Numbered from the stretch's first letter, positions 1 through 53,266 are shown. The stretch is DNA of 53,266 nt from a virus (IMGVR_UViG_3300035183_000848:1-53266); one strand, 5' to 3'. Translations and numbers: made by a program. Notes: generated from the sequence alone by a model not told the origin.

Positions 1-127
1 TCTTTGTAGCTAAATAACATTTAGACCTCTTTTTGTTACTAAACACTTACCATGATAACGGCTATCTCAGCCATTTGCTTGGGCCCGTTATCGACATTGC
101 ATCAGCATTGAATTGAATTGAAGGCCT
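1..127. repeat. Terminal direct repeat, copy 1 (circular assembly overlap)
   Basis: 1-127 is identical to 53140-53266. The methyltransferase start and TerL end read across the join. 127 nt equals a common assembler k-mer. Confidence 0.95.
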
Positions 128-1537
128 TGTTGACAATTGAGCTATTGCCTGGGTTGTTGCGTCGACTTGATCATCATGTAGAGCGCCTGGGAATGTGCAG
201 AGCTCCTCGATGTAGTCTCCCACCCACGGTGCTATGCTCGGGTCTGGGATAGAGACGTTTCCAGACTCAAAGCTTGGTGTGATTGCCTCGGCGCGCGCCA
301 CCTTGCTTCCCCTTGGTTTGATTGGGATTATTCCAGCAACTTCAATCCTCATCGCGGCAATGAGAGCCGGTCCGTTTGCCGTGTCCTCAATCCACTTCGC
401 GTTGGGGTGCCACTTGGCGCACAGCGCTTTGAACGCAGTCTTTTGCTCATTGAATCCCATGCGCCCACGAATTTGGTCCAATAGGTAGAACATGCCCTTC
501 TTTCTTCCCCAAACTTGGAATACGGCATAGTCGTTTTTGGCTCCATCCTTGAAAGTGAGGTCCCCCGATATGCCAATGAAGTCTAGATCGGCCGGTTGTT
601 CTACGTGGAACTTAAACCATGGCCTCTTGAAGATGGCACCCTCTGCCGGAGCTGGCCTTTGCTGCAATTGCCCAGCCGAGGCCATTGATCCCAGTATCGT
701 CTTGAATTCTTCTATTTCTTTTTTGCCAAAGCGCTCTGGCCAAAGGGGCTCTCCAGGCTCTTCGCGTGGGTCAGACCACCCAGTGGAGACTACTTGGCAT
801 TTCCTCTCTGGCTCATACTCAGCCGGAAGCATCAAATGCTCCCAATTTCCCTTGTTCAAAACATGCTGTGAGAGGTCCATCTGATGGAGTCTTTGCATGA
901 TTATAATGCGTGAAACGGTCTTTGGGTCATTGACACGCGTGGAAAATTCTTGGTCATACCAATCCAAGACCGATTGCCTAACGTTGTCTGACTCTGTCTC
1001 CATTGGTGAGTGTGGGTCGTCCACGACCAAGGTGTCTGCACCTTCACCGATGACCGATCCACCAACCGAAGCCGCCATTCTGAATCCCTTTTTGTTGTTT
1101 TCAAACTTCACCTTCTCGTTTTGGTCGTCCGAAATATTCCAAGCAATCTTGAATGTTTCCCGATACCAACCAGACAAGACCAAGGCTCTGACCTTAATTG
1201 AGTCCCGCTTTGAGAGCGAATAAGAATGCGAGGCGTAGATAAACTTATGCCCAGGTTTTTGGGTCCAGACCCAGGCCGGGAACGCCACCGACACGATCGT
1301 TGACTTTGCATGCCGTGGGGGGATGTTGATCAATAGGTTTTTTATCTGCCCCTTGTTTACCGCCTCGAGGTGCTCGCATATCGCGTCTATGTGGAAGCCT
1401 GGGACGAATGGGTGGTTTGGCTCAATGATTGGCCAAGCCAGTTGCAAGAACGATGACAGCGATGAACCCGCCTTGTAAAGCTTCTCCTCAAGCACCAGTT
1501 GCTCAAGCTCTTTGATCTCTACATCGCTCAATGCCAT
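62..1537 (-). CDS. terL: Terminase large subunit
   Basis: Walker A-like INIPPRHAKS, Walker B LVVDDP, IMQRLH motif, C-terminal nuclease FPGALHDDQVDA. Confidence 0.95.
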   Translation of the reverse strand: MALSDVEIKELEQLVLEEKLYKAGSSLSSFLQLAWPIIEPNHPFVPGFHIDAICEHLEAVNKGQIKNLLINIPPRHAKSTIVSVAFPAWVWTQKPGHKFIYASHSYSLSKRDSIKVRALVLSGWYRETFKIAWNISDDQNEKVKFENNKKGFRMAASVGGSVIGEGADTLVVDDPHSPMETESDNVRQSVLDWYDQEFSTRVNDPKTVSRIIIMQRLHQMDLSQHVLNKGNWEHLMLPAEYEPERKCQVVSTGWSDPREEPGEPLWPERFGKKEIEEFKTILGSMASAGQLQQRPAPAEGAIFKRPWFKFHVEQPADLDFIGISGDLTFKDGAKNDYAVFQVWGRKKGMFYLLDQIRGRMGFNEQKTAFKALCAKWHPNAKWIEDTANGPALIAAMRIEVAGIIPIKPRGSKVARAEAITPSFESGNVSIPDPSIAPWVGDYIEELCTFPGALHDDQVDATTQAIAQLSTRPSIQFNADAMSITGPSKWLR

Positions 1538-1554
1538 TGCTCGTCCTCAGCGCG

Positions 1555-2097
1555 CTATTCTTTTGCTTTTTTGATGAGTTCGTCGATTCTCGCGCGCCGC
1601 TGTTCTGGGGTCATTTGAATTGGTATTGGTCCGCCTTCTTTACCGCTAATCTCGATGTCTGACCTGTCTCTCCACTTTAACAAGTTCTTGGTCATCCAGA
1701 TGAATGCCGTAGAATTTCCCTGGGTTGGCTCATACTTCCTCTTCATGAGCACTTGCCCAGTTTTTGGGTCAATTATTGGGTTGCCATTGTCGTCAAGCAT
1801 TGGCTCTTCTGACTTCACCCGCCTGAGCTGACCTGTGGCTATCATCTTGCCCAGATTTTCATAAAAGGCGTGGAGTAATGGCTCTGCTATTTTTCTGGCG
1901 TCCATGAACTCTGGGTATTTTTCAAACCAAGTATAGATTGACTGCTTGGAGTGCCCCACTAGTGAGCCAAAGGACTCAATTGATCCGCCCTCTCTCATAT
2001 GTTGGATAAGCATCTGACAATATTCAGGTTTATAACTTGTGGGTCTTCCGCCTGGGTGTTTTGCTGTTTTTTTTTCTTTCGTGGCCATACCTAACAC
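1555..2097 (-). CDS. terS: Terminase small subunit
   Basis: GGRPTSYKPEYC N-terminus, HTH, IWMTKN..KWRD and ISGKEGGPI tail; directly upstream of TerL. Confidence 0.85.
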   Translation of the reverse strand: MLGMATKEKKTAKHPGGRPTSYKPEYCQMLIQHMREGGSIESFGSLVGHSKQSIYTWFEKYPEFMDARKIAEPLLHAFYENLGKMIATGQLRRVKSEEPMLDDNGNPIIDPKTGQVLMKRKYEPTQGNSTAFIWMTKNLLKWRDRSDIEISGKEGGPIPIQMTPEQRRARIDELIKKAKE

Positions 2098-2126
2098 TAT
2101 GACACTTGTAATTTAAAAAGCAATAA

Positions 2127-2474
2127 CTAGCAGGCGCTCTCTATGACTTCATAGGCGTTTTGAATCTGAACTTTTACAGGGTCGGCTGATCCAAGGGTTA
2201 CTGCAATTTCCAATACTCCTTGAACCACTGGTGCAAGCAATGTTGATTGGGCAGATGTTATTGAGATGGAGATTTTCCCCAGAACTGGGTTCCCTACGAT
2301 TGAGATTTGGTTCCCAGTCATTGAGAGCATCAGCTCGCTTCCGTCAATATTCTTGAAGCAAGTGGTGATCTCTGTGGCAGTGGTCAAGTCCAACGGGTCA
2401 CCCGTAACCCCATTGAGTGAAGTGAGTATCCTTACCGATAAGTTAGCTGCTGAACCTTGAATGATTTGGACCAT
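2127..2474 (-). CDS. Putative virion Ig-like (BppU N-terminal-like) protein
   Basis: IIQG..NLSV..PLDLT..GKISISIT pattern; last gene of the accessory structural module. Confidence 0.5.
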   Translation of the reverse strand: MVQIIQGSAANLSVRILTSLNGVTGDPLDLTTATEITTCFKNIDGSELMLSMTGNQISIVGNPVLGKISISITSAQSTLLAPVVQGVLEIAVTLGSADPVKVQIQNAYEVIESAC

Positions 2475-2478
2475 TTTC

Positions 2479-2883
2479 TCACTCCTCCAATATTGCCACT
2501 AATTCGTTGTCATCTAGGGATGCTGAAAGCTTGTTGTCATCCAAGACGGCCACCAAGTCACTGCTGCTGATTCCTGGTGTTTGGTTGTTGAATATAACTG
2601 TGAAGCCCTCGCTTCCACAAGGGCGCCCATCTCCAGACAAGTAGGTGTTGTCGAGGTAGCTACCCTTGGTCACCACGAATATCCCTGTTCCATTTGGCCT
2701 ATAGAAACACGCATAGGTGTTCGTGATGGCGTCAATCAGCAACATGGGTATCGTGACTATGGGCGATGGCGTAAAGCTTCCATTTACTAGCTGGTAAACC
2801 TTTGCCGCGACATACGCCAAGTCAGGCCTGTCGTAAGTCACTTCGAATGATAAAGTGTCACCAAAATCAAACTGGTTTGCCAT
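2479..2883 (-). CDS. Hypothetical virion-associated protein
   Basis: Coupled ORF in operon, beta-rich composition. Confidence 0.5.
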   Translation of the reverse strand: MANQFDFGDTLSFEVTYDRPDLAYVAAKVYQLVNGSFTPSPIVTIPMLLIDAITNTYACFYRPNGTGIFVVTKGSYLDNTYLSGDGRPCGSEGFTVIFNNQTPGISSSDLVAVLDDNKLSASLDDNELVAILEE

Positions 2884-3443
2884 TAATTGGCCTCCAGGGG
2901 ATATTTCGAGACCTTCCCTGGCGTCTTGTAAAAAGATAGCTTGAAAGCTGGGTCAGCTTTGATTTGCTGGTACATGTCCTCTGTGTCGATTGACTGTGGG
3001 TCTATGTTGTAGAAGCTCGTCTTTGGGCTCCTACTTAGAGAATAGAGCACAACCTCGTTACAGGTATAGAGGCTTCTGATAAAGTTTGGAATCTTGATCC
3101 CAAATCGAACCAAGATTCTCCGAATCCCAAGCGATATGAACTGCCAGTAGGGATAAATGAGCCCAACCAAGTCCCTTCGGGTATACTCCATGTGGCTGAA
3201 GGCCTCGTCTTCGGTGATTGCGTCGCAGGTCCAAACTTCTAACTCGCAATTTGGGTCCTCGAGGTAGCGCTTCATCTCGCCGAAGGCAACCTCAAAGTCC
3301 GTGGTCTCGATTACATAGGCCCCGCGGCTAGCGACCTCATATATCCTTGTCGAGTGGCTCCAACGGCTGTTCATCGCGCTTGAGATGGCCTTTGAAATAT
3401 CGTTGTCATGGTGCATTATAAAAACTACGTCCCCTATTTTCAT
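2883..3443 (-). CDS. Permuted papain-like amidase (YaeF/YiiX, NlpC/P60 superfamily)
   Basis: KIGDVVF...WSHS (His before Cys), YPY, YTCNEVV. Confidence 0.75.
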   Translation of the reverse strand: MKIGDVVFIMHHDNDISKAISSAMNSRWSHSTRIYEVASRGAYVIETTDFEVAFGEMKRYLEDPNCELEVWTCDAITEDEAFSHMEYTRRDLVGLIYPYWQFISLGIRRILVRFGIKIPNFIRSLYTCNEVVLYSLSRSPKTSFYNIDPQSIDTEDMYQQIKADPAFKLSFYKTPGKVSKYPLEAN

Positions 3444-3934
3444 AATGGGTCCCCCGCTGCTATGTATCTCGCAAAGTATTGCCTCACGGTGTCTCCGCCA
3501 GGGAAGTTCGGATCATAGGGCTGGTCCAGTATATCTACCCCGGTTATCGAGTTGAGAAGCGCCGCCGCCTCGATGAGAATTCCTAAGTTTAAAAGTTGGA
3601 CGACATCACCAAAGGCCACGATCAGAGAGGCAGCTTGGTCATCTGGAATTGAAAGTGTGTAGAGCCTAAAATGGCTAATGACATCTTTACCATGTTTGAT
3701 TCTTTGGTTGATTTGGTCCAGCAAAATCTGTTGCTGTTGCTGGACATTTAACTCAGGGGGTGAAAAACTGTTGTTCCCTGAATCAAAGGTAAAACCGATG
3801 TCAATCTGGATGTCTTGCCCTGTATAGTCCAATGCATTGTCATATTGATCGGAAATCAATGGCAAAAAGCTTGGGTCTGCCACTATCATATTGACTACAA
3901 CGCCGTTCTTAACCAAAGCATATTTGTTCGCCAT
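3440..3934 (-). CDS. Putative tail-fibre assembly-like protein
   Basis: YALVKNGVVVNMIVAD...IGFTFD..F.PP motif, common downstream of glycine-rich fibre genes. Confidence 0.55.
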   Translation of the reverse strand: MANKYALVKNGVVVNMIVADPSFLPLISDQYDNALDYTGQDIQIDIGFTFDSGNNSFSPPELNVQQQQQILLDQINQRIKHGKDVISHFRLYTLSIPDDQAASLIVAFGDVVQLLNLGILIEAAALLNSITGVDILDQPYDPNFPGGDTVRQYFARYIAAGDPL

Positions 3935-3935
3935 T

Positions 3936-4946
3936 TTATTCTACCCACTCAATAATTAAGTAACCGTCTGAGCCTTTTCCGCCTGTTCCGCCGTTGCCAC
4001 CGCTTCCTCCACCCAAGGCAGATACGAAAATTCCAGCTCCTCCTCCTCCGCCACCGCCGCCGCCTCCTCCACCCATTCCGTTGGTTCCGTCCGCTCCATT
4101 GGATCCAACTGTTCCATCTCCACCCTTTGCCACCGCACTACCATTTCCTCCAGCTCCACCATTTCCGCCGCCGCCGCCGCCTGGGGTCAGTGTTCCTATG
4201 ATAACATCACCGTAACCAGCGACTCCTCCTCCGCCACCACCTCCACCGCCGCCTCTGTTTGTTGCGTGGATTCCACCCGAAGCCCCTGTGCCGGCAGTTG
4301 GGTTGAACGTTGATCCAAAGGCCGTGCTACCTGGGGATACCCCGGAGTTTGAACCGCTAGCGCCATCTGCCGCTCCTCCTGTTGAAGTTCCACCATTTCC
4401 GCCGTTGCCTCCCGCAGATGGGTTTGCTCCTCCTAGCTGTCCATAGCTAACTCCAGCAGTGCCTCCGCTAATTCCGCCAGTTCCCCCAACCCCACTGCTT
4501 GTTCCCTTGGAACCAAAGGATCCTCCACCTCCAGTGGACGTTCCGGTAACTGCCCTTGAAAAAGTAATTAATGATCCAAAAGTTGTGTTCCCGCCAAAGT
4601 TACCGCTGTTTCCTGCAGTTCCGTCCGCTCCTGATGAGGCCGCTGGAACTCCTCCTATTCCCCCAGAGCCCCCTGTTCCGCCAGCTCCAATCACAATGGA
4701 ATAAGATGTCCCTGGAGTGACGGTGACAAATTGCCGATTTAACCCAGCTCCGCCTCCGCCTCCACCGCCCTTTCCACCGCCGCCGCCAGAACCAGTGGCT
4801 CCAAATCCAACATCTCCTGAGCCGCCTCCTCCACCTCCACCGCCGCCTTGAGATCCAGGTCGTCCCCAAACAACAACTTGGGTAACACCTGCTGGACAAA
4901 CCCAGGTTCCTGAACTGCTAAACACTTGCCTTGTTAATCTAGCCAT
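3936..4946 (-). CDS. Glycine-rich virion/fibre protein
   Basis: FSSSGTWVCPAGVT...VTPGTSYSIVIGAGG...GSDGYLIIEW glycine-rich domain signature. Confidence 0.8.
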   Translation of the reverse strand: MARLTRQVFSSSGTWVCPAGVTQVVVWGRPGSQGGGGGGGGGSGDVGFGATGSGGGGGKGGGGGGGAGLNRQFVTVTPGTSYSIVIGAGGTGGSGGIGGVPAASSGADGTAGNSGNFGGNTTFGSLITFSRAVTGTSTGGGGSFGSKGTSSGVGGTGGISGGTAGVSYGQLGGANPSAGGNGGNGGTSTGGAADGASGSNSGVSPGSTAFGSTFNPTAGTGASGGIHATNRGGGGGGGGGGVAGYGDVIIGTLTPGGGGGGNGGAGGNGSAVAKGGDGTVGSNGADGTNGMGGGGGGGGGGGGAGIFVSALGGGSGGNGGTGGKGSDGYLIIEWVE

Positions 4947-4955
4947 TAATCAACC

Positions 4956-5474
4956 TCAATTTACAAACCACCAGTCGGTGCAATCTGAAAAAACGTGCCA
5001 GGCACCGTAGTTAGTCAGCAATGTCCTATTCGAGGACAAGCCCTCTATTCTTTCACTGGCGTGCCTTGCCAAGGTGACGTTGTTGGTTTGAAGGTTGCCC
5101 GAGATATCCTTCAGCCAAAGCTCGCGCCCACAAGTTGGGGTTGGCAAGGTCACCGTGATCGCCCCGCTTGGGTTCATCAATATTATAAAGTCTGTCGTTG
5201 TCGTGTCCACAGTAAGGTTGCCTGTAATGGTCCTCGTCGTGACATTAAGCCCACCATTTATCGTGTGGATTGCGGTGCTGGAGCTGTTCCCAATGGTGGC
5301 CTTTGAAGCTGCATTGCTTGCTATGTTGGTGTCGCCAGTGATGGTTTTTGTACCTGACCCCAAGACTTGGTTTTGGAGAGAAATAACCCCGGGAGCTGTT
5401 GCTGATGTAGGACCCCAACCTGCATGGGCATTTAAGCAGCTTAGGATAGCAAAAAAAATCGTGGCGATTTTCAT
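4956..5474 (-). CDS. Signal-peptide-bearing fibre-tip-like protein
   Basis: Likely start at ATG 5474 (ATGA overlap); MKIATIFFAILSCLNAHA signal peptide; C-terminal TVTLP..GR....KD...SD..W fibre-tip pattern. Confidence 0.65.
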   Translation of the reverse strand: MKIATIFFAILSCLNAHAGWGPTSATAPGVISLQNQVLGSGTKTITGDTNIASNAASKATIGNSSSTAIHTINGGLNVTTRTITGNLTVDTTTTDFIILMNPSGAITVTLPTPTCGRELWLKDISGNLQTNNVTLARHASERIEGLSSNRTLLTNYGAWHVFSDCTDWWFVN

Positions 5475-7078
5475 TGTCTCAACACCCATTGTACGTCAAT
5501 TAATTGCGCTGCCGAGGAACAATATACCGAAATACTTGCCCCTCCTGGGATATAGCCAGTGTCCCTTCCGGGCTCGATCAACATCCCAACGCTAGATGAA
5601 GCTGTTGTTCCTAGTGCCCATCTACAGTTTGCTGTATTGGTCGATTCAGACTCAAGGATAAAACCCGTCGCATTCGCTGGAGCAGTGATAGTTGAGGCAG
5701 AAGTTCCAACTGTAGCATTACTTGTAGCTCCGTTGGTATTCGCAGGCATTGCCGTGTTGGGTGACAATGCCACCACTGCTGCAGTGTCGGTTGTTGCAGC
5801 CGCAGTGGAGCTCGCTTTGATTGCAAGCTGGTTTGTTGGGGTTGTGGCGTCGGCTAACTTTGCTGCGTTGGCTAGGTAAATTGAGTTTGGGTTTACCGAG
5901 CTTGTTACTTGGACCACCGCCGTACCGGTCATCGCCGCGGTAGATCTAATCCTAAATTTCTGGAACCCCACGACGTTTGCCGCCCCTGTAAAGTTCGCCG
6001 TAAATGTTGAAACGGTATAAGAAGTTCCTGATTGGTGGATCCCCTGAACTGTCCAGTTGGAACCATCGGGGCTTGCCTCTGAAACTAGCGTTCCCGTCCA
6101 GGTTCCCGTTACAATCACCCTTATCGTTTCTTGCGACGCAAGGTTGAAGGTTGCAGCAGAGTTTGCAGTTGGAGTTCCGCTGATATAAATTTGACCATTG
6201 GCCACGGTCGTTGAAGTCGAAGAAGTGTCTTGAGTCGTTATATTTTGATTGGCTGGAGTATTGTCTTGAACCCCTGTAGATATACTGGTGACCCATGGAC
6301 TTGTTCCTTGCGTCACGCTTGTCGTTGGCGCACTATCAACATTTACGTGGAGGTTTGATCCCGTGCTTTGTACAACTGTGAAATTTCCGCTCCCTGCGTT
6401 GGCGGTCACAGTCCCAGAAACTGCCACTGAATCAGAGCCTGACGATAAGTTCCAGTTTCGGCTAGTGAGCCAAGGTGAAGTCCCTTGAGTTACGCTAAGG
6501 CTTGAAGGGAAGTTTGAAACACTGACGCTATCAGTTAAGTTAGATAGATTCCATGTTCGACCAGTTGTCCAAGAACCTGATTGTGTTGCAGAAACAGCTC
6601 CAGAATCCACTACGGTGTGTAAATTTGTTCCGGTTGATTGACCCACTGTAAAGGTTCCTGTACCAGCATTTGCTGTAACTGTGCCCGTCACTACTTGAGT
6701 CGCCGGGAAGTTTCCAACATTCACTGAGTCACTAGAGCTTGAGAGGTTCCAAGTTCTCCCTAATGACCACGCTCCACCTTGGTAAGCCGTCACTGAATCC
6801 GTTCCAACTCCCAAAGTCCAATTTCTGTCTCTAGGGTCGATGACGCTGCCACCAACGATTAATTGATCGGAAAGGGGCGATGCCGGGGAAGAAGAAACGG
6901 TTGCTGAGATTGAGTTCAGTACATCGACATTTAGAGATCTATTTCCCCCAATAACAGTTGAGGTTAATGGGTTTCCAGCGCCGTCTTGAAGCTTTGCGTT
7001 AACAGTGCCGAGTGGAGGAGTGTCCGCACGTGCAATGGTGGCAATCATTAAGAGGCAAAAAAATAACATTGTCCGCAT
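5471..7078 (-). CDS. Signal-peptide-bearing Ser/Thr-rich repeat fibre/adhesin-like protein
   Basis: MRTMLFFCLLMIATIARA signal peptide; repeats R(T/N)W(N/T)L....DSV, VTANAG.G.F, VTQGTSPW. Confidence 0.7.
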   Translation of the reverse strand: MRTMLFFCLLMIATIARADTPPLGTVNAKLQDGAGNPLTSTVIGGNRSLNVDVLNSISATVSSSPASPLSDQLIVGGSVIDPRDRNWTLGVGTDSVTAYQGGAWSLGRTWNLSSSSDSVNVGNFPATQVVTGTVTANAGTGTFTVGQSTGTNLHTVVDSGAVSATQSGSWTTGRTWNLSNLTDSVSVSNFPSSLSVTQGTSPWLTSRNWNLSSGSDSVAVSGTVTANAGSGNFTVVQSTGSNLHVNVDSAPTTSVTQGTSPWVTSISTGVQDNTPANQNITTQDTSSTSTTVANGQIYISGTPTANSAATFNLASQETIRVIVTGTWTGTLVSEASPDGSNWTVQGIHQSGTSYTVSTFTANFTGAANVVGFQKFRIRSTAAMTGTAVVQVTSSVNPNSIYLANAAKLADATTPTNQLAIKASSTAAATTDTAAVVALSPNTAMPANTNGATSNATVGTSASTITAPANATGFILESESTNTANCRWALGTTASSSVGMLIEPGRDTGYIPGGASISVYCSSAAQLIDVQWVLRQ

Positions 7079-7133
7079 CAGAGATCCCCCAGTTGATTTC
7101 TGACTAGAATGTTATCAGTGGTTTAATAGCAAT

Positions 7134-8105
7134 TCAAACTTCTTGATTGTTTAAGATCCAGTTTAGGACTGATTTGGGGTCTGGGAGGAAATCCTCAATC
7201 CTTGCCCCTTTTGGGAAAGTATCTACCCGATTTTCATCAAGATTGTTTGGACAATAGTTAAAAAGCCCCCAAGGTTCCCCCTTAGTTAGGTTCTTCATGT
7301 TCCATCCAAGCCTCCCCCCACGCCAGTGCAAAAGGTGGTCAGGGTGCCTTACTGTGGAGAAAAAAAGGATTTTTCCATAGCCTGCTGCCCCAAGGTGGAT
7401 GGGGCTAGAGTCATTTGTCACCAAGGTTCCAGCATATTTGCATATCCATGCAAATTCCTTGACGTTGGTAATACCTCTTATATCAAAACAACGATCGGGG
7501 TTTATCTCGACAGTGTCATTTCCAATAATGACTGGGATTAATGGGGTTTCTCTCAAGATGAGTTCAATGAGGTTATTCCACCAAGTGGCTGGGATTGTCC
7601 TAGACGGCCAAGTCTTCCCAGGGTGGATAACTACCGTCTTCTCCCTGTCGCTAATTTTATAGGGATCAAAGTTAATTTTAGAAAAAAGGTTTGTCATCTC
7701 TGTAGTCAACAATATTTCTTTATAACCATTTGGGAGCTGCATCCTCAGGGCCGAAATACTTGCGAAGTCAACTGGGTGAATCAAATTTGCGTTAAAATAT
7801 TGGTTCCTTAAGTTGCCTTGGCCATAGGTATAGAGAATGTAGTGTTTGTTGGGCTGGATTTCATCAACCGTGCGGTAAACGTTCTTAAACCCAATGTGTT
7901 TAAACAGCTCTGGAGTGTCACAGAGGATTGATATTTCACAATTCTTGAAGGTGTCCTTTGCATAAATCAACGTGGGTACTGCGCAAACTCTATCCCCCAG
8001 TCCGCCCGACACAACGAATAAAAGATTTTTTTCCACCCCATTTCCTATCGCCTTTGCTATTTGGATGGCTGGGATGTCGGACTCATGGACGTCAAATACT
8101 CCCAT
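7134..8105 (-). CDS. Glycosyltransferase family 9 (heptosyltransferase-like)
   Basis: GGLGD, VIHPG..WPSR, VTNDSSPIHLGAA motifs. Confidence 0.85.
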   Translation of the reverse strand: MGVFDVHESDIPAIQIAKAIGNGVEKNLLFVVSGGLGDRVCAVPTLIYAKDTFKNCEISILCDTPELFKHIGFKNVYRTVDEIQPNKHYILYTYGQGNLRNQYFNANLIHPVDFASISALRMQLPNGYKEILLTTEMTNLFSKINFDPYKISDREKTVVIHPGKTWPSRTIPATWWNNLIELILRETPLIPVIIGNDTVEINPDRCFDIRGITNVKEFAWICKYAGTLVTNDSSPIHLGAAGYGKILFFSTVRHPDHLLHWRGGRLGWNMKNLTKGEPWGLFNYCPNNLDENRVDTFPKGARIEDFLPDPKSVLNWILNNQEV

Positions 8106-8106
8106 G

Positions 8107-8303
8107 CTAAATTCCTTTCGCTTTTTTATAAGCTTTTATTGCTTGTTCTTTATCGAGGAATTCTCCAAGCCAAACTCTTTTCCCTTTTATATATATTCTC
8201 GAACTCCATTTACCTTTGAAAAAATAAACACCTGTAATTGGTTTTGGTTTTTTATGGCTTGGCTTAAAGATTTTCTGGCATTTCCGTGCTTAAGTTTTCC
8301 CAT
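8107..8303 (-). pseudogene. Small AP2-domain gene interrupted by a frameshift
   Basis: MGKLKHGNARK... in frame 0. The -1 frame after A-AAA-AAC (8247-8253) gives ITGVYFFKGKWSSRIYIKGKRVWLGEFLDKEQAIKAYKKAK, an AP2 pattern. Confidence 0.6.
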
Positions 8304-9378
8304 TTAATTCTTTCCTAATATTTTCAAATACTTCTTCAACAGGGATACTATCTATGCAAAGTGGTTCTAAATAACCAAGAGGACATTTGGCGACCCAAGA
8401 ATCAGTTAGCCACCAGCAACTTCCTTCATCAGCACAAAATTTTGGAGCAATATTTATATTTTCAGGGTAAGAAAAAAATTTTAAGTTTGTTGGCCCAAAT
8501 AAAACAATAGACTTTACGCCAAACATATAAGCTGCATGCACAAAACCAGACTCTCCATCTACGTGAAGAGTACTTTTTGAAAGTATCCCTAAAGCTTCCA
8601 ATAATGAGGTTTTTCCAACCATGTCATAATCAACTCCAGGAATTTTAAAGGAAGTTGCCCCTCCAATTTGTACAGTGCATACATTAATCTTTTTCAGCAA
8701 CTCCACTAACTTTGCCCAATTTCCTTCTTTCCAATTTTTGGTAGATCTGCCAGAAACCTTGTTTGCATCATCAAAACCAGTATGGAGTGTGATGAATGGT
8801 TTATCTAAAACCCTAGGTATTTTTTTTAAATTGCGCTTTTTTTCTTTAACTTTAATTCCAAGCATATCCGAAATTAAAGTTCTTCTATTTAGGCCAAGCT
8901 TCACTGCCTCTATGCCCGTCATGTTCTCCATGTGGGGCTGCATTTCGTTGATGAGCTTCCAATTTCCATTTGACAAAAAGGCGCTATACGCGAAGAACAT
9001 CTCCTCTATTTTATGGTTCCTAAATCCTCTAAAGTTTTTTTGAAAGTTGAACAGTACCAAGGTGTTTAGCGTGATCCACCAATCCGCTCCCGTTGATATG
9101 AAGATTCTTTCGTCCCTCGCGTCAAGCGACGAGAGGTTGCGGATAACATCAGGGTACCTTGTGTAGAAAACAACCTTCTCTTGAGTGTGCTCTTCTATGG
9201 CCTCGGCCAAATTCATCGACAATAAGGCGTCGCCAAGCTAGAGGCCCCCGGTCGACCACACAACGATATGGTCTGAAACCGGGGGCTTCCTAAAGTGCCT
9301 CTTTGGTCCGCCGTTCATGTGAATGACGCGGCTTGTAAGTGAAAGTCTCAGTGAGTTAAGATTTTCTTGAATCAGCAT
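8290..9378 (-). CDS. Second GT9 glycosyltransferase with in-frame TAG at 9238-9240 (readthrough, pseudogene or error)
   Basis: Frame is open from ATG 9378: ...HIVVWSTGGL*LGDALL...; C-terminal TKNW, HVDGESGFVHAA, VLFGPT motifs. Confidence 0.75.
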
Positions 9379-9712
9379 AACCTTGCCTAAATCCAGTAGA
9401 GACTGCTGCGCGGATCAAAGCCTGCTCTGTCCATCCAAACTTCAGGAAGTTCTTTTTCTTTAGGTAGAAGTTTCCTGCCTTTATCGCGTGTGATTGAACC
9501 CACTCATCACTCCCTCTAGATGGGAATAGTTTTACCCAAAAGCTCTTCAGTGATTTTTCTGCGTGGCGCCTGCCCATATAGTAACCATGGGCCAGAGAAG
9601 TGACAAACAGGCTTTTTTCGGAGTTCGACCCATTCTTGAAGTGCTTGTCAGTATATTCACCAGCAAACTTCACGCTCTCAGCGGTTAGATCTGACTCTTT
9701 TATATGTTTCAC
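9356..9712 (-). CDS. Hypothetical protein with two ~50-aa internal repeats
   Basis: GTG start with AGGAG RBS; repeats similar to 11098-11307. Confidence 0.6.
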   Translation of the reverse strand: MKHIKESDLTAESVKFAGEYTDKHFKNGSNSEKSLFVTSLAHGYYMGRRHAEKSLKSFWVKLFPSRGSDEWVQSHAIKAGNFYLKKKNFLKFGWTEQALIRAAVSTGFRQGYADSRKS

Positions 9713-9733
9713 AGTTTTCTCCTATTGATGGTC

Positions 9734-9910
9734 TTATGAACTTAAGAACTTTTTTGACCTGCCGCTTAGCATCATGGATATGGCGCTAACCCCTCCCAAG
9801 TGTGGGTTTCCCTCATGTAGCCAAGCATGTACCTTTGAATCGTCACAAAATAATTCACTCAACAAGCGGACAATTTCAATGTTTTCCGTTGAGAAGATAT
9901 GCTCAAGCAT
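9734..9910 (-). CDS. Orphan MbcA/ParS/Xre antitoxin C-terminal (DUF2384-like) domain protein, 3' end frameshifted
   Basis: LFCDDSKVHAWLHEGNPHLGGVSAISMM.SGR; -1 frame at A-AAA-AAG gives KVLKFI; 58 aa, below the ORF-track cutoff. Confidence 0.6.
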   Translation of the reverse strand: MLEHIFSTENIEIVRLLSELFCDDSKVHAWLHEGNPHLGGVSAISMMLSGRSKKFLSS

Positions 9911-9912
9911 TT

Positions 9913-10113
9913 TTATTTTTTGTCTTGGTAAAGTTTTGGGTTCTCAATGCAGTTCATCAAGTAGTCTATCGAGTCCCCGTTGGGGGCCTTTTTTACAGCG
10001 CGACGCATGCAGGCCATAGTCTTCTTGCTGCAATTCCCTATTTCGCTTTTGTTTTTTGAAACTGGGGAGCAGGCATTCACTACGATCAACAAAATATCCA
10101 TCCAGCTAGACAT
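9913..10113 (-). CDS. Small 4-Cys protein (66 aa)
   Basis: GGAGG RBS before ATG 10113; the longer ORF-track N-terminus overlaps the ncRNA and terminator. Confidence 0.55.
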   Translation of the reverse strand: MSSWMDILLIVVNACSPVSKNKSEIGNCSKKTMACMRRAVKKAPNGDSIDYLMNCIENPKLYQDKK

Positions 10114-10141
10114 TGAACCTCCTGTTAAACAATTAAAATTT

Positions 10142-10175
10142 AAAAAAGAGCCAAAGGGGTGAATCTTTGGCCCCC
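10142..10175 (-). terminator. Intrinsic terminator
   Basis: Minus strand GGGCCAAAG-ATTCACCC-CTTTGGCTC then TTTTTT. Confidence 0.8.
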
Positions 10176-10178
10176 TTA

Positions 10179-10402
10179 TATGCAGTCCGGGCGCTACTCC
10201 GGAATCCAGATACTGTAGTGTCGAACGACTTTCCGCATCTCTGGAAGGTATACGGATCAAACGTATCCAAATTTCGCCTTACCTTGAGTTTCACCAGTGG
10301 AGTGTGCTTACTTACTTATGTCCATCCTGTTGCTTTGGTAAAACCTGCTTGTATCGCATTCAAGCAACAATAGGACTCCACAGCTTCTAACTCCGCTGCA
10401 TA
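10179..10402 (-). ncRNA. tRNA-like structured ncRNA of unknown class (~224 nt)
   Basis: 7-bp closing stem TATGCAG/CTGCATA stacked on T-arm-like TCCGG-AGTAGCGC-CCGGA; several internal stems; followed by terminator. Confidence 0.6.
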
Positions 10403-10487
10403 AATATTTGGCCGCCATATCGAAGCGGCTCCCCTCTCGCTCGATTTCCTGTTGTACGGGCCTCGGTAAATTTTCAAAGGTCAAATA

Positions 10488-10535
10488 CGGCGCCGGGAGT
10501 GGATTGGCGTTTGGAGTGGAGGCTACCCGGCGCCG
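10488..10535. repeat. 10-bp GC-rich inverted repeat
   Basis: CGGCGCCGGG ... CCCGGCGCCG. Confidence 0.7.
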
Positions 10536-10554
10536 CTTAAATCGCTAACGCGAT

Positions 10555-10764
10555 TTACCTTATAAAATCATTCCTCCTGGGCCCTGGCTTCAGCCCTTCC
10601 CTCAAGTTAGAGGCTGACTTGTCTGCCTTTAGCATTTGCATCGCGATGGCGTCTGCTTGCCTTCGGGATAAAATTTGTCTGCTCCCATCCTCATAAATCA
10701 CTGTCGATGTGTCTTTGTCCTCATTGTCAAAAACAAACTTAACTTTTTTTGTAATATCAGACAC
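10555..10764 (-). CDS. Hypothetical protein
   Basis: Short ORF in coupled operon. Confidence 0.6.
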   Translation of the reverse strand: MSDITKKVKFVFDNEDKDTSTVIYEDGSRQILSRRQADAIAMQMLKADKSASNLREGLKPGPRRNDFIR

Positions 10765-10767
10765 GCC

Positions 10768-11082
10768 TTACCCCCTTTTTTTTCTTTCGATTTCTCTGGT
10801 TATCTTAAACCACCTCTCGGCACCCATCATAAACCTAGACTCCAACTCTTCTGAGGAGTTTGTAGTTGTAATGTAAGTGCTAACGGTGGTCCCAACCAAG
10901 GCCTCCAAGAACTCATTTAGCAGCCACATTATTTTCTCATTGTCTTCCTCAGCGTTACCGGTGAGGGCTAAAGCCTCCCTTGACTTGTGGATGTGGCTCT
11001 CAAAGGACTTTTGGAGCTCGATTGAAAACGCTGACGCTTCGGCTGAGGATATGTTTTTCCAGTCTGATTCCGTTTGGCTCAT
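10768..11082 (-). CDS. Hypothetical protein
   Basis: ORF in operon. Confidence 0.6.
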   Translation of the reverse strand: MSQTESDWKNISSAEASAFSIELQKSFESHIHKSREALALTGNAEEDNEKIMWLLNEFLEALVGTTVSTYITTTNSSEELESRFMMGAERWFKITREIERKKRG

Positions 11083-11097
11083 GTTTGTAAACTCTTT

Positions 11098-11307
11098 CTA
11101 TTTTTTTGATATTCCATGGTAGTCTTCTGCAGCCTTCCACCCTATGTGGAACCCGTGCGCAACTTGGTTGACCATGTTTTGTTGGTCAAATAATTTCAGG
11201 TGGGTGCCCATCTTCTTCAAGTAATGGGTGGCTGCCTTTATAGCCTCGCGATTCAGCTCTGCTTCATCAATTTTTTTTGCCAATGCCTTCATTAGAAATT
11301 CTTTCAT
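11098..11307 (-). CDS. Hypothetical protein, paralog of the 9356-9712 repeats
   Basis: AIKAA..YLKK...VAHGF..G shared pattern. Confidence 0.6.
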   Translation of the reverse strand: MKEFLMKALAKKIDEAELNREAIKAATHYLKKMGTHLKLFDQQNMVNQVAHGFHIGWKAAEDYHGISKK

Positions 11308-11513
11308 GGTTTTTCCTTTCTTGGGCTAAACATGAGCATAATTTTTGGAGTCAACTCATACAAGACGTATTCCCCTTTTTGAGAAACTTTTAGCGCTTCT
11401 TGGTCCAACCTGTCCGCTATGATCCTCAACTGGTCTGGGGTAACCTCGATCACCCTAAAGCTATATGGAGTTTGGGAGTCCGTGACTTTCTCCATTATTT
11501 TCCCCTCAACCAT
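11304..11513 (-). CDS. Hypothetical protein
   Basis: Overlapping operon ORF. Confidence 0.55.
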   Translation of the reverse strand: MVEGKIMEKVTDSQTPYSFRVIEVTPDQLRIIADRLDQEALKVSQKGEYVLYELTPKIMLMFSPRKEKP

Positions 11514-11791
11514 CTCTTGGCATAATCATCATAATGCCAACCCCTCAGCAAAAGGTCTTGCTCGAGGTGGAAGTGACGCTTCACAAAAGTTGTTAGCCCA
11601 ACGCTGTGCCTCTCTGTGTGGCAACGTCGACAGAGGCTCCATAGGTTTGAATCTAGGTCTTCTCCTCCAGCCCCGCGGGTCTTGATGTGGTCCAAGTCGC
11701 AGTCTCCATGTTGCTTGCATGAAACGCATCGTGATTTCCTGATTTTATCCTTTAGCTTCTTGCTCTGAGTTGTCTTTTTCTTTTGGAACAT
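11495..11791 (-). CDS. Small Zn-binding HNH-family nuclease
   Basis: CVSC...DHIKTRGAGG.D..NLWSLCRRCHTERH. Confidence 0.75.
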   Translation of the reverse strand: MFQKKKTTQSKKLKDKIRKSRCVSCKQHGDCDLDHIKTRGAGGEDLDSNLWSLCRRCHTERHSVGLTTFVKRHFHLEQDLLLRGWHYDDYAKRWLRGK

Positions 11792-12590
11792 AAACAGAGT
11801 TTAACTCATCGGCGATATTTTTCTTTTTTTCTTGGACAATGACTGAAGGCTCCTCCGGAGTGAAGCTATAGTCATACTCGGCTATTGGAATTCCAGCGAT
11901 GAGGTCGGCGAACTTTGACCTAAGTGCCAAGGTCCTGGCCTTGTATCGGAGCATGATCCTCTCCCACTTTTCCCAGGTTTCTTTTTTCTTGCCTTGGTAA
12001 GTCTTGTCGATACCTGCCCGAGCCAAATCATCCAGAGTGAAATAATCTTCTTGCTCGGATTGATCTCCCTTTCTCTTGATTCTGGTCACCGAGGCATACA
12101 CTCTTGCATTGAGGTTTTTATTCTCAACCGAGATCCTTTCGATGTTTTCGTCAACGTAGAACTCTTCTATTTTTTCAACCAAGCCTGTACGCAAGCACAA
12201 AGAGAGCGGGCCCTCCCCATATAGGCATGGCCTCCCACCAACGACGTACATCATCTTGATGGCTATCATCTCATTCATCTGCATTGCCTTGGCGTATTGG
12301 AATGCCACAACGAGCTGTTGAGGGGTCTTGAAGGTGCTTGAGACCATTTCTTGGTCAATCAATCTCTTGGCAAATGAAAGCTGGTCCTCTAGGGAGGTGA
12401 GCATGAGTCTCCCTGCGTGGTCCGTTTGAAGCTGTTTTTTTTCGATTTTAACTAATTTTTTCTGTTCTTCATTTTGGTCTTGGGGAAGGATTTTTTTGGG
12501 ATATGAGCCTTCGTTTGTCACTGAGTTTTCCTGCTCAACAAACTCATCAAAGCTTGGGATGTCCTTATCGTCCTGCATAATAGCCTCCAT
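11745..12590 (-). CDS. RecT/Redbeta-like ssDNA-annealing protein
   Basis: MYVVGGRPCLYG, A..AG, W.KW...MLRYKARTLALRSKFADLIAG motifs; RecE-like gene nearby. Confidence 0.7.
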   Translation of the reverse strand: MEAIMQDDKDIPSFDEFVEQENSVTNEGSYPKKILPQDQNEEQKKLVKIEKKQLQTDHAGRLMLTSLEDQLSFAKRLIDQEMVSSTFKTPQQLVVAFQYAKAMQMNEMIAIKMMYVVGGRPCLYGEGPLSLCLRTGLVEKIEEFYVDENIERISVENKNLNARVYASVTRIKRKGDQSEQEDYFTLDDLARAGIDKTYQGKKKETWEKWERIMLRYKARTLALRSKFADLIAGIPIAEYDYSFTPEEPSVIVQEKKKNIADELNSVYVPKEKDNSEQEAKG

Positions 12591-12652
12591 AATATTTTCT
12601 TAATAATTGTTATGATTGTTGTAAAGCCAAATATTATGACGGATAGATATTT

Positions 12653-13051
12653 TTATTTAACGCAGAGAGTAAAAGAATCAATTCCACCCTGGAGGGCCAT
12701 GAACTTGGCAAAGGCATCCTTACTGTTTAAGACCTTGCTTTGGTTATCAGTTCCAAGTCCAACCAAGATGCAGCCGTTACTGTCCTGATTGAAATTTCCA
12801 GTGTGGAACAAAATCCCGGAATGCCCAGGGACCTTTGTAACCTCGAAGGTCTCAAAGGGGTGGTCCATGCTGGCTAATTGGTGTTGGCCGCGAACACAGA
12901 CGTACTCACCCTTTGGGAGTTTTGGCAAGAACCCTTCTCCAGACTGGTAGGCGTGCTGAAGCGTGTAGCAAACATGTTGCCCATCTTCGGAAAATAGTTC
13001 TCCAAAGATTCCCCTTTCACAATAAAATTTATTTACCAAGTTCATTTTCAT
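12653..13051 (-). CDS. DUF5675-family L,D-peptidase-like protein (candidate endolysin)
   Basis: LPKGEY..., VPGHSGILFHTGN...DSNGCILVG..NSKDAF. Confidence 0.75.
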   Translation of the reverse strand: MKMNLVNKFYCERGIFGELFSEDGQHVCYTLQHAYQSGEGFLPKLPKGEYVCVRGQHQLASMDHPFETFEVTKVPGHSGILFHTGNFNQDSNGCILVGLGTDNQSKVLNSKDAFAKFMALQGGIDSFTLCVK

Positions 13052-13052
13052 C

Positions 13053-13760
13053 TTAAATGTCCTCCCTATAAGTCAAGGTTGTCTCTAGGTTTGCCTGGCC
13101 GTAGAAATCCATCTCATCTGTCTGTTCGGTTTTCTTTTCACCAAACCTGCCCCCATAGAAAGTTTCTTCTATCCTTGTGAAGGGAAGGGCATGCTCCATG
13201 GTTAGGCCAACGTATTCAGAGTAATGCTTCAAGGAAATTTTGCTATATATTTGCTGGGAGTCCCTGCAAACCACATGAAGTTCTGAAGTTGGGAAACCAT
13301 AGATGTGTTCCCTAAAGCAAACCCAGCCTGAATTTATTCCGCTTAGATACCTTGAAAAGCTCCGCTTAAGCACAAAGCAATCTGAATCAATAAACACCAC
13401 CTTGTCGTATATATTGAGCAAAGTGCCGATAAAATTCAGCGCCCTCCAGCAATATGGATAGTTGAGGTGCTCACCGCTTGGAAGGTGCCTTGAGTGTCTT
13501 GCCACAATGACCTGGAAATTTTCCCCTAGGTCTTTTGCTTCAAAAAACTCTTGTTTGTTGTCTCGCCACAAGGAACTGGGATTCAGTTTCTCTATCAAAT
13601 TCTCTGGGGAGGCGTTATCAACCAAAAATATTTTTTCAAACCCAATATCTTCTCTTATTTTGGAGTACCAATCCAAATACCTTTTGTTTCTCTCTAGCCT
13701 TGGGTTCCCAAAATTGTCTAACCCATCAAGGTAGCAGGAGGTCATCAATGCCGTTCTCAT
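13053..13760 (-). CDS. Putative GT-A-fold glycosyltransferase
   Basis: IFLVDNAS and YDKVVFIDSDCF (DxD); start placed at ATG 13760. Confidence 0.6.
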   Translation of the reverse strand: MRTALMTSCYLDGLDNFGNPRLERNKRYLDWYSKIREDIGFEKIFLVDNASPENLIEKLNPSSLWRDNKQEFFEAKDLGENFQVIVARHSRHLPSGEHLNYPYCWRALNFIGTLLNIYDKVVFIDSDCFVLKRSFSRYLSGINSGWVCFREHIYGFPTSELHVVCRDSQQIYSKISLKHYSEYVGLTMEHALPFTRIEETFYGGRFGEKKTEQTDEMDFYGQANLETTLTYREDI

Positions 13761-14065
13761 TTTATTTGAATCACTCCCCCTGCAGTTGAGTTCACCACAT
13801 TTTGCAAGAGCTCCCGGTGGGCGTTGTTCAAATCGTCTCGTTTCAAGAGGTTTGCCGCCAAGGCCTTCCATGCCTGGAATATGGTCGAGTTATCCATTTC
13901 TTCCATTTTGTTATTTTTTACCGAGTGCCAAGCTATCGAGCCCTTTTTTGATTCCCCAAACCTAACGATTGTACAAATCAAAAGTTCATCAACTGGGATT
14001 TTTTTGCCATCTTTTTCAAACTCACCTAACTCGACTTCAAATCGTATTGGATATTTCTTTGACAA
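13757..14065 (-). CDS. Hypothetical protein
   Basis: Operon ORF. Confidence 0.55.
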   Translation of the reverse strand: MSKKYPIRFEVELGEFEKDGKKIPVDELLICTIVRFGESKKGSIAWHSVKNNKMEEMDNSTIFQAWKALAANLLKRDDLNNAHRELLQNVVNSTAGGVIQIK

Positions 14066-14525
14066 TATTTTCTCCGTTTCTTTTTTTCTCTGACTCAGAA
14101 AATAAATCCCAAAGGATATTTTTCATTGATTCAATATTGTGTTCTTCACCATCGATAGCTTTCCTTACAAACATTCGATCTAAAGTTTTTTCTCCAAAAT
14201 ATGTTCCAGGATTCCTTGGACCGCCCCTCCTTAAAAAGGCCTTTTCAATCGATTCTATTCTTTCCCTTAATTCCTTGTTTTCAGCTTCAAGTTGCCTAAT
14301 GTAATCTTGGTCCTTTAGGTGGAATTTCAAGAACGTCTTTACTTCGAGGTTCCCTTTGTTGTCCTCAACTATTATGGGGTCAGAGCGCTCTATCACCAGT
14401 AGATTTCTATCTATAAATTCCTTTAATTGACCCAAAATTAAGCTCTCGATTTGTTTTTCCTGATTCCAGAGAAGCTCTTTTGCTAAGTCGAACGATTTCT
14501 GATTTCCCAAATCATTCAAATTCAT
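14037..14525 (-). CDS. Hypothetical coiled-coil protein
   Basis: ATGA-coupled to the exonuclease gene. Confidence 0.6.
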   Translation of the reverse strand: MNLNDLGNQKSFDLAKELLWNQEKQIESLILGQLKEFIDRNLLVIERSDPIIVEDNKGNLEVKTFLKFHLKDQDYIRQLEAENKELRERIESIEKAFLRRGGPRNPGTYFGEKTLDRMFVRKAIDGEEHNIESMKNILWDLFSESEKKRNGENIVKEISNTI

Positions 14526-15409
14526 ATTTCACCCTCCCAACCTACCCAAGATGGAATCTCCGTGTGGACAAACTCATCTGGATAGCAGGGCCAAACGTCC
14601 TTGCTGAGACATTCGGCATAGAGCTTTGTCAACCTTGCCCTGACTTGTTCTCCAACATCAAGCTGGCCAGAATCCAGTGGGAACATCCTCACTCCCCATG
14701 GGGCCTCTTTTTCAATTGCAACAAATATAAAACTCTCGCCATTGCCTACCTTTGCTGACTTTATGCAGTGCGAATAATGAGCAGCCTGCAGTACATAGAA
14801 TGGACTTGAGAACTTGTCCGAAAATATTTGGTTCAAGAAAAAAGGGATCGAAGCGTCACGGGTTGTCTTGATGTCAACGACATGACCGTGCTTTGTGATG
14901 AAGTCTGGCCTGCAGGTCAAGTTAACCCCTGTCTCGGGGTCCTTCACCCAAAGAGAGGTTTCACTCATACCCTCCTTCAGGAGCTCCCTCAGCCTTGACT
15001 GCTCGCGTATGGTTTTTGATATCCCCTTGATCATTGTGATGTCGTCCTTCTTTACGACGATGGATTTTGGGCCAAGACTTGCGTACCAATCAACCTTTGC
15101 CTGCCTCGCCTCTGCAGACCTTGAGCTGTCTTTTCCGTCCTTGGTTTTTCCCGTGAACTCGGGCTCCATGACGTAGGTGTCCATGAACTTCTCGGGGTTC
15201 TCCAGGAAGCTATGGACTAGTTTCCCCTGGCGAAGAGCTTCGGTCTCCTCCCTTGGAGCTTCAAGTGCCGCCTTGAGGTGGGCTGGGCTCTTCTTTAGGT
15301 GCTTCAAGTGCCCAGACCTCAGGGCGCTTATATTTGTTGAGGTTGAGGTATACTCCTCATAGCTCAGTCCTTGGTATAAATGACAAAAATTTACCTGTTC
15401 CAACTTCAC
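14522..15409 (-). CDS. RecE/exonuclease VIII-like PD-(D/E)XK nuclease (DUF3799-like)
   Basis: KSPAH, GKLVH, CRPDF...VDIKTT, YVLQAAHY, FVAIEKEAP. Confidence 0.85.
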   Translation of the reverse strand: MKLEQVNFCHLYQGLSYEEYTSTSTNISALRSGHLKHLKKSPAHLKAALEAPREETEALRQGKLVHSFLENPEKFMDTYVMEPEFTGKTKDGKDSSRSAEARQAKVDWYASLGPKSIVVKKDDITMIKGISKTIREQSRLRELLKEGMSETSLWVKDPETGVNLTCRPDFITKHGHVVDIKTTRDASIPFFLNQIFSDKFSSPFYVLQAAHYSHCIKSAKVGNGESFIFVAIEKEAPWGVRMFPLDSGQLDVGEQVRARLTKLYAECLSKDVWPCYPDEFVHTEIPSWVGWEGEI

Positions 15410-15411
15410 TC

Positions 15412-15636
15412 CTATTTCACTGGTTTTAGGTTTGGCTTTGGAGTCATGAACTCATCCATGATCCTCTTGGATTCAACCTGCATGATGCTCATCGCGTGCA
15501 AGCTGTCGATGTTCTTGAAGACTCTCGTTATGTTTGAAAAGTTCTCTGTGCATAAAATCATCACTATCCTGCTGCTTCCAAAGTGCCGTGCTATTTCATC
15601 TAGCTTTTCTACAATTTCTGGCGTTAGTTCCTTCAT
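15412..15636 (-). CDS. Hypothetical protein
   Basis: Operon ORF. Confidence 0.55.
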   Translation of the reverse strand: MKELTPEIVEKLDEIARHFGSSRIVMILCTENFSNITRVFKNIDSLHAMSIMQVESKRIMDEFMTPKPNLKPVK

Positions 15637-15642
15637 GATTTT

Positions 15643-15861
15643 TTATCCCTTTAGTTTCAAGAAGCTTGAAGCCTCTATGATTTGCTTGCCATCCAAAACC
15701 CTCTCAAGGGTTTCAATCCCAAAAAATTTGATCAGTATTTCTAATTCTTGCCCCCGTGATGGGTCGGCGATAACCCTTTGGAGGTACTTTTTGAACCCAA
15801 TGTAATTTTTATCCACTGACTTGAAGTTTTTATATTGTGAAAAATCGCGGTCATCTACCAC
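15643..15861 (-). CDS. Hypothetical protein
   Basis: GAGG RBS, operon ORF. Confidence 0.55.
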   Translation of the reverse strand: MVDDRDFSQYKNFKSVDKNYIGFKKYLQRVIADPSRGQELEILIKFFGIETLERVLDGKQIIEASSFLKLKG

Positions 15862-16506
15862 CTAACCCTCCTCGATATACTGTAATTTTTTCAATGTTCC
15901 TATTTCTGGACCAGACAACTGTGGGAGTTTGCGGCTCTCTGAAAACGAAATGTCTGGGAGCAATGCCTTTGCCTCTTGGGCGGTTAGTAAGTTTTTGCTT
16001 ACCGCCTGAACTATGACCCTCTCTTGTGCGACCTTGTCTTGCCCAAGGGAGACCTCCCATTTGACCTGGCGATTTTCAGCCCTGGCTTCGGCTAGCTTCT
16101 TCAAATAAGCCTCCTTGAAGGCCATCCTAGCAGCAATCTCATCCCGCTCGATTAAAGGCAGCGCCGCACTGAAAAAGGCGTCCTTGACTTCCTGGGTCCA
16201 CACCACGGTTTGTGACTCGCTGATGGGGCACATGGCCCACGCCTCTTCAACCCCTGGTCTTCCATCCGGCGAACCTGGCTTGATAAAACCACGGATGTCC
16301 GCTGGCATTGGCAAAACCCTTCTCCCTGGCTCTCGGCGAAAGTGTGCAAAAGCCCGGTCAACGTCCGAAAGGGATAGGTCTTCGAGCTCCTTTGCAAAAA
16401 GCTTTAGCTTGATCTCGTTCATTGGAGCGTCGTAGAACGATGCGTTTTCAAGAATGATTTCAAATATTTTCTTCATTTTTGAGTTATTCTGCTGGCTTGA
16501 ATTTTC
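15862..16506 (-). CDS. Replication protein P-like / helicase-loader-like protein
   Basis: P.PADI, DGRPGVEEAWA, VVWT, IAARMAFKEAY motifs; downstream of initiator; start uncertain. Confidence 0.55.
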   Translation of the reverse strand, partial: ENSSQQNNSKMKKIFEIILENASFYDAPMNEIKLKLFAKELEDLSLSDVDRAFAHFRREPGRRVLPMPADIRGFIKPGSPDGRPGVEEAWAMCPISESQTVVWTQEVKDAFFSAALPLIERDEIAARMAFKEAYLKKLAEARAENRQVKWEVSLGQDKVAQERVIVQAVSKNLLTAQEAKALLPDISFSESRKLPQLSGPEIGTLKKLQYIEEG

Positions 16507-16687
16507 CATTTTCTTCCATGCTTTCTGGCAATTTTGCTGCGATAACCCAACCCTCCATGGCCTGGTCCTTTTGGAAATCCCAAAAATGCCTAAACTCCCA
16601 AATATTTCCAAACTGGTCTAAAAACGCATGCTGTTGATTGCCTTCTTGGTTAATCGTGGTTGTAAAAAATTTAGGCTCAATCTTCAC
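16484..16687 (-). CDS. Hypothetical protein
   Basis: Coupled to the initiator stop. Confidence 0.5.
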   Translation of the reverse strand: MKIEPKFFTTTINQEGNQQHAFLDQFGNIWEFRHFWDFQKDQAMEGWVIAAKLPESMEENGKFKPAE

Positions 16688-17664
16688 AGTTCACCTTCCT
16701 GATTTCTTTGCCAAAGTTCGCCTATGGCTTGCATGTTTATCTCGGAGCTGGTCATGCGCCTTGACGGGATGTTTTTCCGGTAGCTCTCAAAGGCGCGGTT
16801 TAGCCAGTTCGACATGAACCTGCTGAATTGCTTTGGGTTTTTTCGTGGATTTGACTTGATCCAGACGTTCGCCTTGAGTAGCTCATCGCAAATCCAATCC
16901 GCTCCGGGATAAGCCTCAAGCCAAGCTCGCTGTGTCTCTTCCGAGACTTTTCGGACCAAGAGCATGGTTTCAATCAGGGGGTTGGACTTGAACTCTTGGA
17001 GAACGCCTCGAGGGTTCACGGAAGTAACCCGAGAGGGACTTTCCCCCGAAAGGTTTTCTGGGAATAGCTCTGGTTTTTCAGGAATTGGTTCCGGTATTGG
17101 CTCAGGCGGTTTTTCGCTGATGGGCTTATGTTTATTTTCTAATTCTTGCTTTGTATTGCTTTGCTTTGAACTGCTTTGAACTGCTTTGTATTGTATTGCA
17201 TTGCTTTGTATTGTATTGAGGTTCGCGGCTATATCGTTTGCTTCGTCGTGTGCTTCGTTTTGCTTCGTTTTGCTTCGGTCGTAAGTTGTTGTTTTGCTTC
17301 TTGATTTTCCACTTTTCAAACCACCTGCTCTACCTGCCTCACTTCTTGAACGAAGCAAAACAGTGTTTGCTTTGATGTGTTTTTTGTTGCCACGCACTTC
17401 AAACAGGTTTGCTTCGTTTGCTACGGGAACAATATATTCATTTTCAACAAGCGCATTGAACATGGTCTCTTTGAAGTCATTTGAACAAGGCAAGAACTTC
17501 ATCAGCCTTTCTTTGGTTTCTCTCCAAACATTTCTTTCTTGAGTGTCATGCCAAAAGATGACCAGTGAACCTATAGTTTGAACTCTGTTGTAATTGAGAG
17601 CTTCCATGAGGTTGAAGAACCTCGACTCTGCCATTGCTCGTGTCTCTACGTTTACTCTAGCCAA
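16684..17664 (-). CDS. Phage replication initiator (O-like)
   Basis: RSEAGRAGGLKSGKSR, repeat-rich linker, C-terminal W..AYP...W..SNP.K...RFMSNWLNR; TTG start at 17664 with AGGGG RBS. Confidence 0.7.
   Translation of the reverse strand: MARVNVETRAMAESRFFNLMEALNYNRVQTIGSLVIFWHDTQERNVWRETKERLMKFLPCSNDFKETMFNALVENEYIVPVANEANLFEVRGNKKHIKANTVLLRSRSEAGRAGGLKSGKSRSKTTTYDRSKTKQNEAHDEANDIAANLNTIQSNAIQYKAVQSSSKQSNTKQELENKHKPISEKPPEPIPEPIPEKPELFPENLSGESPSRVTSVNPRGVLQEFKSNPLIETMLLVRKVSEETQRAWLEAYPGADWICDELLKANVWIKSNPRKNPKQFSRFMSNWLNRAFESYRKNIPSRRMTSSEINMQAIGELWQRNQEGEL
17145..17422. repeat. Iteron-like repeats / probable replication origin inside the initiator gene
   Basis: Several TTTGCTTC(G) copies plus an inverted CGAAGCAAAA at 17351, next to tandem TGCTTTG(TAT/AAC) repeats. 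Confidence 0.55.
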
Positions 17665-17712
17665 AACCCATCCCCTTTTTATTGTGAGGTCCCCCGTACT
17701 GGCAGGATGGAG

Positions 17713-17846
17713 TCCCAGAAGCCAATTTTGCCGATTGCTTCTGGGAGATAGATGGAATAAAATGATGGACATCTAGAGAGCTTCTTCAAACTCAAGACTA
17801 AATCATTTTACCATCATCTATCTATAAGACCCCCTCGGCAAAGGGG
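17713..17846 (-). promoter_or_regulatory. Three tandem hairpins in the initiator leader
   Basis: TCCCAGAAGC/GCTTCTGGGA; AGATAGATG..TAAAATGAT/ATCATTTTA..CATCTATCT; CCCCT/AGGGG. Confidence 0.5.
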
Positions 17847-17984
17847 AATTTCATAATGAATTTTATGACATTATTAATTATTGTTTTTAATTTTAAAAGT
17901 GAAAAAGCGATTTGAAGCAAATTTTTTTTAAAAAAACTGGGAAAAGAATTATTTTGGGTAAGTTTTAGAAACTATTCTCAATAC

Positions 17985-18548
17985 TTATAAAGTTCTAAAA
18001 GAAATAAAAAAAATAAAGTTAGAAACAAGAAAACTATAAATTTTTTCATAGAATGAATTAAATTTATTAGAAATTTCTTTATTAATAAAGAAAACTTTGG
18101 CTGCGCGGGTAGGTTCTGCCCCTACATGCTTTTTAGGGCGCCGGCTTAACAGGCCGGTGCGTCTGCTATTCCGCCACCGCGCATTTTTTAAACTTAAATG
18201 TTGGCATTTCCGGCCACAAAAAATATCTCCACTATTACTTTTATTTTTTCTATATTGATATTCATTAGGTGTTAAATAAAAAACTATTTCGCATTTTGAA
18301 CAAATAACATCAATTTTTTCTATTTGACTATGTTGACTTGAGTGCAAGCTTCTTTTCATTAACTTCAAGTTTTCAATTCTATTATCTCTCTTGTCACCAT
18401 TTAAATGGTGAATTATTTCATCTTCTTTAATTAAAAGATTTTTTAATTTCCAAAAAATAAAATGATGCTCGTATGCATATTTCCAACGATACTTTTTACC
18501 TGGGTAATTCTTTGGAACAAGAACTAGATTATATGGACCATTCTTCAT
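17985..18548 (-). CDS. HNH homing endonuclease (frame runs through the tRNA)
   Basis: YAYEHH...IIHHLNGDKRDNRIENL..HS..H, then CSKC...FCGRKC. Confidence 0.8.
   Translation of the reverse strand: MKNGPYNLVLVPKNYPGKKYRWKYAYEHHFIFWKLKNLLIKEDEIIHHLNGDKRDNRIENLKLMKRSLHSSQHSQIEKIDVICSKCEIVFYLTPNEYQYRKNKSNSGDIFCGRKCQHLSLKNARWRNSRRTGLLSRRPKKHVGAEPTRAAKVFFINKEISNKFNSFYEKIYSFLVSNFIFFISFRTL
18098..18183 (-). tRNA. Atypical tRNA-Asn(GTT), 86 nt
   Basis: Acceptor TGCGCGG/CCGCGCA, G73, encoded CCA; anticodon arm CCGGC-CTGTTAA-GCCGG; T arm GTAGG-GGCAGAA-CCTAC; 15-nt variable region. Confidence 0.75.
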
Positions 18549-18676
18549 TTTTTAAATTTTATAAGAATCTTTTTAACTAAGAAAGCCAACACTTTAATGA
18601 AAGTTAAAGACAAAAAAGAGCCAAAGACAACAAAACTAGTGGTTAAAAATACAAATATAAATATGTCTTTTACCAA
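18545..18676 (-). CDS. Small membrane protein (43 aa)
   Basis: TTG start, long hydrophobic stretch, ATGA-coupled to HNH. Confidence 0.4.
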   Translation of the reverse strand: MVKDIFIFVFLTTSFVVFGSFLSLTFIKVLAFLVKKILIKFKK

Positions 18677-18680
18677 TTTT

Positions 18681-18971
18681 CTAAACCCCTATCGCAATGT
18701 CATTTGCTTTTTTTAAAGCTTCCTCCGCCAAACCAGGGCCATAATTAACTTTGGTTTGACAATAGTCACACCATCCATAGCCATCCCCCATAGGCCTAAT
18801 ATTTTTTAACCCTTGATTGTGTTCATGTCCTAACCGCAACTCTTCTAAAAAACCGCTCAAAACCAAAACTATTGTTGCCAATTTCTTGGCTTGTATCGCT
18901 GCCAATACTTTGCAAAAATCTGAGTCAGAATCTCTTAAAACATTCTCGCAAAACTCTTTAAGCTCTTTCAC
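18681..18971 (-). CDS. Hypothetical protein, paralog of 19693-20010
   Basis: KLA.IVLVLS..L.EL and AL.KAN.IA.G shared. Confidence 0.6.
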   Translation of the reverse strand: MKELKEFCENVLRDSDSDFCKVLAAIQAKKLATIVLVLSGFLEELRLGHEHNQGLKNIRPMGDGYGWCDYCQTKVNYGPGLAEEALKKANDIAIGV

Positions 18972-19270
18972 TATTTAATCCTTGTAATAGATTGATCAAT
19001 TTCATGATCCTTTTTATCAGGCCAACCTAAATCTTCTGCAAATTTGTTTAATGTAACCCATAGTAGTTTTGCTTGAGCTTGATCTATCATACGTGATGAA
19101 ATTATTTTTCCATTTTCTTTAAAAACAATTTCTATTGTAAGTTGATTTCTAGGAGTATTTTTAACTAAAACTGAATAGGTTCCCGAACATCCTTCCCTAT
19201 AAGTGCACTTAAGCGAACCACCATTTCTAGTGAGCGCGATTTGAATATCTCTAGACTTTAAAACACTCAT
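18971..19270 (-). CDS. Hypothetical protein
   Basis: Operon ORF. Confidence 0.55.
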   Translation of the reverse strand: MSVLKSRDIQIALTRNGGSLKCTYREGCSGTYSVLVKNTPRNQLTIEIVFKENGKIISSRMIDQAQAKLLWVTLNKFAEDLGWPDKKDHEIDQSITRIK

Positions 19271-19278
19271 TGTAGGTT

Positions 19279-19499
19279 TTATTTCGCTTTTTTCTTCATT
19301 AAATCAATGCAAACATTTTTAAGTTTCAATGCCAGATGTTGAAGACCTTCAATTTCCCAATCCTTCATTCCATAGAGCTTGAGCTCTTTATACATTTCAG
19401 AGTCTCTCAATGGCATATCAAGAATAACGGCTGATGTTTTTGAGTTAGATTGTAATAATTACATAAATACTGCATTGCTTTTTCATCTTGATGTGACAT
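19279..19499 (-). pseudogene. Small hypothetical gene, apparently frameshifted in an A-run
   Basis: Adding one A in the run at 19437-19441 gives a continuous 73-aa ORF filling the gap. Confidence 0.4.
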
Positions 19500-19525
19500 C
19501 TAAATACCTATTAAATTTTAAAAAT

Positions 19526-19693
19526 TTATCGAACAAGTCTTGCTACAGCTAAAAATAAAACTGTAATTTTGTCGTCGGTACTTAATTCCTTAAATGGGCT
19601 TTCCTTTAATATCTTAGTAATAACAGGTATAGCCCTTTCATTTGGAAAACTATCAAAATACTTGTTCCACCAATCTATTTGGTCATTAGACAT
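19526..19693 (-). CDS. Hypothetical protein (55 aa)
   Basis: TAATG coupling and GAGG RBS. Confidence 0.5.
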   Translation of the reverse strand: MSNDQIDWWNKYFDSFPNERAIPVITKILKESPFKELSTDDKITVLFLAVARLVR

Positions 19694-20010
19694 TAATTAC
19701 CTCTCGCGATGGCGTTGGCTTTTTCTAAAGCTATTCTTACTGAATTATCTGCTGCCGCACAGGCATTTACTTCTTCAACTGTAGGACAACATTTATTATC
19801 AAAATAATGACCCATATCTTCCAAATGAGTTGATGTGTGTTCACTTAATTCTTGAAGCTCCTCACTCAAAACCAAAACTATTTGGGCTAATTTTTCAGCG
19901 GAGTTTACGGCAGTAGCTTTATATATGTCATTTGGATGAGAAGATTCATAACCTTCGCCATCGCAAATTGCCCAAGGTCTTGCTGTAGCTTTCGTTGCAT
20001 CTGAGGTCAT
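19693..20010 (-). CDS. Hypothetical protein (ATARPW, Ead/Ea22-like N-terminal motif)
   Basis: Start placed at ATG 20010; paralog of 18681-18971. Confidence 0.5.
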   Translation of the reverse strand: MTSDATKATARPWAICDGEGYESSHPNDIYKATAVNSAEKLAQIVLVLSEELQELSEHTSTHLEDMGHYFDNKCCPTVEEVNACAAADNSVRIALEKANAIARGN

Positions 20011-20339
20011 TTGGACTCCGAGTCTACTCAAACAGGAGGGGGCTGCCAGGCACACCAGATGCGGTGATTTACCAACTAAAGCTCGCCGTATTTGCGGACG
20101 GAAGGTTTTGGCATGACCCAAAGGTCATGATCTCTCGCCACAAGCCCCACCATAGGGTGGATTGGACAAAGAGGGCCAATAAGGGGAAGAGGCGAGAATA
20201 CCTCTCTAACAAGAGACTGCGTGAAATGGGATGGCGGGTTGTGAGGATTTGGGATTCTTCAATCTATAAGAAGCCAGGCACCAAAGAAAGGCTCAGGGCG
20301 CTTCTCCACAAGAAGTTCACGAGGACTATTCGCCTTTAG
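19995..20339 (+). pseudogene. vsr: Very-short-patch repair endonuclease, N-terminally truncated
   Basis: LPGTPD, AVFADGRFWH, LREMGWRVVRIW; the N-terminal MS.IR..TKPE segment is absent. Confidence 0.75.
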
Positions 20340-21262
20340 TTACCTTTTTGAGCACCAAACCATAATTGTCTGAAGACGCTGGGAGTTCGATATCTTGCTT
20401 CCTTACCAGCTTTAGCCCATCAAACTTGTGGAAGTCAACGTGGTGGTGCCACCTGTCATACCTCCACTTCAGGTGGGCGACATCGGGGTGGACCTTCACC
20501 AGCATCTTGCTCTTGTCGAGCGTTCCATTCCTTGCGTATTTTTCACCGCGTTTCTTCATTTGTCCATCTTCAGAGAGGTAAAGCTCCTGGGCGTTTCCGC
20601 CATTCATCGTCTGGGTTGTGACCTTGTTTTGGAGAAACGCATAGAACAGAATCGTGCACCAGCCCGCCTTCAGCATGTCAATGGAAAGTATTGTGTCCTC
20701 GTTGTACCTTCCCCTCCACCTCATGGGAACTTCATTTCTGATGAGGTTGCAGGAATAGATCCTGGTGTTCAGCTGGAAGGGCCTGAGCCTCAAGTTCGAT
20801 GGGCAAACATGTAGTATTGGGGTCCTGCCATTGAGACGTTCTCATACCTTAATACAAAGTCCTCCATGCGGCGAAGCATGCACCGCTCAAGACCCTCACC
20901 TTGCAGTGGTTGTTCAGCCTATAGAAACCCCTGATGTTGTCATCCATGATCCAGTGGAACTTCGCACCGTTTGAAATTGAGTGGTCCCACGCAAAATTCC
21001 TCGCTGGTCCAGACCCCGTTGACTTTGAAAGCCCAAGGTCATCGCAAAACTCATACTTTGACTTGTAGGACATATCGAGGGGTATCACGGTCGTGAGTAA
21101 GTTCATCTTCCTCACCGCTTCCTGGTACGCTTCAACCTCCTGGGGCTCAACGATTATGTTGTGTTCAACACCCATCTCCGTGATGGTACCTGCTCGTCAT
21201 CATGTACTGGGATCTCCCCTTGCTTGGGATATAGAGGGAAATTTTGGCTTATTCTTCTTCAT
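20326..21262 (-). pseudogene. GREB1-like / TET-associated glycosyltransferase (TAGT) split by four 1-bp indels
   Basis: Reconstructs to FPLYIPSKGRS...GSGPARNFAWDHS...HWIMDDNI...NTRIYSCNLI...RWRGRYNEDT...GGN (312 aa). Confidence 0.8.
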
Positions 21263-21983
21263 ACCTCTCGGAGGCCAAGTCATTTTTTTCCTTTTCTGGG
21301 AACCAAATTGACTTAGTTTTTTCAGTGTATTTTTGGCCAATCCTACGGAAGAACTCCTCCACCGCTTGGTCATCTTCAAAACGGACGTTTATGATGCGGT
21401 GGGCCTCCACCCCATCGTGTGAGAACTCTGGCATTCTAACCCATTCTTTTGATGGGTCTTCAACGACCTTGCCTTCACCACCAACCTTTGCGGTAAATGT
21501 AACCTGTTTGGTCTCGGCTGTGTCTGGGAAGTACTCCATCTGGAATGAATTGATGTCAAAGTCAGGGATCACAAATGAGGACGAAATATCCTTGAAATCA
21601 AATTCAGCGGCATGCATGTACTCGAGAAGCCCTATTTGGGTAACCTGACCATATTGGCTCACGTCCTGGAGAACACGGCGCTTGGCTTCCTTCAGGTTTT
21701 TGGCGTGTATCTTGACGTATGGGATGTCTGGGACAATCGCACCCTCCTCACGCATCATCTTTAGGGCCAACAGCCTTTGGTGCCCACCAATGATGATTAG
21801 CTTCTTGTCGCTGTGGTTTTCCCAAACGAATATTGGGAATGCAAACCCTGTTTGAAGTATCTCACGTTTCAGCCTCTTGTAGGCCTCGTCTGGGAGCGCC
21901 TTCAGCCTGCCCTGGAAGTTTAGGAATGAGTCCAGCGGGGCCCGCTCTTTCACGTCACAGGCAATGCGTATCTCGGTTGGCAT
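21249..21983 (-). CDS. ParB/Srx-like N-terminal domain protein
   Basis: LKREILQTGFAFPIFVW..IIGGHQRLLAL; C-terminal W..MPEF...F...IGQ..T.KTKSIWFP typical upstream of TAGT genes. Confidence 0.75.
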   Translation of the reverse strand: MPTEIRIACDVKERAPLDSFLNFQGRLKALPDEAYKRLKREILQTGFAFPIFVWENHSDKKLIIIGGHQRLLALKMMREEGAIVPDIPYVKIHAKNLKEAKRRVLQDVSQYGQVTQIGLLEYMHAAEFDFKDISSSFVIPDFDINSFQMEYFPDTAETKQVTFTAKVGGEGKVVEDPSKEWVRMPEFSHDGVEAHRIINVRFEDDQAVEEFFRRIGQKYTEKTKSIWFPEKEKNDLASERYEEE

Positions 21984-22222
21984 ATATACAAAGCTCCAAT
22001 CAAATTGGTAAATTTTACAATTCTTGGGATGGGTTGAACCAAAACCCAACTATAGGGAAAGTTACCACCAAACAATTTGGTCGATCAAGCGCTTTCAACC
22101 TTAACGAAACCATTAACTTATCACATATCAAAAACCATGCTCCGCAATATATACGACATTGATAAGTTATTGATAATAAAAGGGAAATAATTACGAGTAT
22201 TTATAAGGGTATTATTTTTTTA

Positions 22223-22250
22223 TTGCTTTAGTAATTATGTAAGGTATTAT
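22223..22250 (+). promoter_or_regulatory. Putative sigma70 promoter in AT-rich divergent region
   Basis: TTGCTT-N16-TATTAT; AAGG(G)TATTATTT occurs twice (~22205, ~22241). Confidence 0.4.
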
Positions 22251-22293
22251 TTAATTAATAACAGTTAAGGTTTCATAGGGGTTGGAGGGAATT

Positions 22294-22365
22294 ATGAATA
22301 CCGTAACTTACGTTTCTCTTGAAGCCCTATCCAGTGTCTTTATCCGCCTCTCTTCGAGGCATTAA
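22294..22365 (+). CDS. Micro-ORF (23 aa)
   Basis: GGAGG RBS, MNTVTYVSLEALSSVFIRLSSRH. Confidence 0.4.
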   Translation: MNTVTYVSLEALSSVFIRLSSRH

Positions 22366-22374
22366 GGAGATCTC

Positions 22375-22467
22375 ATGGGAGCCGTAATTAAATCAATACT
22401 TTCTGTCATTCTGATTGTTGAGTTGCCAACAGCATACTTGTTTATAAGCTTGTCTGCACTCAAATAA
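22375..22467 (+). CDS. Hydrophobic micro-ORF (30 aa)
   Basis: AAGGAG RBS, MGAVIKSILSVILIVELPTAYLFISLSALK. Confidence 0.45.
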   Translation: MGAVIKSILSVILIVELPTAYLFISLSALK

Positions 22468-22480
22468 ATAGGAGTAATTT

Positions 22481-23203
22481 ATGATTAAAAAAATTAACTT
22501 GAGTATTAAAGATTTCTTGCCCTTTTTAAACCTTCTTTTTGGGTTGGGGCTTCTAGCAATTGCGTTTTTATTGGTGACGGGCTGTGCTACCCCGCGGACA
22601 AAATGGACTGACCATGTGATGCGCGTCTTGGTGGACCCCGAAGGCGTCACGGCTGACCATTACGTCAGAATCCAGCAAGCCCTAGTTGAGTCTGGAAAGT
22701 GGGTCGTGGTTGACCGTGGAATGGGCTACGACGCCATCAGGAAAGAACAGGAGCGCGAGCATAGGACCCAATCCGACCGGTTCCTTGACCGAGAAAAATT
22801 TGCCCACTGGGGCAAGCTCTATGGCGTTGGAGGGATTGTCGTGGCCCATGCCCAGTGCAAGATTAAAGACGGCATCTTTAAGCACAACTATCCTGACTGC
22901 CACCAATACCTGGCCATTGTTGACTCAAACTCTGGTGAGGTTATCGCGGCAGTCCAGGACCAGCAAGAGGGGGGGTCCTATGACTTCGACGCAGCCCCAT
23001 CTTGGGACAACATCGTGGCCAAGCTAAATAGCGCTTACCCATCGAGCTTCACTCCAAACAAAGACGATAAAATCCTGCGCGACTACAAAGAGCTGAGCAA
23101 GGAAGAAGCGATTAGGCAAAAAGAGCAGCTTGCCAAGGAAAATGCAGCCCGCGCCCCTACATCGGAGAAAGCTGAAAAAAAGGAGGCTTCAAATGAAAAA
23201 TAA
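22481..23203 (+). CDS. CsgG/HfaB/LpoB-like lipoprotein
   Basis: Lipobox LVTG-C; ALVESGKWVVVDR...IRKEQ...GKLYGVGGIV; IVDSNSGEVIA. Confidence 0.65.
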   Translation: MIKKINLSIKDFLPFLNLLFGLGLLAIAFLLVTGCATPRTKWTDHVMRVLVDPEGVTADHYVRIQQALVESGKWVVVDRGMGYDAIRKEQEREHRTQSDRFLDREKFAHWGKLYGVGGIVVAHAQCKIKDGIFKHNYPDCHQYLAIVDSNSGEVIAAVQDQQEGGSYDFDAAPSWDNIVAKLNSAYPSSFTPNKDDKILRDYKELSKEEAIRQKEQLAKENAARAPTSEKAEKKEASNEK

Positions 23204-23390
23204 ATTGGAAAACATATTCGATTTAGCCCAAGAGGACCTAGGCCACAAGGAATACCTGGATGAGGCCATGCAGATGTACAGCGAGGGAATGATTTCTTGG
23301 GTGGGCCTCTTGGCAAAGCTAAACAACCTGCAAACCCAGATCCTCATAGATTCGACCGTGGAAGAAATTAAAACGACCGCCAACCAATAA
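23193..23390 (+). CDS. Hypothetical protein
   Basis: AGGAGG RBS before ATG 23193. Confidence 0.55.
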   Translation: MKNKLENIFDLAQEDLGHKEYLDEAMQMYSEGMISWVGLLAKLNNLQTQILIDSTVEEIKTTANQ

Positions 23391-23402
23391 AGGAGAACGT
23401 AT

Positions 23403-23732
23403 ATGAAGAACTTAAAATCAATGATTGTTGTTGGACTATTGATTTCAAACCTAAGCCTTGCAAATGATGCAGCTGAAAAAATCATCAGGGAGTTTTGCGA
23501 GCACCACAACAAGATGAACGAGATGGACTACCAGCTCCGACATATGCCATATGATGCAAACTTGCAGTCAACACCTGAGATGAAGGCCTTGGAGAAGAAA
23601 ATATTCAAATATGACAACGACAAGCACTACAGGACGATCCACCAAAGGTTCGCAAAAGCATCGAAGAGGAATGGCTCACTGAGCCTGCTTGATTGCCAAA
23701 ACAGGGGTTTGCTAAAGCCAGCACAAAGATAG
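23403..23732 (+). CDS. Secreted hypothetical protein
   Basis: Signal peptide MKNLKSMIVVGLLISNLSLA; two mature Cys. Confidence 0.6.
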   Translation: MKNLKSMIVVGLLISNLSLANDAAEKIIREFCEHHNKMNEMDYQLRHMPYDANLQSTPEMKALEKKIFKYDNDKHYRTIHQRFAKASKRNGSLSLLDCQNRGLLKPAQR

Positions 23733-23765
23733 TTTTCAATTTAAATAAAAAGGAGTGAATTTTTT

Positions 23766-24206
23766 ATGAGCAAGAATCAAGGTACTCCAAATACAATAGA
23801 GCAGGCCATCATCAATGCCCTAACAACACTTAGACCGGATTCTCAAATGGAATTGATAGCAAAAACCATTCGAGAGCACCTCGAGGATTTTTGCTCACAA
23901 AAGGTACAGGTAGATGATGACCTCAAGTCTGAGGCGTATATTGAGTATTTCCAGAAAATCTTTGATATACGCCCCAAGGGATACATCAGGACGCTCCAGT
24001 GGTTTCAGGGAGCAAGGAAGCTCTCTGACTTTGAGAGGAGTGAGATAAAAGACGAAACGGCGCTGGCGGTTTTCGACATCATAGGGTGCAGCAGGTATGA
24101 GAAGTTTGAAACCAAGCCAGACTGCCCAAAGGGCCACGTCATCTTGAGGATCAATTATGATGACTCTCTCACATTGATCCAGGCCAATTACGATACGTCT
24201 GACTGA
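23766..24206 (+). CDS. Hypothetical protein
   Basis: AGGAG RBS. Confidence 0.6.
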   Translation: MSKNQGTPNTIEQAIINALTTLRPDSQMELIAKTIREHLEDFCSQKVQVDDDLKSEAYIEYFQKIFDIRPKGYIRTLQWFQGARKLSDFERSEIKDETALAVFDIIGCSRYEKFETKPDCPKGHVILRINYDDSLTLIQANYDTSD

Positions 24207-24242
24207 CCGAAGTTTTTTGTTTGATTTTGAAGGGGCGCAAGG

Positions 24243-24480
24243 TATGAATAATAGTATGAAAGATGAAATTTTTGTCCCACTACCAAAAGCGAAGAAAGAA
24301 GGGAAAAAGATCCTTGTACAGGTTAAAATCAGCGCCGACATCGTCGCGCTCATGGACAAGGAGTGCAAATCCCGCGGCAGCACGAGAACTGACGTCGTGG
24401 AGTACGGCATCAAGAAATTCCTGGCCCACGTCAATCCACGAGAGGCTTTGAAGCTCGGGATAGGGGAAAAGAGCGACTAA
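24243..24480 (+). CDS. Ribbon-helix-helix (CopG-like) regulator
   Basis: VQVKISADIVALMDKECKSRGSTRTDVVEYGIKKFL. Confidence 0.65.
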
Positions 24481-24945
24481 GTGACACTGCCGAGAGTCGT
24501 TAAAAATCATGAAGATGGAAAGACTTTCGAAAAAATCCTCAAGAACCAGGGAATGCGCTGTGGCTTGCTTGTGCTCAAGAACAACCTCAGTGCGAAGTAC
24601 ATCCAGGGCGGACGCGTGCTGCTCGAAAAATCAAACTTAGACTTCATGATCGCCAACCAAAGAGGGGTTGTCGGTTTCTTTGACGCCAAGTCATTCGACG
24701 GAGATTCATTCAAATTTTCTGAGATTAGTCCCCACCAGTTAGAGCGCGCCAAGCTCTACAATGACTATGAGATACCTGCTGGGTTCGTGGTATTCTTCAG
24801 GGAGCTGAAGAAGGTTTTTTTCTATAGTGGGAAAGCCATGATCACCAAGGGACCAAACAATTCATTTTCCCCTGAGGACGGTGTGTTGCTTGGGAATTTA
24901 TGGCAGTTCAACCTAAGCCTAATTCTTCTGAATGGTGGCGTTTAG
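24481..24945 (+). CDS. recU: RecU-like Holliday junction resolvase
   Basis: GKTFE, KSNLDF, FFDAKS, ISPHQL. Confidence 0.75.
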   Translation: MTLPRVVKNHEDGKTFEKILKNQGMRCGLLVLKNNLSAKYIQGGRVLLEKSNLDFMIANQRGVVGFFDAKSFDGDSFKFSEISPHQLERAKLYNDYEIPAGFVVFFRELKKVFFYSGKAMITKGPNNSFSPEDGVLLGNLWQFNLSLILLNGGV

Positions 24946-25200
24946 CAACTTCTTTAAATCCTGGTCAAAGAAAGATATCCAGCGCTTCGACTCTGGGTTG
25001 CAAAACGAGATGAAGTCAAACTTTCCGTTATTTAGCCTGCGGTAAAATCCATAGTTTTGGAGCTCAGGCTCCTTCTTGCAAAGCTCTTCGGGCAGTCCGT
25101 TGTTCAGCCACGCAGCTGCCTCTATTTCCTGCCTGCTTGGGCAACCAACTAATAAGAGCGCGATTGGAACCAATAGGACCAAAAAAATCTTAAGTGACAT
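24919..25200 (-). CDS. Lipoprotein, putative o-spanin
   Basis: Lipobox LVG-C; last gene of the late transcript. Confidence 0.5.
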   Translation of the reverse strand: MSLKIFLVLLVPIALLLVGCPSRQEIEAAAWLNNGLPEELCKKEPELQNYGFYRRLNNGKFDFISFCNPESKRWISFFDQDLKKLLNATIQKN

Positions 25201-25455
25201 TTACTTAACCCCTGGCAGGGAGTCCCTCACTTCGGTACCCGGCAAGCTAGAAGGCTCCCCTGCAGTCGAGGAGCCCATTGTTTTTTCAAGTTCCCTTTGG
25301 TCTTGCTCTTGTACGGCCTTGCGGATTGCCTCGGCGTTCTCCTTGATCATCGTCGCTATCTTGTTCTGGACATACCAGGCAATGAATTGCTGAAGCCACT
25401 TGTCAAAGATTGGAATTGCACCGGCCACGGCCGCAATCGCAGAGAAGAATGCCAT
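25201..25455 (-). CDS. Putative i-spanin-like membrane protein
   Basis: Hydrophobic N-terminus plus helical charged region, adjacent to lipoprotein. Confidence 0.4.
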   Translation of the reverse strand: MAFFSAIAAVAGAIPIFDKWLQQFIAWYVQNKIATMIKENAEAIRKAVQEQDQRELEKTMGSSTAGEPSSLPGTEVRDSLPGVK

Positions 25456-25803
25456 TTAAACTCCTGGGGACTTGTTTTCGATGGCCTTGACCAAGGTTGC
25501 AGTTTTTGAAGCTATCGTCAGTAGTAAGTCCACTGAGGCCTTGATGATCTCTTGGGCCGATGCGCTTTCGGTCGAGAACAAGCTAGCGGCATAGGCAACC
25601 AAGTCTGCGTCTGCCTCTGGGTTGGCGAGAAGCGCTTCCAACTCTGGCTTTAAATCTGACCAGTTAGAGATGATTGGTGGGGTGTCTTCGCCTGCGCCTA
25701 CAAGTGCGCTGAAAAGTCCAGACCAGTTCTTTGCGACAGCTGCCCTTCCTACGGCAACTAAGTCCATAGTTTCCTTCAAACATGCCTTTAAAAATGGATT
25801 CAA
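25456..25803 (-). CDS. Hypothetical protein (lysis region)
   Basis: AGGAGG RBS, TTG start. Confidence 0.55.
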   Translation of the reverse strand: MNPFLKACLKETMDLVAVGRAAVAKNWSGLFSALVGAGEDTPPIISNWSDLKPELEALLANPEADADLVAYAASLFSTESASAQEIIKASVDLLLTIASKTATLVKAIENKSPGV

Positions 25804-25821
25804 GAGAACCTCCTTTTTTAT

Positions 25822-25977
25822 TTACTTCTTTTTATTTTTTAGAAATAGCTTGGTCAAACATACAATTCCGTCTGCCAACATTTCTAATATCAGCCTAGGG
25901 CCAATCTTCCCAAAAATATATACAACTATTGTGTGTAGTGCGAACCCAAACCATTGTATTTTGTTTTGTGGTGTCAT
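25822..25977 (-). CDS. Small hydrophobic protein (51 aa)
   Basis: ATGA-coupled, fills gap. Confidence 0.45.
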   Translation of the reverse strand: MTPQNKIQWFGFALHTIVVYIFGKIGPRLILEMLADGIVCLTKLFLKNKKK

Positions 25978-26318
25978 ACCCCCATTTTATGGGTAGAAAT
26001 CGCCACCGTCAAAACTTGTATTGCATCTGATTGAGCCTTGATCGTGAGCTCCATCTGGTTGAGTAAACGAATTGTATTGTCAAAAAGTTCCTTGGTGCTG
26101 ATGAGCTCTGCTTGGAGCGACGATATTTGGTCACCCACCATTTCGCGCCAGTACTCATGGGAGTCAATGTTCTTTTGGATGAAGAACGCCGACTTGGCAT
26201 CTATCGGAGCTTCGGGTGCAACCCCAAATCCCCTAAGGTATTGTACAAGGGCAAGGTAGCCCTCTTTTTGGTCCTTGGATTCCCAGGGAAATGCCTCCAC
26301 TGCAGTGTTGAAGTCCAT
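25974..26318 (-). CDS. Hypothetical coiled-coil protein
   Basis: GGAGG RBS. Confidence 0.6.
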   Translation of the reverse strand: MDFNTAVEAFPWESKDQKEGYLALVQYLRGFGVAPEAPIDAKSAFFIQKNIDSHEYWREMVGDQISSLQAELISTKELFDNTIRLLNQMELTIKAQSDAIQVLTVAISTHKMGV

Positions 26319-26330
26319 TTGAAACCTCCA

Positions 26331-26570
26331 TTACTTAACGTATGGCTTTAGTGAATCAGGTATCGGTGGAATCGGCAACCCCTTGGACTGCCTATTTTTG
26401 CAAGCCTCTTGGTAGGCGATATTCATGAGGGAGTTTAGCTTCTCAAGGCGACAGCCCATTTCGTTCAGGACGTCGACCAAGGCAAATATGTGCTCTTTCT
26501 TTGGGTTGATTGAGACGCCTGACTTTATCTGGTAGGCCTCTTTCAACCAATTTCTTTTTATTGTTGGCAC
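26331..26570 (-). CDS. Hypothetical protein
   Basis: GAGG RBS, GTG start. Confidence 0.55.
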   Translation of the reverse strand: MPTIKRNWLKEAYQIKSGVSINPKKEHIFALVDVLNEMGCRLEKLNSLMNIAYQEACKNRQSKGLPIPPIPDSLKPYVK

Positions 26571-26869
26571 GCCAATGACCTCTTGGATGGCTTACGTTTT
26601 AAGATTAGGGTTTCAATTACCGCGATTCTCTCGCGTATTGAGCCAAAGTGCTTTATCTCAATGGAGAGTGTCTTTATCTCGGATTCGAGGTCAGATATTT
26701 TTTCGGTTATGTTTTTTATCTCAGTCTGGTGGACCGGAAGCCTCGAGGTGACCGCCGAGTCTATCTTGTCAATCTTCAAGACCAACCTTCTTATGAACCA
26801 AATGTTGCCACCTAGCAAAATCCCCAACGCGCCAAAAAAGGAGGAAATTTCTATAGAACTAAGATTCAT
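26558..26869 (-). CDS. Single-TM coiled-coil protein (holin/XhlA-like)
   Basis: N-terminal TM then coiled coil ending RERIAVIE; GGAG RBS at ATG 26869. Confidence 0.5.
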   Translation of the reverse strand: MNLSSIEISSFFGALGILLGGNIWFIRRLVLKIDKIDSAVTSRLPVHQTEIKNITEKISDLESEIKTLSIEIKHFGSIRERIAVIETLILKRKPSKRSLACQQ

Positions 26870-26968
26870 TACCACTCCCAAGTTTAACTTACAGTCGCTG
26901 TAGTTTGGAGGTAGCTGAAATTTTCTGGCAGGAAAACCCATCAGCCGCTCTGACCATACAGCAATTGA

Positions 26969-27112
26969 TTATCGAATGGGATGGACTTCCTTGCAAATTA
27001 AATTATCTGGTCCGCCATCCAAACATTTGGCCCGTGGCACGAGGTACTGGTTTGCGGCACAACTCATGAACAAAGCACATAATATCAAGATTAAAAAATA
27101 ATATTTTTTCAT
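26969..27112 (-). CDS. Small lipoprotein (47 aa)
   Basis: MKKYYFLILILCALFMS-C lipobox, then two more Cys; below ORF-track cutoff. Confidence 0.55.
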   Translation of the reverse strand: MKKYYFLILILCALFMSCAANQYLVPRAKCLDGGPDNLICKEVHPIR

Positions 27113-27131
27113 ACTTCAACCCAAAACTTTT

Positions 27132-29345
27132 TTATTTTGGACCCATGCAAATAATATAATAGTTAGAGTCTACAAATCCAGTGCCAATTGTTGAAGTACC
27201 AGGTATGACGTCCGTTGAACTAATCGAGGTACTAAAGATAGTTTTATCCCCTAGTACAGGAGAGTAAACACACACAGGAGTTGCGCTGAAATATCCTGTA
27301 GCAAAGGTTATATCGCATCTACCTACTGCCGAACGACTGATAGACGCTATCCATGAGCCGCTTTGAGAGCTGACGGCACAAGTTCCGTTGTTTGTTATAA
27401 ATGCGCGCCCGATCTGCTCTTGTCCGCTTGAGTTTGTCGCAACCGAGCCAGTCAAGATTGGAGCTGGCAAGCTTTGGCTGATGTTGATGATTTTCCAGGT
27501 CGAATTCGCTGTTGAGCTTGCATAGTTCGTCACGACGTTGCTGTTGGTGTTTAAGCCACGAATTTTAACCGTCTGAGACGCCAAGCTCGTGACGTTTAGA
27601 ACACCAACCAAAGTAGCAGATGAATAAGTCGTGGCATTAGCAGTGAAGTTCCCGGAAGCATCAAGCACGTTGTTAGAGCCATCAGTCAGCGCCACCTGCG
27701 TGCTGTTTGTAGTTCCGCCGTTGCCAAACATGCCGGTTGCAATAATCAAATATCTCCCAGTGGTTTTTGGAGTGAACGTCAATCCAGCGCCGTTGGCGAC
27801 AGTTGGGGTTGTAAAATTTACGTTGGTCAACTCAGTGACTGCGCAGCTAGCAGGGGTACTGAAGTCTGCATAGCTTGTGCTGGTCAATGTTGGATTGGAA
27901 GCGCAACCTGAAATATACCCACTCCATGAAGTTGATAGAATATTGGGAGTTAGCGCCAAGCTTGTTTGAGAAGGGTAGTAATAAACCCTAATTACGCCAG
28001 GGTGTGAGTTGGTTCCCCGAAGTCTGGCAGTACCACCAGAATCGACCTTGCCCCGAATAGAGAACGTCACGTTGCTCTGAGCACTGGTATAAGAAATTGA
28101 TTGGTTGATCCCAGGAGAATAAATTACGCCTCCTGATGCGCTCTGAAGCTGAGACAATTCCCTGGCGGTATTGGTTCCATCCCAGAATTGATAGTAAGAG
28201 CCAAAACCTTGGGTCAAGGAGTCAATTGTACCTTGATACTCAAGCTTGTACTCCCCAGGGGGAAGGCTTGCGAATTTCACTGCTGGAATGTTGGTTGATG
28301 GAGCTTGTGCTGCTCCAAACGCAGTGTAGGTACAACCACTTTGTGTTGAGAAATCTGTCAAAGTGGTCGATGTCGTGGACCAAGCTGAAGAACAACCGTT
28401 GATTACAACTCCACCCACCAAGAAGGCTTGGCTTACATTTGTGAGGTTTGCCGCAGATCCTAGATAGCAATTGTCTAGGTAAGCGGTTTTGGCTGAGCCG
28501 CTAGTCAAAACCAATTTCACACTACCAGAGGAGGGAAATATAAAGTTTAGCGGAAAATAACCATATGTTGAAGCTCCAAGTCCCGTGATCGTCGTACTTG
28601 CAATGGTGTTGGTTCCATCGGTGACGCTTAAGGTAAAGTCAGTTGCCGCGGTTTGAATATAGCAAGACACTAGTCCATTTTGGCCATAGAGCCCAGAGGG
28701 AATGGCAATTAAATTGCTAGAAAGCGTTTGTGACCCTGCTGATGTAACGAAGGATGCGGACTTTGAGCCGAATCCTACGTTAGCTGCAGTTGTGGTTGTG
28801 GTGAAAGTTCCCCCGGAGTTTGTCCAGTTAGTGGTTCCGGACTCGAACCCTGGGTTGTAGCTGCTCAACATGTTGAAGCCGCCCCCGCTTCCGCTACCAC
28901 CCAATTGGCCAGTGGTGATGGCGTTTGAGAGCTGGTCATTGATGGAGTTTGCAGTGACATAAATTTTTGTATCATTGATGAGCTGGCTCTTTTGACCACC
29001 GAAGGTAATGGTGTCGCCTGTTGCGGTGCCAGTTGCGTTTGCGCTCATTTGGATTTGACCGGCCGAGCAAGTTCCTGGCAGTCCAGCTATCGTAGTCCCT
29101 GATGGAATGTTTGCTGAAGTTGTTGTGTCGTAGACATATAACCCTGTCGCAAGCCCCGTGGTCGATCCAGGCGAAGAGATACAAGCCGAACCACTCGTGA
29201 GGTTGCCTGTTGTGGTCAATACCGCCGCGGTGATGTCGGTGAGGCTTTTGACATCTTCATTTTGAATTGAGGCAAGTCCAGCCAAAAGAGGCGAGGCTGC
29301 TAGCATGATTGATAAGAAGGTAAAGAGCAAGGTTAGGTTTTTCAT
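27132..29345 (-). CDS. Large signal-peptide-bearing multi-domain fibre/adhesin-like protein
   Basis: MKNLTLLFTFLSIMLAASPLLA signal peptide; NPGFESGTTNW CBM-like domain; 12 Cys in six neighbouring pairs. Confidence 0.7.
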   Translation of the reverse strand: MKNLTLLFTFLSIMLAASPLLAGLASIQNEDVKSLTDITAAVLTTTGNLTSGSACISSPGSTTGLATGLYVYDTTTSANIPSGTTIAGLPGTCSAGQIQMSANATGTATGDTITFGGQKSQLINDTKIYVTANSINDQLSNAITTGQLGGSGSGGGFNMLSSYNPGFESGTTNWTNSGGTFTTTTTAANVGFGSKSASFVTSAGSQTLSSNLIAIPSGLYGQNGLVSCYIQTAATDFTLSVTDGTNTIASTTITGLGASTYGYFPLNFIFPSSGSVKLVLTSGSAKTAYLDNCYLGSAANLTNVSQAFLVGGVVINGCSSAWSTTSTTLTDFSTQSGCTYTAFGAAQAPSTNIPAVKFASLPPGEYKLEYQGTIDSLTQGFGSYYQFWDGTNTARELSQLQSASGGVIYSPGINQSISYTSAQSNVTFSIRGKVDSGGTARLRGTNSHPGVIRVYYYPSQTSLALTPNILSTSWSGYISGCASNPTLTSTSYADFSTPASCAVTELTNVNFTTPTVANGAGLTFTPKTTGRYLIIATGMFGNGGTTNSTQVALTDGSNNVLDASGNFTANATTYSSATLVGVLNVTSLASQTVKIRGLNTNSNVVTNYASSTANSTWKIINISQSLPAPILTGSVATNSSGQEQIGRAFITNNGTCAVSSQSGSWIASISRSAVGRCDITFATGYFSATPVCVYSPVLGDKTIFSTSISSTDVIPGTSTIGTGFVDSNYYIICMGPK

Positions 29346-29355
29346 TATTTTCCCC

Positions 29356-29799
29356 TTAATACTGACTATAAACACAATATAAATCCTGTCCAGTGGCTGG
29401 CGCAGTAGAAAACGTCAATGTACTGCTAGAAATAGTATAATCCAATCCAGCGCCCTGTTTTAACAATTTTCCATCCAAATAGCACGCCACACCAACTCCG
29501 GCGCCCGGTGAGGTCGCCAGCGTAAATGTTGTCAAAGACCCATTCGGGTAGGGCGTGACCTTAGACTGGATGGTCTGGGTGGCCACTGGGAGCTGATTGA
29601 AAGTATTGTTTGACCCACTAATCGTCTTGTTCTGCAGAGTCAACGTATTGGTGTCGCTCGCGAAGTTCGATCCAGTGGAGGGGACAGAAATCGTGCTTCC
29701 GCCAGTTGAGTTCTGGATGCTGTCGATTTGCTTGGTCGTGGTGGATGAACCCCAAGCAGAAAGCGAGAGCAAGGTGCAAAGTATCGCAAGATTTTTCAT
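29356..29799 (-). CDS. Signal-peptide-bearing fibre-like protein
   Basis: Signal peptide; TLQNKTI motif; NG..TTFTL...YLDG...DYTI...LTF..AP..G domain. Confidence 0.7.
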   Translation of the reverse strand: MKNLAILCTLLSLSAWGSSTTTKQIDSIQNSTGGSTISVPSTGSNFASDTNTLTLQNKTISGSNNTFNQLPVATQTIQSKVTPYPNGSLTTFTLATSPGAGVGVACYLDGKLLKQGAGLDYTISSSTLTFSTAPATGQDLYCVYSQY

Positions 29800-29808
29800 G
29801 TCAATCCC

Positions 29809-30744
29809 TTAGTTGGATCGGCTAACTTCATTCCAGAATCCATTGCCATCGCACAAAAGCGTCAATACAGCGTTTAGGCCAGAAGTCCATGGGCCGTTTA
29901 AATTTAGCTTTGATCCCGACAAGGAAGCCTCGTCTTGAAGCTTAACCAAATTGGTTGCTGACTCACCAACGATTCTGGTGATTTGACCTGCCGCTGTGCA
30001 AGCAGTGATGCTTGGAGTTGCCGTTACTGTTGTCGTTCCGCTTGAGCTAGCCTGGATAAAAGCAATGTTTGCATAGGAGATACCAGTCAAGGTAATGCCT
30101 CCGCCTGCCGTGATGGACAACGGAGAAGCTTGGCTGCCATTTAAAGCTGGAGCTCCAACCCCCAGGGCTGAGCTGGTCCAAGTGGATCCGTTGGAGGTCA
30201 AAACATTTCCGCTGGTCCCCGGAGCAACGAGGCTTACCGCCGAAGTTCCATTCCCCACAACAACCGAACCAGCCGTTAGAGAACTTGCCCCGGTACCACC
30301 ATTTGCCACTCCCAATTGGCCGCTTACTGCAGCGGATTGGTTTAGCTGCAAAGCACCAACCGTTGGAACGCCTGAAGCTCCGGCTTGGAAAACTTGGTAC
30401 TGGCTACCTGCAGAAGTTGCTCCGATAGCTGATGTGCCGTTGCCATAGAGCATTCCGTTTGTGGTTAGCGAAGATGATCCGGTGCCGCCGTTTGAAACTG
30501 AAAGTTGACCACTAGAAATTGCGCTCGCGGGAACGTTTGAGAAAGTGTTGCTTGCCCCTGAAATGGTCTTGTTTTGAAGGGTGATGGTGTTGGTGTCCGA
30601 AACAAAGGTTGATCCAGTCGAGGGAACCGAGATTGCGCTCCCACCGGTTGAGTTCTGGATGCTGTCTACTTGCTTCAAAGTGGTGCTTGACCCAAAAGCC
30701 AAACTTGAAGCCAATACCAAGACGATTGAAAAGATTGCTCTCAT
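29809..30744 (-). CDS. Signal-peptide-bearing fibre-like protein
   Basis: Signal peptide; L.V.NGGTG.SSLT...GNGTSA fibre repeats; C-terminal domain paralogous to the tail-fibre tip. Confidence 0.7.
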   Translation of the reverse strand: MRAIFSIVLVLASSLAFGSSTTLKQVDSIQNSTGGSAISVPSTGSTFVSDTNTITLQNKTISGASNTFSNVPASAISSGQLSVSNGGTGSSSLTTNGMLYGNGTSAIGATSAGSQYQVFQAGASGVPTVGALQLNQSAAVSGQLGVANGGTGASSLTAGSVVVGNGTSAVSLVAPGTSGNVLTSNGSTWTSSALGVGAPALNGSQASPLSITAGGGITLTGISYANIAFIQASSSGTTTVTATPSITACTAAGQITRIVGESATNLVKLQDEASLSGSKLNLNGPWTSGLNAVLTLLCDGNGFWNEVSRSN

Positions 30745-30756
30745 TATTTTCCCCTT

Positions 30757-32850
30757 TTAAGCCCTTCTATTGTTTTCACTCCACACCGAGCCATCCCACA
30801 TCAACTCAATCGATTGGTTGTCAGTGAGGCTAATTGGCCCGTTGAGATCCAGCCCGTTGCCATCTGCAAGGGTGTAGTAATTTGTTGGGTCTGCGCCCTT
30901 CAAGGTTAACCTTTGTCCAATGGTTGTGCCAGCTGCAATTTGTGGAGTTGCAGTGATTGGAGTAACTCCACCAGAAGTTGGAGCTATCCACCAAACCTGG
31001 TCGTTTGAGTTTGCAGGAGTCAACCCAGAGCTTGGAGTCAAGACAATTGGAGACGCCTTGCTGCCATGGGCATCGATCATCCCACCACCGCCGCCTCCAG
31101 AAGATGAAAGTATGACATGGTCCCCCATGTCAGTTAGGGTCATATTTGTGCCAGGCACAAGCCCCTTGAGCTGGGCAATTCCGCTCATCACGCCTGCAAA
31201 AAGTCCAATTCCGCCATCAAGGTTCACCATGCCGGCGATGCCGCCAGAGCCCCCGCCACTGCCTCCGCCAACGGGGCTAAAGTAATCACAATAGATGGAT
31301 GATCCTACAGGGAGCGCACTTGACAAGACGATGTAGCTCACTGTGCCTTGGGTTAAAGAAAACTGACTTGGCAAAATCTTTAATCCATCAATATAAACCG
31401 AAACTCCCGACTTGCTGAACGGTGACCCACCAAGTCTGAACGTCAGGTTGTCTCCAGTGTTGACTGGGGTCTCTTGGTTCATGGCGAGGTAGCCCTGGTT
31501 TGCAAGCACGTACTCAAACAGAATTTGAGAAGCCAACGCAGGGGCAGAGTTAAAGGTAATTGTTTGACCAGAGAGTGACCACTCGGAGTCTGGAATTATT
31601 CTGCCATTGATTGAAACTCGAATTGACTGGGCTGAAAGCGGCAAATTTAACAAGTCAAAAGCAGTCGTTGTGCCATTGCCTGTGCTTGGAGGGTCCGTGG
31701 CCAGTATTGGAAATGAGGTTGGCCCAGAGTTTGATGGTGTTCCAGAGACGAGAAAGTGTGTGGTGGTTACCGCAACTCCAACTGGAACTATTTTTTCCCC
31801 AGCTCCAGTAGGCGCCGGAGTGACGATACCGCCAGGTGTCGAAGGGTCGGCATAATACTCGGCGCCCGCAACTAAAGATGTTAGTGAATAAAATCCATTA
31901 TACAAGACCTCAGCTACTCCTCCACTTGAGACGTCAGAGATAACCATCCCTGCAAACGTCCCACGGACTGCCTGGTTTGCTGGGGAGCAATCAAGTGGAT
32001 AAACCCTACCTGCGGTGCGGCCTGAGTCGGTGGGGTTGCCAGGAGAAATATAGACAACTTGTCCAGCGGTTAAGTTTTGTCCAGCCACCACCTCGTAAAC
32101 CGTGAAATAACCCGATCCCAACAGGGGCTTGTACTCGCCGTCTCTTAAGATTATCTGTGACGTGTTGACGCCAAGGTAAACAACTGGTCCAGACCTGCGA
32201 GCGAAAATTATTTGGTTCACGCCAGGCACGAATGAAGCGCTTGATGCAGTTTGGACAGTGATTGGCCCTGCTGCGGAGAACACAAAAGTTGCACCGTTTT
32301 GCGTCGACGTTGCATTGTTGCTGATCGTGACGCTGTTGGAGCCCACCGCCGTTACCGTTGTGTTTGCTGGAATTCCAGGGCCTGTGACGTTCATGCCGAC
32401 TGTAATGCCATTGATAAAGGTCAATGCACTGATGCTGTTCGAGGAGTTTACGGTATTGCCTTGAGCCACAAGCGGGCTGTTTAAGTTGACATACGCCAAT
32501 TCACCATCGCTCAAAGTCACTGAACCCGCGTTGACCTGGTTTGAAGAATCGGGTACAGAGGGGATGACGATATTGAAAGCTGAGCTCCAAGATAGGTCAC
32601 CACTTGTGGCCGAGAACGCCCATGTTCCGCCATTTAGCAAGCGCATGGCTTGGTCTGGCATGCCTCCAGTGATCAATGGATCCAAGTATTGAATCCACTG
32701 GTCCGCAAGCCAAAAAAGCCAGTTCATATACTCCGGAGGGGGGGCTTGGCCTGATTGCCATCCTGCCAAAGCATAATTGGCTGGTGGTTGCTGTACTTTA
32801 GACGGATTGCCGTCTGTCCAATTGAGATAAGCCTGCGGGCGATTTACCAT
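30757..32850 (-). CDS. Tail fibre protein (baseplate-attached)
   Basis: N-terminal GW..GQAPPPEYMNWLF...QWIQYL attachment motif; follows wedge genes; no signal peptide. Confidence 0.8.
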   Translation of the reverse strand: MVNRPQAYLNWTDGNPSKVQQPPANYALAGWQSGQAPPPEYMNWLFWLADQWIQYLDPLITGGMPDQAMRLLNGGTWAFSATSGDLSWSSAFNIVIPSVPDSSNQVNAGSVTLSDGELAYVNLNSPLVAQGNTVNSSNSISALTFINGITVGMNVTGPGIPANTTVTAVGSNSVTISNNATSTQNGATFVFSAAGPITVQTASSASFVPGVNQIIFARRSGPVVYLGVNTSQIILRDGEYKPLLGSGYFTVYEVVAGQNLTAGQVVYISPGNPTDSGRTAGRVYPLDCSPANQAVRGTFAGMVISDVSSGGVAEVLYNGFYSLTSLVAGAEYYADPSTPGGIVTPAPTGAGEKIVPVGVAVTTTHFLVSGTPSNSGPTSFPILATDPPSTGNGTTTAFDLLNLPLSAQSIRVSINGRIIPDSEWSLSGQTITFNSAPALASQILFEYVLANQGYLAMNQETPVNTGDNLTFRLGGSPFSKSGVSVYIDGLKILPSQFSLTQGTVSYIVLSSALPVGSSIYCDYFSPVGGGSGGGSGGIAGMVNLDGGIGLFAGVMSGIAQLKGLVPGTNMTLTDMGDHVILSSSGGGGGGMIDAHGSKASPIVLTPSSGLTPANSNDQVWWIAPTSGGVTPITATPQIAAGTTIGQRLTLKGADPTNYYTLADGNGLDLNGPISLTDNQSIELMWDGSVWSENNRRA

Positions 32851-32873
32851 GTTGTAATATTCTCCCTAAACTC

Positions 32874-33461
32874 TTACATAATCAAATCAACAAATAGCCC
32901 TGAACCAAAACCATTTACAGTCCCAACGATCCCAGGACCATCAAATCTAAATGCATTGGTAAAGGTTGAGCCTGCCACTACCAAGTTTATCCCAGCCCCC
33001 ATTGATTGCTGGATCAGCTGAGCAGCCAGAGACCAAAGCTGTTTTGGTATTGGGATGCCTAGGGCTTCGATGGCAATACCAGCGGGATAAGTGGGTTGCA
33101 TTAGCATTATGGGGGCTTGGAAAAGGTAGGCTGCAACCGTCAAAACCGCGGCCGTGGTATCGTCTGAAAAATTTTCGGCAATCTTGCCGAAGATAAACAA
33201 GGCGTACTCGTCATCGGGAAGTCCGTTTCTTGTGATCCCCACGAGTTCCCCTATTCCATCAAGTTGGGCCCCAAAGGCTGGGACAGTGGTACCGTTCCAG
33301 ATCTGGCAAAGTCCCTCTAGGGGGTAGAGCGCGTTTTCAATGTTTTGAGCTTGCTGGAGGAATGCAGTTAGCGCCCCAGTGATTAAGGCTCGGCCCTTGT
33401 ATTGCTGCAAAAGCTTTGACAGTCCATCTTGGACATAATTTGTTATTTGTGGAGCGAGCAT
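32874..33461 (-). CDS. Baseplate wedge protein (DUF2612-like)
   Basis: LLQQYK, AFGAQLDGIGELVGITR.GL.DDEY. Confidence 0.8.
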   Translation of the reverse strand: MLAPQITNYVQDGLSKLLQQYKGRALITGALTAFLQQAQNIENALYPLEGLCQIWNGTTVPAFGAQLDGIGELVGITRNGLPDDEYALFIFGKIAENFSDDTTAAVLTVAAYLFQAPIMLMQPTYPAGIAIEALGIPIPKQLWSLAAQLIQQSMGAGINLVVAGSTFTNAFRFDGPGIVGTVNGFGSGLFVDLIM

Positions 33462-33470
33462 TTTTTCTCC

Positions 33471-35633
33471 CTAAACATAGCTTACAGCAACGTTAAACGC
33501 TTCAAATATAGGTTCCTCTTCGGGCTGCATTTGTAAGTTAACATTTGTTGTAGGATTCGGCATCCTATCAAAATAAAGAGTATAGGAAACAATCCCTGGA
33601 ATCGAATTGAAAGCTCCGATTAGTCCGTTTGAACCAAACCCTATGATCAGGCCACCAATTCCAACCTCGTTCCCAATCGATACGATGTCTTTTTGGATGT
33701 CTCCAATCGAGAGGGGGTTGAACTTCGCCTTTGGGTTGAGCCCAGAGTTGGAGTCGCCTGGAATATTGTAGAGGTCGGTGACCATGGAAATTGAAACATA
33801 GATGGGAACTTGAGTTGGCCTTGAAAATCCAATGTTGTAAATATTCCCGTATTGGTCAACCGATTGAATGACGGTGCTGCCATAGGGCTGGATTCCAGCG
33901 GGTCCAGAAGCCAAGATGGTGTCCGCAACTGTTTGGTCATCCCCACCTGCAACCACGATCTCAAAAGATTTTCCAGGTCTGCCAAAGGCAACGGATATAG
34001 TGCTGCCAGTGGTGTTGTTTGAAACCGCAATTAAACCCTGGGGCTGCCCACCAAAAGAACCGTTGAAATCTACCGTAAACCCAGCAGTGACAGATCCTGA
34101 AACCACGACGTTGCTATAGCTGCCGCCCAACGCTCGGATTGCGGTCTGCATTTGTCCGTTTGTCACGTTGTAGGGCAAGGAAGAAGTCATATTCCCATTT
34201 ACCACAAGCTTGAAGCTCCCGCTTCCAGGAGGCACGTTGAAAGTGACGACTTGAAGTGCGGCTTCATTGACGTTTTGAAAACCCACTACCGCGGTGACTC
34301 CGCTTATGACTGAAACCTTGGAAATAATTGCCGCTAGTGGTCCGTTGGCATTCGCATCCAAGTTGGCCTGGCGTCTTTCCAGGGCCTCAGTGTCGTTTTC
34401 GACGTTGGTGCCAGTGACGCAGTCTAGTTGGTTGGTGACTCCTGTCCACCCACTAATTGGAGTGACAATAGAGGTTAGTGTGCCTGCACCAACGAAATTT
34501 GGACCCGTTTGGGCGCAAGTCGCAGAACCCACTCCTTGGGCTGGTGCACCTTGGGCTGAGTTGATGACGGCAACGTTGGTGACGCTCGTGCCGTTCATCA
34601 AGGTATTTGTTGGAACTGTGATCAATGCTTGGGGTTGTGATCCAGATGATGGTTGGCTTGTGTAGGGAGTTCCTACACCAAAGTTAAAGTTATATCCAGC
34701 CGCTGCGCTAGTTACGGTCAAGTCAGTGTAGGGGTATTTGGAAATTGAAGAGTCATAGAGATTGTTGATGTCGGCTTGGATTGAATCAACACTAGTAATT
34801 GTGACTCCTAAAGTGTTGCCCCCGATGGTCACCAACGGGTTGGTGACACTTCCCCAGGTGATTTGGAACCCTGAAGCAAAAGAGCCTGACACGGTGGCAC
34901 CAGAGTACCCACTCAAGGCTTGAATTGCAGATTGAACTTGGGCTGCATTGGCATTGTAGGGAATGTTTGCAGTTGTGAGTGTGCTTCCCGCCGCCGACAA
35001 GGATAGCGTAAAATTTCCAGCCACTGGGACGGAACTAAATGATAGCTGGCTTATTGCAGGTAGGGCATTCCAAGGGATAAGTCCCGTTGTCATTTGAAAT
35101 CCGCTTTGACCCACTATCGAAAGTGAATAGTTTCCAGAGTCTGGCGTATTGCTTTGGATAAAAGTTTGAATCGCATTCACCGCAGCCTGGATGGTGATGT
35201 CCGCGTCTATGGTGAATTGAACCGGCGGTGAAGATTGGTCTTGGATGATTGAATTTTGGGGGACGATAGTACCTGGAGTTCCCAAAGCGACAAGTCCATA
35301 AAGCGTGATGCCATTTGCCTGGGTTACTGGGTTGAGGTTGGTCCTAGTGGCAGAGGCCTGCTTTCTCTTTAGGTTGTTTAGCGCCAAAATATTGTCAACC
35401 GAAGTTCCCTCGGCACCCGATGGGTATCTCGAAGAATAAAGTGTCTGTCCCAACTGCCACAACAGCGCAAAGTCACCAGACAAAATCCCGATGATTTGCC
35501 CAAAGTTTGAGGATGGAGCAAGGTTGATGTTGTTTCCAAAGACTGTCCTGAATTGGCTCTCGAGCTGAGATATAATGTCTTGCTGCGATGGGGCAACAAA
35601 ACCAGTAGAAGTTATTCCGTATTGAGTGCTCAT
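33471..35633 (-). CDS. Baseplate J-like wedge protein with inserted repeat domains
   Basis: YGITSTGF, SAEGTSVD, GTNVENDTEALERR, FSRPT; three inserted ~70-aa repeats. Confidence 0.85.
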   Translation of the reverse strand: MSTQYGITSTGFVAPSQQDIISQLESQFRTVFGNNINLAPSSNFGQIIGILSGDFALLWQLGQTLYSSRYPSGAEGTSVDNILALNNLKRKQASATRTNLNPVTQANGITLYGLVALGTPGTIVPQNSIIQDQSSPPVQFTIDADITIQAAVNAIQTFIQSNTPDSGNYSLSIVGQSGFQMTTGLIPWNALPAISQLSFSSVPVAGNFTLSLSAAGSTLTTANIPYNANAAQVQSAIQALSGYSGATVSGSFASGFQITWGSVTNPLVTIGGNTLGVTITSVDSIQADINNLYDSSISKYPYTDLTVTSAAAGYNFNFGVGTPYTSQPSSGSQPQALITVPTNTLMNGTSVTNVAVINSAQGAPAQGVGSATCAQTGPNFVGAGTLTSIVTPISGWTGVTNQLDCVTGTNVENDTEALERRQANLDANANGPLAAIISKVSVISGVTAVVGFQNVNEAALQVVTFNVPPGSGSFKLVVNGNMTSSLPYNVTNGQMQTAIRALGGSYSNVVVSGSVTAGFTVDFNGSFGGQPQGLIAVSNNTTGSTISVAFGRPGKSFEIVVAGGDDQTVADTILASGPAGIQPYGSTVIQSVDQYGNIYNIGFSRPTQVPIYVSISMVTDLYNIPGDSNSGLNPKAKFNPLSIGDIQKDIVSIGNEVGIGGLIIGFGSNGLIGAFNSIPGIVSYTLYFDRMPNPTTNVNLQMQPEEEPIFEAFNVAVSYV

Positions 35634-36034
35634 GATCCGTTCCCCGCTACTAACGTTCCAGAGTAGTCAACCACCCCAGAAGTGGTCTGCGCCGTAAAGT
35701 TCACTGTCAAAGTTCTGGCAGCTAGGTTTAAAGTTGAGTTATAAGATGTCAGTTGCAAAACCCCTGGTCTATCTAAAATCGTTGCCCTGATCAGACCGTC
35801 GATGGTTTCTTGGTCTGGGTTCTTGACAAGGATTTGTTGGAACCAAGGCACTCCGATGGTGTTGTCAAGGTACCATTCATTCAAGAAGGTCCTCAATGCC
35901 TGCAGGATGTCTTGGAGGACAGGGTTTGCCCCTCCCTGCTGGGCGTCTGAAGTGAGCGCCAAGTCACCATTGATGATTAAAAAGTCATTGTAAGTTTGGG
36001 AAGCTGGATTGAGGTCAAGGCTAATGTCCACCAT
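35630..36034 (-). CDS. Baseplate wedge/sheath initiator (gp25/DUF2634-like)
   Basis: LRTFLNEWYLDNTIGVPWFQQIL.K.P. Confidence 0.8.
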   Translation of the reverse strand: MVDISLDLNPASQTYNDFLIINGDLALTSDAQQGGANPVLQDILQALRTFLNEWYLDNTIGVPWFQQILVKNPDQETIDGLIRATILDRPGVLQLTSYNSTLNLAARTLTVNFTAQTTSGVVDYSGTLVAGNGS

Positions 36035-36334
36035 TTAAACAATGCTCCCCATGCCAACGCACGGTGTGTCGGCGGTTACGGTTCCGGTGTTTGTGCCACC
36101 TTGGGCGTCGTTCGTTTGAACCGGCTGGCCAGAAGGAGCTGAAAGGTTCTCCCCAGAGTGGGCCACTGGGACAACGTCGGCGTTGGACTTTATGTCATTG
36201 TAAATGTAAGTCATAATTTGAATCCAAATAGCCTCGACGTTCGCCTTGCTCACCGGAGATCCCGCTTGTGAGAGTGTGTTTTGGTAAAGGTAATCAGCTA
36301 TGGTTTTCCCTATTGGATTTGGGTCAAGTGCCAA
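36035..36334 (-). CDS. Baseplate-region protein (possible spike tip)
   Basis: Position after spike gene. Confidence 0.45.
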   Translation of the reverse strand: MALDPNPIGKTIADYLYQNTLSQAGSPVSKANVEAIWIQIMTYIYNDIKSNADVVPVAHSGENLSAPSGQPVQTNDAQGGTNTGTVTADTPCVGMGSIV

Positions 36335-36335
36335 A

Positions 36336-37055
36336 TTAAACCCCCTTCAAGGTCGTAAGCTTTGCCAAAAGAGTCTGCAGCGTGTTTTCAATTTGCTGGT
36401 ATTGCAAGAAAGCATTCAACTGCTGTGGTCCCATTAATGTGTTAACTGTATCAGTGGATAGTGTTGCACTCAATAGCTGAGCTTGGTCTGTGATCTGAAC
36501 CAAGAGGTCCATGAGTTCGTTTTGGTTGTTCTTTGCGATGAAGGTCCCCGCCTTTTGAACCTTGAGCTGGGCGTTGCCATTGGTCACCACTAGGTCAGTT
36601 GTGTTGTCCTGGGTCTGCTGGTTGAAGGGGTAAAGCCCCGGGATAAAAATGGCATCTGAAATGTCATGGTTCCTTGCGTCTTGGGGATCAACTAGCCCAC
36701 CTTGAACACTCCAAACATCCAAACTTCGGTCACAAAAGAGCGCTATCCCTGTATCCCCCACTGCAACGGGGAGCTTGATTGAGTAGTCTGCACCCATCGG
36801 CATTGCAACCATCACGCTTTGAATGGGCGGCAAGGTAACTACGGTTCCGTCGTAATAACGAGACTTGAGAAGGATTTGAATATCTACCTTCTGATTTCCA
36901 ATCACGTTTACGACCTGGGCAGGCATCCAAACATGCTTTTCAACAAAAGCCGCCTCTATGGCGTTTTTGATCACTTGGTCAAGCGGAAGTGTCTCTGGCG
37001 TATAGTCCTGTGAGTTTGGGTCGTATGGGTCTAGGGTAGGGTAGTTCCATGTCAT
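36336..37055 (-). CDS. Baseplate central spike (Gp138-like)
   Basis: PVAVGDTGIALFCDRSLDVW...RNHDISDAIFIPG. Confidence 0.85.
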   Translation of the reverse strand: MTWNYPTLDPYDPNSQDYTPETLPLDQVIKNAIEAAFVEKHVWMPAQVVNVIGNQKVDIQILLKSRYYDGTVVTLPPIQSVMVAMPMGADYSIKLPVAVGDTGIALFCDRSLDVWSVQGGLVDPQDARNHDISDAIFIPGLYPFNQQTQDNTTDLVVTNGNAQLKVQKAGTFIAKNNQNELMDLLVQITDQAQLLSATLSTDTVNTLMGPQQLNAFLQYQQIENTLQTLLAKLTTLKGV

Positions 37056-38026
37056 GCGAGCAATGCTCCTGGTGACGCGTTACTAGGCAATAAGTTGACA
37101 TTTTGTAAGTTTTGCTGGGCGTTGATCCTTACACAAGTGCACTCAACACCCCAGTGGTTTTCGTGGGTATCACCCTTGTAGTGAGCCTCTCTAATTTTGT
37201 AAAATCCATTTAGGCTAGAGTTTGCAGTCGAGTCGTTTGTCTTGAGCTGGACCAAGGCTCCAGGGACCAACCTTGGATTCAAGATTGAGCTGAACTTTGT
37301 GACAAACGCGTTCTGAGAAGGCACGCCAATCATTCCGGTGTCTGCAGAGACAACGATGGCCTCATTCCCAAGGTGCCCTGTGATGGGGATGATGTTTAAG
37401 TTCCCATTTTGGACGCTCCACTCCAACCCCATTGGCTTTAGGAGCTTGTCCAGTGTCTTTGAACATGGTCCACGTGCCACAAACCCACGGTTAAAAGGAT
37501 TGTTGTTGGTCAAGAAAACTACTCCGTTGCCAATCCCGCTAGGGTTGATTGAGTTCGGAAGGTTCATGGCGTTGGCGATGTCCTTTAAAATTTGTAGTGG
37601 GGTAATCCCAGGGCCATATGACCTATCTAAATTTGCCATGACGATGGATCCTTCCCCATCGCCGCACTCAAGGGTGGTTACAATCTCCGAACCCTCGCGC
37701 TTTGAGCCAATGCCATCGGGAAGAACGTTCCCAATGAAAATAGTGTCAATTAGTGACTGGTAACCTGCCTTCAGCATCACAAGGTAACCTTTTTTTATTG
37801 AGTTACGTGATTGGGAAGACATGTTGTAGATTTCAATCTTTGACTTGTTTGCGCTTCCAACCAAATTCTTGTTGATGTCAAACTTTATCCTGAGCGGCGA
37901 GGGGTTTTTCCCCTGGGTCCCGTACTGGGTTGCGTTCGTCTGGTTTGGAGCCCCAATCAGCAGTACGTAGGCCCTGCCAAAGAGTGGTCCAGGGTTCAAG
38001 AATGGGTTGTACAAATTATAGCTCAT
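37052..38026 (-). CDS. Baseplate hub protein
   Basis: KIEIYNM, LKAGY, IFIG, CGDG, WSVQNG, TGMIGVP. Confidence 0.85.
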   Translation of the reverse strand: MSYNLYNPFLNPGPLFGRAYVLLIGAPNQTNATQYGTQGKNPSPLRIKFDINKNLVGSANKSKIEIYNMSSQSRNSIKKGYLVMLKAGYQSLIDTIFIGNVLPDGIGSKREGSEIVTTLECGDGEGSIVMANLDRSYGPGITPLQILKDIANAMNLPNSINPSGIGNGVVFLTNNNPFNRGFVARGPCSKTLDKLLKPMGLEWSVQNGNLNIIPITGHLGNEAIVVSADTGMIGVPSQNAFVTKFSSILNPRLVPGALVQLKTNDSTANSSLNGFYKIREAHYKGDTHENHWGVECTCVRINAQQNLQNVNLLPSNASPGALLA

Positions 38027-38044
38027 GGCTTTAAGTATTTTACC

Positions 38045-38368
38045 TCATTGTGTTGGATCTGAGTACCACATGCTATGGTTTGTCCCAAAGGAGTCGAGAG
38101 TCGGTTGTGTGTCCTTGTTTGTTTCATCGGTACAGAAGAAGACTCCAGTTGGGATCTGTAGCGTCCTGTATTGGCCGGTTAAATTTCTATTTATAATCAA
38201 AGCTATACCAGACAGGATTTGGTTCCCCGAGGCATCCTGGATGTCCATTATCCAGCGGTCCATCCTTACGTTATAATGAAGATAGAGGGTGTAAATAACC
38301 CCAGACAAGGTCACTCGAAACGAGTAATTCGGCAAATCATTCCTTAAAGGCACCTCAAAAAAACTCAT
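38045..38368 (-). CDS. Small baseplate protein
   Basis: VTLSG..Y.L..HYN.R..RWIMDI.D pattern. Confidence 0.75.
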   Translation of the reverse strand: MSFFEVPLRNDLPNYSFRVTLSGVIYTLYLHYNVRMDRWIMDIQDASGNQILSGIALIINRNLTGQYRTLQIPTGVFFCTDETNKDTQPTLDSFGTNHSMWYSDPTQ

Positions 38369-39081
38369 TGAGAACCTCCTGGTAATTTACTTAATACTTT
38401 TGATAGTCCAGATTGCTCGCCTTCTTGGAATACTGACTTCAAGCTTTCTTGCCCTATATCTTGCTTGTTCGCGGACAATCCAGGGTTTGCGAAAACCGAT
38501 ACCGAAACTGACTGTGGAGTTACCAGCAAAAGTTGCTTTAGAGACACGGTAAACAAGATGCAGTTTCCTGTTTCAGCGTCCCTTGGAACAGAGAGCGAAG
38601 TAATCCACATGTTCTTGTACATCTGTGGAGACAACGAGGTGAGCACATCGACGGGCTGGCCTGACTGCGCAATCCTCAAGATGCTGGCATAGTTTGCCAC
38701 AGACCTCCTGGGGGACTTGGTCAAGGCAGAAAAAAGCGAAAGGGCGCCAGCTGCTCCGATAACGCCTACAGGAGGAAGCAAAGCGGAGGCAGCCGTCACC
38801 CCAACTTCAGTCAAAATGGCTTGCAGCCCACCTATGGGAGAGTCGGTAATAATACCTGTGAGCTGCAAGCTAAACGGCTTCACAATGATGTGGTCGGAGA
38901 TCGTCTTGCCGTTTTCTATGGGAAATTCAGTGGCCGTACAATCTTGTTGGTGGGTTTCTTTTATTGAGGCGTCAAACGTAATGAGAGTGCCCCCGTTTTG
39001 CTTGAACTGAACCCTAGTTTTACCTGATAGCAGTGAGGACAGTGTCTGGCCGCCTACCGCGGCTATTCCTGTGATTGCCAT
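38365..39081 (-). CDS. Dit-like tail tube initiator
   Basis: DASIKETH....TEFPIENG..ISDHII.KP; YKNMWITSL. Confidence 0.8.
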   Translation of the reverse strand: MAITGIAAVGGQTLSSLLSGKTRVQFKQNGGTLITFDASIKETHQQDCTATEFPIENGKTISDHIIVKPFSLQLTGIITDSPIGGLQAILTEVGVTAASALLPPVGVIGAAGALSLFSALTKSPRRSVANYASILRIAQSGQPVDVLTSLSPQMYKNMWITSLSVPRDAETGNCILFTVSLKQLLLVTPQSVSVSVFANPGLSANKQDIGQESLKSVFQEGEQSGLSKVLSKLPGGSQ

Positions 39082-40622
39082 TAGTACGCCACCGTGGGTT
39101 TAAGGGAGCGATTCACCTCCCGGCTGACCCGATCCAAGTGCTCTCGGATTCCATCCTTGACGCTTTGGTGGACCTCTTTGTGGTCCACTCCCGCTGGGAC
39201 ATTGATGGTGACCGGAGCGTTGATCTGGTTGGTTTGAACGACCGAGTTGTCTGAGCTTTCCGTAGTCCCGAAATAAGACTTATCGGTCGGAGCAGACGCG
39301 GGTAGGTTTTGAAATCCGCCTGCGACCTTGGCCACCGGAGATTCTTCTGGGGTATTTAGACCAAACAAACTTCCAATAGAACCTGCTATGGCTTTAAACT
39401 TTTCGGATGCCGAATCGAATAACTTGCCAAATCCTTCCCCAGTGGAAAGAAAGTTCATGACCTTTACAATCGCATCTCCGATTGAGTTCAAGAAGCTTTC
39501 AATCGGCTTCAAAACCCCAAGCCAATCTAGCCACTGGCTAAGCCATCCTTTTTCGCCATGGAGTGCCGCCCATAGCTCTTGGACTGCCAAAACAACGGCT
39601 CCAATGCCCAAGATCCAAGGTGTAAGGGGATTTGCCAAGAGCAATCCATTGAAAAATTTAAACCCTTCGGCAAGTAATCCTACCGAGCCCTTGAGTTTGT
39701 CAAAAGCCAAGGTTGCAGCAATGATGGCGCCTGCAATAGCCCCTATGGTCTCAACAAATCGAAAGAGGGTCTTGTGCTCTTCAGCAAACCTTTGGATGAC
39801 CTTGATCATGCCTTCAATGACGCCAAACAAGAACCCAAGGCCATAGATAAACTTCTTAATCCACTCCTCGATATCCACTTTCACGAGCTCTAGATTGGCT
39901 TTCCAGAAATCAAGGATCCTATTTACGATATAAGTCAACTCTGGGGCAAAGATTGATGCCATCCAGGCACTGATGCCCTTCATCGCGGCCCAAAGCTTTT
40001 GGAAGGCATGCTCAACTTCAACGAGTGCCTCGAGCTGCTCCTCTGAGAGGATGGCCCCTAGTTTTTCTGCCTCCTCACCAGTGCGCTTGATGGCGTCTGG
40101 ACCTTGGGAGATCCAACCCACCATGGTGCGGCTGCCTCGGCCCATGAGCTGGGTTGAGATTGCGGCTTTCTTGGAGAAATCATCTATGTTCTGAAACTTC
40201 TGTGAAAGCGCCAAGAGCACTTGGTCTGCAGTCTTGAAGTTTTGAATTTGCAGGGCATTGAAGCCAGCTTCCTGGAAAGCCTTTTGGGCCTCTGCGCTGC
40301 CTTGCTTTGCCATGTAGAGGTTTCTAGACAACTTGAACATCGCGGCCGACATCTCTTCTTGAGAGACGGCAGACTGTTTGGCAGAAAAGGCCAACTTTTG
40401 AAACTCCTCAGCCGTGACGCCAATGCTTTGGGCTGCGACGTGGATTTCCTCTGCGAAGTGGGCAAACTTTTCAACCAGCTCATAGATGCCCTTGGCCACT
40501 TCCATTGCAGCCAGAAACTCCAAGCGCCTCTTTATGCCCTCGAGTTGCTCTTCAAGGTGGTGGAGCTTCTCTTTGCCTTCAATGTCAAATCCAATTTTGA
40601 CGAGCAGTTCTTTCAGGTTCAT
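39081..40622 (-). CDS. Tape measure protein
   Basis: LKELLVKIGFD N-terminus, helical Ala-rich, follows chaperones. Confidence 0.85.
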   Translation of the reverse strand: MNLKELLVKIGFDIEGKEKLHHLEEQLEGIKRRLEFLAAMEVAKGIYELVEKFAHFAEEIHVAAQSIGVTAEEFQKLAFSAKQSAVSQEEMSAAMFKLSRNLYMAKQGSAEAQKAFQEAGFNALQIQNFKTADQVLLALSQKFQNIDDFSKKAAISTQLMGRGSRTMVGWISQGPDAIKRTGEEAEKLGAILSEEQLEALVEVEHAFQKLWAAMKGISAWMASIFAPELTYIVNRILDFWKANLELVKVDIEEWIKKFIYGLGFLFGVIEGMIKVIQRFAEEHKTLFRFVETIGAIAGAIIAATLAFDKLKGSVGLLAEGFKFFNGLLLANPLTPWILGIGAVVLAVQELWAALHGEKGWLSQWLDWLGVLKPIESFLNSIGDAIVKVMNFLSTGEGFGKLFDSASEKFKAIAGSIGSLFGLNTPEESPVAKVAGGFQNLPASAPTDKSYFGTTESSDNSVVQTNQINAPVTINVPAGVDHKEVHQSVKDGIREHLDRVSREVNRSLKPTVAY

Positions 40623-40843
40623 TTTTTAGCTCTCTCCATCGCGGCTCTCTGAAGCTCCGCTTGGATATCAAGCGCTTCATGAGAGTCCATTAGGTCATCG
40701 ATGGTCCACTTATATTTTACGTTTGTAAGCGAATCCATTCCAGCTAATACTGGCCTCCAGATCGCCCATTTTACGTTAGACTGGATTGACTCTACTTGAG
40801 AACTCCCCGCAGCTTGGTTAGCGCGAGGAGTTCTTCGAAAAAA
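40619..40843 (-). CDS. Tail assembly chaperone GT extension via -1 frameshift
   Basis: Slippery T-TTT-TTC (40837-40843); -1 frame reads ...WAIWRPVLAG...WTIDDLMDSHEALD... to a TGA overlapping the TMP ATG. Confidence 0.8.
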   Translation of the reverse strand, partial: FFRRTPRANQAAGSSQVESIQSNVKWAIWRPVLAGMDSLTNVKYKWTIDDLMDSHEALDIQAELQRAAMERAKK

Positions 40844-41220
40844 TTACCGTATTGCACCTCCAGATTTGCTTTTACAACCTTGAAGCAATGCATGAGCCGG
40901 TCTTGGTAGTGGTGGTCAAAAATTATTTTCTTGCCTCCGCAGAACACTTTTTCACTGCAGAGTTTTTTGATGATTGGCTTGGTTTTTTCCTTGGTGCAGT
41001 TGTGGAGTAACGATTCAAAAACCTTGCCCATTAAATCTGGGTCAATTTCCTTGCTCAATCCATCTTTGCCAAAGATAGCTGCGACTGCCATACCAAGCGG
41101 TTTCCCAACCATGCTTGACAGGTCAATCAAAGTGTCGAGAGATTCCTCTGCGCCCCATTTTTCAAACTCGTAAGCTTCACCGTCGATTTTGACCTCAAAG
41201 AGGCCATTGGCGTTCTTCAT
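40792..41220 (-). CDS. Tail assembly chaperone G
   Basis: Between tube and TMP; ends with LEVQYGNFF. Confidence 0.8.
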   Translation of the reverse strand: MKNANGLFEVKIDGEAYEFEKWGAEESLDTLIDLSSMVGKPLGMAVAAIFGKDGLSKEIDPDLMGKVFESLLHNCTKEKTKPIIKKLCSEKVFCGGKKIIFDHHYQDRLMHCFKVVKANLEVQYGNFFEELLALTKLRGVLK

Positions 41221-41227
41221 ACTTTTC

Positions 41228-41270
41228 CTCCTAACTACTAGTTGTAATACAAATTAGTAGTTATTAGGAG
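41228..41270 (-). promoter_or_regulatory. Hairpin covering the chaperone RBS
   Basis: TAACTACTA/TAGTAGTTA extended by CTCCT/AGGAG pairing. Confidence 0.5.
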
Positions 41271-41689
41271 TTATTTCCACCGACAAACATTTCAAGGTCA
41301 TCAGTTTCAAAAACCCAAGTTCTGGTTGTAACTTCTTTGGCGAACTCAACATCAGGGAGCTTTTGAACCCAGGCAGTCAATGCAGTTGCTAGAGTGGTGC
41401 CGTTGTTGTCCCTCAAGAGAATCGGCACAACTCCTGCGTTTGACAACTGGTCGGCGCTGGAATAAGCAGAAAGCACGTCATTGAAAGATGAGGACTGCAT
41501 GAGGGTGATTTCGAATTTACCTGATTTGTTGTTGTTTTTTGAACGGGTACCTTCGCCATCAACGCCGACCTTGAGATTGTAGGCCTGCTCATTTCGCATT
41601 GCCTTGATGAAGGTTCCATCGGCAAACCCATGTGCAATCTTGCCACCTACAATCATGCTCACGTTCTTTGGGTCATATTGCAAAACCAT
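41264..41689 (-). CDS. Tail tube protein (DUF3277-like)
   Basis: YDPKNV..GFADGTFI..VGVDGE..SGKFEITLMQSS. Confidence 0.85.
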   Translation of the reverse strand: MVLQYDPKNVSMIVGGKIAHGFADGTFIKAMRNEQAYNLKVGVDGEGTRSKNNNKSGKFEITLMQSSSFNDVLSAYSSADQLSNAGVVPILLRDNNGTTLATALTAWVQKLPDVEFAKEVTTRTWVFETDDLEMFVGGNNS

Positions 41690-41703
41690 TTTGTCAGTCC
41701 TCC

Positions 41704-43056
41704 TTAAACAGTAACTGTTCCGTTGACTTGTACGGCATTAATTGCTCCAGACAAGCGACAAGAGAAGCTAATCGTTGGCGCAACTCTGTTTGCCCGTTGA
41801 GTCAATGGCACAGAGAGCACCGATGGAGCGCTGATTGTGATTGGCGAATCGCCATCAATTAGTCCATTTACGACACCTTGGTCTATTGCGGATTTCACTG
41901 CTGACAACAAGATGCCCACACCTTTGTCGGTGTAGGGGATTTTTGAGACCGAGGTGATTGACTGAAAAATATTTGTTTGAAGCGTGCTAACCAACCAGTC
42001 AATGCCAATCGTAATGTCAATGTATTGGCCTCCGACCATCAACCCCATCTGGGTGATGTTTTTCCCCCCAACCGTGGTGTAGATGTTCCCGTTTTTACCT
42101 GCAACTTGGGCAATGGGGTCACCAATTATGTTGCCAATTGCGGTGTCAGTAAGGTTGTCTGGGGATATCCCAACTAGGCTTTGAAAAGCCCAGTTGTTGG
42201 AGCCTGGAACTTGAGGGAGTTGACCACCCATCCAAGCTGCCTCGATCCCTTTGTTGTAGCTCAATGGTGAGTACATCAGGGCTGTCCTGGTGTAGGAAAG
42301 GCCTTTTAAAACCGATAAAATATCTGTGTTGCTCGACAATGGGATGCCAGAGTCATTCGATGCTGCGATGAAGATTTTCTTCAAGGTTTCGACGTAGGCT
42401 GCAAGCTGCAAGATGTCAGAGTCTGCATTTGAGCAAAGAGCAATCCCATACCAAGAGTTGTTTTCTGCAATGATATTTTGGAGGTCGTTTACGATGCCGT
42501 TGTTTGGGGTAACCAAGGCATGGGTCAAATCACTGTCTACCGCTGAGTAACTCACCCCTTGTCCTGCTGTGGAGGAAGTCAAGGTCAAGAGCGCTCCGCC
42601 ACCACTTCCAGTAACTGCCCCAGTTACAGGGGGGTTGGTTGGGAATGCGGTGTTAATTGCAGCGAGCAGGGCGGTCAAAATTGATTGCTGGGTGTCGCTC
42701 CCACTTGAAGTATAGCTGATGATAGTTCCGTTCAGGGTAAACTTGTATTGGTGTGAGCTCACTAAGTTGTTCACTGCGAAGGTGTCAACTTGGGCCACGG
42801 CTGGAGTGCGGTGACCAACGAAAAACTGTGTTGGTTTCAAGGGCTGATCAAATAATTCGAGCGCGTATTCATACTCTGGGTCTGAGGTAGTGAATCCATC
42901 GGTCAACATCGCTGCTGGGCTAAAATAAGAGTGAACATAGTCACTCCAACCAGCATCAGTTGGCCCTATAATGAGAGGAATTGAAAAACTCGTCTGAGGC
43001 ACAGCCTGAGTTTGCTGTGAAATGTTGATGTTGATAATATTGTCTATGGATGCCAT
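41704..43056 (-). CDS. Tail sheath protein (DUF3383)
   Basis: PGSNNWAF..L.G, GQYIDI..GIDWL, KIPYTDKG, LSGAI..V.V.G. Confidence 0.9.
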   Translation of the reverse strand: MASIDNIININISQQTQAVPQTSFSIPLIIGPTDAGWSDYVHSYFSPAAMLTDGFTTSDPEYEYALELFDQPLKPTQFFVGHRTPAVAQVDTFAVNNLVSSHQYKFTLNGTIISYTSSGSDTQQSILTALLAAINTAFPTNPPVTGAVTGSGGGALLTLTSSTAGQGVSYSAVDSDLTHALVTPNNGIVNDLQNIIAENNSWYGIALCSNADSDILQLAAYVETLKKIFIAASNDSGIPLSSNTDILSVLKGLSYTRTALMYSPLSYNKGIEAAWMGGQLPQVPGSNNWAFQSLVGISPDNLTDTAIGNIIGDPIAQVAGKNGNIYTTVGGKNITQMGLMVGGQYIDITIGIDWLVSTLQTNIFQSITSVSKIPYTDKGVGILLSAVKSAIDQGVVNGLIDGDSPITISAPSVLSVPLTQRANRVAPTISFSCRLSGAINAVQVNGTVTV

Positions 43057-43066
43057 TTTTCCCCCC

Positions 43067-43651
43067 TTAGGTTACCACTTCCGAAACATTCTCTTGAGAA
43101 TTTCCAATATCTACTGTCCCTTGTACAGGCACTGTGTCGATCTCGCCAGTGTCGGATTGTGTGTTCACTGCGATACCGAAAGTGCAATCCATGTGCGCTC
43201 TGCCTTCATAACCAGTATTCAGCAATTGAGACAAATCCGCAACATTTCCGATAGTCCAAACTGCTATTCCAACTCTTCTCAAGTTTTCTTGGACATCTTC
43301 TCGATCAAGCCCGCACTGCCATGCGGTCATATAGTTATAAGCTTCTTCATGGGTATTTCCATAACAATCAAACGAAACTGACATTCTCCTGACTCCACCG
43401 GAATTTACCACGGTGGTTGGGTTGCCTTGGTTGTCTAATACTGGGTCCTTTGAGTCATCGCCAAACTTTGAAGCAGGAGTTGTGAATTTGAAAGAGAAGT
43501 ATGGCTTTGTTGGCCTTGGCTCGTTCTGAACCTCAGGCTCCGCCAAGATGGCGTGCTGGCTATCGAGACCGCAAACTCTGATGATTTCCTTGTAGATGGA
43601 CTTTCTCGCGATATTAAAGTCAAACCCTAGGTTGCTTTTAGGTATTGGCAC
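43067..43651 (-). CDS. Tail terminator/neck protein
   Basis: PRPTKPY, YEGRA..D..F; position. Confidence 0.7.
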   Translation of the reverse strand: MPIPKSNLGFDFNIARKSIYKEIIRVCGLDSQHAILAEPEVQNEPRPTKPYFSFKFTTPASKFGDDSKDPVLDNQGNPTTVVNSGGVRRMSVSFDCYGNTHEEAYNYMTAWQCGLDREDVQENLRRVGIAVWTIGNVADLSQLLNTGYEGRAHMDCTFGIAVNTQSDTGEIDTVPVQGTVDIGNSQENVSEVVT

Positions 43652-43669
43652 TAAATATCTCCGAAAGAA

Positions 43670-44068
43670 TCATGGGGTTGCTGCGTAAGGACCAACGTCG
43701 ATCCTCATTATTCTGGCCCTCGAGAACGATCCCCAGTTCTCAACTGATTGGACCTGGTACTCGCCTCCTAGCCGCGACAACCTGTCGTTAACTATTATTG
43801 AGGTTGGATTGGTCTCAATCTCCAATCCCTCGTCGATTATTATAGAGGAGTTGTTGTAATATATCCAGTATTGCTCCTTGAAACGATCACCCTCTGGAAC
43901 GAGCAATAAATCCCTTCCATTTACTGGCTGAATATTTCCTTTAACCTTTAAGGTTAATAAATTTTTCTTAACTGGCTTCCCATCGACGATTATGACTTGG
44001 CCCTCTCGTGTGACCTTGAAAGTTTCGTCATGGGTTATGATTTGAGATTTTCCCTGGAGCTTGATCAT
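43670..44068 (-). CDS. Head closure protein
   Basis: IQPV.G.DL..VPEG.R; position. Confidence 0.7.
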   Translation of the reverse strand: MIKLQGKSQIITHDETFKVTREGQVIIVDGKPVKKNLLTLKVKGNIQPVNGRDLLLVPEGDRFKEQYWIYYNNSSIIIDEGLEIETNPTSIIVNDRLSRLGGEYQVQSVENWGSFSRARIMRIDVGPYAATP

Positions 44069-44577
44069 TCTACATTCACCTTGAAGGTCACAGACCTGAG
44101 CAAGAGCTCTGACTCCCTCAATGTACTGGTGTGACCAACACGCTTTCTCTTTTGTTCTTGAAGGGAGGCGATCCTTGCTTCGCTGTTTGGCTTCAATCCC
44201 GTGCCGTATGGTGGAGGCACGTTTGACTTTATCTTGTTCTGTATGAGGCTTTGAACATAGAGGCCAATTGCCTCGAGTGCCTTTTCCTTGCTCCAGCCCT
44301 TGGTCAAAATGTTCTCTATCATCTTCTCACGCATGGCGTTTATCGAAGATTCATGCTCATCGACAGTCGAACGTATGAAAGAGCGCTCTGGGATTTTTGT
44401 TGTCCCAAACTCTTGGAACAAAGCAACCTCAACCACAGAAATTTCTCCCTTGGAGTATGAGCCCGCGTCTTCGTGTATTCCAATTGATACATAGGCGCCC
44501 TTGCCTGAGAAGTTTTTCTTAAGCTTTTCCCAATTTGGGTTTTTCTTTTCAATAATTTTAGCAGAAGCCCTTATCAT
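44065..44577 (-). CDS. Neck/tail-completion protein
   Basis: VALFQEFGT.KIPERSFIR, L..S..L..SVT. Confidence 0.75.
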   Translation of the reverse strand: MIRASAKIIEKKNPNWEKLKKNFSGKGAYVSIGIHEDAGSYSKGEISVVEVALFQEFGTTKIPERSFIRSTVDEHESSINAMREKMIENILTKGWSKEKALEAIGLYVQSLIQNKIKSNVPPPYGTGLKPNSEARIASLQEQKRKRVGHTSTLRESELLLRSVTFKVNVE

Positions 44578-44771
44578 TGGAGTATGGCCTCTAAGGCGCA
44601 CTGGACATGCCACTGTGACTTGAACAACCTTCGACGATAGCCTTCTTCCATCAAGTTGTAGATTTCTATAACCTCTCCAACAAAGGTCATTTCCCCTGGC
44701 TTAAGCTTGAAGGCGCAAAGGTGGCACCTCTGTGAATCAAAGAACATCCAAGAGAGCTCGTTTTGGCTCAA
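44574..44771 (-). CDS. Small Zn-finger-like protein
   Basis: CHLC...HVQC; start uncertain (TTG 44771 preferred). Confidence 0.45.
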   Translation of the reverse strand: MSQNELSWMFFDSQRCHLCAFKLKPGEMTFVGEVIEIYNLMEEGYRRRLFKSQWHVQCALEAILQ

Positions 44772-45229
44772 TCCTCGTTTAGCAAAAATAGGCTTGCTTC
44801 TGTTTGTGTTGTCCATGGGGCTATTTGCTCATTCTCCATCATGTGTTTCTTGAAGTCTGGTTTCACCCTATCGGTGTTTTGGTTGACGGTGATTTTGTCA
44901 GAGATAGAAATGCCCCCAGCGTAAGGAGTTGCGTCCTCTGTTGCAAGGCGCGTCTTCAGCATCGTCAAGAGCTTCATGTAGCCTTCGGCCTTTTGCTTGA
45001 ACTCGATTCGAACTTGGCCAACGGTCTCATTGGCTAGCCTAGAGAATTTGCCAACCACGCTCTCACAGCAGCGGATGGCCGCATTGATGGGTGAATTGTT
45101 GTACTTGGAAAGCACCCAAACAATCTCTTCGTCTTGCAAGAGTGGGTCGGTGCTATCGGTGTCGCCAATCAGAAATCGAACTTGGTCCTTTGGGGTACTG
45201 CCTGGATTGAAGCTATATGACCAAGACAC
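44768..45229 (-). CDS. Head-tail adaptor
   Basis: KDQVRFLIGDTD..LLQDEEI, PYAGGIS.SDK. Confidence 0.8.
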   Translation of the reverse strand: MSWSYSFNPGSTPKDQVRFLIGDTDSTDPLLQDEEIVWVLSKYNNSPINAAIRCCESVVGKFSRLANETVGQVRIEFKQKAEGYMKLLTMLKTRLATEDATPYAGGISISDKITVNQNTDRVKPDFKKHMMENEQIAPWTTQTEASLFLLNED

Positions 45230-45243
45230 GGATCCCTCCTTGG

Positions 45244-45516
45244 CTACTCCTTGTGCTTGGAGGAGCGATGAATCTTAAGCGCGTGGTTTGACTTGAAACT
45301 TTTTTCACAGATGGAGCACTCAAAGCCATGCTTCTTAACCTCCATCCCATTGGGGGTTTTACCCCCAATCTCAACTACATACTCTAAATTGAGGTGGGAC
45401 CTCTTTTGAACCTCACCCCAATTTTCAAATCCAATTACTTCTTCACCTGGGTTGAAGGTCGTCACCCGGTTGTCCCGACCAACGACCTTCAATTGTTTTT
45501 TTGCAATGAACATCAA
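45244..45516 (-). CDS. Small protein with C-terminal C2H2 zinc finger
   Basis: FECSICEKSFKSNHALKIHRSSKH. Confidence 0.7.
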   Translation of the reverse strand: MMFIAKKQLKVVGRDNRVTTFNPGEEVIGFENWGEVQKRSHLNLEYVVEIGGKTPNGMEVKKHGFECSICEKSFKSNHALKIHRSSKHKE

Positions 45517-45523
45517 ACACCAA

Positions 45524-46516
45524 CTATGGGGTTTGGAGAACGTTCTTCAAGAGCACGCCGAGGTCTGCGCCTACGAGCTTCATGGCATATGCCATTTCGC
45601 CTTCGATGCGGTCTGCCTCTAGTTGCTCCATACGGAAGCTCTTGATGCGGTTGCCTTGTGCACCTGCACCAAACAAGCCCTGCCATGAGAAGATGTAACC
45701 ACCTGATGGCTGCATGATGCTTGGAGCTGGATTTGCGTAAACGAGAAGAGCAATGTTTTTGACCAAGAAGTCAAATGAACCAGTTTGGTTCTCTTGGGCA
45801 GAATTTAAAACAGCGTCTGCGACCAAGAATTTCTCGACGCCAAACAACATTGCCAACAGCTCTTCAGACACAATGCCCCGCTGGGTATACTTGATGCGGT
45901 CAAGCACTTGTGGGTTGTTTCTGAGGGCTGTGAAAACATCGTCTGCGACCACAAAAGTTTGTGGGCGGAAACCAGTTTGGGACTTGATCGAACGCTTCAA
46001 AACGTCAACGTCTGACATTGGGTCTGAGTTTGTTGCATCCCAGTAACCTTTGCCGTTTACGTTTGGTTGGAAGTCAACTGGACCACCGCCAGAGATAAAT
46101 CCCTGCCAAACGCCAAGCGCCATAAATTGGGTCGTGAAGGAGATCTCACGTCGCAACAACAATTGTTGGGTGACGAATAGAGTTGCATCACGGTCCATAT
46201 CCAATGGTTGGTCTGCGTTGGCTCTGGTTTGGTCATCAACGTCTTGGTGTACAGCAAACACATCGCAGAAATACGATGGTGTGTTGTCTACCTTGAATCC
46301 GCCGCCTGCTGATTCAGAGGCCGGAGCTCTCTTTTGAGCTTGGGTTCTGAACCAGAAATCTTTCGTATAAACGAAATATCTATCAGACTGCTTCATCACT
46401 GGGACGATCGGAAAAACCTTGTCCGCGATGAAGTCCTGAGCGCGTTGGATATAGGCGATTGATATATTTGTTAACGGTCTATTTACGTGGACTTCTGACC
46501 TTGTTGGTTGTGGCAT
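45524..46516 (-). CDS. Major capsid protein
   Basis: VHVNRPLTNISIAYIQ..FIADKVFPIVPV.KQSD.Y; position. Confidence 0.9.
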   Translation of the reverse strand: MPQPTRSEVHVNRPLTNISIAYIQRAQDFIADKVFPIVPVMKQSDRYFVYTKDFWFRTQAQKRAPASESAGGGFKVDNTPSYFCDVFAVHQDVDDQTRANADQPLDMDRDATLFVTQQLLLRREISFTTQFMALGVWQGFISGGGPVDFQPNVNGKGYWDATNSDPMSDVDVLKRSIKSQTGFRPQTFVVADDVFTALRNNPQVLDRIKYTQRGIVSEELLAMLFGVEKFLVADAVLNSAQENQTGSFDFLVKNIALLVYANPAPSIMQPSGGYIFSWQGLFGAGAQGNRIKSFRMEQLEADRIEGEMAYAMKLVGADLGVLLKNVLQTP

Positions 46517-46529
46517 CTTTTATTTCCCC

Positions 46530-46940
46530 TTATTGCTTACCGTTACGGATCAAGAAAACCGTGGTGATGTCACCGCTAGCTGCTTTTTCGAGAGCTTGAG
46601 CAACTGCAAAGTTGGTAGAAGTTGCCTTCACGAAAAGACCGCTTGAGTTAACCATCAACAGGTCACCGATGTTGAACGCCCCACCAGCTTGCGCCTTTGA
46701 AACGCCTTGCACGAGAACTTGACCTGCCTCGCCTTGCTGTGGGTTGTTTTGAAGAATGCCAATGATTGGCGAACTTGTTGCGCTCGGAGGGCAAAGTGCT
46801 GCTCCGCCAACTCCAGTTCCAACTGTGCTCACTGCGGTATAGACACAAACCCCAGTGTACTGAAAAGTTGCTTCGCTTGACATGTCGATGTCTGCAGGCA
46901 GAACACCGACGTAAAAATTTGGTATTTCGTAAGCCATCAT
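46530..46940 (-). CDS. Capsid decoration/cement protein (DUF2190-like)
   Basis: IGILQNNP..GE...V..GVSK..AG...GD..ALE.A..GD. Confidence 0.75.
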   Translation of the reverse strand: MMAYEIPNFYVGVLPADIDMSSEATFQYTGVCVYTAVSTVGTGVGGAALCPPSATSSPIIGILQNNPQQGEAGQVLVQGVSKAQAGGAFNIGDLLMVNSSGLFVKATSTNFAVAQALEKAASGDITTVFLIRNGKQ

Positions 46941-48094
46941 GCACCTCCCTTGCGGTTAACTTTGTAGTCTCTGTAGATTTTTTGACCTTCAGCAGACATT
47001 AATACTTCAGCGTAGATTTCTTCACGAGTTCTGGTCCCATCGGATTTTTGAACGATTGAGTTGACCAATTGCTCGATTTGAGCATCTGCGTCGCCAGCAG
47101 GGGTATTGCCCTTGGTGCCGATCTCGTTGAAGAGTCCACCGGATTTTGCCTGGGTGTTCAAAGCTTCAAATTGCTTGACCACTCGGGCATAAGCTTTTTC
47201 GCCAAGTTTAGAAGCATCGCGCAATGTTTCTACGATTTCTTCTCTCTCTAGGCCCAAGTGCTTAAACTCTGCAGCCTTTGCGATTAGCTCTTTTTCTTTA
47301 GCTTCTTCATCACGTTTGCGAACTTCCATATGAAGCTCGTCGTTTTTCCTTACCAGCTCGCGAACGCGTTCATCGTAGGACTTGAAAACGTCGGTGAGTT
47401 GGCGTCTTTGATTCTCGGGAAAAACCGAGAGATCCACGGACTTGTAGACCTTTGATTTGCTCACGCTATCCTCCTCGTTGGTTAAACCCTTGGCCACTCC
47501 GGATTTCTCAACTCCGTCGTCATCGTCGTCGTCCTCGTCCTCCATGTGGTGGGCTGACTTGACTGCCTCTTGATTGTCTGGGTATTTTCGGTAGCCCAAT
47601 TTTTCAAGGTGCTCTTTGTAAGCCTTTTCAAAACTTTTTTTAGCTTCCTCGAGAGCCTCTGCTTGGTGCTCTTCGGTTACTTTCTCTGGATATGCCTCTT
47701 CCTTCATGGCCTCTTCTTCTTTGTCGTGGCCTTCTTCGCCAGCTCCATGGTGGATTCCAGCTTCCTTCATTGCGTGTGCAACATGCTCATGCTTCAGCTC
47801 GTCCTTGTGGGGAGCCAAAATTCTAGCAGTGGCCTTCAATGCAGCTTGGGCACGATCGCTTAGAGGGCGATTGTAAGCAGCTCCATCCTCGTGAGCCATT
47901 GGCTCATTCATACCAGGGTCTTTATAGACGGCGCTGTCTTTCCGAGGAGCAAGACCACCGGCGTCTTTTTTTACTTTCTTGTTTGCCATTTCTTTTTTTC
48001 CCTTCAGTGACTTGAAGACCAGAAATTTTTTTTTGTTGGCCCCTCTTGGAACCAAGCTGACTTCATCTGTCTCGAGGTCGTAGAGTTTTTGCAT
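46937..48094 (-). CDS. Scaffolding protein
   Basis: N-terminal L.DL..DEVSLV.RGAN...F..KS, charged coiled coil, LF.EIG. Confidence 0.75.
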   Translation of the reverse strand: MQKLYDLETDEVSLVPRGANKKKFLVFKSLKGKKEMANKKVKKDAGGLAPRKDSAVYKDPGMNEPMAHEDGAAYNRPLSDRAQAALKATARILAPHKDELKHEHVAHAMKEAGIHHGAGEEGHDKEEEAMKEEAYPEKVTEEHQAEALEEAKKSFEKAYKEHLEKLGYRKYPDNQEAVKSAHHMEDEDDDDDDGVEKSGVAKGLTNEEDSVSKSKVYKSVDLSVFPENQRRQLTDVFKSYDERVRELVRKNDELHMEVRKRDEEAKEKELIAKAAEFKHLGLEREEIVETLRDASKLGEKAYARVVKQFEALNTQAKSGGLFNEIGTKGNTPAGDADAQIEQLVNSIVQKSDGTRTREEIYAEVLMSAEGQKIYRDYKVNRKGGA

Positions 48095-48136
48095 TATCGA
48101 AATGTTCCTCTATATTCAAAGAAAGAGTTTAGGAGA

Positions 48137-49960
48137 TCATCTTTCTTCACGCAAGCCCTTTCCTCCAACACTAAATCCAGTGTACTCCCCATTCAACACT
48201 TTTTGCCACTCTTTTGGATCAGGAACTTTGACTCCGAGTATCCAAGAGCCCTTTTTCACCATTTGCGGTCCATTCTGGCCAACAAACTCGATGTCGGCTG
48301 GACAGATGTAGCTCTCAACGGGGTAGGCTTGGATCTGTTTTTCATGCCCAGAGCCAATCACCCTCGACCTTGCCAAGTAGTCATGGGCGGTTTTTTCAAT
48401 GTCCTCTGGTTCCATATAGTCATCTTGTGAATCAACTTCATTTGGGGCGAGCACCACACCATAGACAATTTGCTTTTGTGAGTCTGCCTTAAGGATTGGC
48501 ATCACTTTGCCTATTTTTTGGGACTTTTCGACTGATTGGTGGATTGGAGATTTTTGGTGGATCCTGTTCTGGTTCATGAGGTTGTTCATGTGTCCCTGGT
48601 GTTCAATGAGTGCCTGCTTTAAATTTGCTAGGGCTTTTTCTTTGTTTTCCCTTGGGGCGTTTATGTGCTCTTGCCTTGCGCGCTCTATGTTCAGTGAAGA
48701 TTGGTGAGCTTGGGACATCGCCCTTTGGAGCTGTAGGCTATTATGCTGACCTTTTTTGCCTCCGCCTTCTGGGTGCCTCCCAGAGCCTGGTCCTCCTTTA
48801 TTGATCTGCTTATTCAAAAGCGCCCCTTGACTAGGGTATCCCATCAGTCTATTTCCCCTTCCGCTCGAGGTGGAGTCAGACCAATAATACCCTTGGGCAT
48901 CGATATTCAAGAGCGCATCGGCTGGGAGCATGTCGTATTGGGCAATTCCTATTCTCGGCTCAGCATCGTTTGAAGTAGCTGGGTCAGGAGTGGCAATTCG
49001 GGTGAACTTTTGCCGCAACAATGGGCTGCCTTCGACCTTTTCAACACCATCGCTGTTATCTTCATGGTCGAAGAGAACAAGGCCAGGGTAATCTTGTGCC
49101 CATTCAGGGTAATTGTGGATTTCTTCTGGTCCTTCATAGACAAATTGACCTCCCGGCATTAAGACGCGATGAACTTCTGACAAGAGTGCCTTGACATCAG
49201 GCGCACTCTCATGCCCTAAAACGTTCACATACCTTGCCTTACTGACAGAGCCATCAGGCAGAGGAAGCCCAAGGTCCAAGTCATGGACCGCTGTACCATA
49301 GTCGTAAGGATATAGATCGAAGCCAATATGGCCAGACTCCCTGCAATTTCCTGAGCCCAAGTCAATCCAAAGTCCTTTTTCAAGTGCTTCATCGTTGTAG
49401 CCCTCCCCACTAAATGAGCTTTCTTCTCCTTCTTGGGTATCTTTGTCGACTTGGTCAGAAGTGGATTCTTGAGCAAGTCTTTTTTTGCGGTAGTAGAGCG
49501 GGTCTTGCTCCAAGTTGTCCCAAGCAAGCTCCCTTGCGGTGAGCGGGTCAACGTTCTCTGACTCCGTCTCCCAGTCTATCCCTGAGATTAGCTCTTGTGC
49601 GTCTTGGAGGTCTGAGATGGAGTTTGGCTCATCTTCTTCATCTGATTTCAAGGCGCCGCCTTCTAGGTTGTTGATTCCTGGGTACATATCCGGGTCAGCA
49701 TCTACGTCTTGTGAATCGAGGCTTTTTTCGGCATCTTCTTCGCTGGCCTCTTCATCCAAAAATAAGTCCATTCCCCGAGCCAGCTCCTCTAGGGATCGCT
49801 TTATTTCAGAGATGTTTTTTAGGCTGTGTTTTTCCTTCTTTAGTTTCTCTTCCTCACCTGCCACTGGAACGTGGACTTGCGAGCTAGTGGGTTGGGATTT
49901 GCCAACGCCTTCTTTTTTTTTCATTGGTTCTTTTGCCATATCAATCCTCCGATTCTTCAA
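48137..49960 (-). CDS. XkdF-like prohead serine protease fused to DUF5661-like and class I SAM methyltransferase-like domains
   Basis: C-terminal IVYGVVLAPNEVDSQDD..H..VESY..KKGSW..GEYTGFSVGG; central IDLGSG...LPLPDGSV...LSEVHRVLMPGG; ARELAWDNLEQDPLYY. Confidence 0.8.
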   Translation of the reverse strand: MKNRRIDMAKEPMKKKEGVGKSQPTSSQVHVPVAGEEEKLKKEKHSLKNISEIKRSLEELARGMDLFLDEEASEEDAEKSLDSQDVDADPDMYPGINNLEGGALKSDEEDEPNSISDLQDAQELISGIDWETESENVDPLTARELAWDNLEQDPLYYRKKRLAQESTSDQVDKDTQEGEESSFSGEGYNDEALEKGLWIDLGSGNCRESGHIGFDLYPYDYGTAVHDLDLGLPLPDGSVSKARYVNVLGHESAPDVKALLSEVHRVLMPGGQFVYEGPEEIHNYPEWAQDYPGLVLFDHEDNSDGVEKVEGSPLLRQKFTRIATPDPATSNDAEPRIGIAQYDMLPADALLNIDAQGYYWSDSTSSGRGNRLMGYPSQGALLNKQINKGGPGSGRHPEGGGKKGQHNSLQLQRAMSQAHQSSLNIERARQEHINAPRENKEKALANLKQALIEHQGHMNNLMNQNRIHQKSPIHQSVEKSQKIGKVMPILKADSQKQIVYGVVLAPNEVDSQDDYMEPEDIEKTAHDYLARSRVIGSGHEKQIQAYPVESYICPADIEFVGQNGPQMVKKGSWILGVKVPDPKEWQKVLNGEYTGFSVGGKGLREER

Positions 49961-50903
49961 ACTCTGCTGTCTCTATGTCGCCATACTCAATCGTCATCAT
50001 GCAAGCACAATGGGGATGGATCTCAGTTGGAACCTCGACTACATCTCCATCAGGAGTTACCCAAGATTCTGCGAGACCAACGGCCTCGCCGTCCATCTCT
50101 TGGCAGTCTTCACAGGGATTGCCGTCCACGACCCAGACCTTTGTTGCCCCAAGGGGTATGATCCCATTTTCTTGCCCTTGTTGCCAGACCTCCAATTGCC
50201 CACGGTTGAGCATGAAGTTTGTCTCTGTCCTTGCAATCATGTTCGCACGGTATGTCAAAAGCTTGTCGTAGTAATTTTCAGAGAGCTCATCGATCCTCTC
50301 TGGTGCCATGTCAGTTTGCTTTAGGCTCAAGACATAGTTGGTGTGGGCCCTCGCAAGTCTAGGGTAGAGCCCAATGTAGTTCTTGATTTCTCCAACCAAG
50401 TCCCTTGGGTTGAGTCCCTGGGTAAACTGGGTGTAAACGATGTCTTGGATGGACTCTCTGCCGCCCTTCACCAGTGGATCAACCATCCACTCGCCCGTTC
50501 TCTTTCTCCAAATCCTCTCAATCCCTGGGTTCTTGTAGTCAAAGCGGTACCTGGATTTGATTGGAGGAGGTAACGCCTGCATTGCAATGTCTGCAGAGGC
50601 CATCATTGCCTCAAACGTTTTTTCGGAAGCTGGAGCTATCTCTCCTGGGAACTTCTCCCATTCAATTTCCCTGTCGATCGCGGAGTAGTTGCCCTTCATC
50701 CAAGCTTCATAGATTTTTTCTGGGTCTGGGATTTTTGACCTGAATGTCTTTATGCCTTTCACCAAATCTATCGTGACAGCCTTTTCCATGCGCCTGGAAA
50801 GCGCCTCAAGCCTCTTTGGGCTTCGAGTTCGGCTCCAGTTTGGCCTCTTCTTGGTCTTTGCTGCCTTTGCGACAAGGCTCCAGGGCTTGTGGGTTACAAA
50901 CAT
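49941..50903 (-). CDS. MuF-like minor head protein
   Basis: RANMIARTET, KVW, CEDC, HPHCAC. Confidence 0.85.
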   Translation of the reverse strand: MFVTHKPWSLVAKAAKTKKRPNWSRTRSPKRLEALSRRMEKAVTIDLVKGIKTFRSKIPDPEKIYEAWMKGNYSAIDREIEWEKFPGEIAPASEKTFEAMMASADIAMQALPPPIKSRYRFDYKNPGIERIWRKRTGEWMVDPLVKGGRESIQDIVYTQFTQGLNPRDLVGEIKNYIGLYPRLARAHTNYVLSLKQTDMAPERIDELSENYYDKLLTYRANMIARTETNFMLNRGQLEVWQQGQENGIIPLGATKVWVVDGNPCEDCQEMDGEAVGLAESWVTPDGDVVEVPTEIHPHCACMMTIEYGDIETAEFEESED

Positions 50904-51052
50904 ACTCCCTCTTTTAGCTGGGACTCCAAATCTTTTATCTCCCCTTTAGTTCCAACTGAATCCTTGTAGACATGGCTGCAGCTCATGCAGATGCGGTGCT
51001 CTGGAGACAACGCGGCGCTGGGATATCCGCATTGAGGGCACTCGCTCACCAT
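50894..51052 (-). CDS. Zinc-ribbon microprotein (52 aa)
   Basis: MVSECPQCG...ICMSC; overlaps portal stop and MuF start. Confidence 0.5.
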   Translation of the reverse strand: MVSECPQCGYPSAALSPEHRICMSCSHVYKDSVGTKGEIKDLESQLKEGVCL

Positions 51053-52578
51053 TTGTCCCACCTTGTGAACTGCTCTGGGGTTTGGAGTTTTTTAAAGTTT
51101 TTTTCTGATGTCCTTTCGGTATTGCCATCGACGTTTGTGGTGACCGTTTCAACTGGGGGCTGGCCATTTACTGGACTTGTGTCAGCTGGCTTGCCTAAAC
51201 CAGTAGGCGTTTGAATTGGCAGCCCTGGGATCTCCTTTATATCCTCGTACTTGTCAGGCTGTTTGAGGTCCACCATTTGATCAACGTCCTTCATGGGGTT
51301 TACGGGTTCTGGCAAATGTCCAACCTTGCGTAGGTATTTTTCAAGTTCCTCATCTGGGAAGAGTGGCATCCCTGATTGGGCAAGCCCCGTTATGTACTTG
51401 ACGAGCTTCTCTAGGTCTACGCTTTCGATGTCGCCATGGACTAGCTTTGGATAATCGGTGATTTCAAAGTCATTGAGCTTGAACAACCTTGGTATTGCAA
51501 AGCGATTGAACACCTCTGCAATGATGTTGAGGAATGCCCCAAGTGAAGATGCAAAGAGCTCCCGACGATCAGACACTAGTGAAAACGAACCCACGTTTTG
51601 GTGCCCAATCAACAAGAAGTCGGCCAGGCAAGTCATTGCAATCCTTTGGTCATAGCGGTTGATGACCTTGTCAACGTCCATTTGCCTGGATCCACCGGTT
51701 GACAACAATTTAAATTCATATAAAGGCTTTCCATTTATGTCGTACTGCATCGGCAAGACCAATCCCTCTTGCTCGTCGCGCCTGACGTTTACAACCATGT
51801 TTTTTATGGCAGCAAGCAAAGATTTTTCTGCATCGCTGGCGTTCACTGAGAGCAACTCGGCAGGAACGTAGGCACATGGCAATCCCGCCAAATCGCGCTC
51901 AATCCCTATGGCCTCGATGTTCTCTATGTTCTTCTTCATGTACCAAGCTCTGTAAGCACCTCGAAGTATAGATTCCCCTTCTGGATTGTTTTTGTGCACC
52001 GTAGTTCTGAAGAGAAGCATTTTTTCTGTAGGAATTGTAACGTGGTAATAATGCGGAGGTGCAAGTTGTTCGACACCTTGGATACCTCCATGGTCATCGA
52101 ATTGCCAGCGATAGATGGTATCTTGAGAACGAATCGGGATACCCCTCCATCCGATTCTACCATCAGAATATTTAGAACGCATCGTCGGGTCAAACCCATC
52201 ACCACACCTCCTCTTGTAAACTATTTCATGAACTGAATAACCGTAGGTGAGCATCGAGAGGATCTCGGCTATTGTCTCAATCCAAGGTACATCCATGTCG
52301 TTCATGCAGCTTTCCAAAAACTCTGCTGCTTCTTTGTCTGCTGGATGGCTTGATGCTGGGTGTGCGTTCCATGGAACTTTCCGGATTATCTTGTCAATGG
52401 CGTAGAGAATGCCCTTTACAGTGGCGTCGTTGGTTGACATCTCCTTGTAGACTTGGGCGCCCTTCCACCCAGTGAGCTCTTGGAGAAATTCCTCATATAT
52501 AAAACCGCTAAATCTTCGTAAACCACTAGCACCAACTTGTCTGTAATCTATGACGAGCTGTTTTTCATTGTTAGCCAT
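51046..52578 (-). CDS. Portal protein (DUF935/Mu gp29-like)
   Basis: YGYSVHEIVYK, NNPEGESILRGAYRAWY, GIERDLAGLP, FAIPRLF.LN. Confidence 0.9.
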   Translation of the reverse strand: MANNEKQLVIDYRQVGASGLRRFSGFIYEEFLQELTGWKGAQVYKEMSTNDATVKGILYAIDKIIRKVPWNAHPASSHPADKEAAEFLESCMNDMDVPWIETIAEILSMLTYGYSVHEIVYKRRCGDGFDPTMRSKYSDGRIGWRGIPIRSQDTIYRWQFDDHGGIQGVEQLAPPHYYHVTIPTEKMLLFRTTVHKNNPEGESILRGAYRAWYMKKNIENIEAIGIERDLAGLPCAYVPAELLSVNASDAEKSLLAAIKNMVVNVRRDEQEGLVLPMQYDINGKPLYEFKLLSTGGSRQMDVDKVINRYDQRIAMTCLADFLLIGHQNVGSFSLVSDRRELFASSLGAFLNIIAEVFNRFAIPRLFKLNDFEITDYPKLVHGDIESVDLEKLVKYITGLAQSGMPLFPDEELEKYLRKVGHLPEPVNPMKDVDQMVDLKQPDKYEDIKEIPGLPIQTPTGLGKPADTSPVNGQPPVETVTTNVDGNTERTSEKNFKKLQTPEQFTRWDKW

Positions 52579-53159
52579 TATGGCATCCTCCAGATATGCA
52601 TATACGATTCTACCTCAGGCTTGATGCCCATTCTATTAAAGAAGTCTTTGATCAAGACGTGTTTCCCTTCATTGTTGTCAACGCAATCATCGACAGCTAT
52701 CAAACAACCTTTTTTTAGGTTTGGCCAAGCGCAAGCAAGCAACCCGATGTGCTGCATCCAGGCATTGGAGGAATGAGGCCCTGTAAAATCCATCCCATCG
52801 AGGAATAGTAGGTCAAGGTTTTCAGAGCAGGAATAATGATTTGAGAGTATTGCGTCCATCCCATCAGCCAGGTAGACGCCAACGTTTGGGCAAAGCGACC
52901 TCGCGAGCGATACGCTTTTTTCAGAGATGTCAAAGGAATAGCATCTACCATCTGACTTGTGGACCATCCAGTCCCAAACCCTGGTTGACTGACCGTCAGA
53001 TTCCCACCCATCCTTGGTTCGGATGCAGCCAACCTCTAGGAGCTTGGGGCTTTCGACCTTTGACAATTCGCGGGCAAGATACTGAAAACCCTCCCACCTC
53101 CTGGTATTGAATAACCTTGTAGAAAACTCATTGCACCAATCTTTGTAGCTAAATAACAT
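52578..53159 (-). CDS. Class I SAM-dependent methyltransferase (small-molecule/glycan type)
   Basis: LLEVGCIR..DGQST..YSFDI..DLLFLDGMD..LIAVDD. Confidence 0.75.
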   Translation of the reverse strand: MLFSYKDWCNEFSTRLFNTRRWEGFQYLARELSKVESPKLLEVGCIRTKDGWESDGQSTRVWDWMVHKSDGRCYSFDISEKSVSLARSLCPNVGVYLADGMDAILSNHYSCSENLDLLFLDGMDFTGPHSSNAWMQHIGLLACAWPNLKKGCLIAVDDCVDNNEGKHVLIKDFFNRMGIKPEVESYMHIWRMP

Positions 53160-53266
53160 TTAGACCTCTTTTTGTTACTAAACACTTACCATGATAACGG
53201 CTATCTCAGCCATTTGCTTGGGCCCGTTATCGACATTGCATCAGCATTGAATTGAATTGAAGGCCT
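53140..53266. repeat. Terminal direct repeat, copy 2
   Basis: Identical to 1-127. Confidence 0.95.

Follow-up and report, generated by a model that had tools for sequence, protein, structure and literature searches.

Fibre-like proteins encoded beside a phage tail-fibre gene appear to be exported and disulfide-bonded

The window analysed here is a 53,266-nucleotide stretch that represents a complete phage genome with terminal repeats from a microbial mat. It carries a tail fibre of 697 amino acids (30757-32850, minus strand), followed on the same strand by three fibre-like genes, which we call A (29809-30744), B (29356-29799) and C (27132-29345). The fibre lacks a signal peptide and has a C-terminal β-sandwich at residues 607-691. 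It matches Pfam PF25692 Phage_depo_C (E 1.9e-5, 25.5 bits against a cut-off of 25), and it gave PHROG hits to tail fibre and virion structural proteins. A gave no Pfam hit at E <= 0.01.

Gene A encodes 311 residues and consists of a signal peptide (residues 1-18, nt 30691-30744), a conserved N-terminal module (N-module) to about residue 70, an NGGTG-repeat shaft at 71-200, and a C-terminal β-sandwich at 200-311 containing Cys249 and Cys298. Gene B encodes 147 residues, with a signal peptide at residues 1-17 (nt 29749-29799), the same N-module as A (60% identity over residues 6-95), and then a small domain that is also present twice in the fibre (392-447 and 460-523). Gene C encodes 737 residues, with a signal peptide at residues 1-22 (nt 29280-29345), a conserved N-module (IQNEDVKS...), and then five β-rich domains with 12 cysteines. 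The motif TLQNKTI occurs in A (55) and B (54), while LSVSNGGTG (81) and LGVANGGTG (144) occur in A.

Directly after C is a small ORF of 47 residues (26969-27112, minus strand) with a lipoprotein-like N-terminus (MKKYYFLILILCALFMSC), and then a 127-residue protein (26558-26941, minus strand) with one N-terminal membrane segment and a helical C-terminal part. The latter matches phrog_1009, of unknown function, and is possibly lysis-related, being spanin-like by eye. We also identified two further signal-bearing fibre-like genes, which the original prediction had overlooked. The fourth (5471-7078, minus strand; 535 residues) starts with MRTMLFFCLLMIATIARA, with D as the next residue, and its homologues lie beside the cassette described below in other phages. 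The fifth (4956-5489, minus strand; 177 residues) has a C-terminal domain of the same family as the A and fibre tips, and matches phrog_31104 with E 4.4e-10.

The start codons are well defined. The same Shine-Dalgarno sequence and spacer, AAGGGGAAAATAATG, precedes both A and C, and AAGGGA precedes B; the gaps to the upstream gene are 12 nt, 9 nt and an 11-nt overlap. C starts at the ATG at 29345 (MKNL...), and we rejected the upstream GTG at 29375. The N-termini of A, B and C read MRAIFSIVLVLASSLAFG followed by S, MKNLAILCTLLSLSAWG followed by S, and MKNLTLLFTFLSIMLAASPLLA followed by G, respectively. Each has a basic residue, an uncharged hydrophobic core and small residues at -3 and -1, as expected for a Sec/signal peptidase I signal peptide. 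There is no lipobox Cys at +1 and no RR in the n-regions, and we rejected a Tat or lipoprotein signal.

A signal-like N-terminus is present in 112 of 120 listed homologues of A and 116 of 120 listed homologues of C, and is conserved in kind rather than in sequence. These counts were obtained using our own hydrophobicity and -3/-1 heuristic rather than a dedicated signal-peptide predictor, and the heuristic misclassifies some sequences (for example P0274). By eye, at least 5 of the 12 exceptions are 5'-truncated fragments, and 6 of the other 7 still look signal-like. In an alignment of 70 sequences the -3 column is A 56, V 7, S 6, N 1, the -1 column is A 57, G 11, S 2, and the +1 column includes S 34, G 13, T 10 and A 8. 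An Ala-x-Ala cleavage site is conserved.

The cysteines are at residues 249 and 298 in A; at 8 (inside the signal peptide), 106 and 142 in B; at 55, 93, 228, 293, 318, 338, 481, 501, 656, 677, 692 and 733 in C; and at 288 and 521 in the fibre. The original prediction of 2, 2 and 12 cysteines in the mature parts, and of 2 in the fibre, is thus exact. In A, the columns of Cys249 and Cys298 are C/C in 50, (G or A)/W in 20, and a single Cys in 0 of 70 sequences. In C, the pair 228-293 has both cysteines in 33 sequences, one in 0 and neither in 25; the pair 55-93 has both in 14 and one in 0; and the pair 692-733 has both in 56 of 58. The pairs 318-338, 481-501 and 656-677 do not co-vary cleanly in our alignment. 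The number of cysteines beyond residue 30 is even in 57 of 58 C sequences, and over the listed families 74 of 79 (A) and 103 of 114 (C) Cys-containing members have even counts. The cysteines behave as disulfides.

A word-based search with the fibre tip alone found only 4 proteins, and an exhaustive profile search was used instead, which found 2800 cluster representatives of the tip domain. Among the best 150, there were 8 with a signal and C/C, 57 with a signal and no Cys, 0 with no signal and C/C, 68 with no signal and no Cys, and 17 that could not be determined (Fisher p = 0.0026). Even Cys counts occur in 19 of 26 signal-bearing members compared to 14 of 41 signal-less ones (p = 0.0026). 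The A-type pair was thus found only in signal-bearing members of a family of which about half (65 of 133 classifiable) carries a signal. We note that 57 of these 65 signal-bearing proteins lack the pair, so export does not require it.

A 202-309 matches fibre 595-695 at 37% identity (E 1e-12), and B 86-144 matches fibre 392-447 and 460-523 (E 7e-5 and 6e-6). The module match between C and the fibre is weak (E 0.15). Mature A is predicted to be an intertwined homotrimer from its first mature residue. The model scored 0.90, against 0.00 for the best of 3 controls, with the runs agreeing in at least 95% of contacts and a partner pLDDT of at least 94. This mark was reached by 20 of 30 proteins solved as pairs and by 1 of 23 solved as single chains, although the result may reflect likeness to solved trimeric fibres. 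Foldseek searches with the A model found only weak tailspike and baseplate matches (best E 1.7e-3), and a profile of the A family found nothing among PDB sequences (best E 0.56, gelsolin).

C is predicted to be a string of lectin-type β-sandwiches (model pLDDT 83.8). Its top PDB match is 8okw, the tip of the secreted Bdellovibrio MAT adhesin Bd2734 (E 7.9e-11, TM 0.81-0.84 by target), and the match is also significant by sequence (E 1.1e-9 over residues 309-453). Further hits are to carbohydrate-binding modules and C1q/TNF folds. A search of BFVD returned uncultured phage proteins and actinophage minor tail proteins. Homologues of C keep the N-module but swap C-terminal domains (PF00386, PF07484, PF21722, PF26696).

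The distal part of the fibre, A, B and C move together as a cassette, a feature not noted in the original prediction. They occur in this order at 34-66% identity in four related loci (L015, L018, L020 and L092), and L019 has the same order, with 33% for B; A and the distal fibre part also occur in two further loci, L016 and L017, where the cassette is only partly present. The distal fibre is conserved in 7 of 7 related loci, from about residue 380-470 to the end in the five full-cassette loci, and only over residues ~588-696 in L016, L017 and L019. The baseplate genes of the window find nothing or only weak matches in these loci. Homologues of the fourth signal-bearing gene lie at 7013-9277 in L092 (44% identity) and 5807-8689 in L017, and a weak homologue of the 127-residue protein follows the cassette in L018.

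There is no Phage_integrase or Resolvase match in the genome. No promoter excess was seen (13 found against 12.6 expected), and the terminator-like sites (24 against 12.6) do not separate the three genes from the fibre. We therefore rejected a lysogenic-conversion "moron". Attempts to identify the host did not succeed. Scans of genome contigs with A, P0081, P0183 and the sheath protein gave only repeat-region matches or nothing, a metagenome scan with P0183 returned two short contigs, and a cluster look-up gave no names. The nearest isolated TerL, from Aeromonas phage 56, is 44.6% identical. C has no match in 50,697 phage records, and A has one match covering 17% of it. In the unnamed phylum of an Oligoflexales bin, the N-terminal part of C gave weak hits in 3 of 131 genomes and the Bd2734-like domain hit 1 of 131, which is itself a C-family gene next to a phage fibre; this is too little to name a host.

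A, B and C are real late-operon phage genes. The original prediction, that their products are exported and fold in the periplasm, is supported by every computational test that we could run, and we consider it very likely, on computational evidence alone, that they are exported by Sec, cleaved by signal peptidase I and disulfide-bonded. We are similarly confident that A is a trimeric fibre, and consider it probable that these proteins are extracytoplasmic glycan-binding adhesins. Each has a short conserved N-module followed by parts copied from the phage's own fibre (the tip β-sandwich in A and a small mid-fibre domain in B), with C adding lectin-type jelly-roll/TNF-C1q-like domains of the kind used as adhesive tips by Bdellovibrio MAT fibres. 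Together with the distal fibre they would form a mobile host-recognition cassette.

The original prediction offered three fates for these proteins, namely addition to virions at lysis, display on the cell, or action as decoys, and none was excluded. We tentatively favour the first: the fibres would wait in the periplasm until holin and endolysin action mixes the compartments, and then dock by their N-modules onto the co-inherited distal part of the virion fibre, giving the particle extra, oxidatively folded glycan-binding fibres. The docking step is inferred, has no direct support, and is rather less likely than not. No tailed phage appears to be known to add a Sec-exported protein to its particle, and co-transfer with the distal fibre is also expected if the proteins merely recognise the same host surface.

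A less likely alternative is that the fibres are cell-bound or free adhesins, the phage counterpart of MAT fibres, which change what the infected cell or its debris adheres to and never join the particle. MAT fibres have the same layout and are surface displayed (PMC10769870), C shares a homologous tip domain with Bd2734, the cassette works with unrelated baseplates, and long signal-bearing NGGTG-repeat proteins exist in bacterial genome bins (signal-like N-termini, by eye, in 5 of the 11 loci examined). However, the genes sit in the late structural operon of a genome without an integrase, so expression comes just before lysis; no route across the outer membrane is evident; the nearest look-alike clusters of A are 94-100% viral; and the benefit to a virulent phage is unclear.

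It is improbable, though possible, that the exported copies mask the phage's own receptor on the infected cell and its debris, blocking superinfection or stopping progeny being wasted, as the T5 Llp and Cor lipoproteins may do. The tip of A is a paralogue of the virion fibre tip, the position beside the receptor-binding gene resembles the presumed Llp/Cor pattern, and a small lipoprotein-like ORF follows C. On the other hand, lectin-type domains suggest abundant glycan ligands, which are hard to mask stoichiometrically; up to five long multi-domain exported fibres, taking more than 10% of the genome, are far more than known masks need; and periplasmic proteins do not face the outer surface before lysis. 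Finally, although the position in the tail module and the fold matches to tailspike and baseplate parts would suit ordinary cytoplasmic fibres with buried anchors or misassigned starts, this is very unlikely given the ribosome-binding sites, the conserved signal pattern and AxA site in drifting sequence, the all-or-none Cys pairs and even counts, and the absence of the A-type pair from all 68 signal-less members examined.

Textbook assembly of tailed phages is wholly cytoplasmic, and host-range prediction and engineering assume that receptor-binding proteins are made in this way. The family described here is large and purely metagenomic (3751 homologues of A at E <= 1e-3 among the 8000 candidates scored). 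We found no description in print, although Supplementary Tables 3-4 of PMC10769870, which list MAT-like proteins in other organisms, might already include phage-encoded ones. If the proteins join virions, this would be a new, extracytoplasmic arm of assembly, a possible but unproven reading under which roughly half of one large fibre-tip domain family would follow this route, and it would be a reason why such fibres would fail when expressed in the cytoplasm. If they stay on cells, phages carry MAT-like adhesins that could alter adhesion in microbial mats, and may be the source or sink of the domains that predatory bacteria use to seize prey. Either way, the cassette is a ready set of stable, secretable glycan-binding modules.

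Other proteins with signal or lipoprotein signal peptides are encoded next to receptor-binding genes, but those are small single-domain outer-membrane proteins or lipoproteins, with no fibre architecture and no homology to the fibre, and some have their own promoters; A, B and C have no lipobox. PblA/PblB of Streptococcus phage SM1 seem to be tail-fibre-like proteins that act as adhesins on the bacterial surface after release by phage lysis, but they would lack signal peptides and be true virion proteins, and the host is Gram-positive. The MAT (mosaic adhesive trimer) fibres of Bdellovibrio bacteriovorus (PMC10769870) share with the proteins described here a signal peptide followed by a conserved N-terminal part, a trimeric phage-fibre-like shaft and exchangeable adhesive tips with disulfides. 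The genes described here are encoded by a phage in its late tail operon rather than by the bacterial chromosome, are much shorter (147-737 against about 600-1100 residues), and no S74 domain was found in them; their N-module is about 50-90 residues and the MAT domain roughly 130. With canonical tail fibres, including the neighbouring 697-residue fibre, they share domains, a trimer model (for A), position in the tail module, a conserved N-terminus with swapped tips, and transfer together with the distal fibre. They differ in that a predicted cleavable signal peptide replaces the virion-attachment N-terminus, and in that predicted disulfide pairs are present in the exported versions and absent from the cytoplasmic ones.

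The genome under study is complete at 53,266 bp with direct terminal repeats, and it holds no tRNA genes. Nearly all of its genes lie on the minus strand. PHROG matches were used to identify the portal (51046-52578), major head protein (45524-46516), tail sheath (41704-43056), tape measure (39081-40622), baseplate hub (37052-38026) and a baseplate wedge/J-like protein (33471-35633). The virus is therefore a contractile-tailed phage. TerL lies at 62-1537, and its nearest isolated relative is Aeromonas phage 56, at 44.6% identity. No Phage_integrase or Resolvase domain was found, while the same searches gave matches in 14 and 12 of 14 control genomes. Two public sequencing runs containing this DNA are labelled microbial mat metagenome. 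Two genes on the minus strand, 7134-8105 and 8290-9222, match glycosyltransferase family 9 (heptosyltransferase-like; E 7.2e-4, which is below the cut-off, and 7.7e-10), suggesting a Gram-negative host and possible modification of its lipopolysaccharide core. A 607-residue protein (48137-49960, minus strand) matches both head-maturation protease and "DNA methyltransferase" PHROGs over its C-terminal 120 residues or so, and may be a fused or mis-named head protein. GC content drops to 32.5% at 18001-20000, compared to 43-54% elsewhere; this stretch lies next to an HNH endonuclease gene (17985-18548).

The baseplate genes are followed by a 697-residue fibre without a signal peptide (30757-32850), of which the last 85 residues pass the Pfam threshold for Phage_depo_C, and then by three genes that we call A (311 residues), B (147 residues) and C (737 residues). 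The gaps between these genes are 12 nt, 9 nt and an 11-nt overlap. The sequence AAGGGGAAAATAATG precedes A and C, and AAGGGA precedes B, which fixes the starts directly before the hydrophobic N-termini and sets the start of C at 29345. The promoter scan was at chance, and no terminator-like site separates the genes from the fibre; the analysis supports their being late-operon genes. The cysteine counts of the original prediction (2, 2 and 12 in the mature parts of the three proteins, and 2 in the fibre) are exact, as are the fibre motifs that it reported in two of them (L.V.NGGTG and TLQNKTI).

We then examined whether the signal peptides are conserved. A has 3751 homologues at E <= 1e-3 among 8000 scored candidates, and C has 148. 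Among the 120 listed for each, a signal-like N-terminus was found in 112 and 116 respectively, using a heuristic of our own that requires an uncharged hydrophobic window followed by small residues at −3/−1. At least 5 of the 12 exceptions are 5'-truncated fragments by eye, and 6 of the other 7 still look signal-like by eye. The sequences of these N-termini differ freely, but the pattern does not: in an alignment of 70 sequences the −3 column is Ala in 56, Val in 7, Ser in 6 and Asn in 1, and the −1 column is Ala in 57, Gly in 11 and Ser in 2. Conservation of kind without conservation of sequence is what a working signal peptide shows. Several C homologues have Gln right after the likely cleavage site (for example ...AFAQ and ...ARAQG), which a paper on Porphyromonas phages describes as the Bacteroidetes Q rule (PMC10367356), and the family may therefore span phages of several host phyla.

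Signal-like N-termini are not confined to A, B and C. Two more fibre-like genes on the minus strand, 4956-5489 (177 residues) and 5471-7078 (535 residues), have them, and lie far from the tail module, just upstream of a Gly-rich 336-residue gene (3936-4946) and the terminase genes. Further small proteins that appear to be exported are encoded at 26969-27112 and 24919-25200 (minus strand) and at 22481-23203 and 23403-23732 (plus strand); three of these have lipoprotein-like N-termini (FMSC, LLVGC, LVTGC) and one has a plain signal peptide. By our heuristic and by eye, about 9 genes of this phage encode exported proteins.

The cysteines behave as disulfides. In A, the two Cys columns are C/C in 50 sequences and (Gly or Ala)/Trp in 20, and there is never a lone Cys; the signal-less fibre has the Ala/Trp state. 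In 58 sequences of C, the pair 228-293 has both residues in 33, one in 0 and neither in 25; the pair 55-93 has both in 14 and one in 0; and the pair 692-733 has both in 56. The three other neighbouring pairs do not co-vary cleanly in our alignment. The number of Cys beyond residue 30 is even in 57 of 58 sequences, and over the listed families 74 of 79 (A) and 103 of 114 (C) Cys-containing members have even counts.

As a sharper test of export, a profile of the tip domain was built from 13 sequences of this genome and five related phages and scored against 1.84 billion cluster representatives, giving 2800 hits at E <= 1e-3. Of the best 150, 8 are signal-bearing with the C/C pair, 57 are signal-bearing without the pair, none are signal-less with the pair, and 68 are signal-less without the pair (although one of these looks signal-bearing by eye); the remaining 17, of which 3 are C/C, could not be determined. 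Among those that could be classified, the pair therefore occurs only where a signal peptide is present (Fisher p = 0.0026). Even Cys counts are also enriched, at 19 of 26 in signal-bearing members compared to 14 of 41 in signal-less ones (p = 0.0026). On this classification, about half of this fibre-tip family carries an export signal.

The C-terminal 110 residues of A are a paralogue of the fibre tip (37% identity, E 1e-12). A and B share their first 90 residues or so (60% identity), while the remainder of B matches a domain present twice in the fibre (E 6e-6 and 7e-5) and also matches a PHROG tail-fibre family. The first domain of C resembles fibre residues 127-191 only weakly (E 0.15). Two C-family proteins carry an A-type N-module (…TDTLTGRLSTDTLTNKT…) on a C-type body, so the N-modules themselves appear to be shuffled between these fibres.

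The structures of A and C were predicted using AlphaFold2. A has a pLDDT of 82.8, with a very confident C-terminal sandwich, and C has a pLDDT of 83.8 and is predicted to form five β-rich domains. Mature A (residues 19-311) folded as three copies scored 0.90, compared to 0.00 for the best of 3 controls; the runs agree in at least 95% of contacts, and the partner pLDDT is at least 94. The same mark was reached by 20 of 30 proteins solved as pairs and by 1 of 23 solved as single chains. Because trimeric phage fibres have been solved, this result shows likeness to them rather than independent proof. In the model, the interface runs continuously from residue 19 to about 206.

Interestingly, the best PDB match of the C model is the tip of the Bdellovibrio MAT adhesin Bd2734 (8okw), with E 7.9e-11, a target TM-score of 0.81-0.84 and 25-27% identity. 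The match is also significant by sequence alone (E 1.1e-9, C residues 309-453). MATs are displayed on the predator surface, and the Bd2734 tip is a divergent TNF-like lectin fold with disulfides (PMC10769870). Other matches of C are carbohydrate-binding modules and C1q/TNF folds. Homologues of C keep the first 130-170 residues at 55-70% identity, while their C-terminal parts change, and some carry precomputed matches to PF00386, PF07484, PF21722 or PF26696. We note that bacterial genome bins (Oligoflexales, "Proteobacteria", Elusimicrobia and Geobacteraceae) encode NGGTG-repeat proteins of 700-2280 residues with signal-like N-termini and a different conserved start (…SYSGRL/TYQGYL…), which are possibly MAT-like fibres outside Bdellovibrio.

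The proteins of this genome were compared with seven related loci (L015-L020 and L092) by tblastn. In L015, L018, L019, L020 and L092, the distal part of the fibre, A, B and C occur in that order, with A, B and C being 33-66% identical to the proteins described here. The shared part of the fibre runs from residues 378-466 of our fibre to the end, but only from residue 595 in L019. L016 and L017 hold part of the cassette. The five baseplate genes and the downstream genes find nothing there, with the exception of weak hits in L017 (three baseplate-region genes, including the hub) and in L018 (the wedge/J-like gene and the 127-residue membrane protein). L019 has a different, apparently non-contractile, tail module, as judged by eye. 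The neighbours in these loci also start with signal-like N-termini. In L092, a lysozyme-like gene and membrane proteins follow C, and after them comes a homologue of the 535-residue signal-bearing protein; a homologue of this protein also lies beside the cassette in L017. The unit that moves between phages is therefore the distal fibre part plus the putatively exported fibres, and it sits next to the lysis genes.

On the basis of these computational results, we infer that A, B and C, with their signal-peptidase-I type signals, are exported by Sec, oxidised and trimerised in the periplasm, and become free to leave only at lysis. The layout, a conserved N-module with a variable tip, is that of something anchored at one end, and the anchor could be the virion or the cell envelope. 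We tentatively favour docking onto the co-inherited distal fibre when lysis mixes the compartments, given that genes that move together with a distal fibre are usually its physical partners, that the phage has no integrase, and that the presence of several different fibres together may be reminiscent of branched multi-fibre receptor-binding systems. This step has no precedent that we know of and no direct support here, and it remains no more than a possibility. An alternative, which we consider only slightly less likely than docking, is that the proteins are cell-bound or free MAT-like adhesins. Receptor masking is more doubtful still, and the absence of any export is very improbable.

Full-text literature searches found no paper describing Sec-signal-bearing tail-fibre paralogues in a tailed phage. 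The nearest were reports of signal-peptide endolysins (PMC8878798) and of unexplained signal-bearing proteins of Porphyromonas phages (PMC10367356). The proteins may work like MAT fibres, and are not shown to be members of that family: the defining MAT N-terminal domain could not be compared, and the genes are phage-borne, with look-alike clusters being 94-100% viral. They also fail one defining feature of ordinary virion fibres, namely the signal-less attachment N-terminus. They would be categorically new if the virion-docking reading is right.
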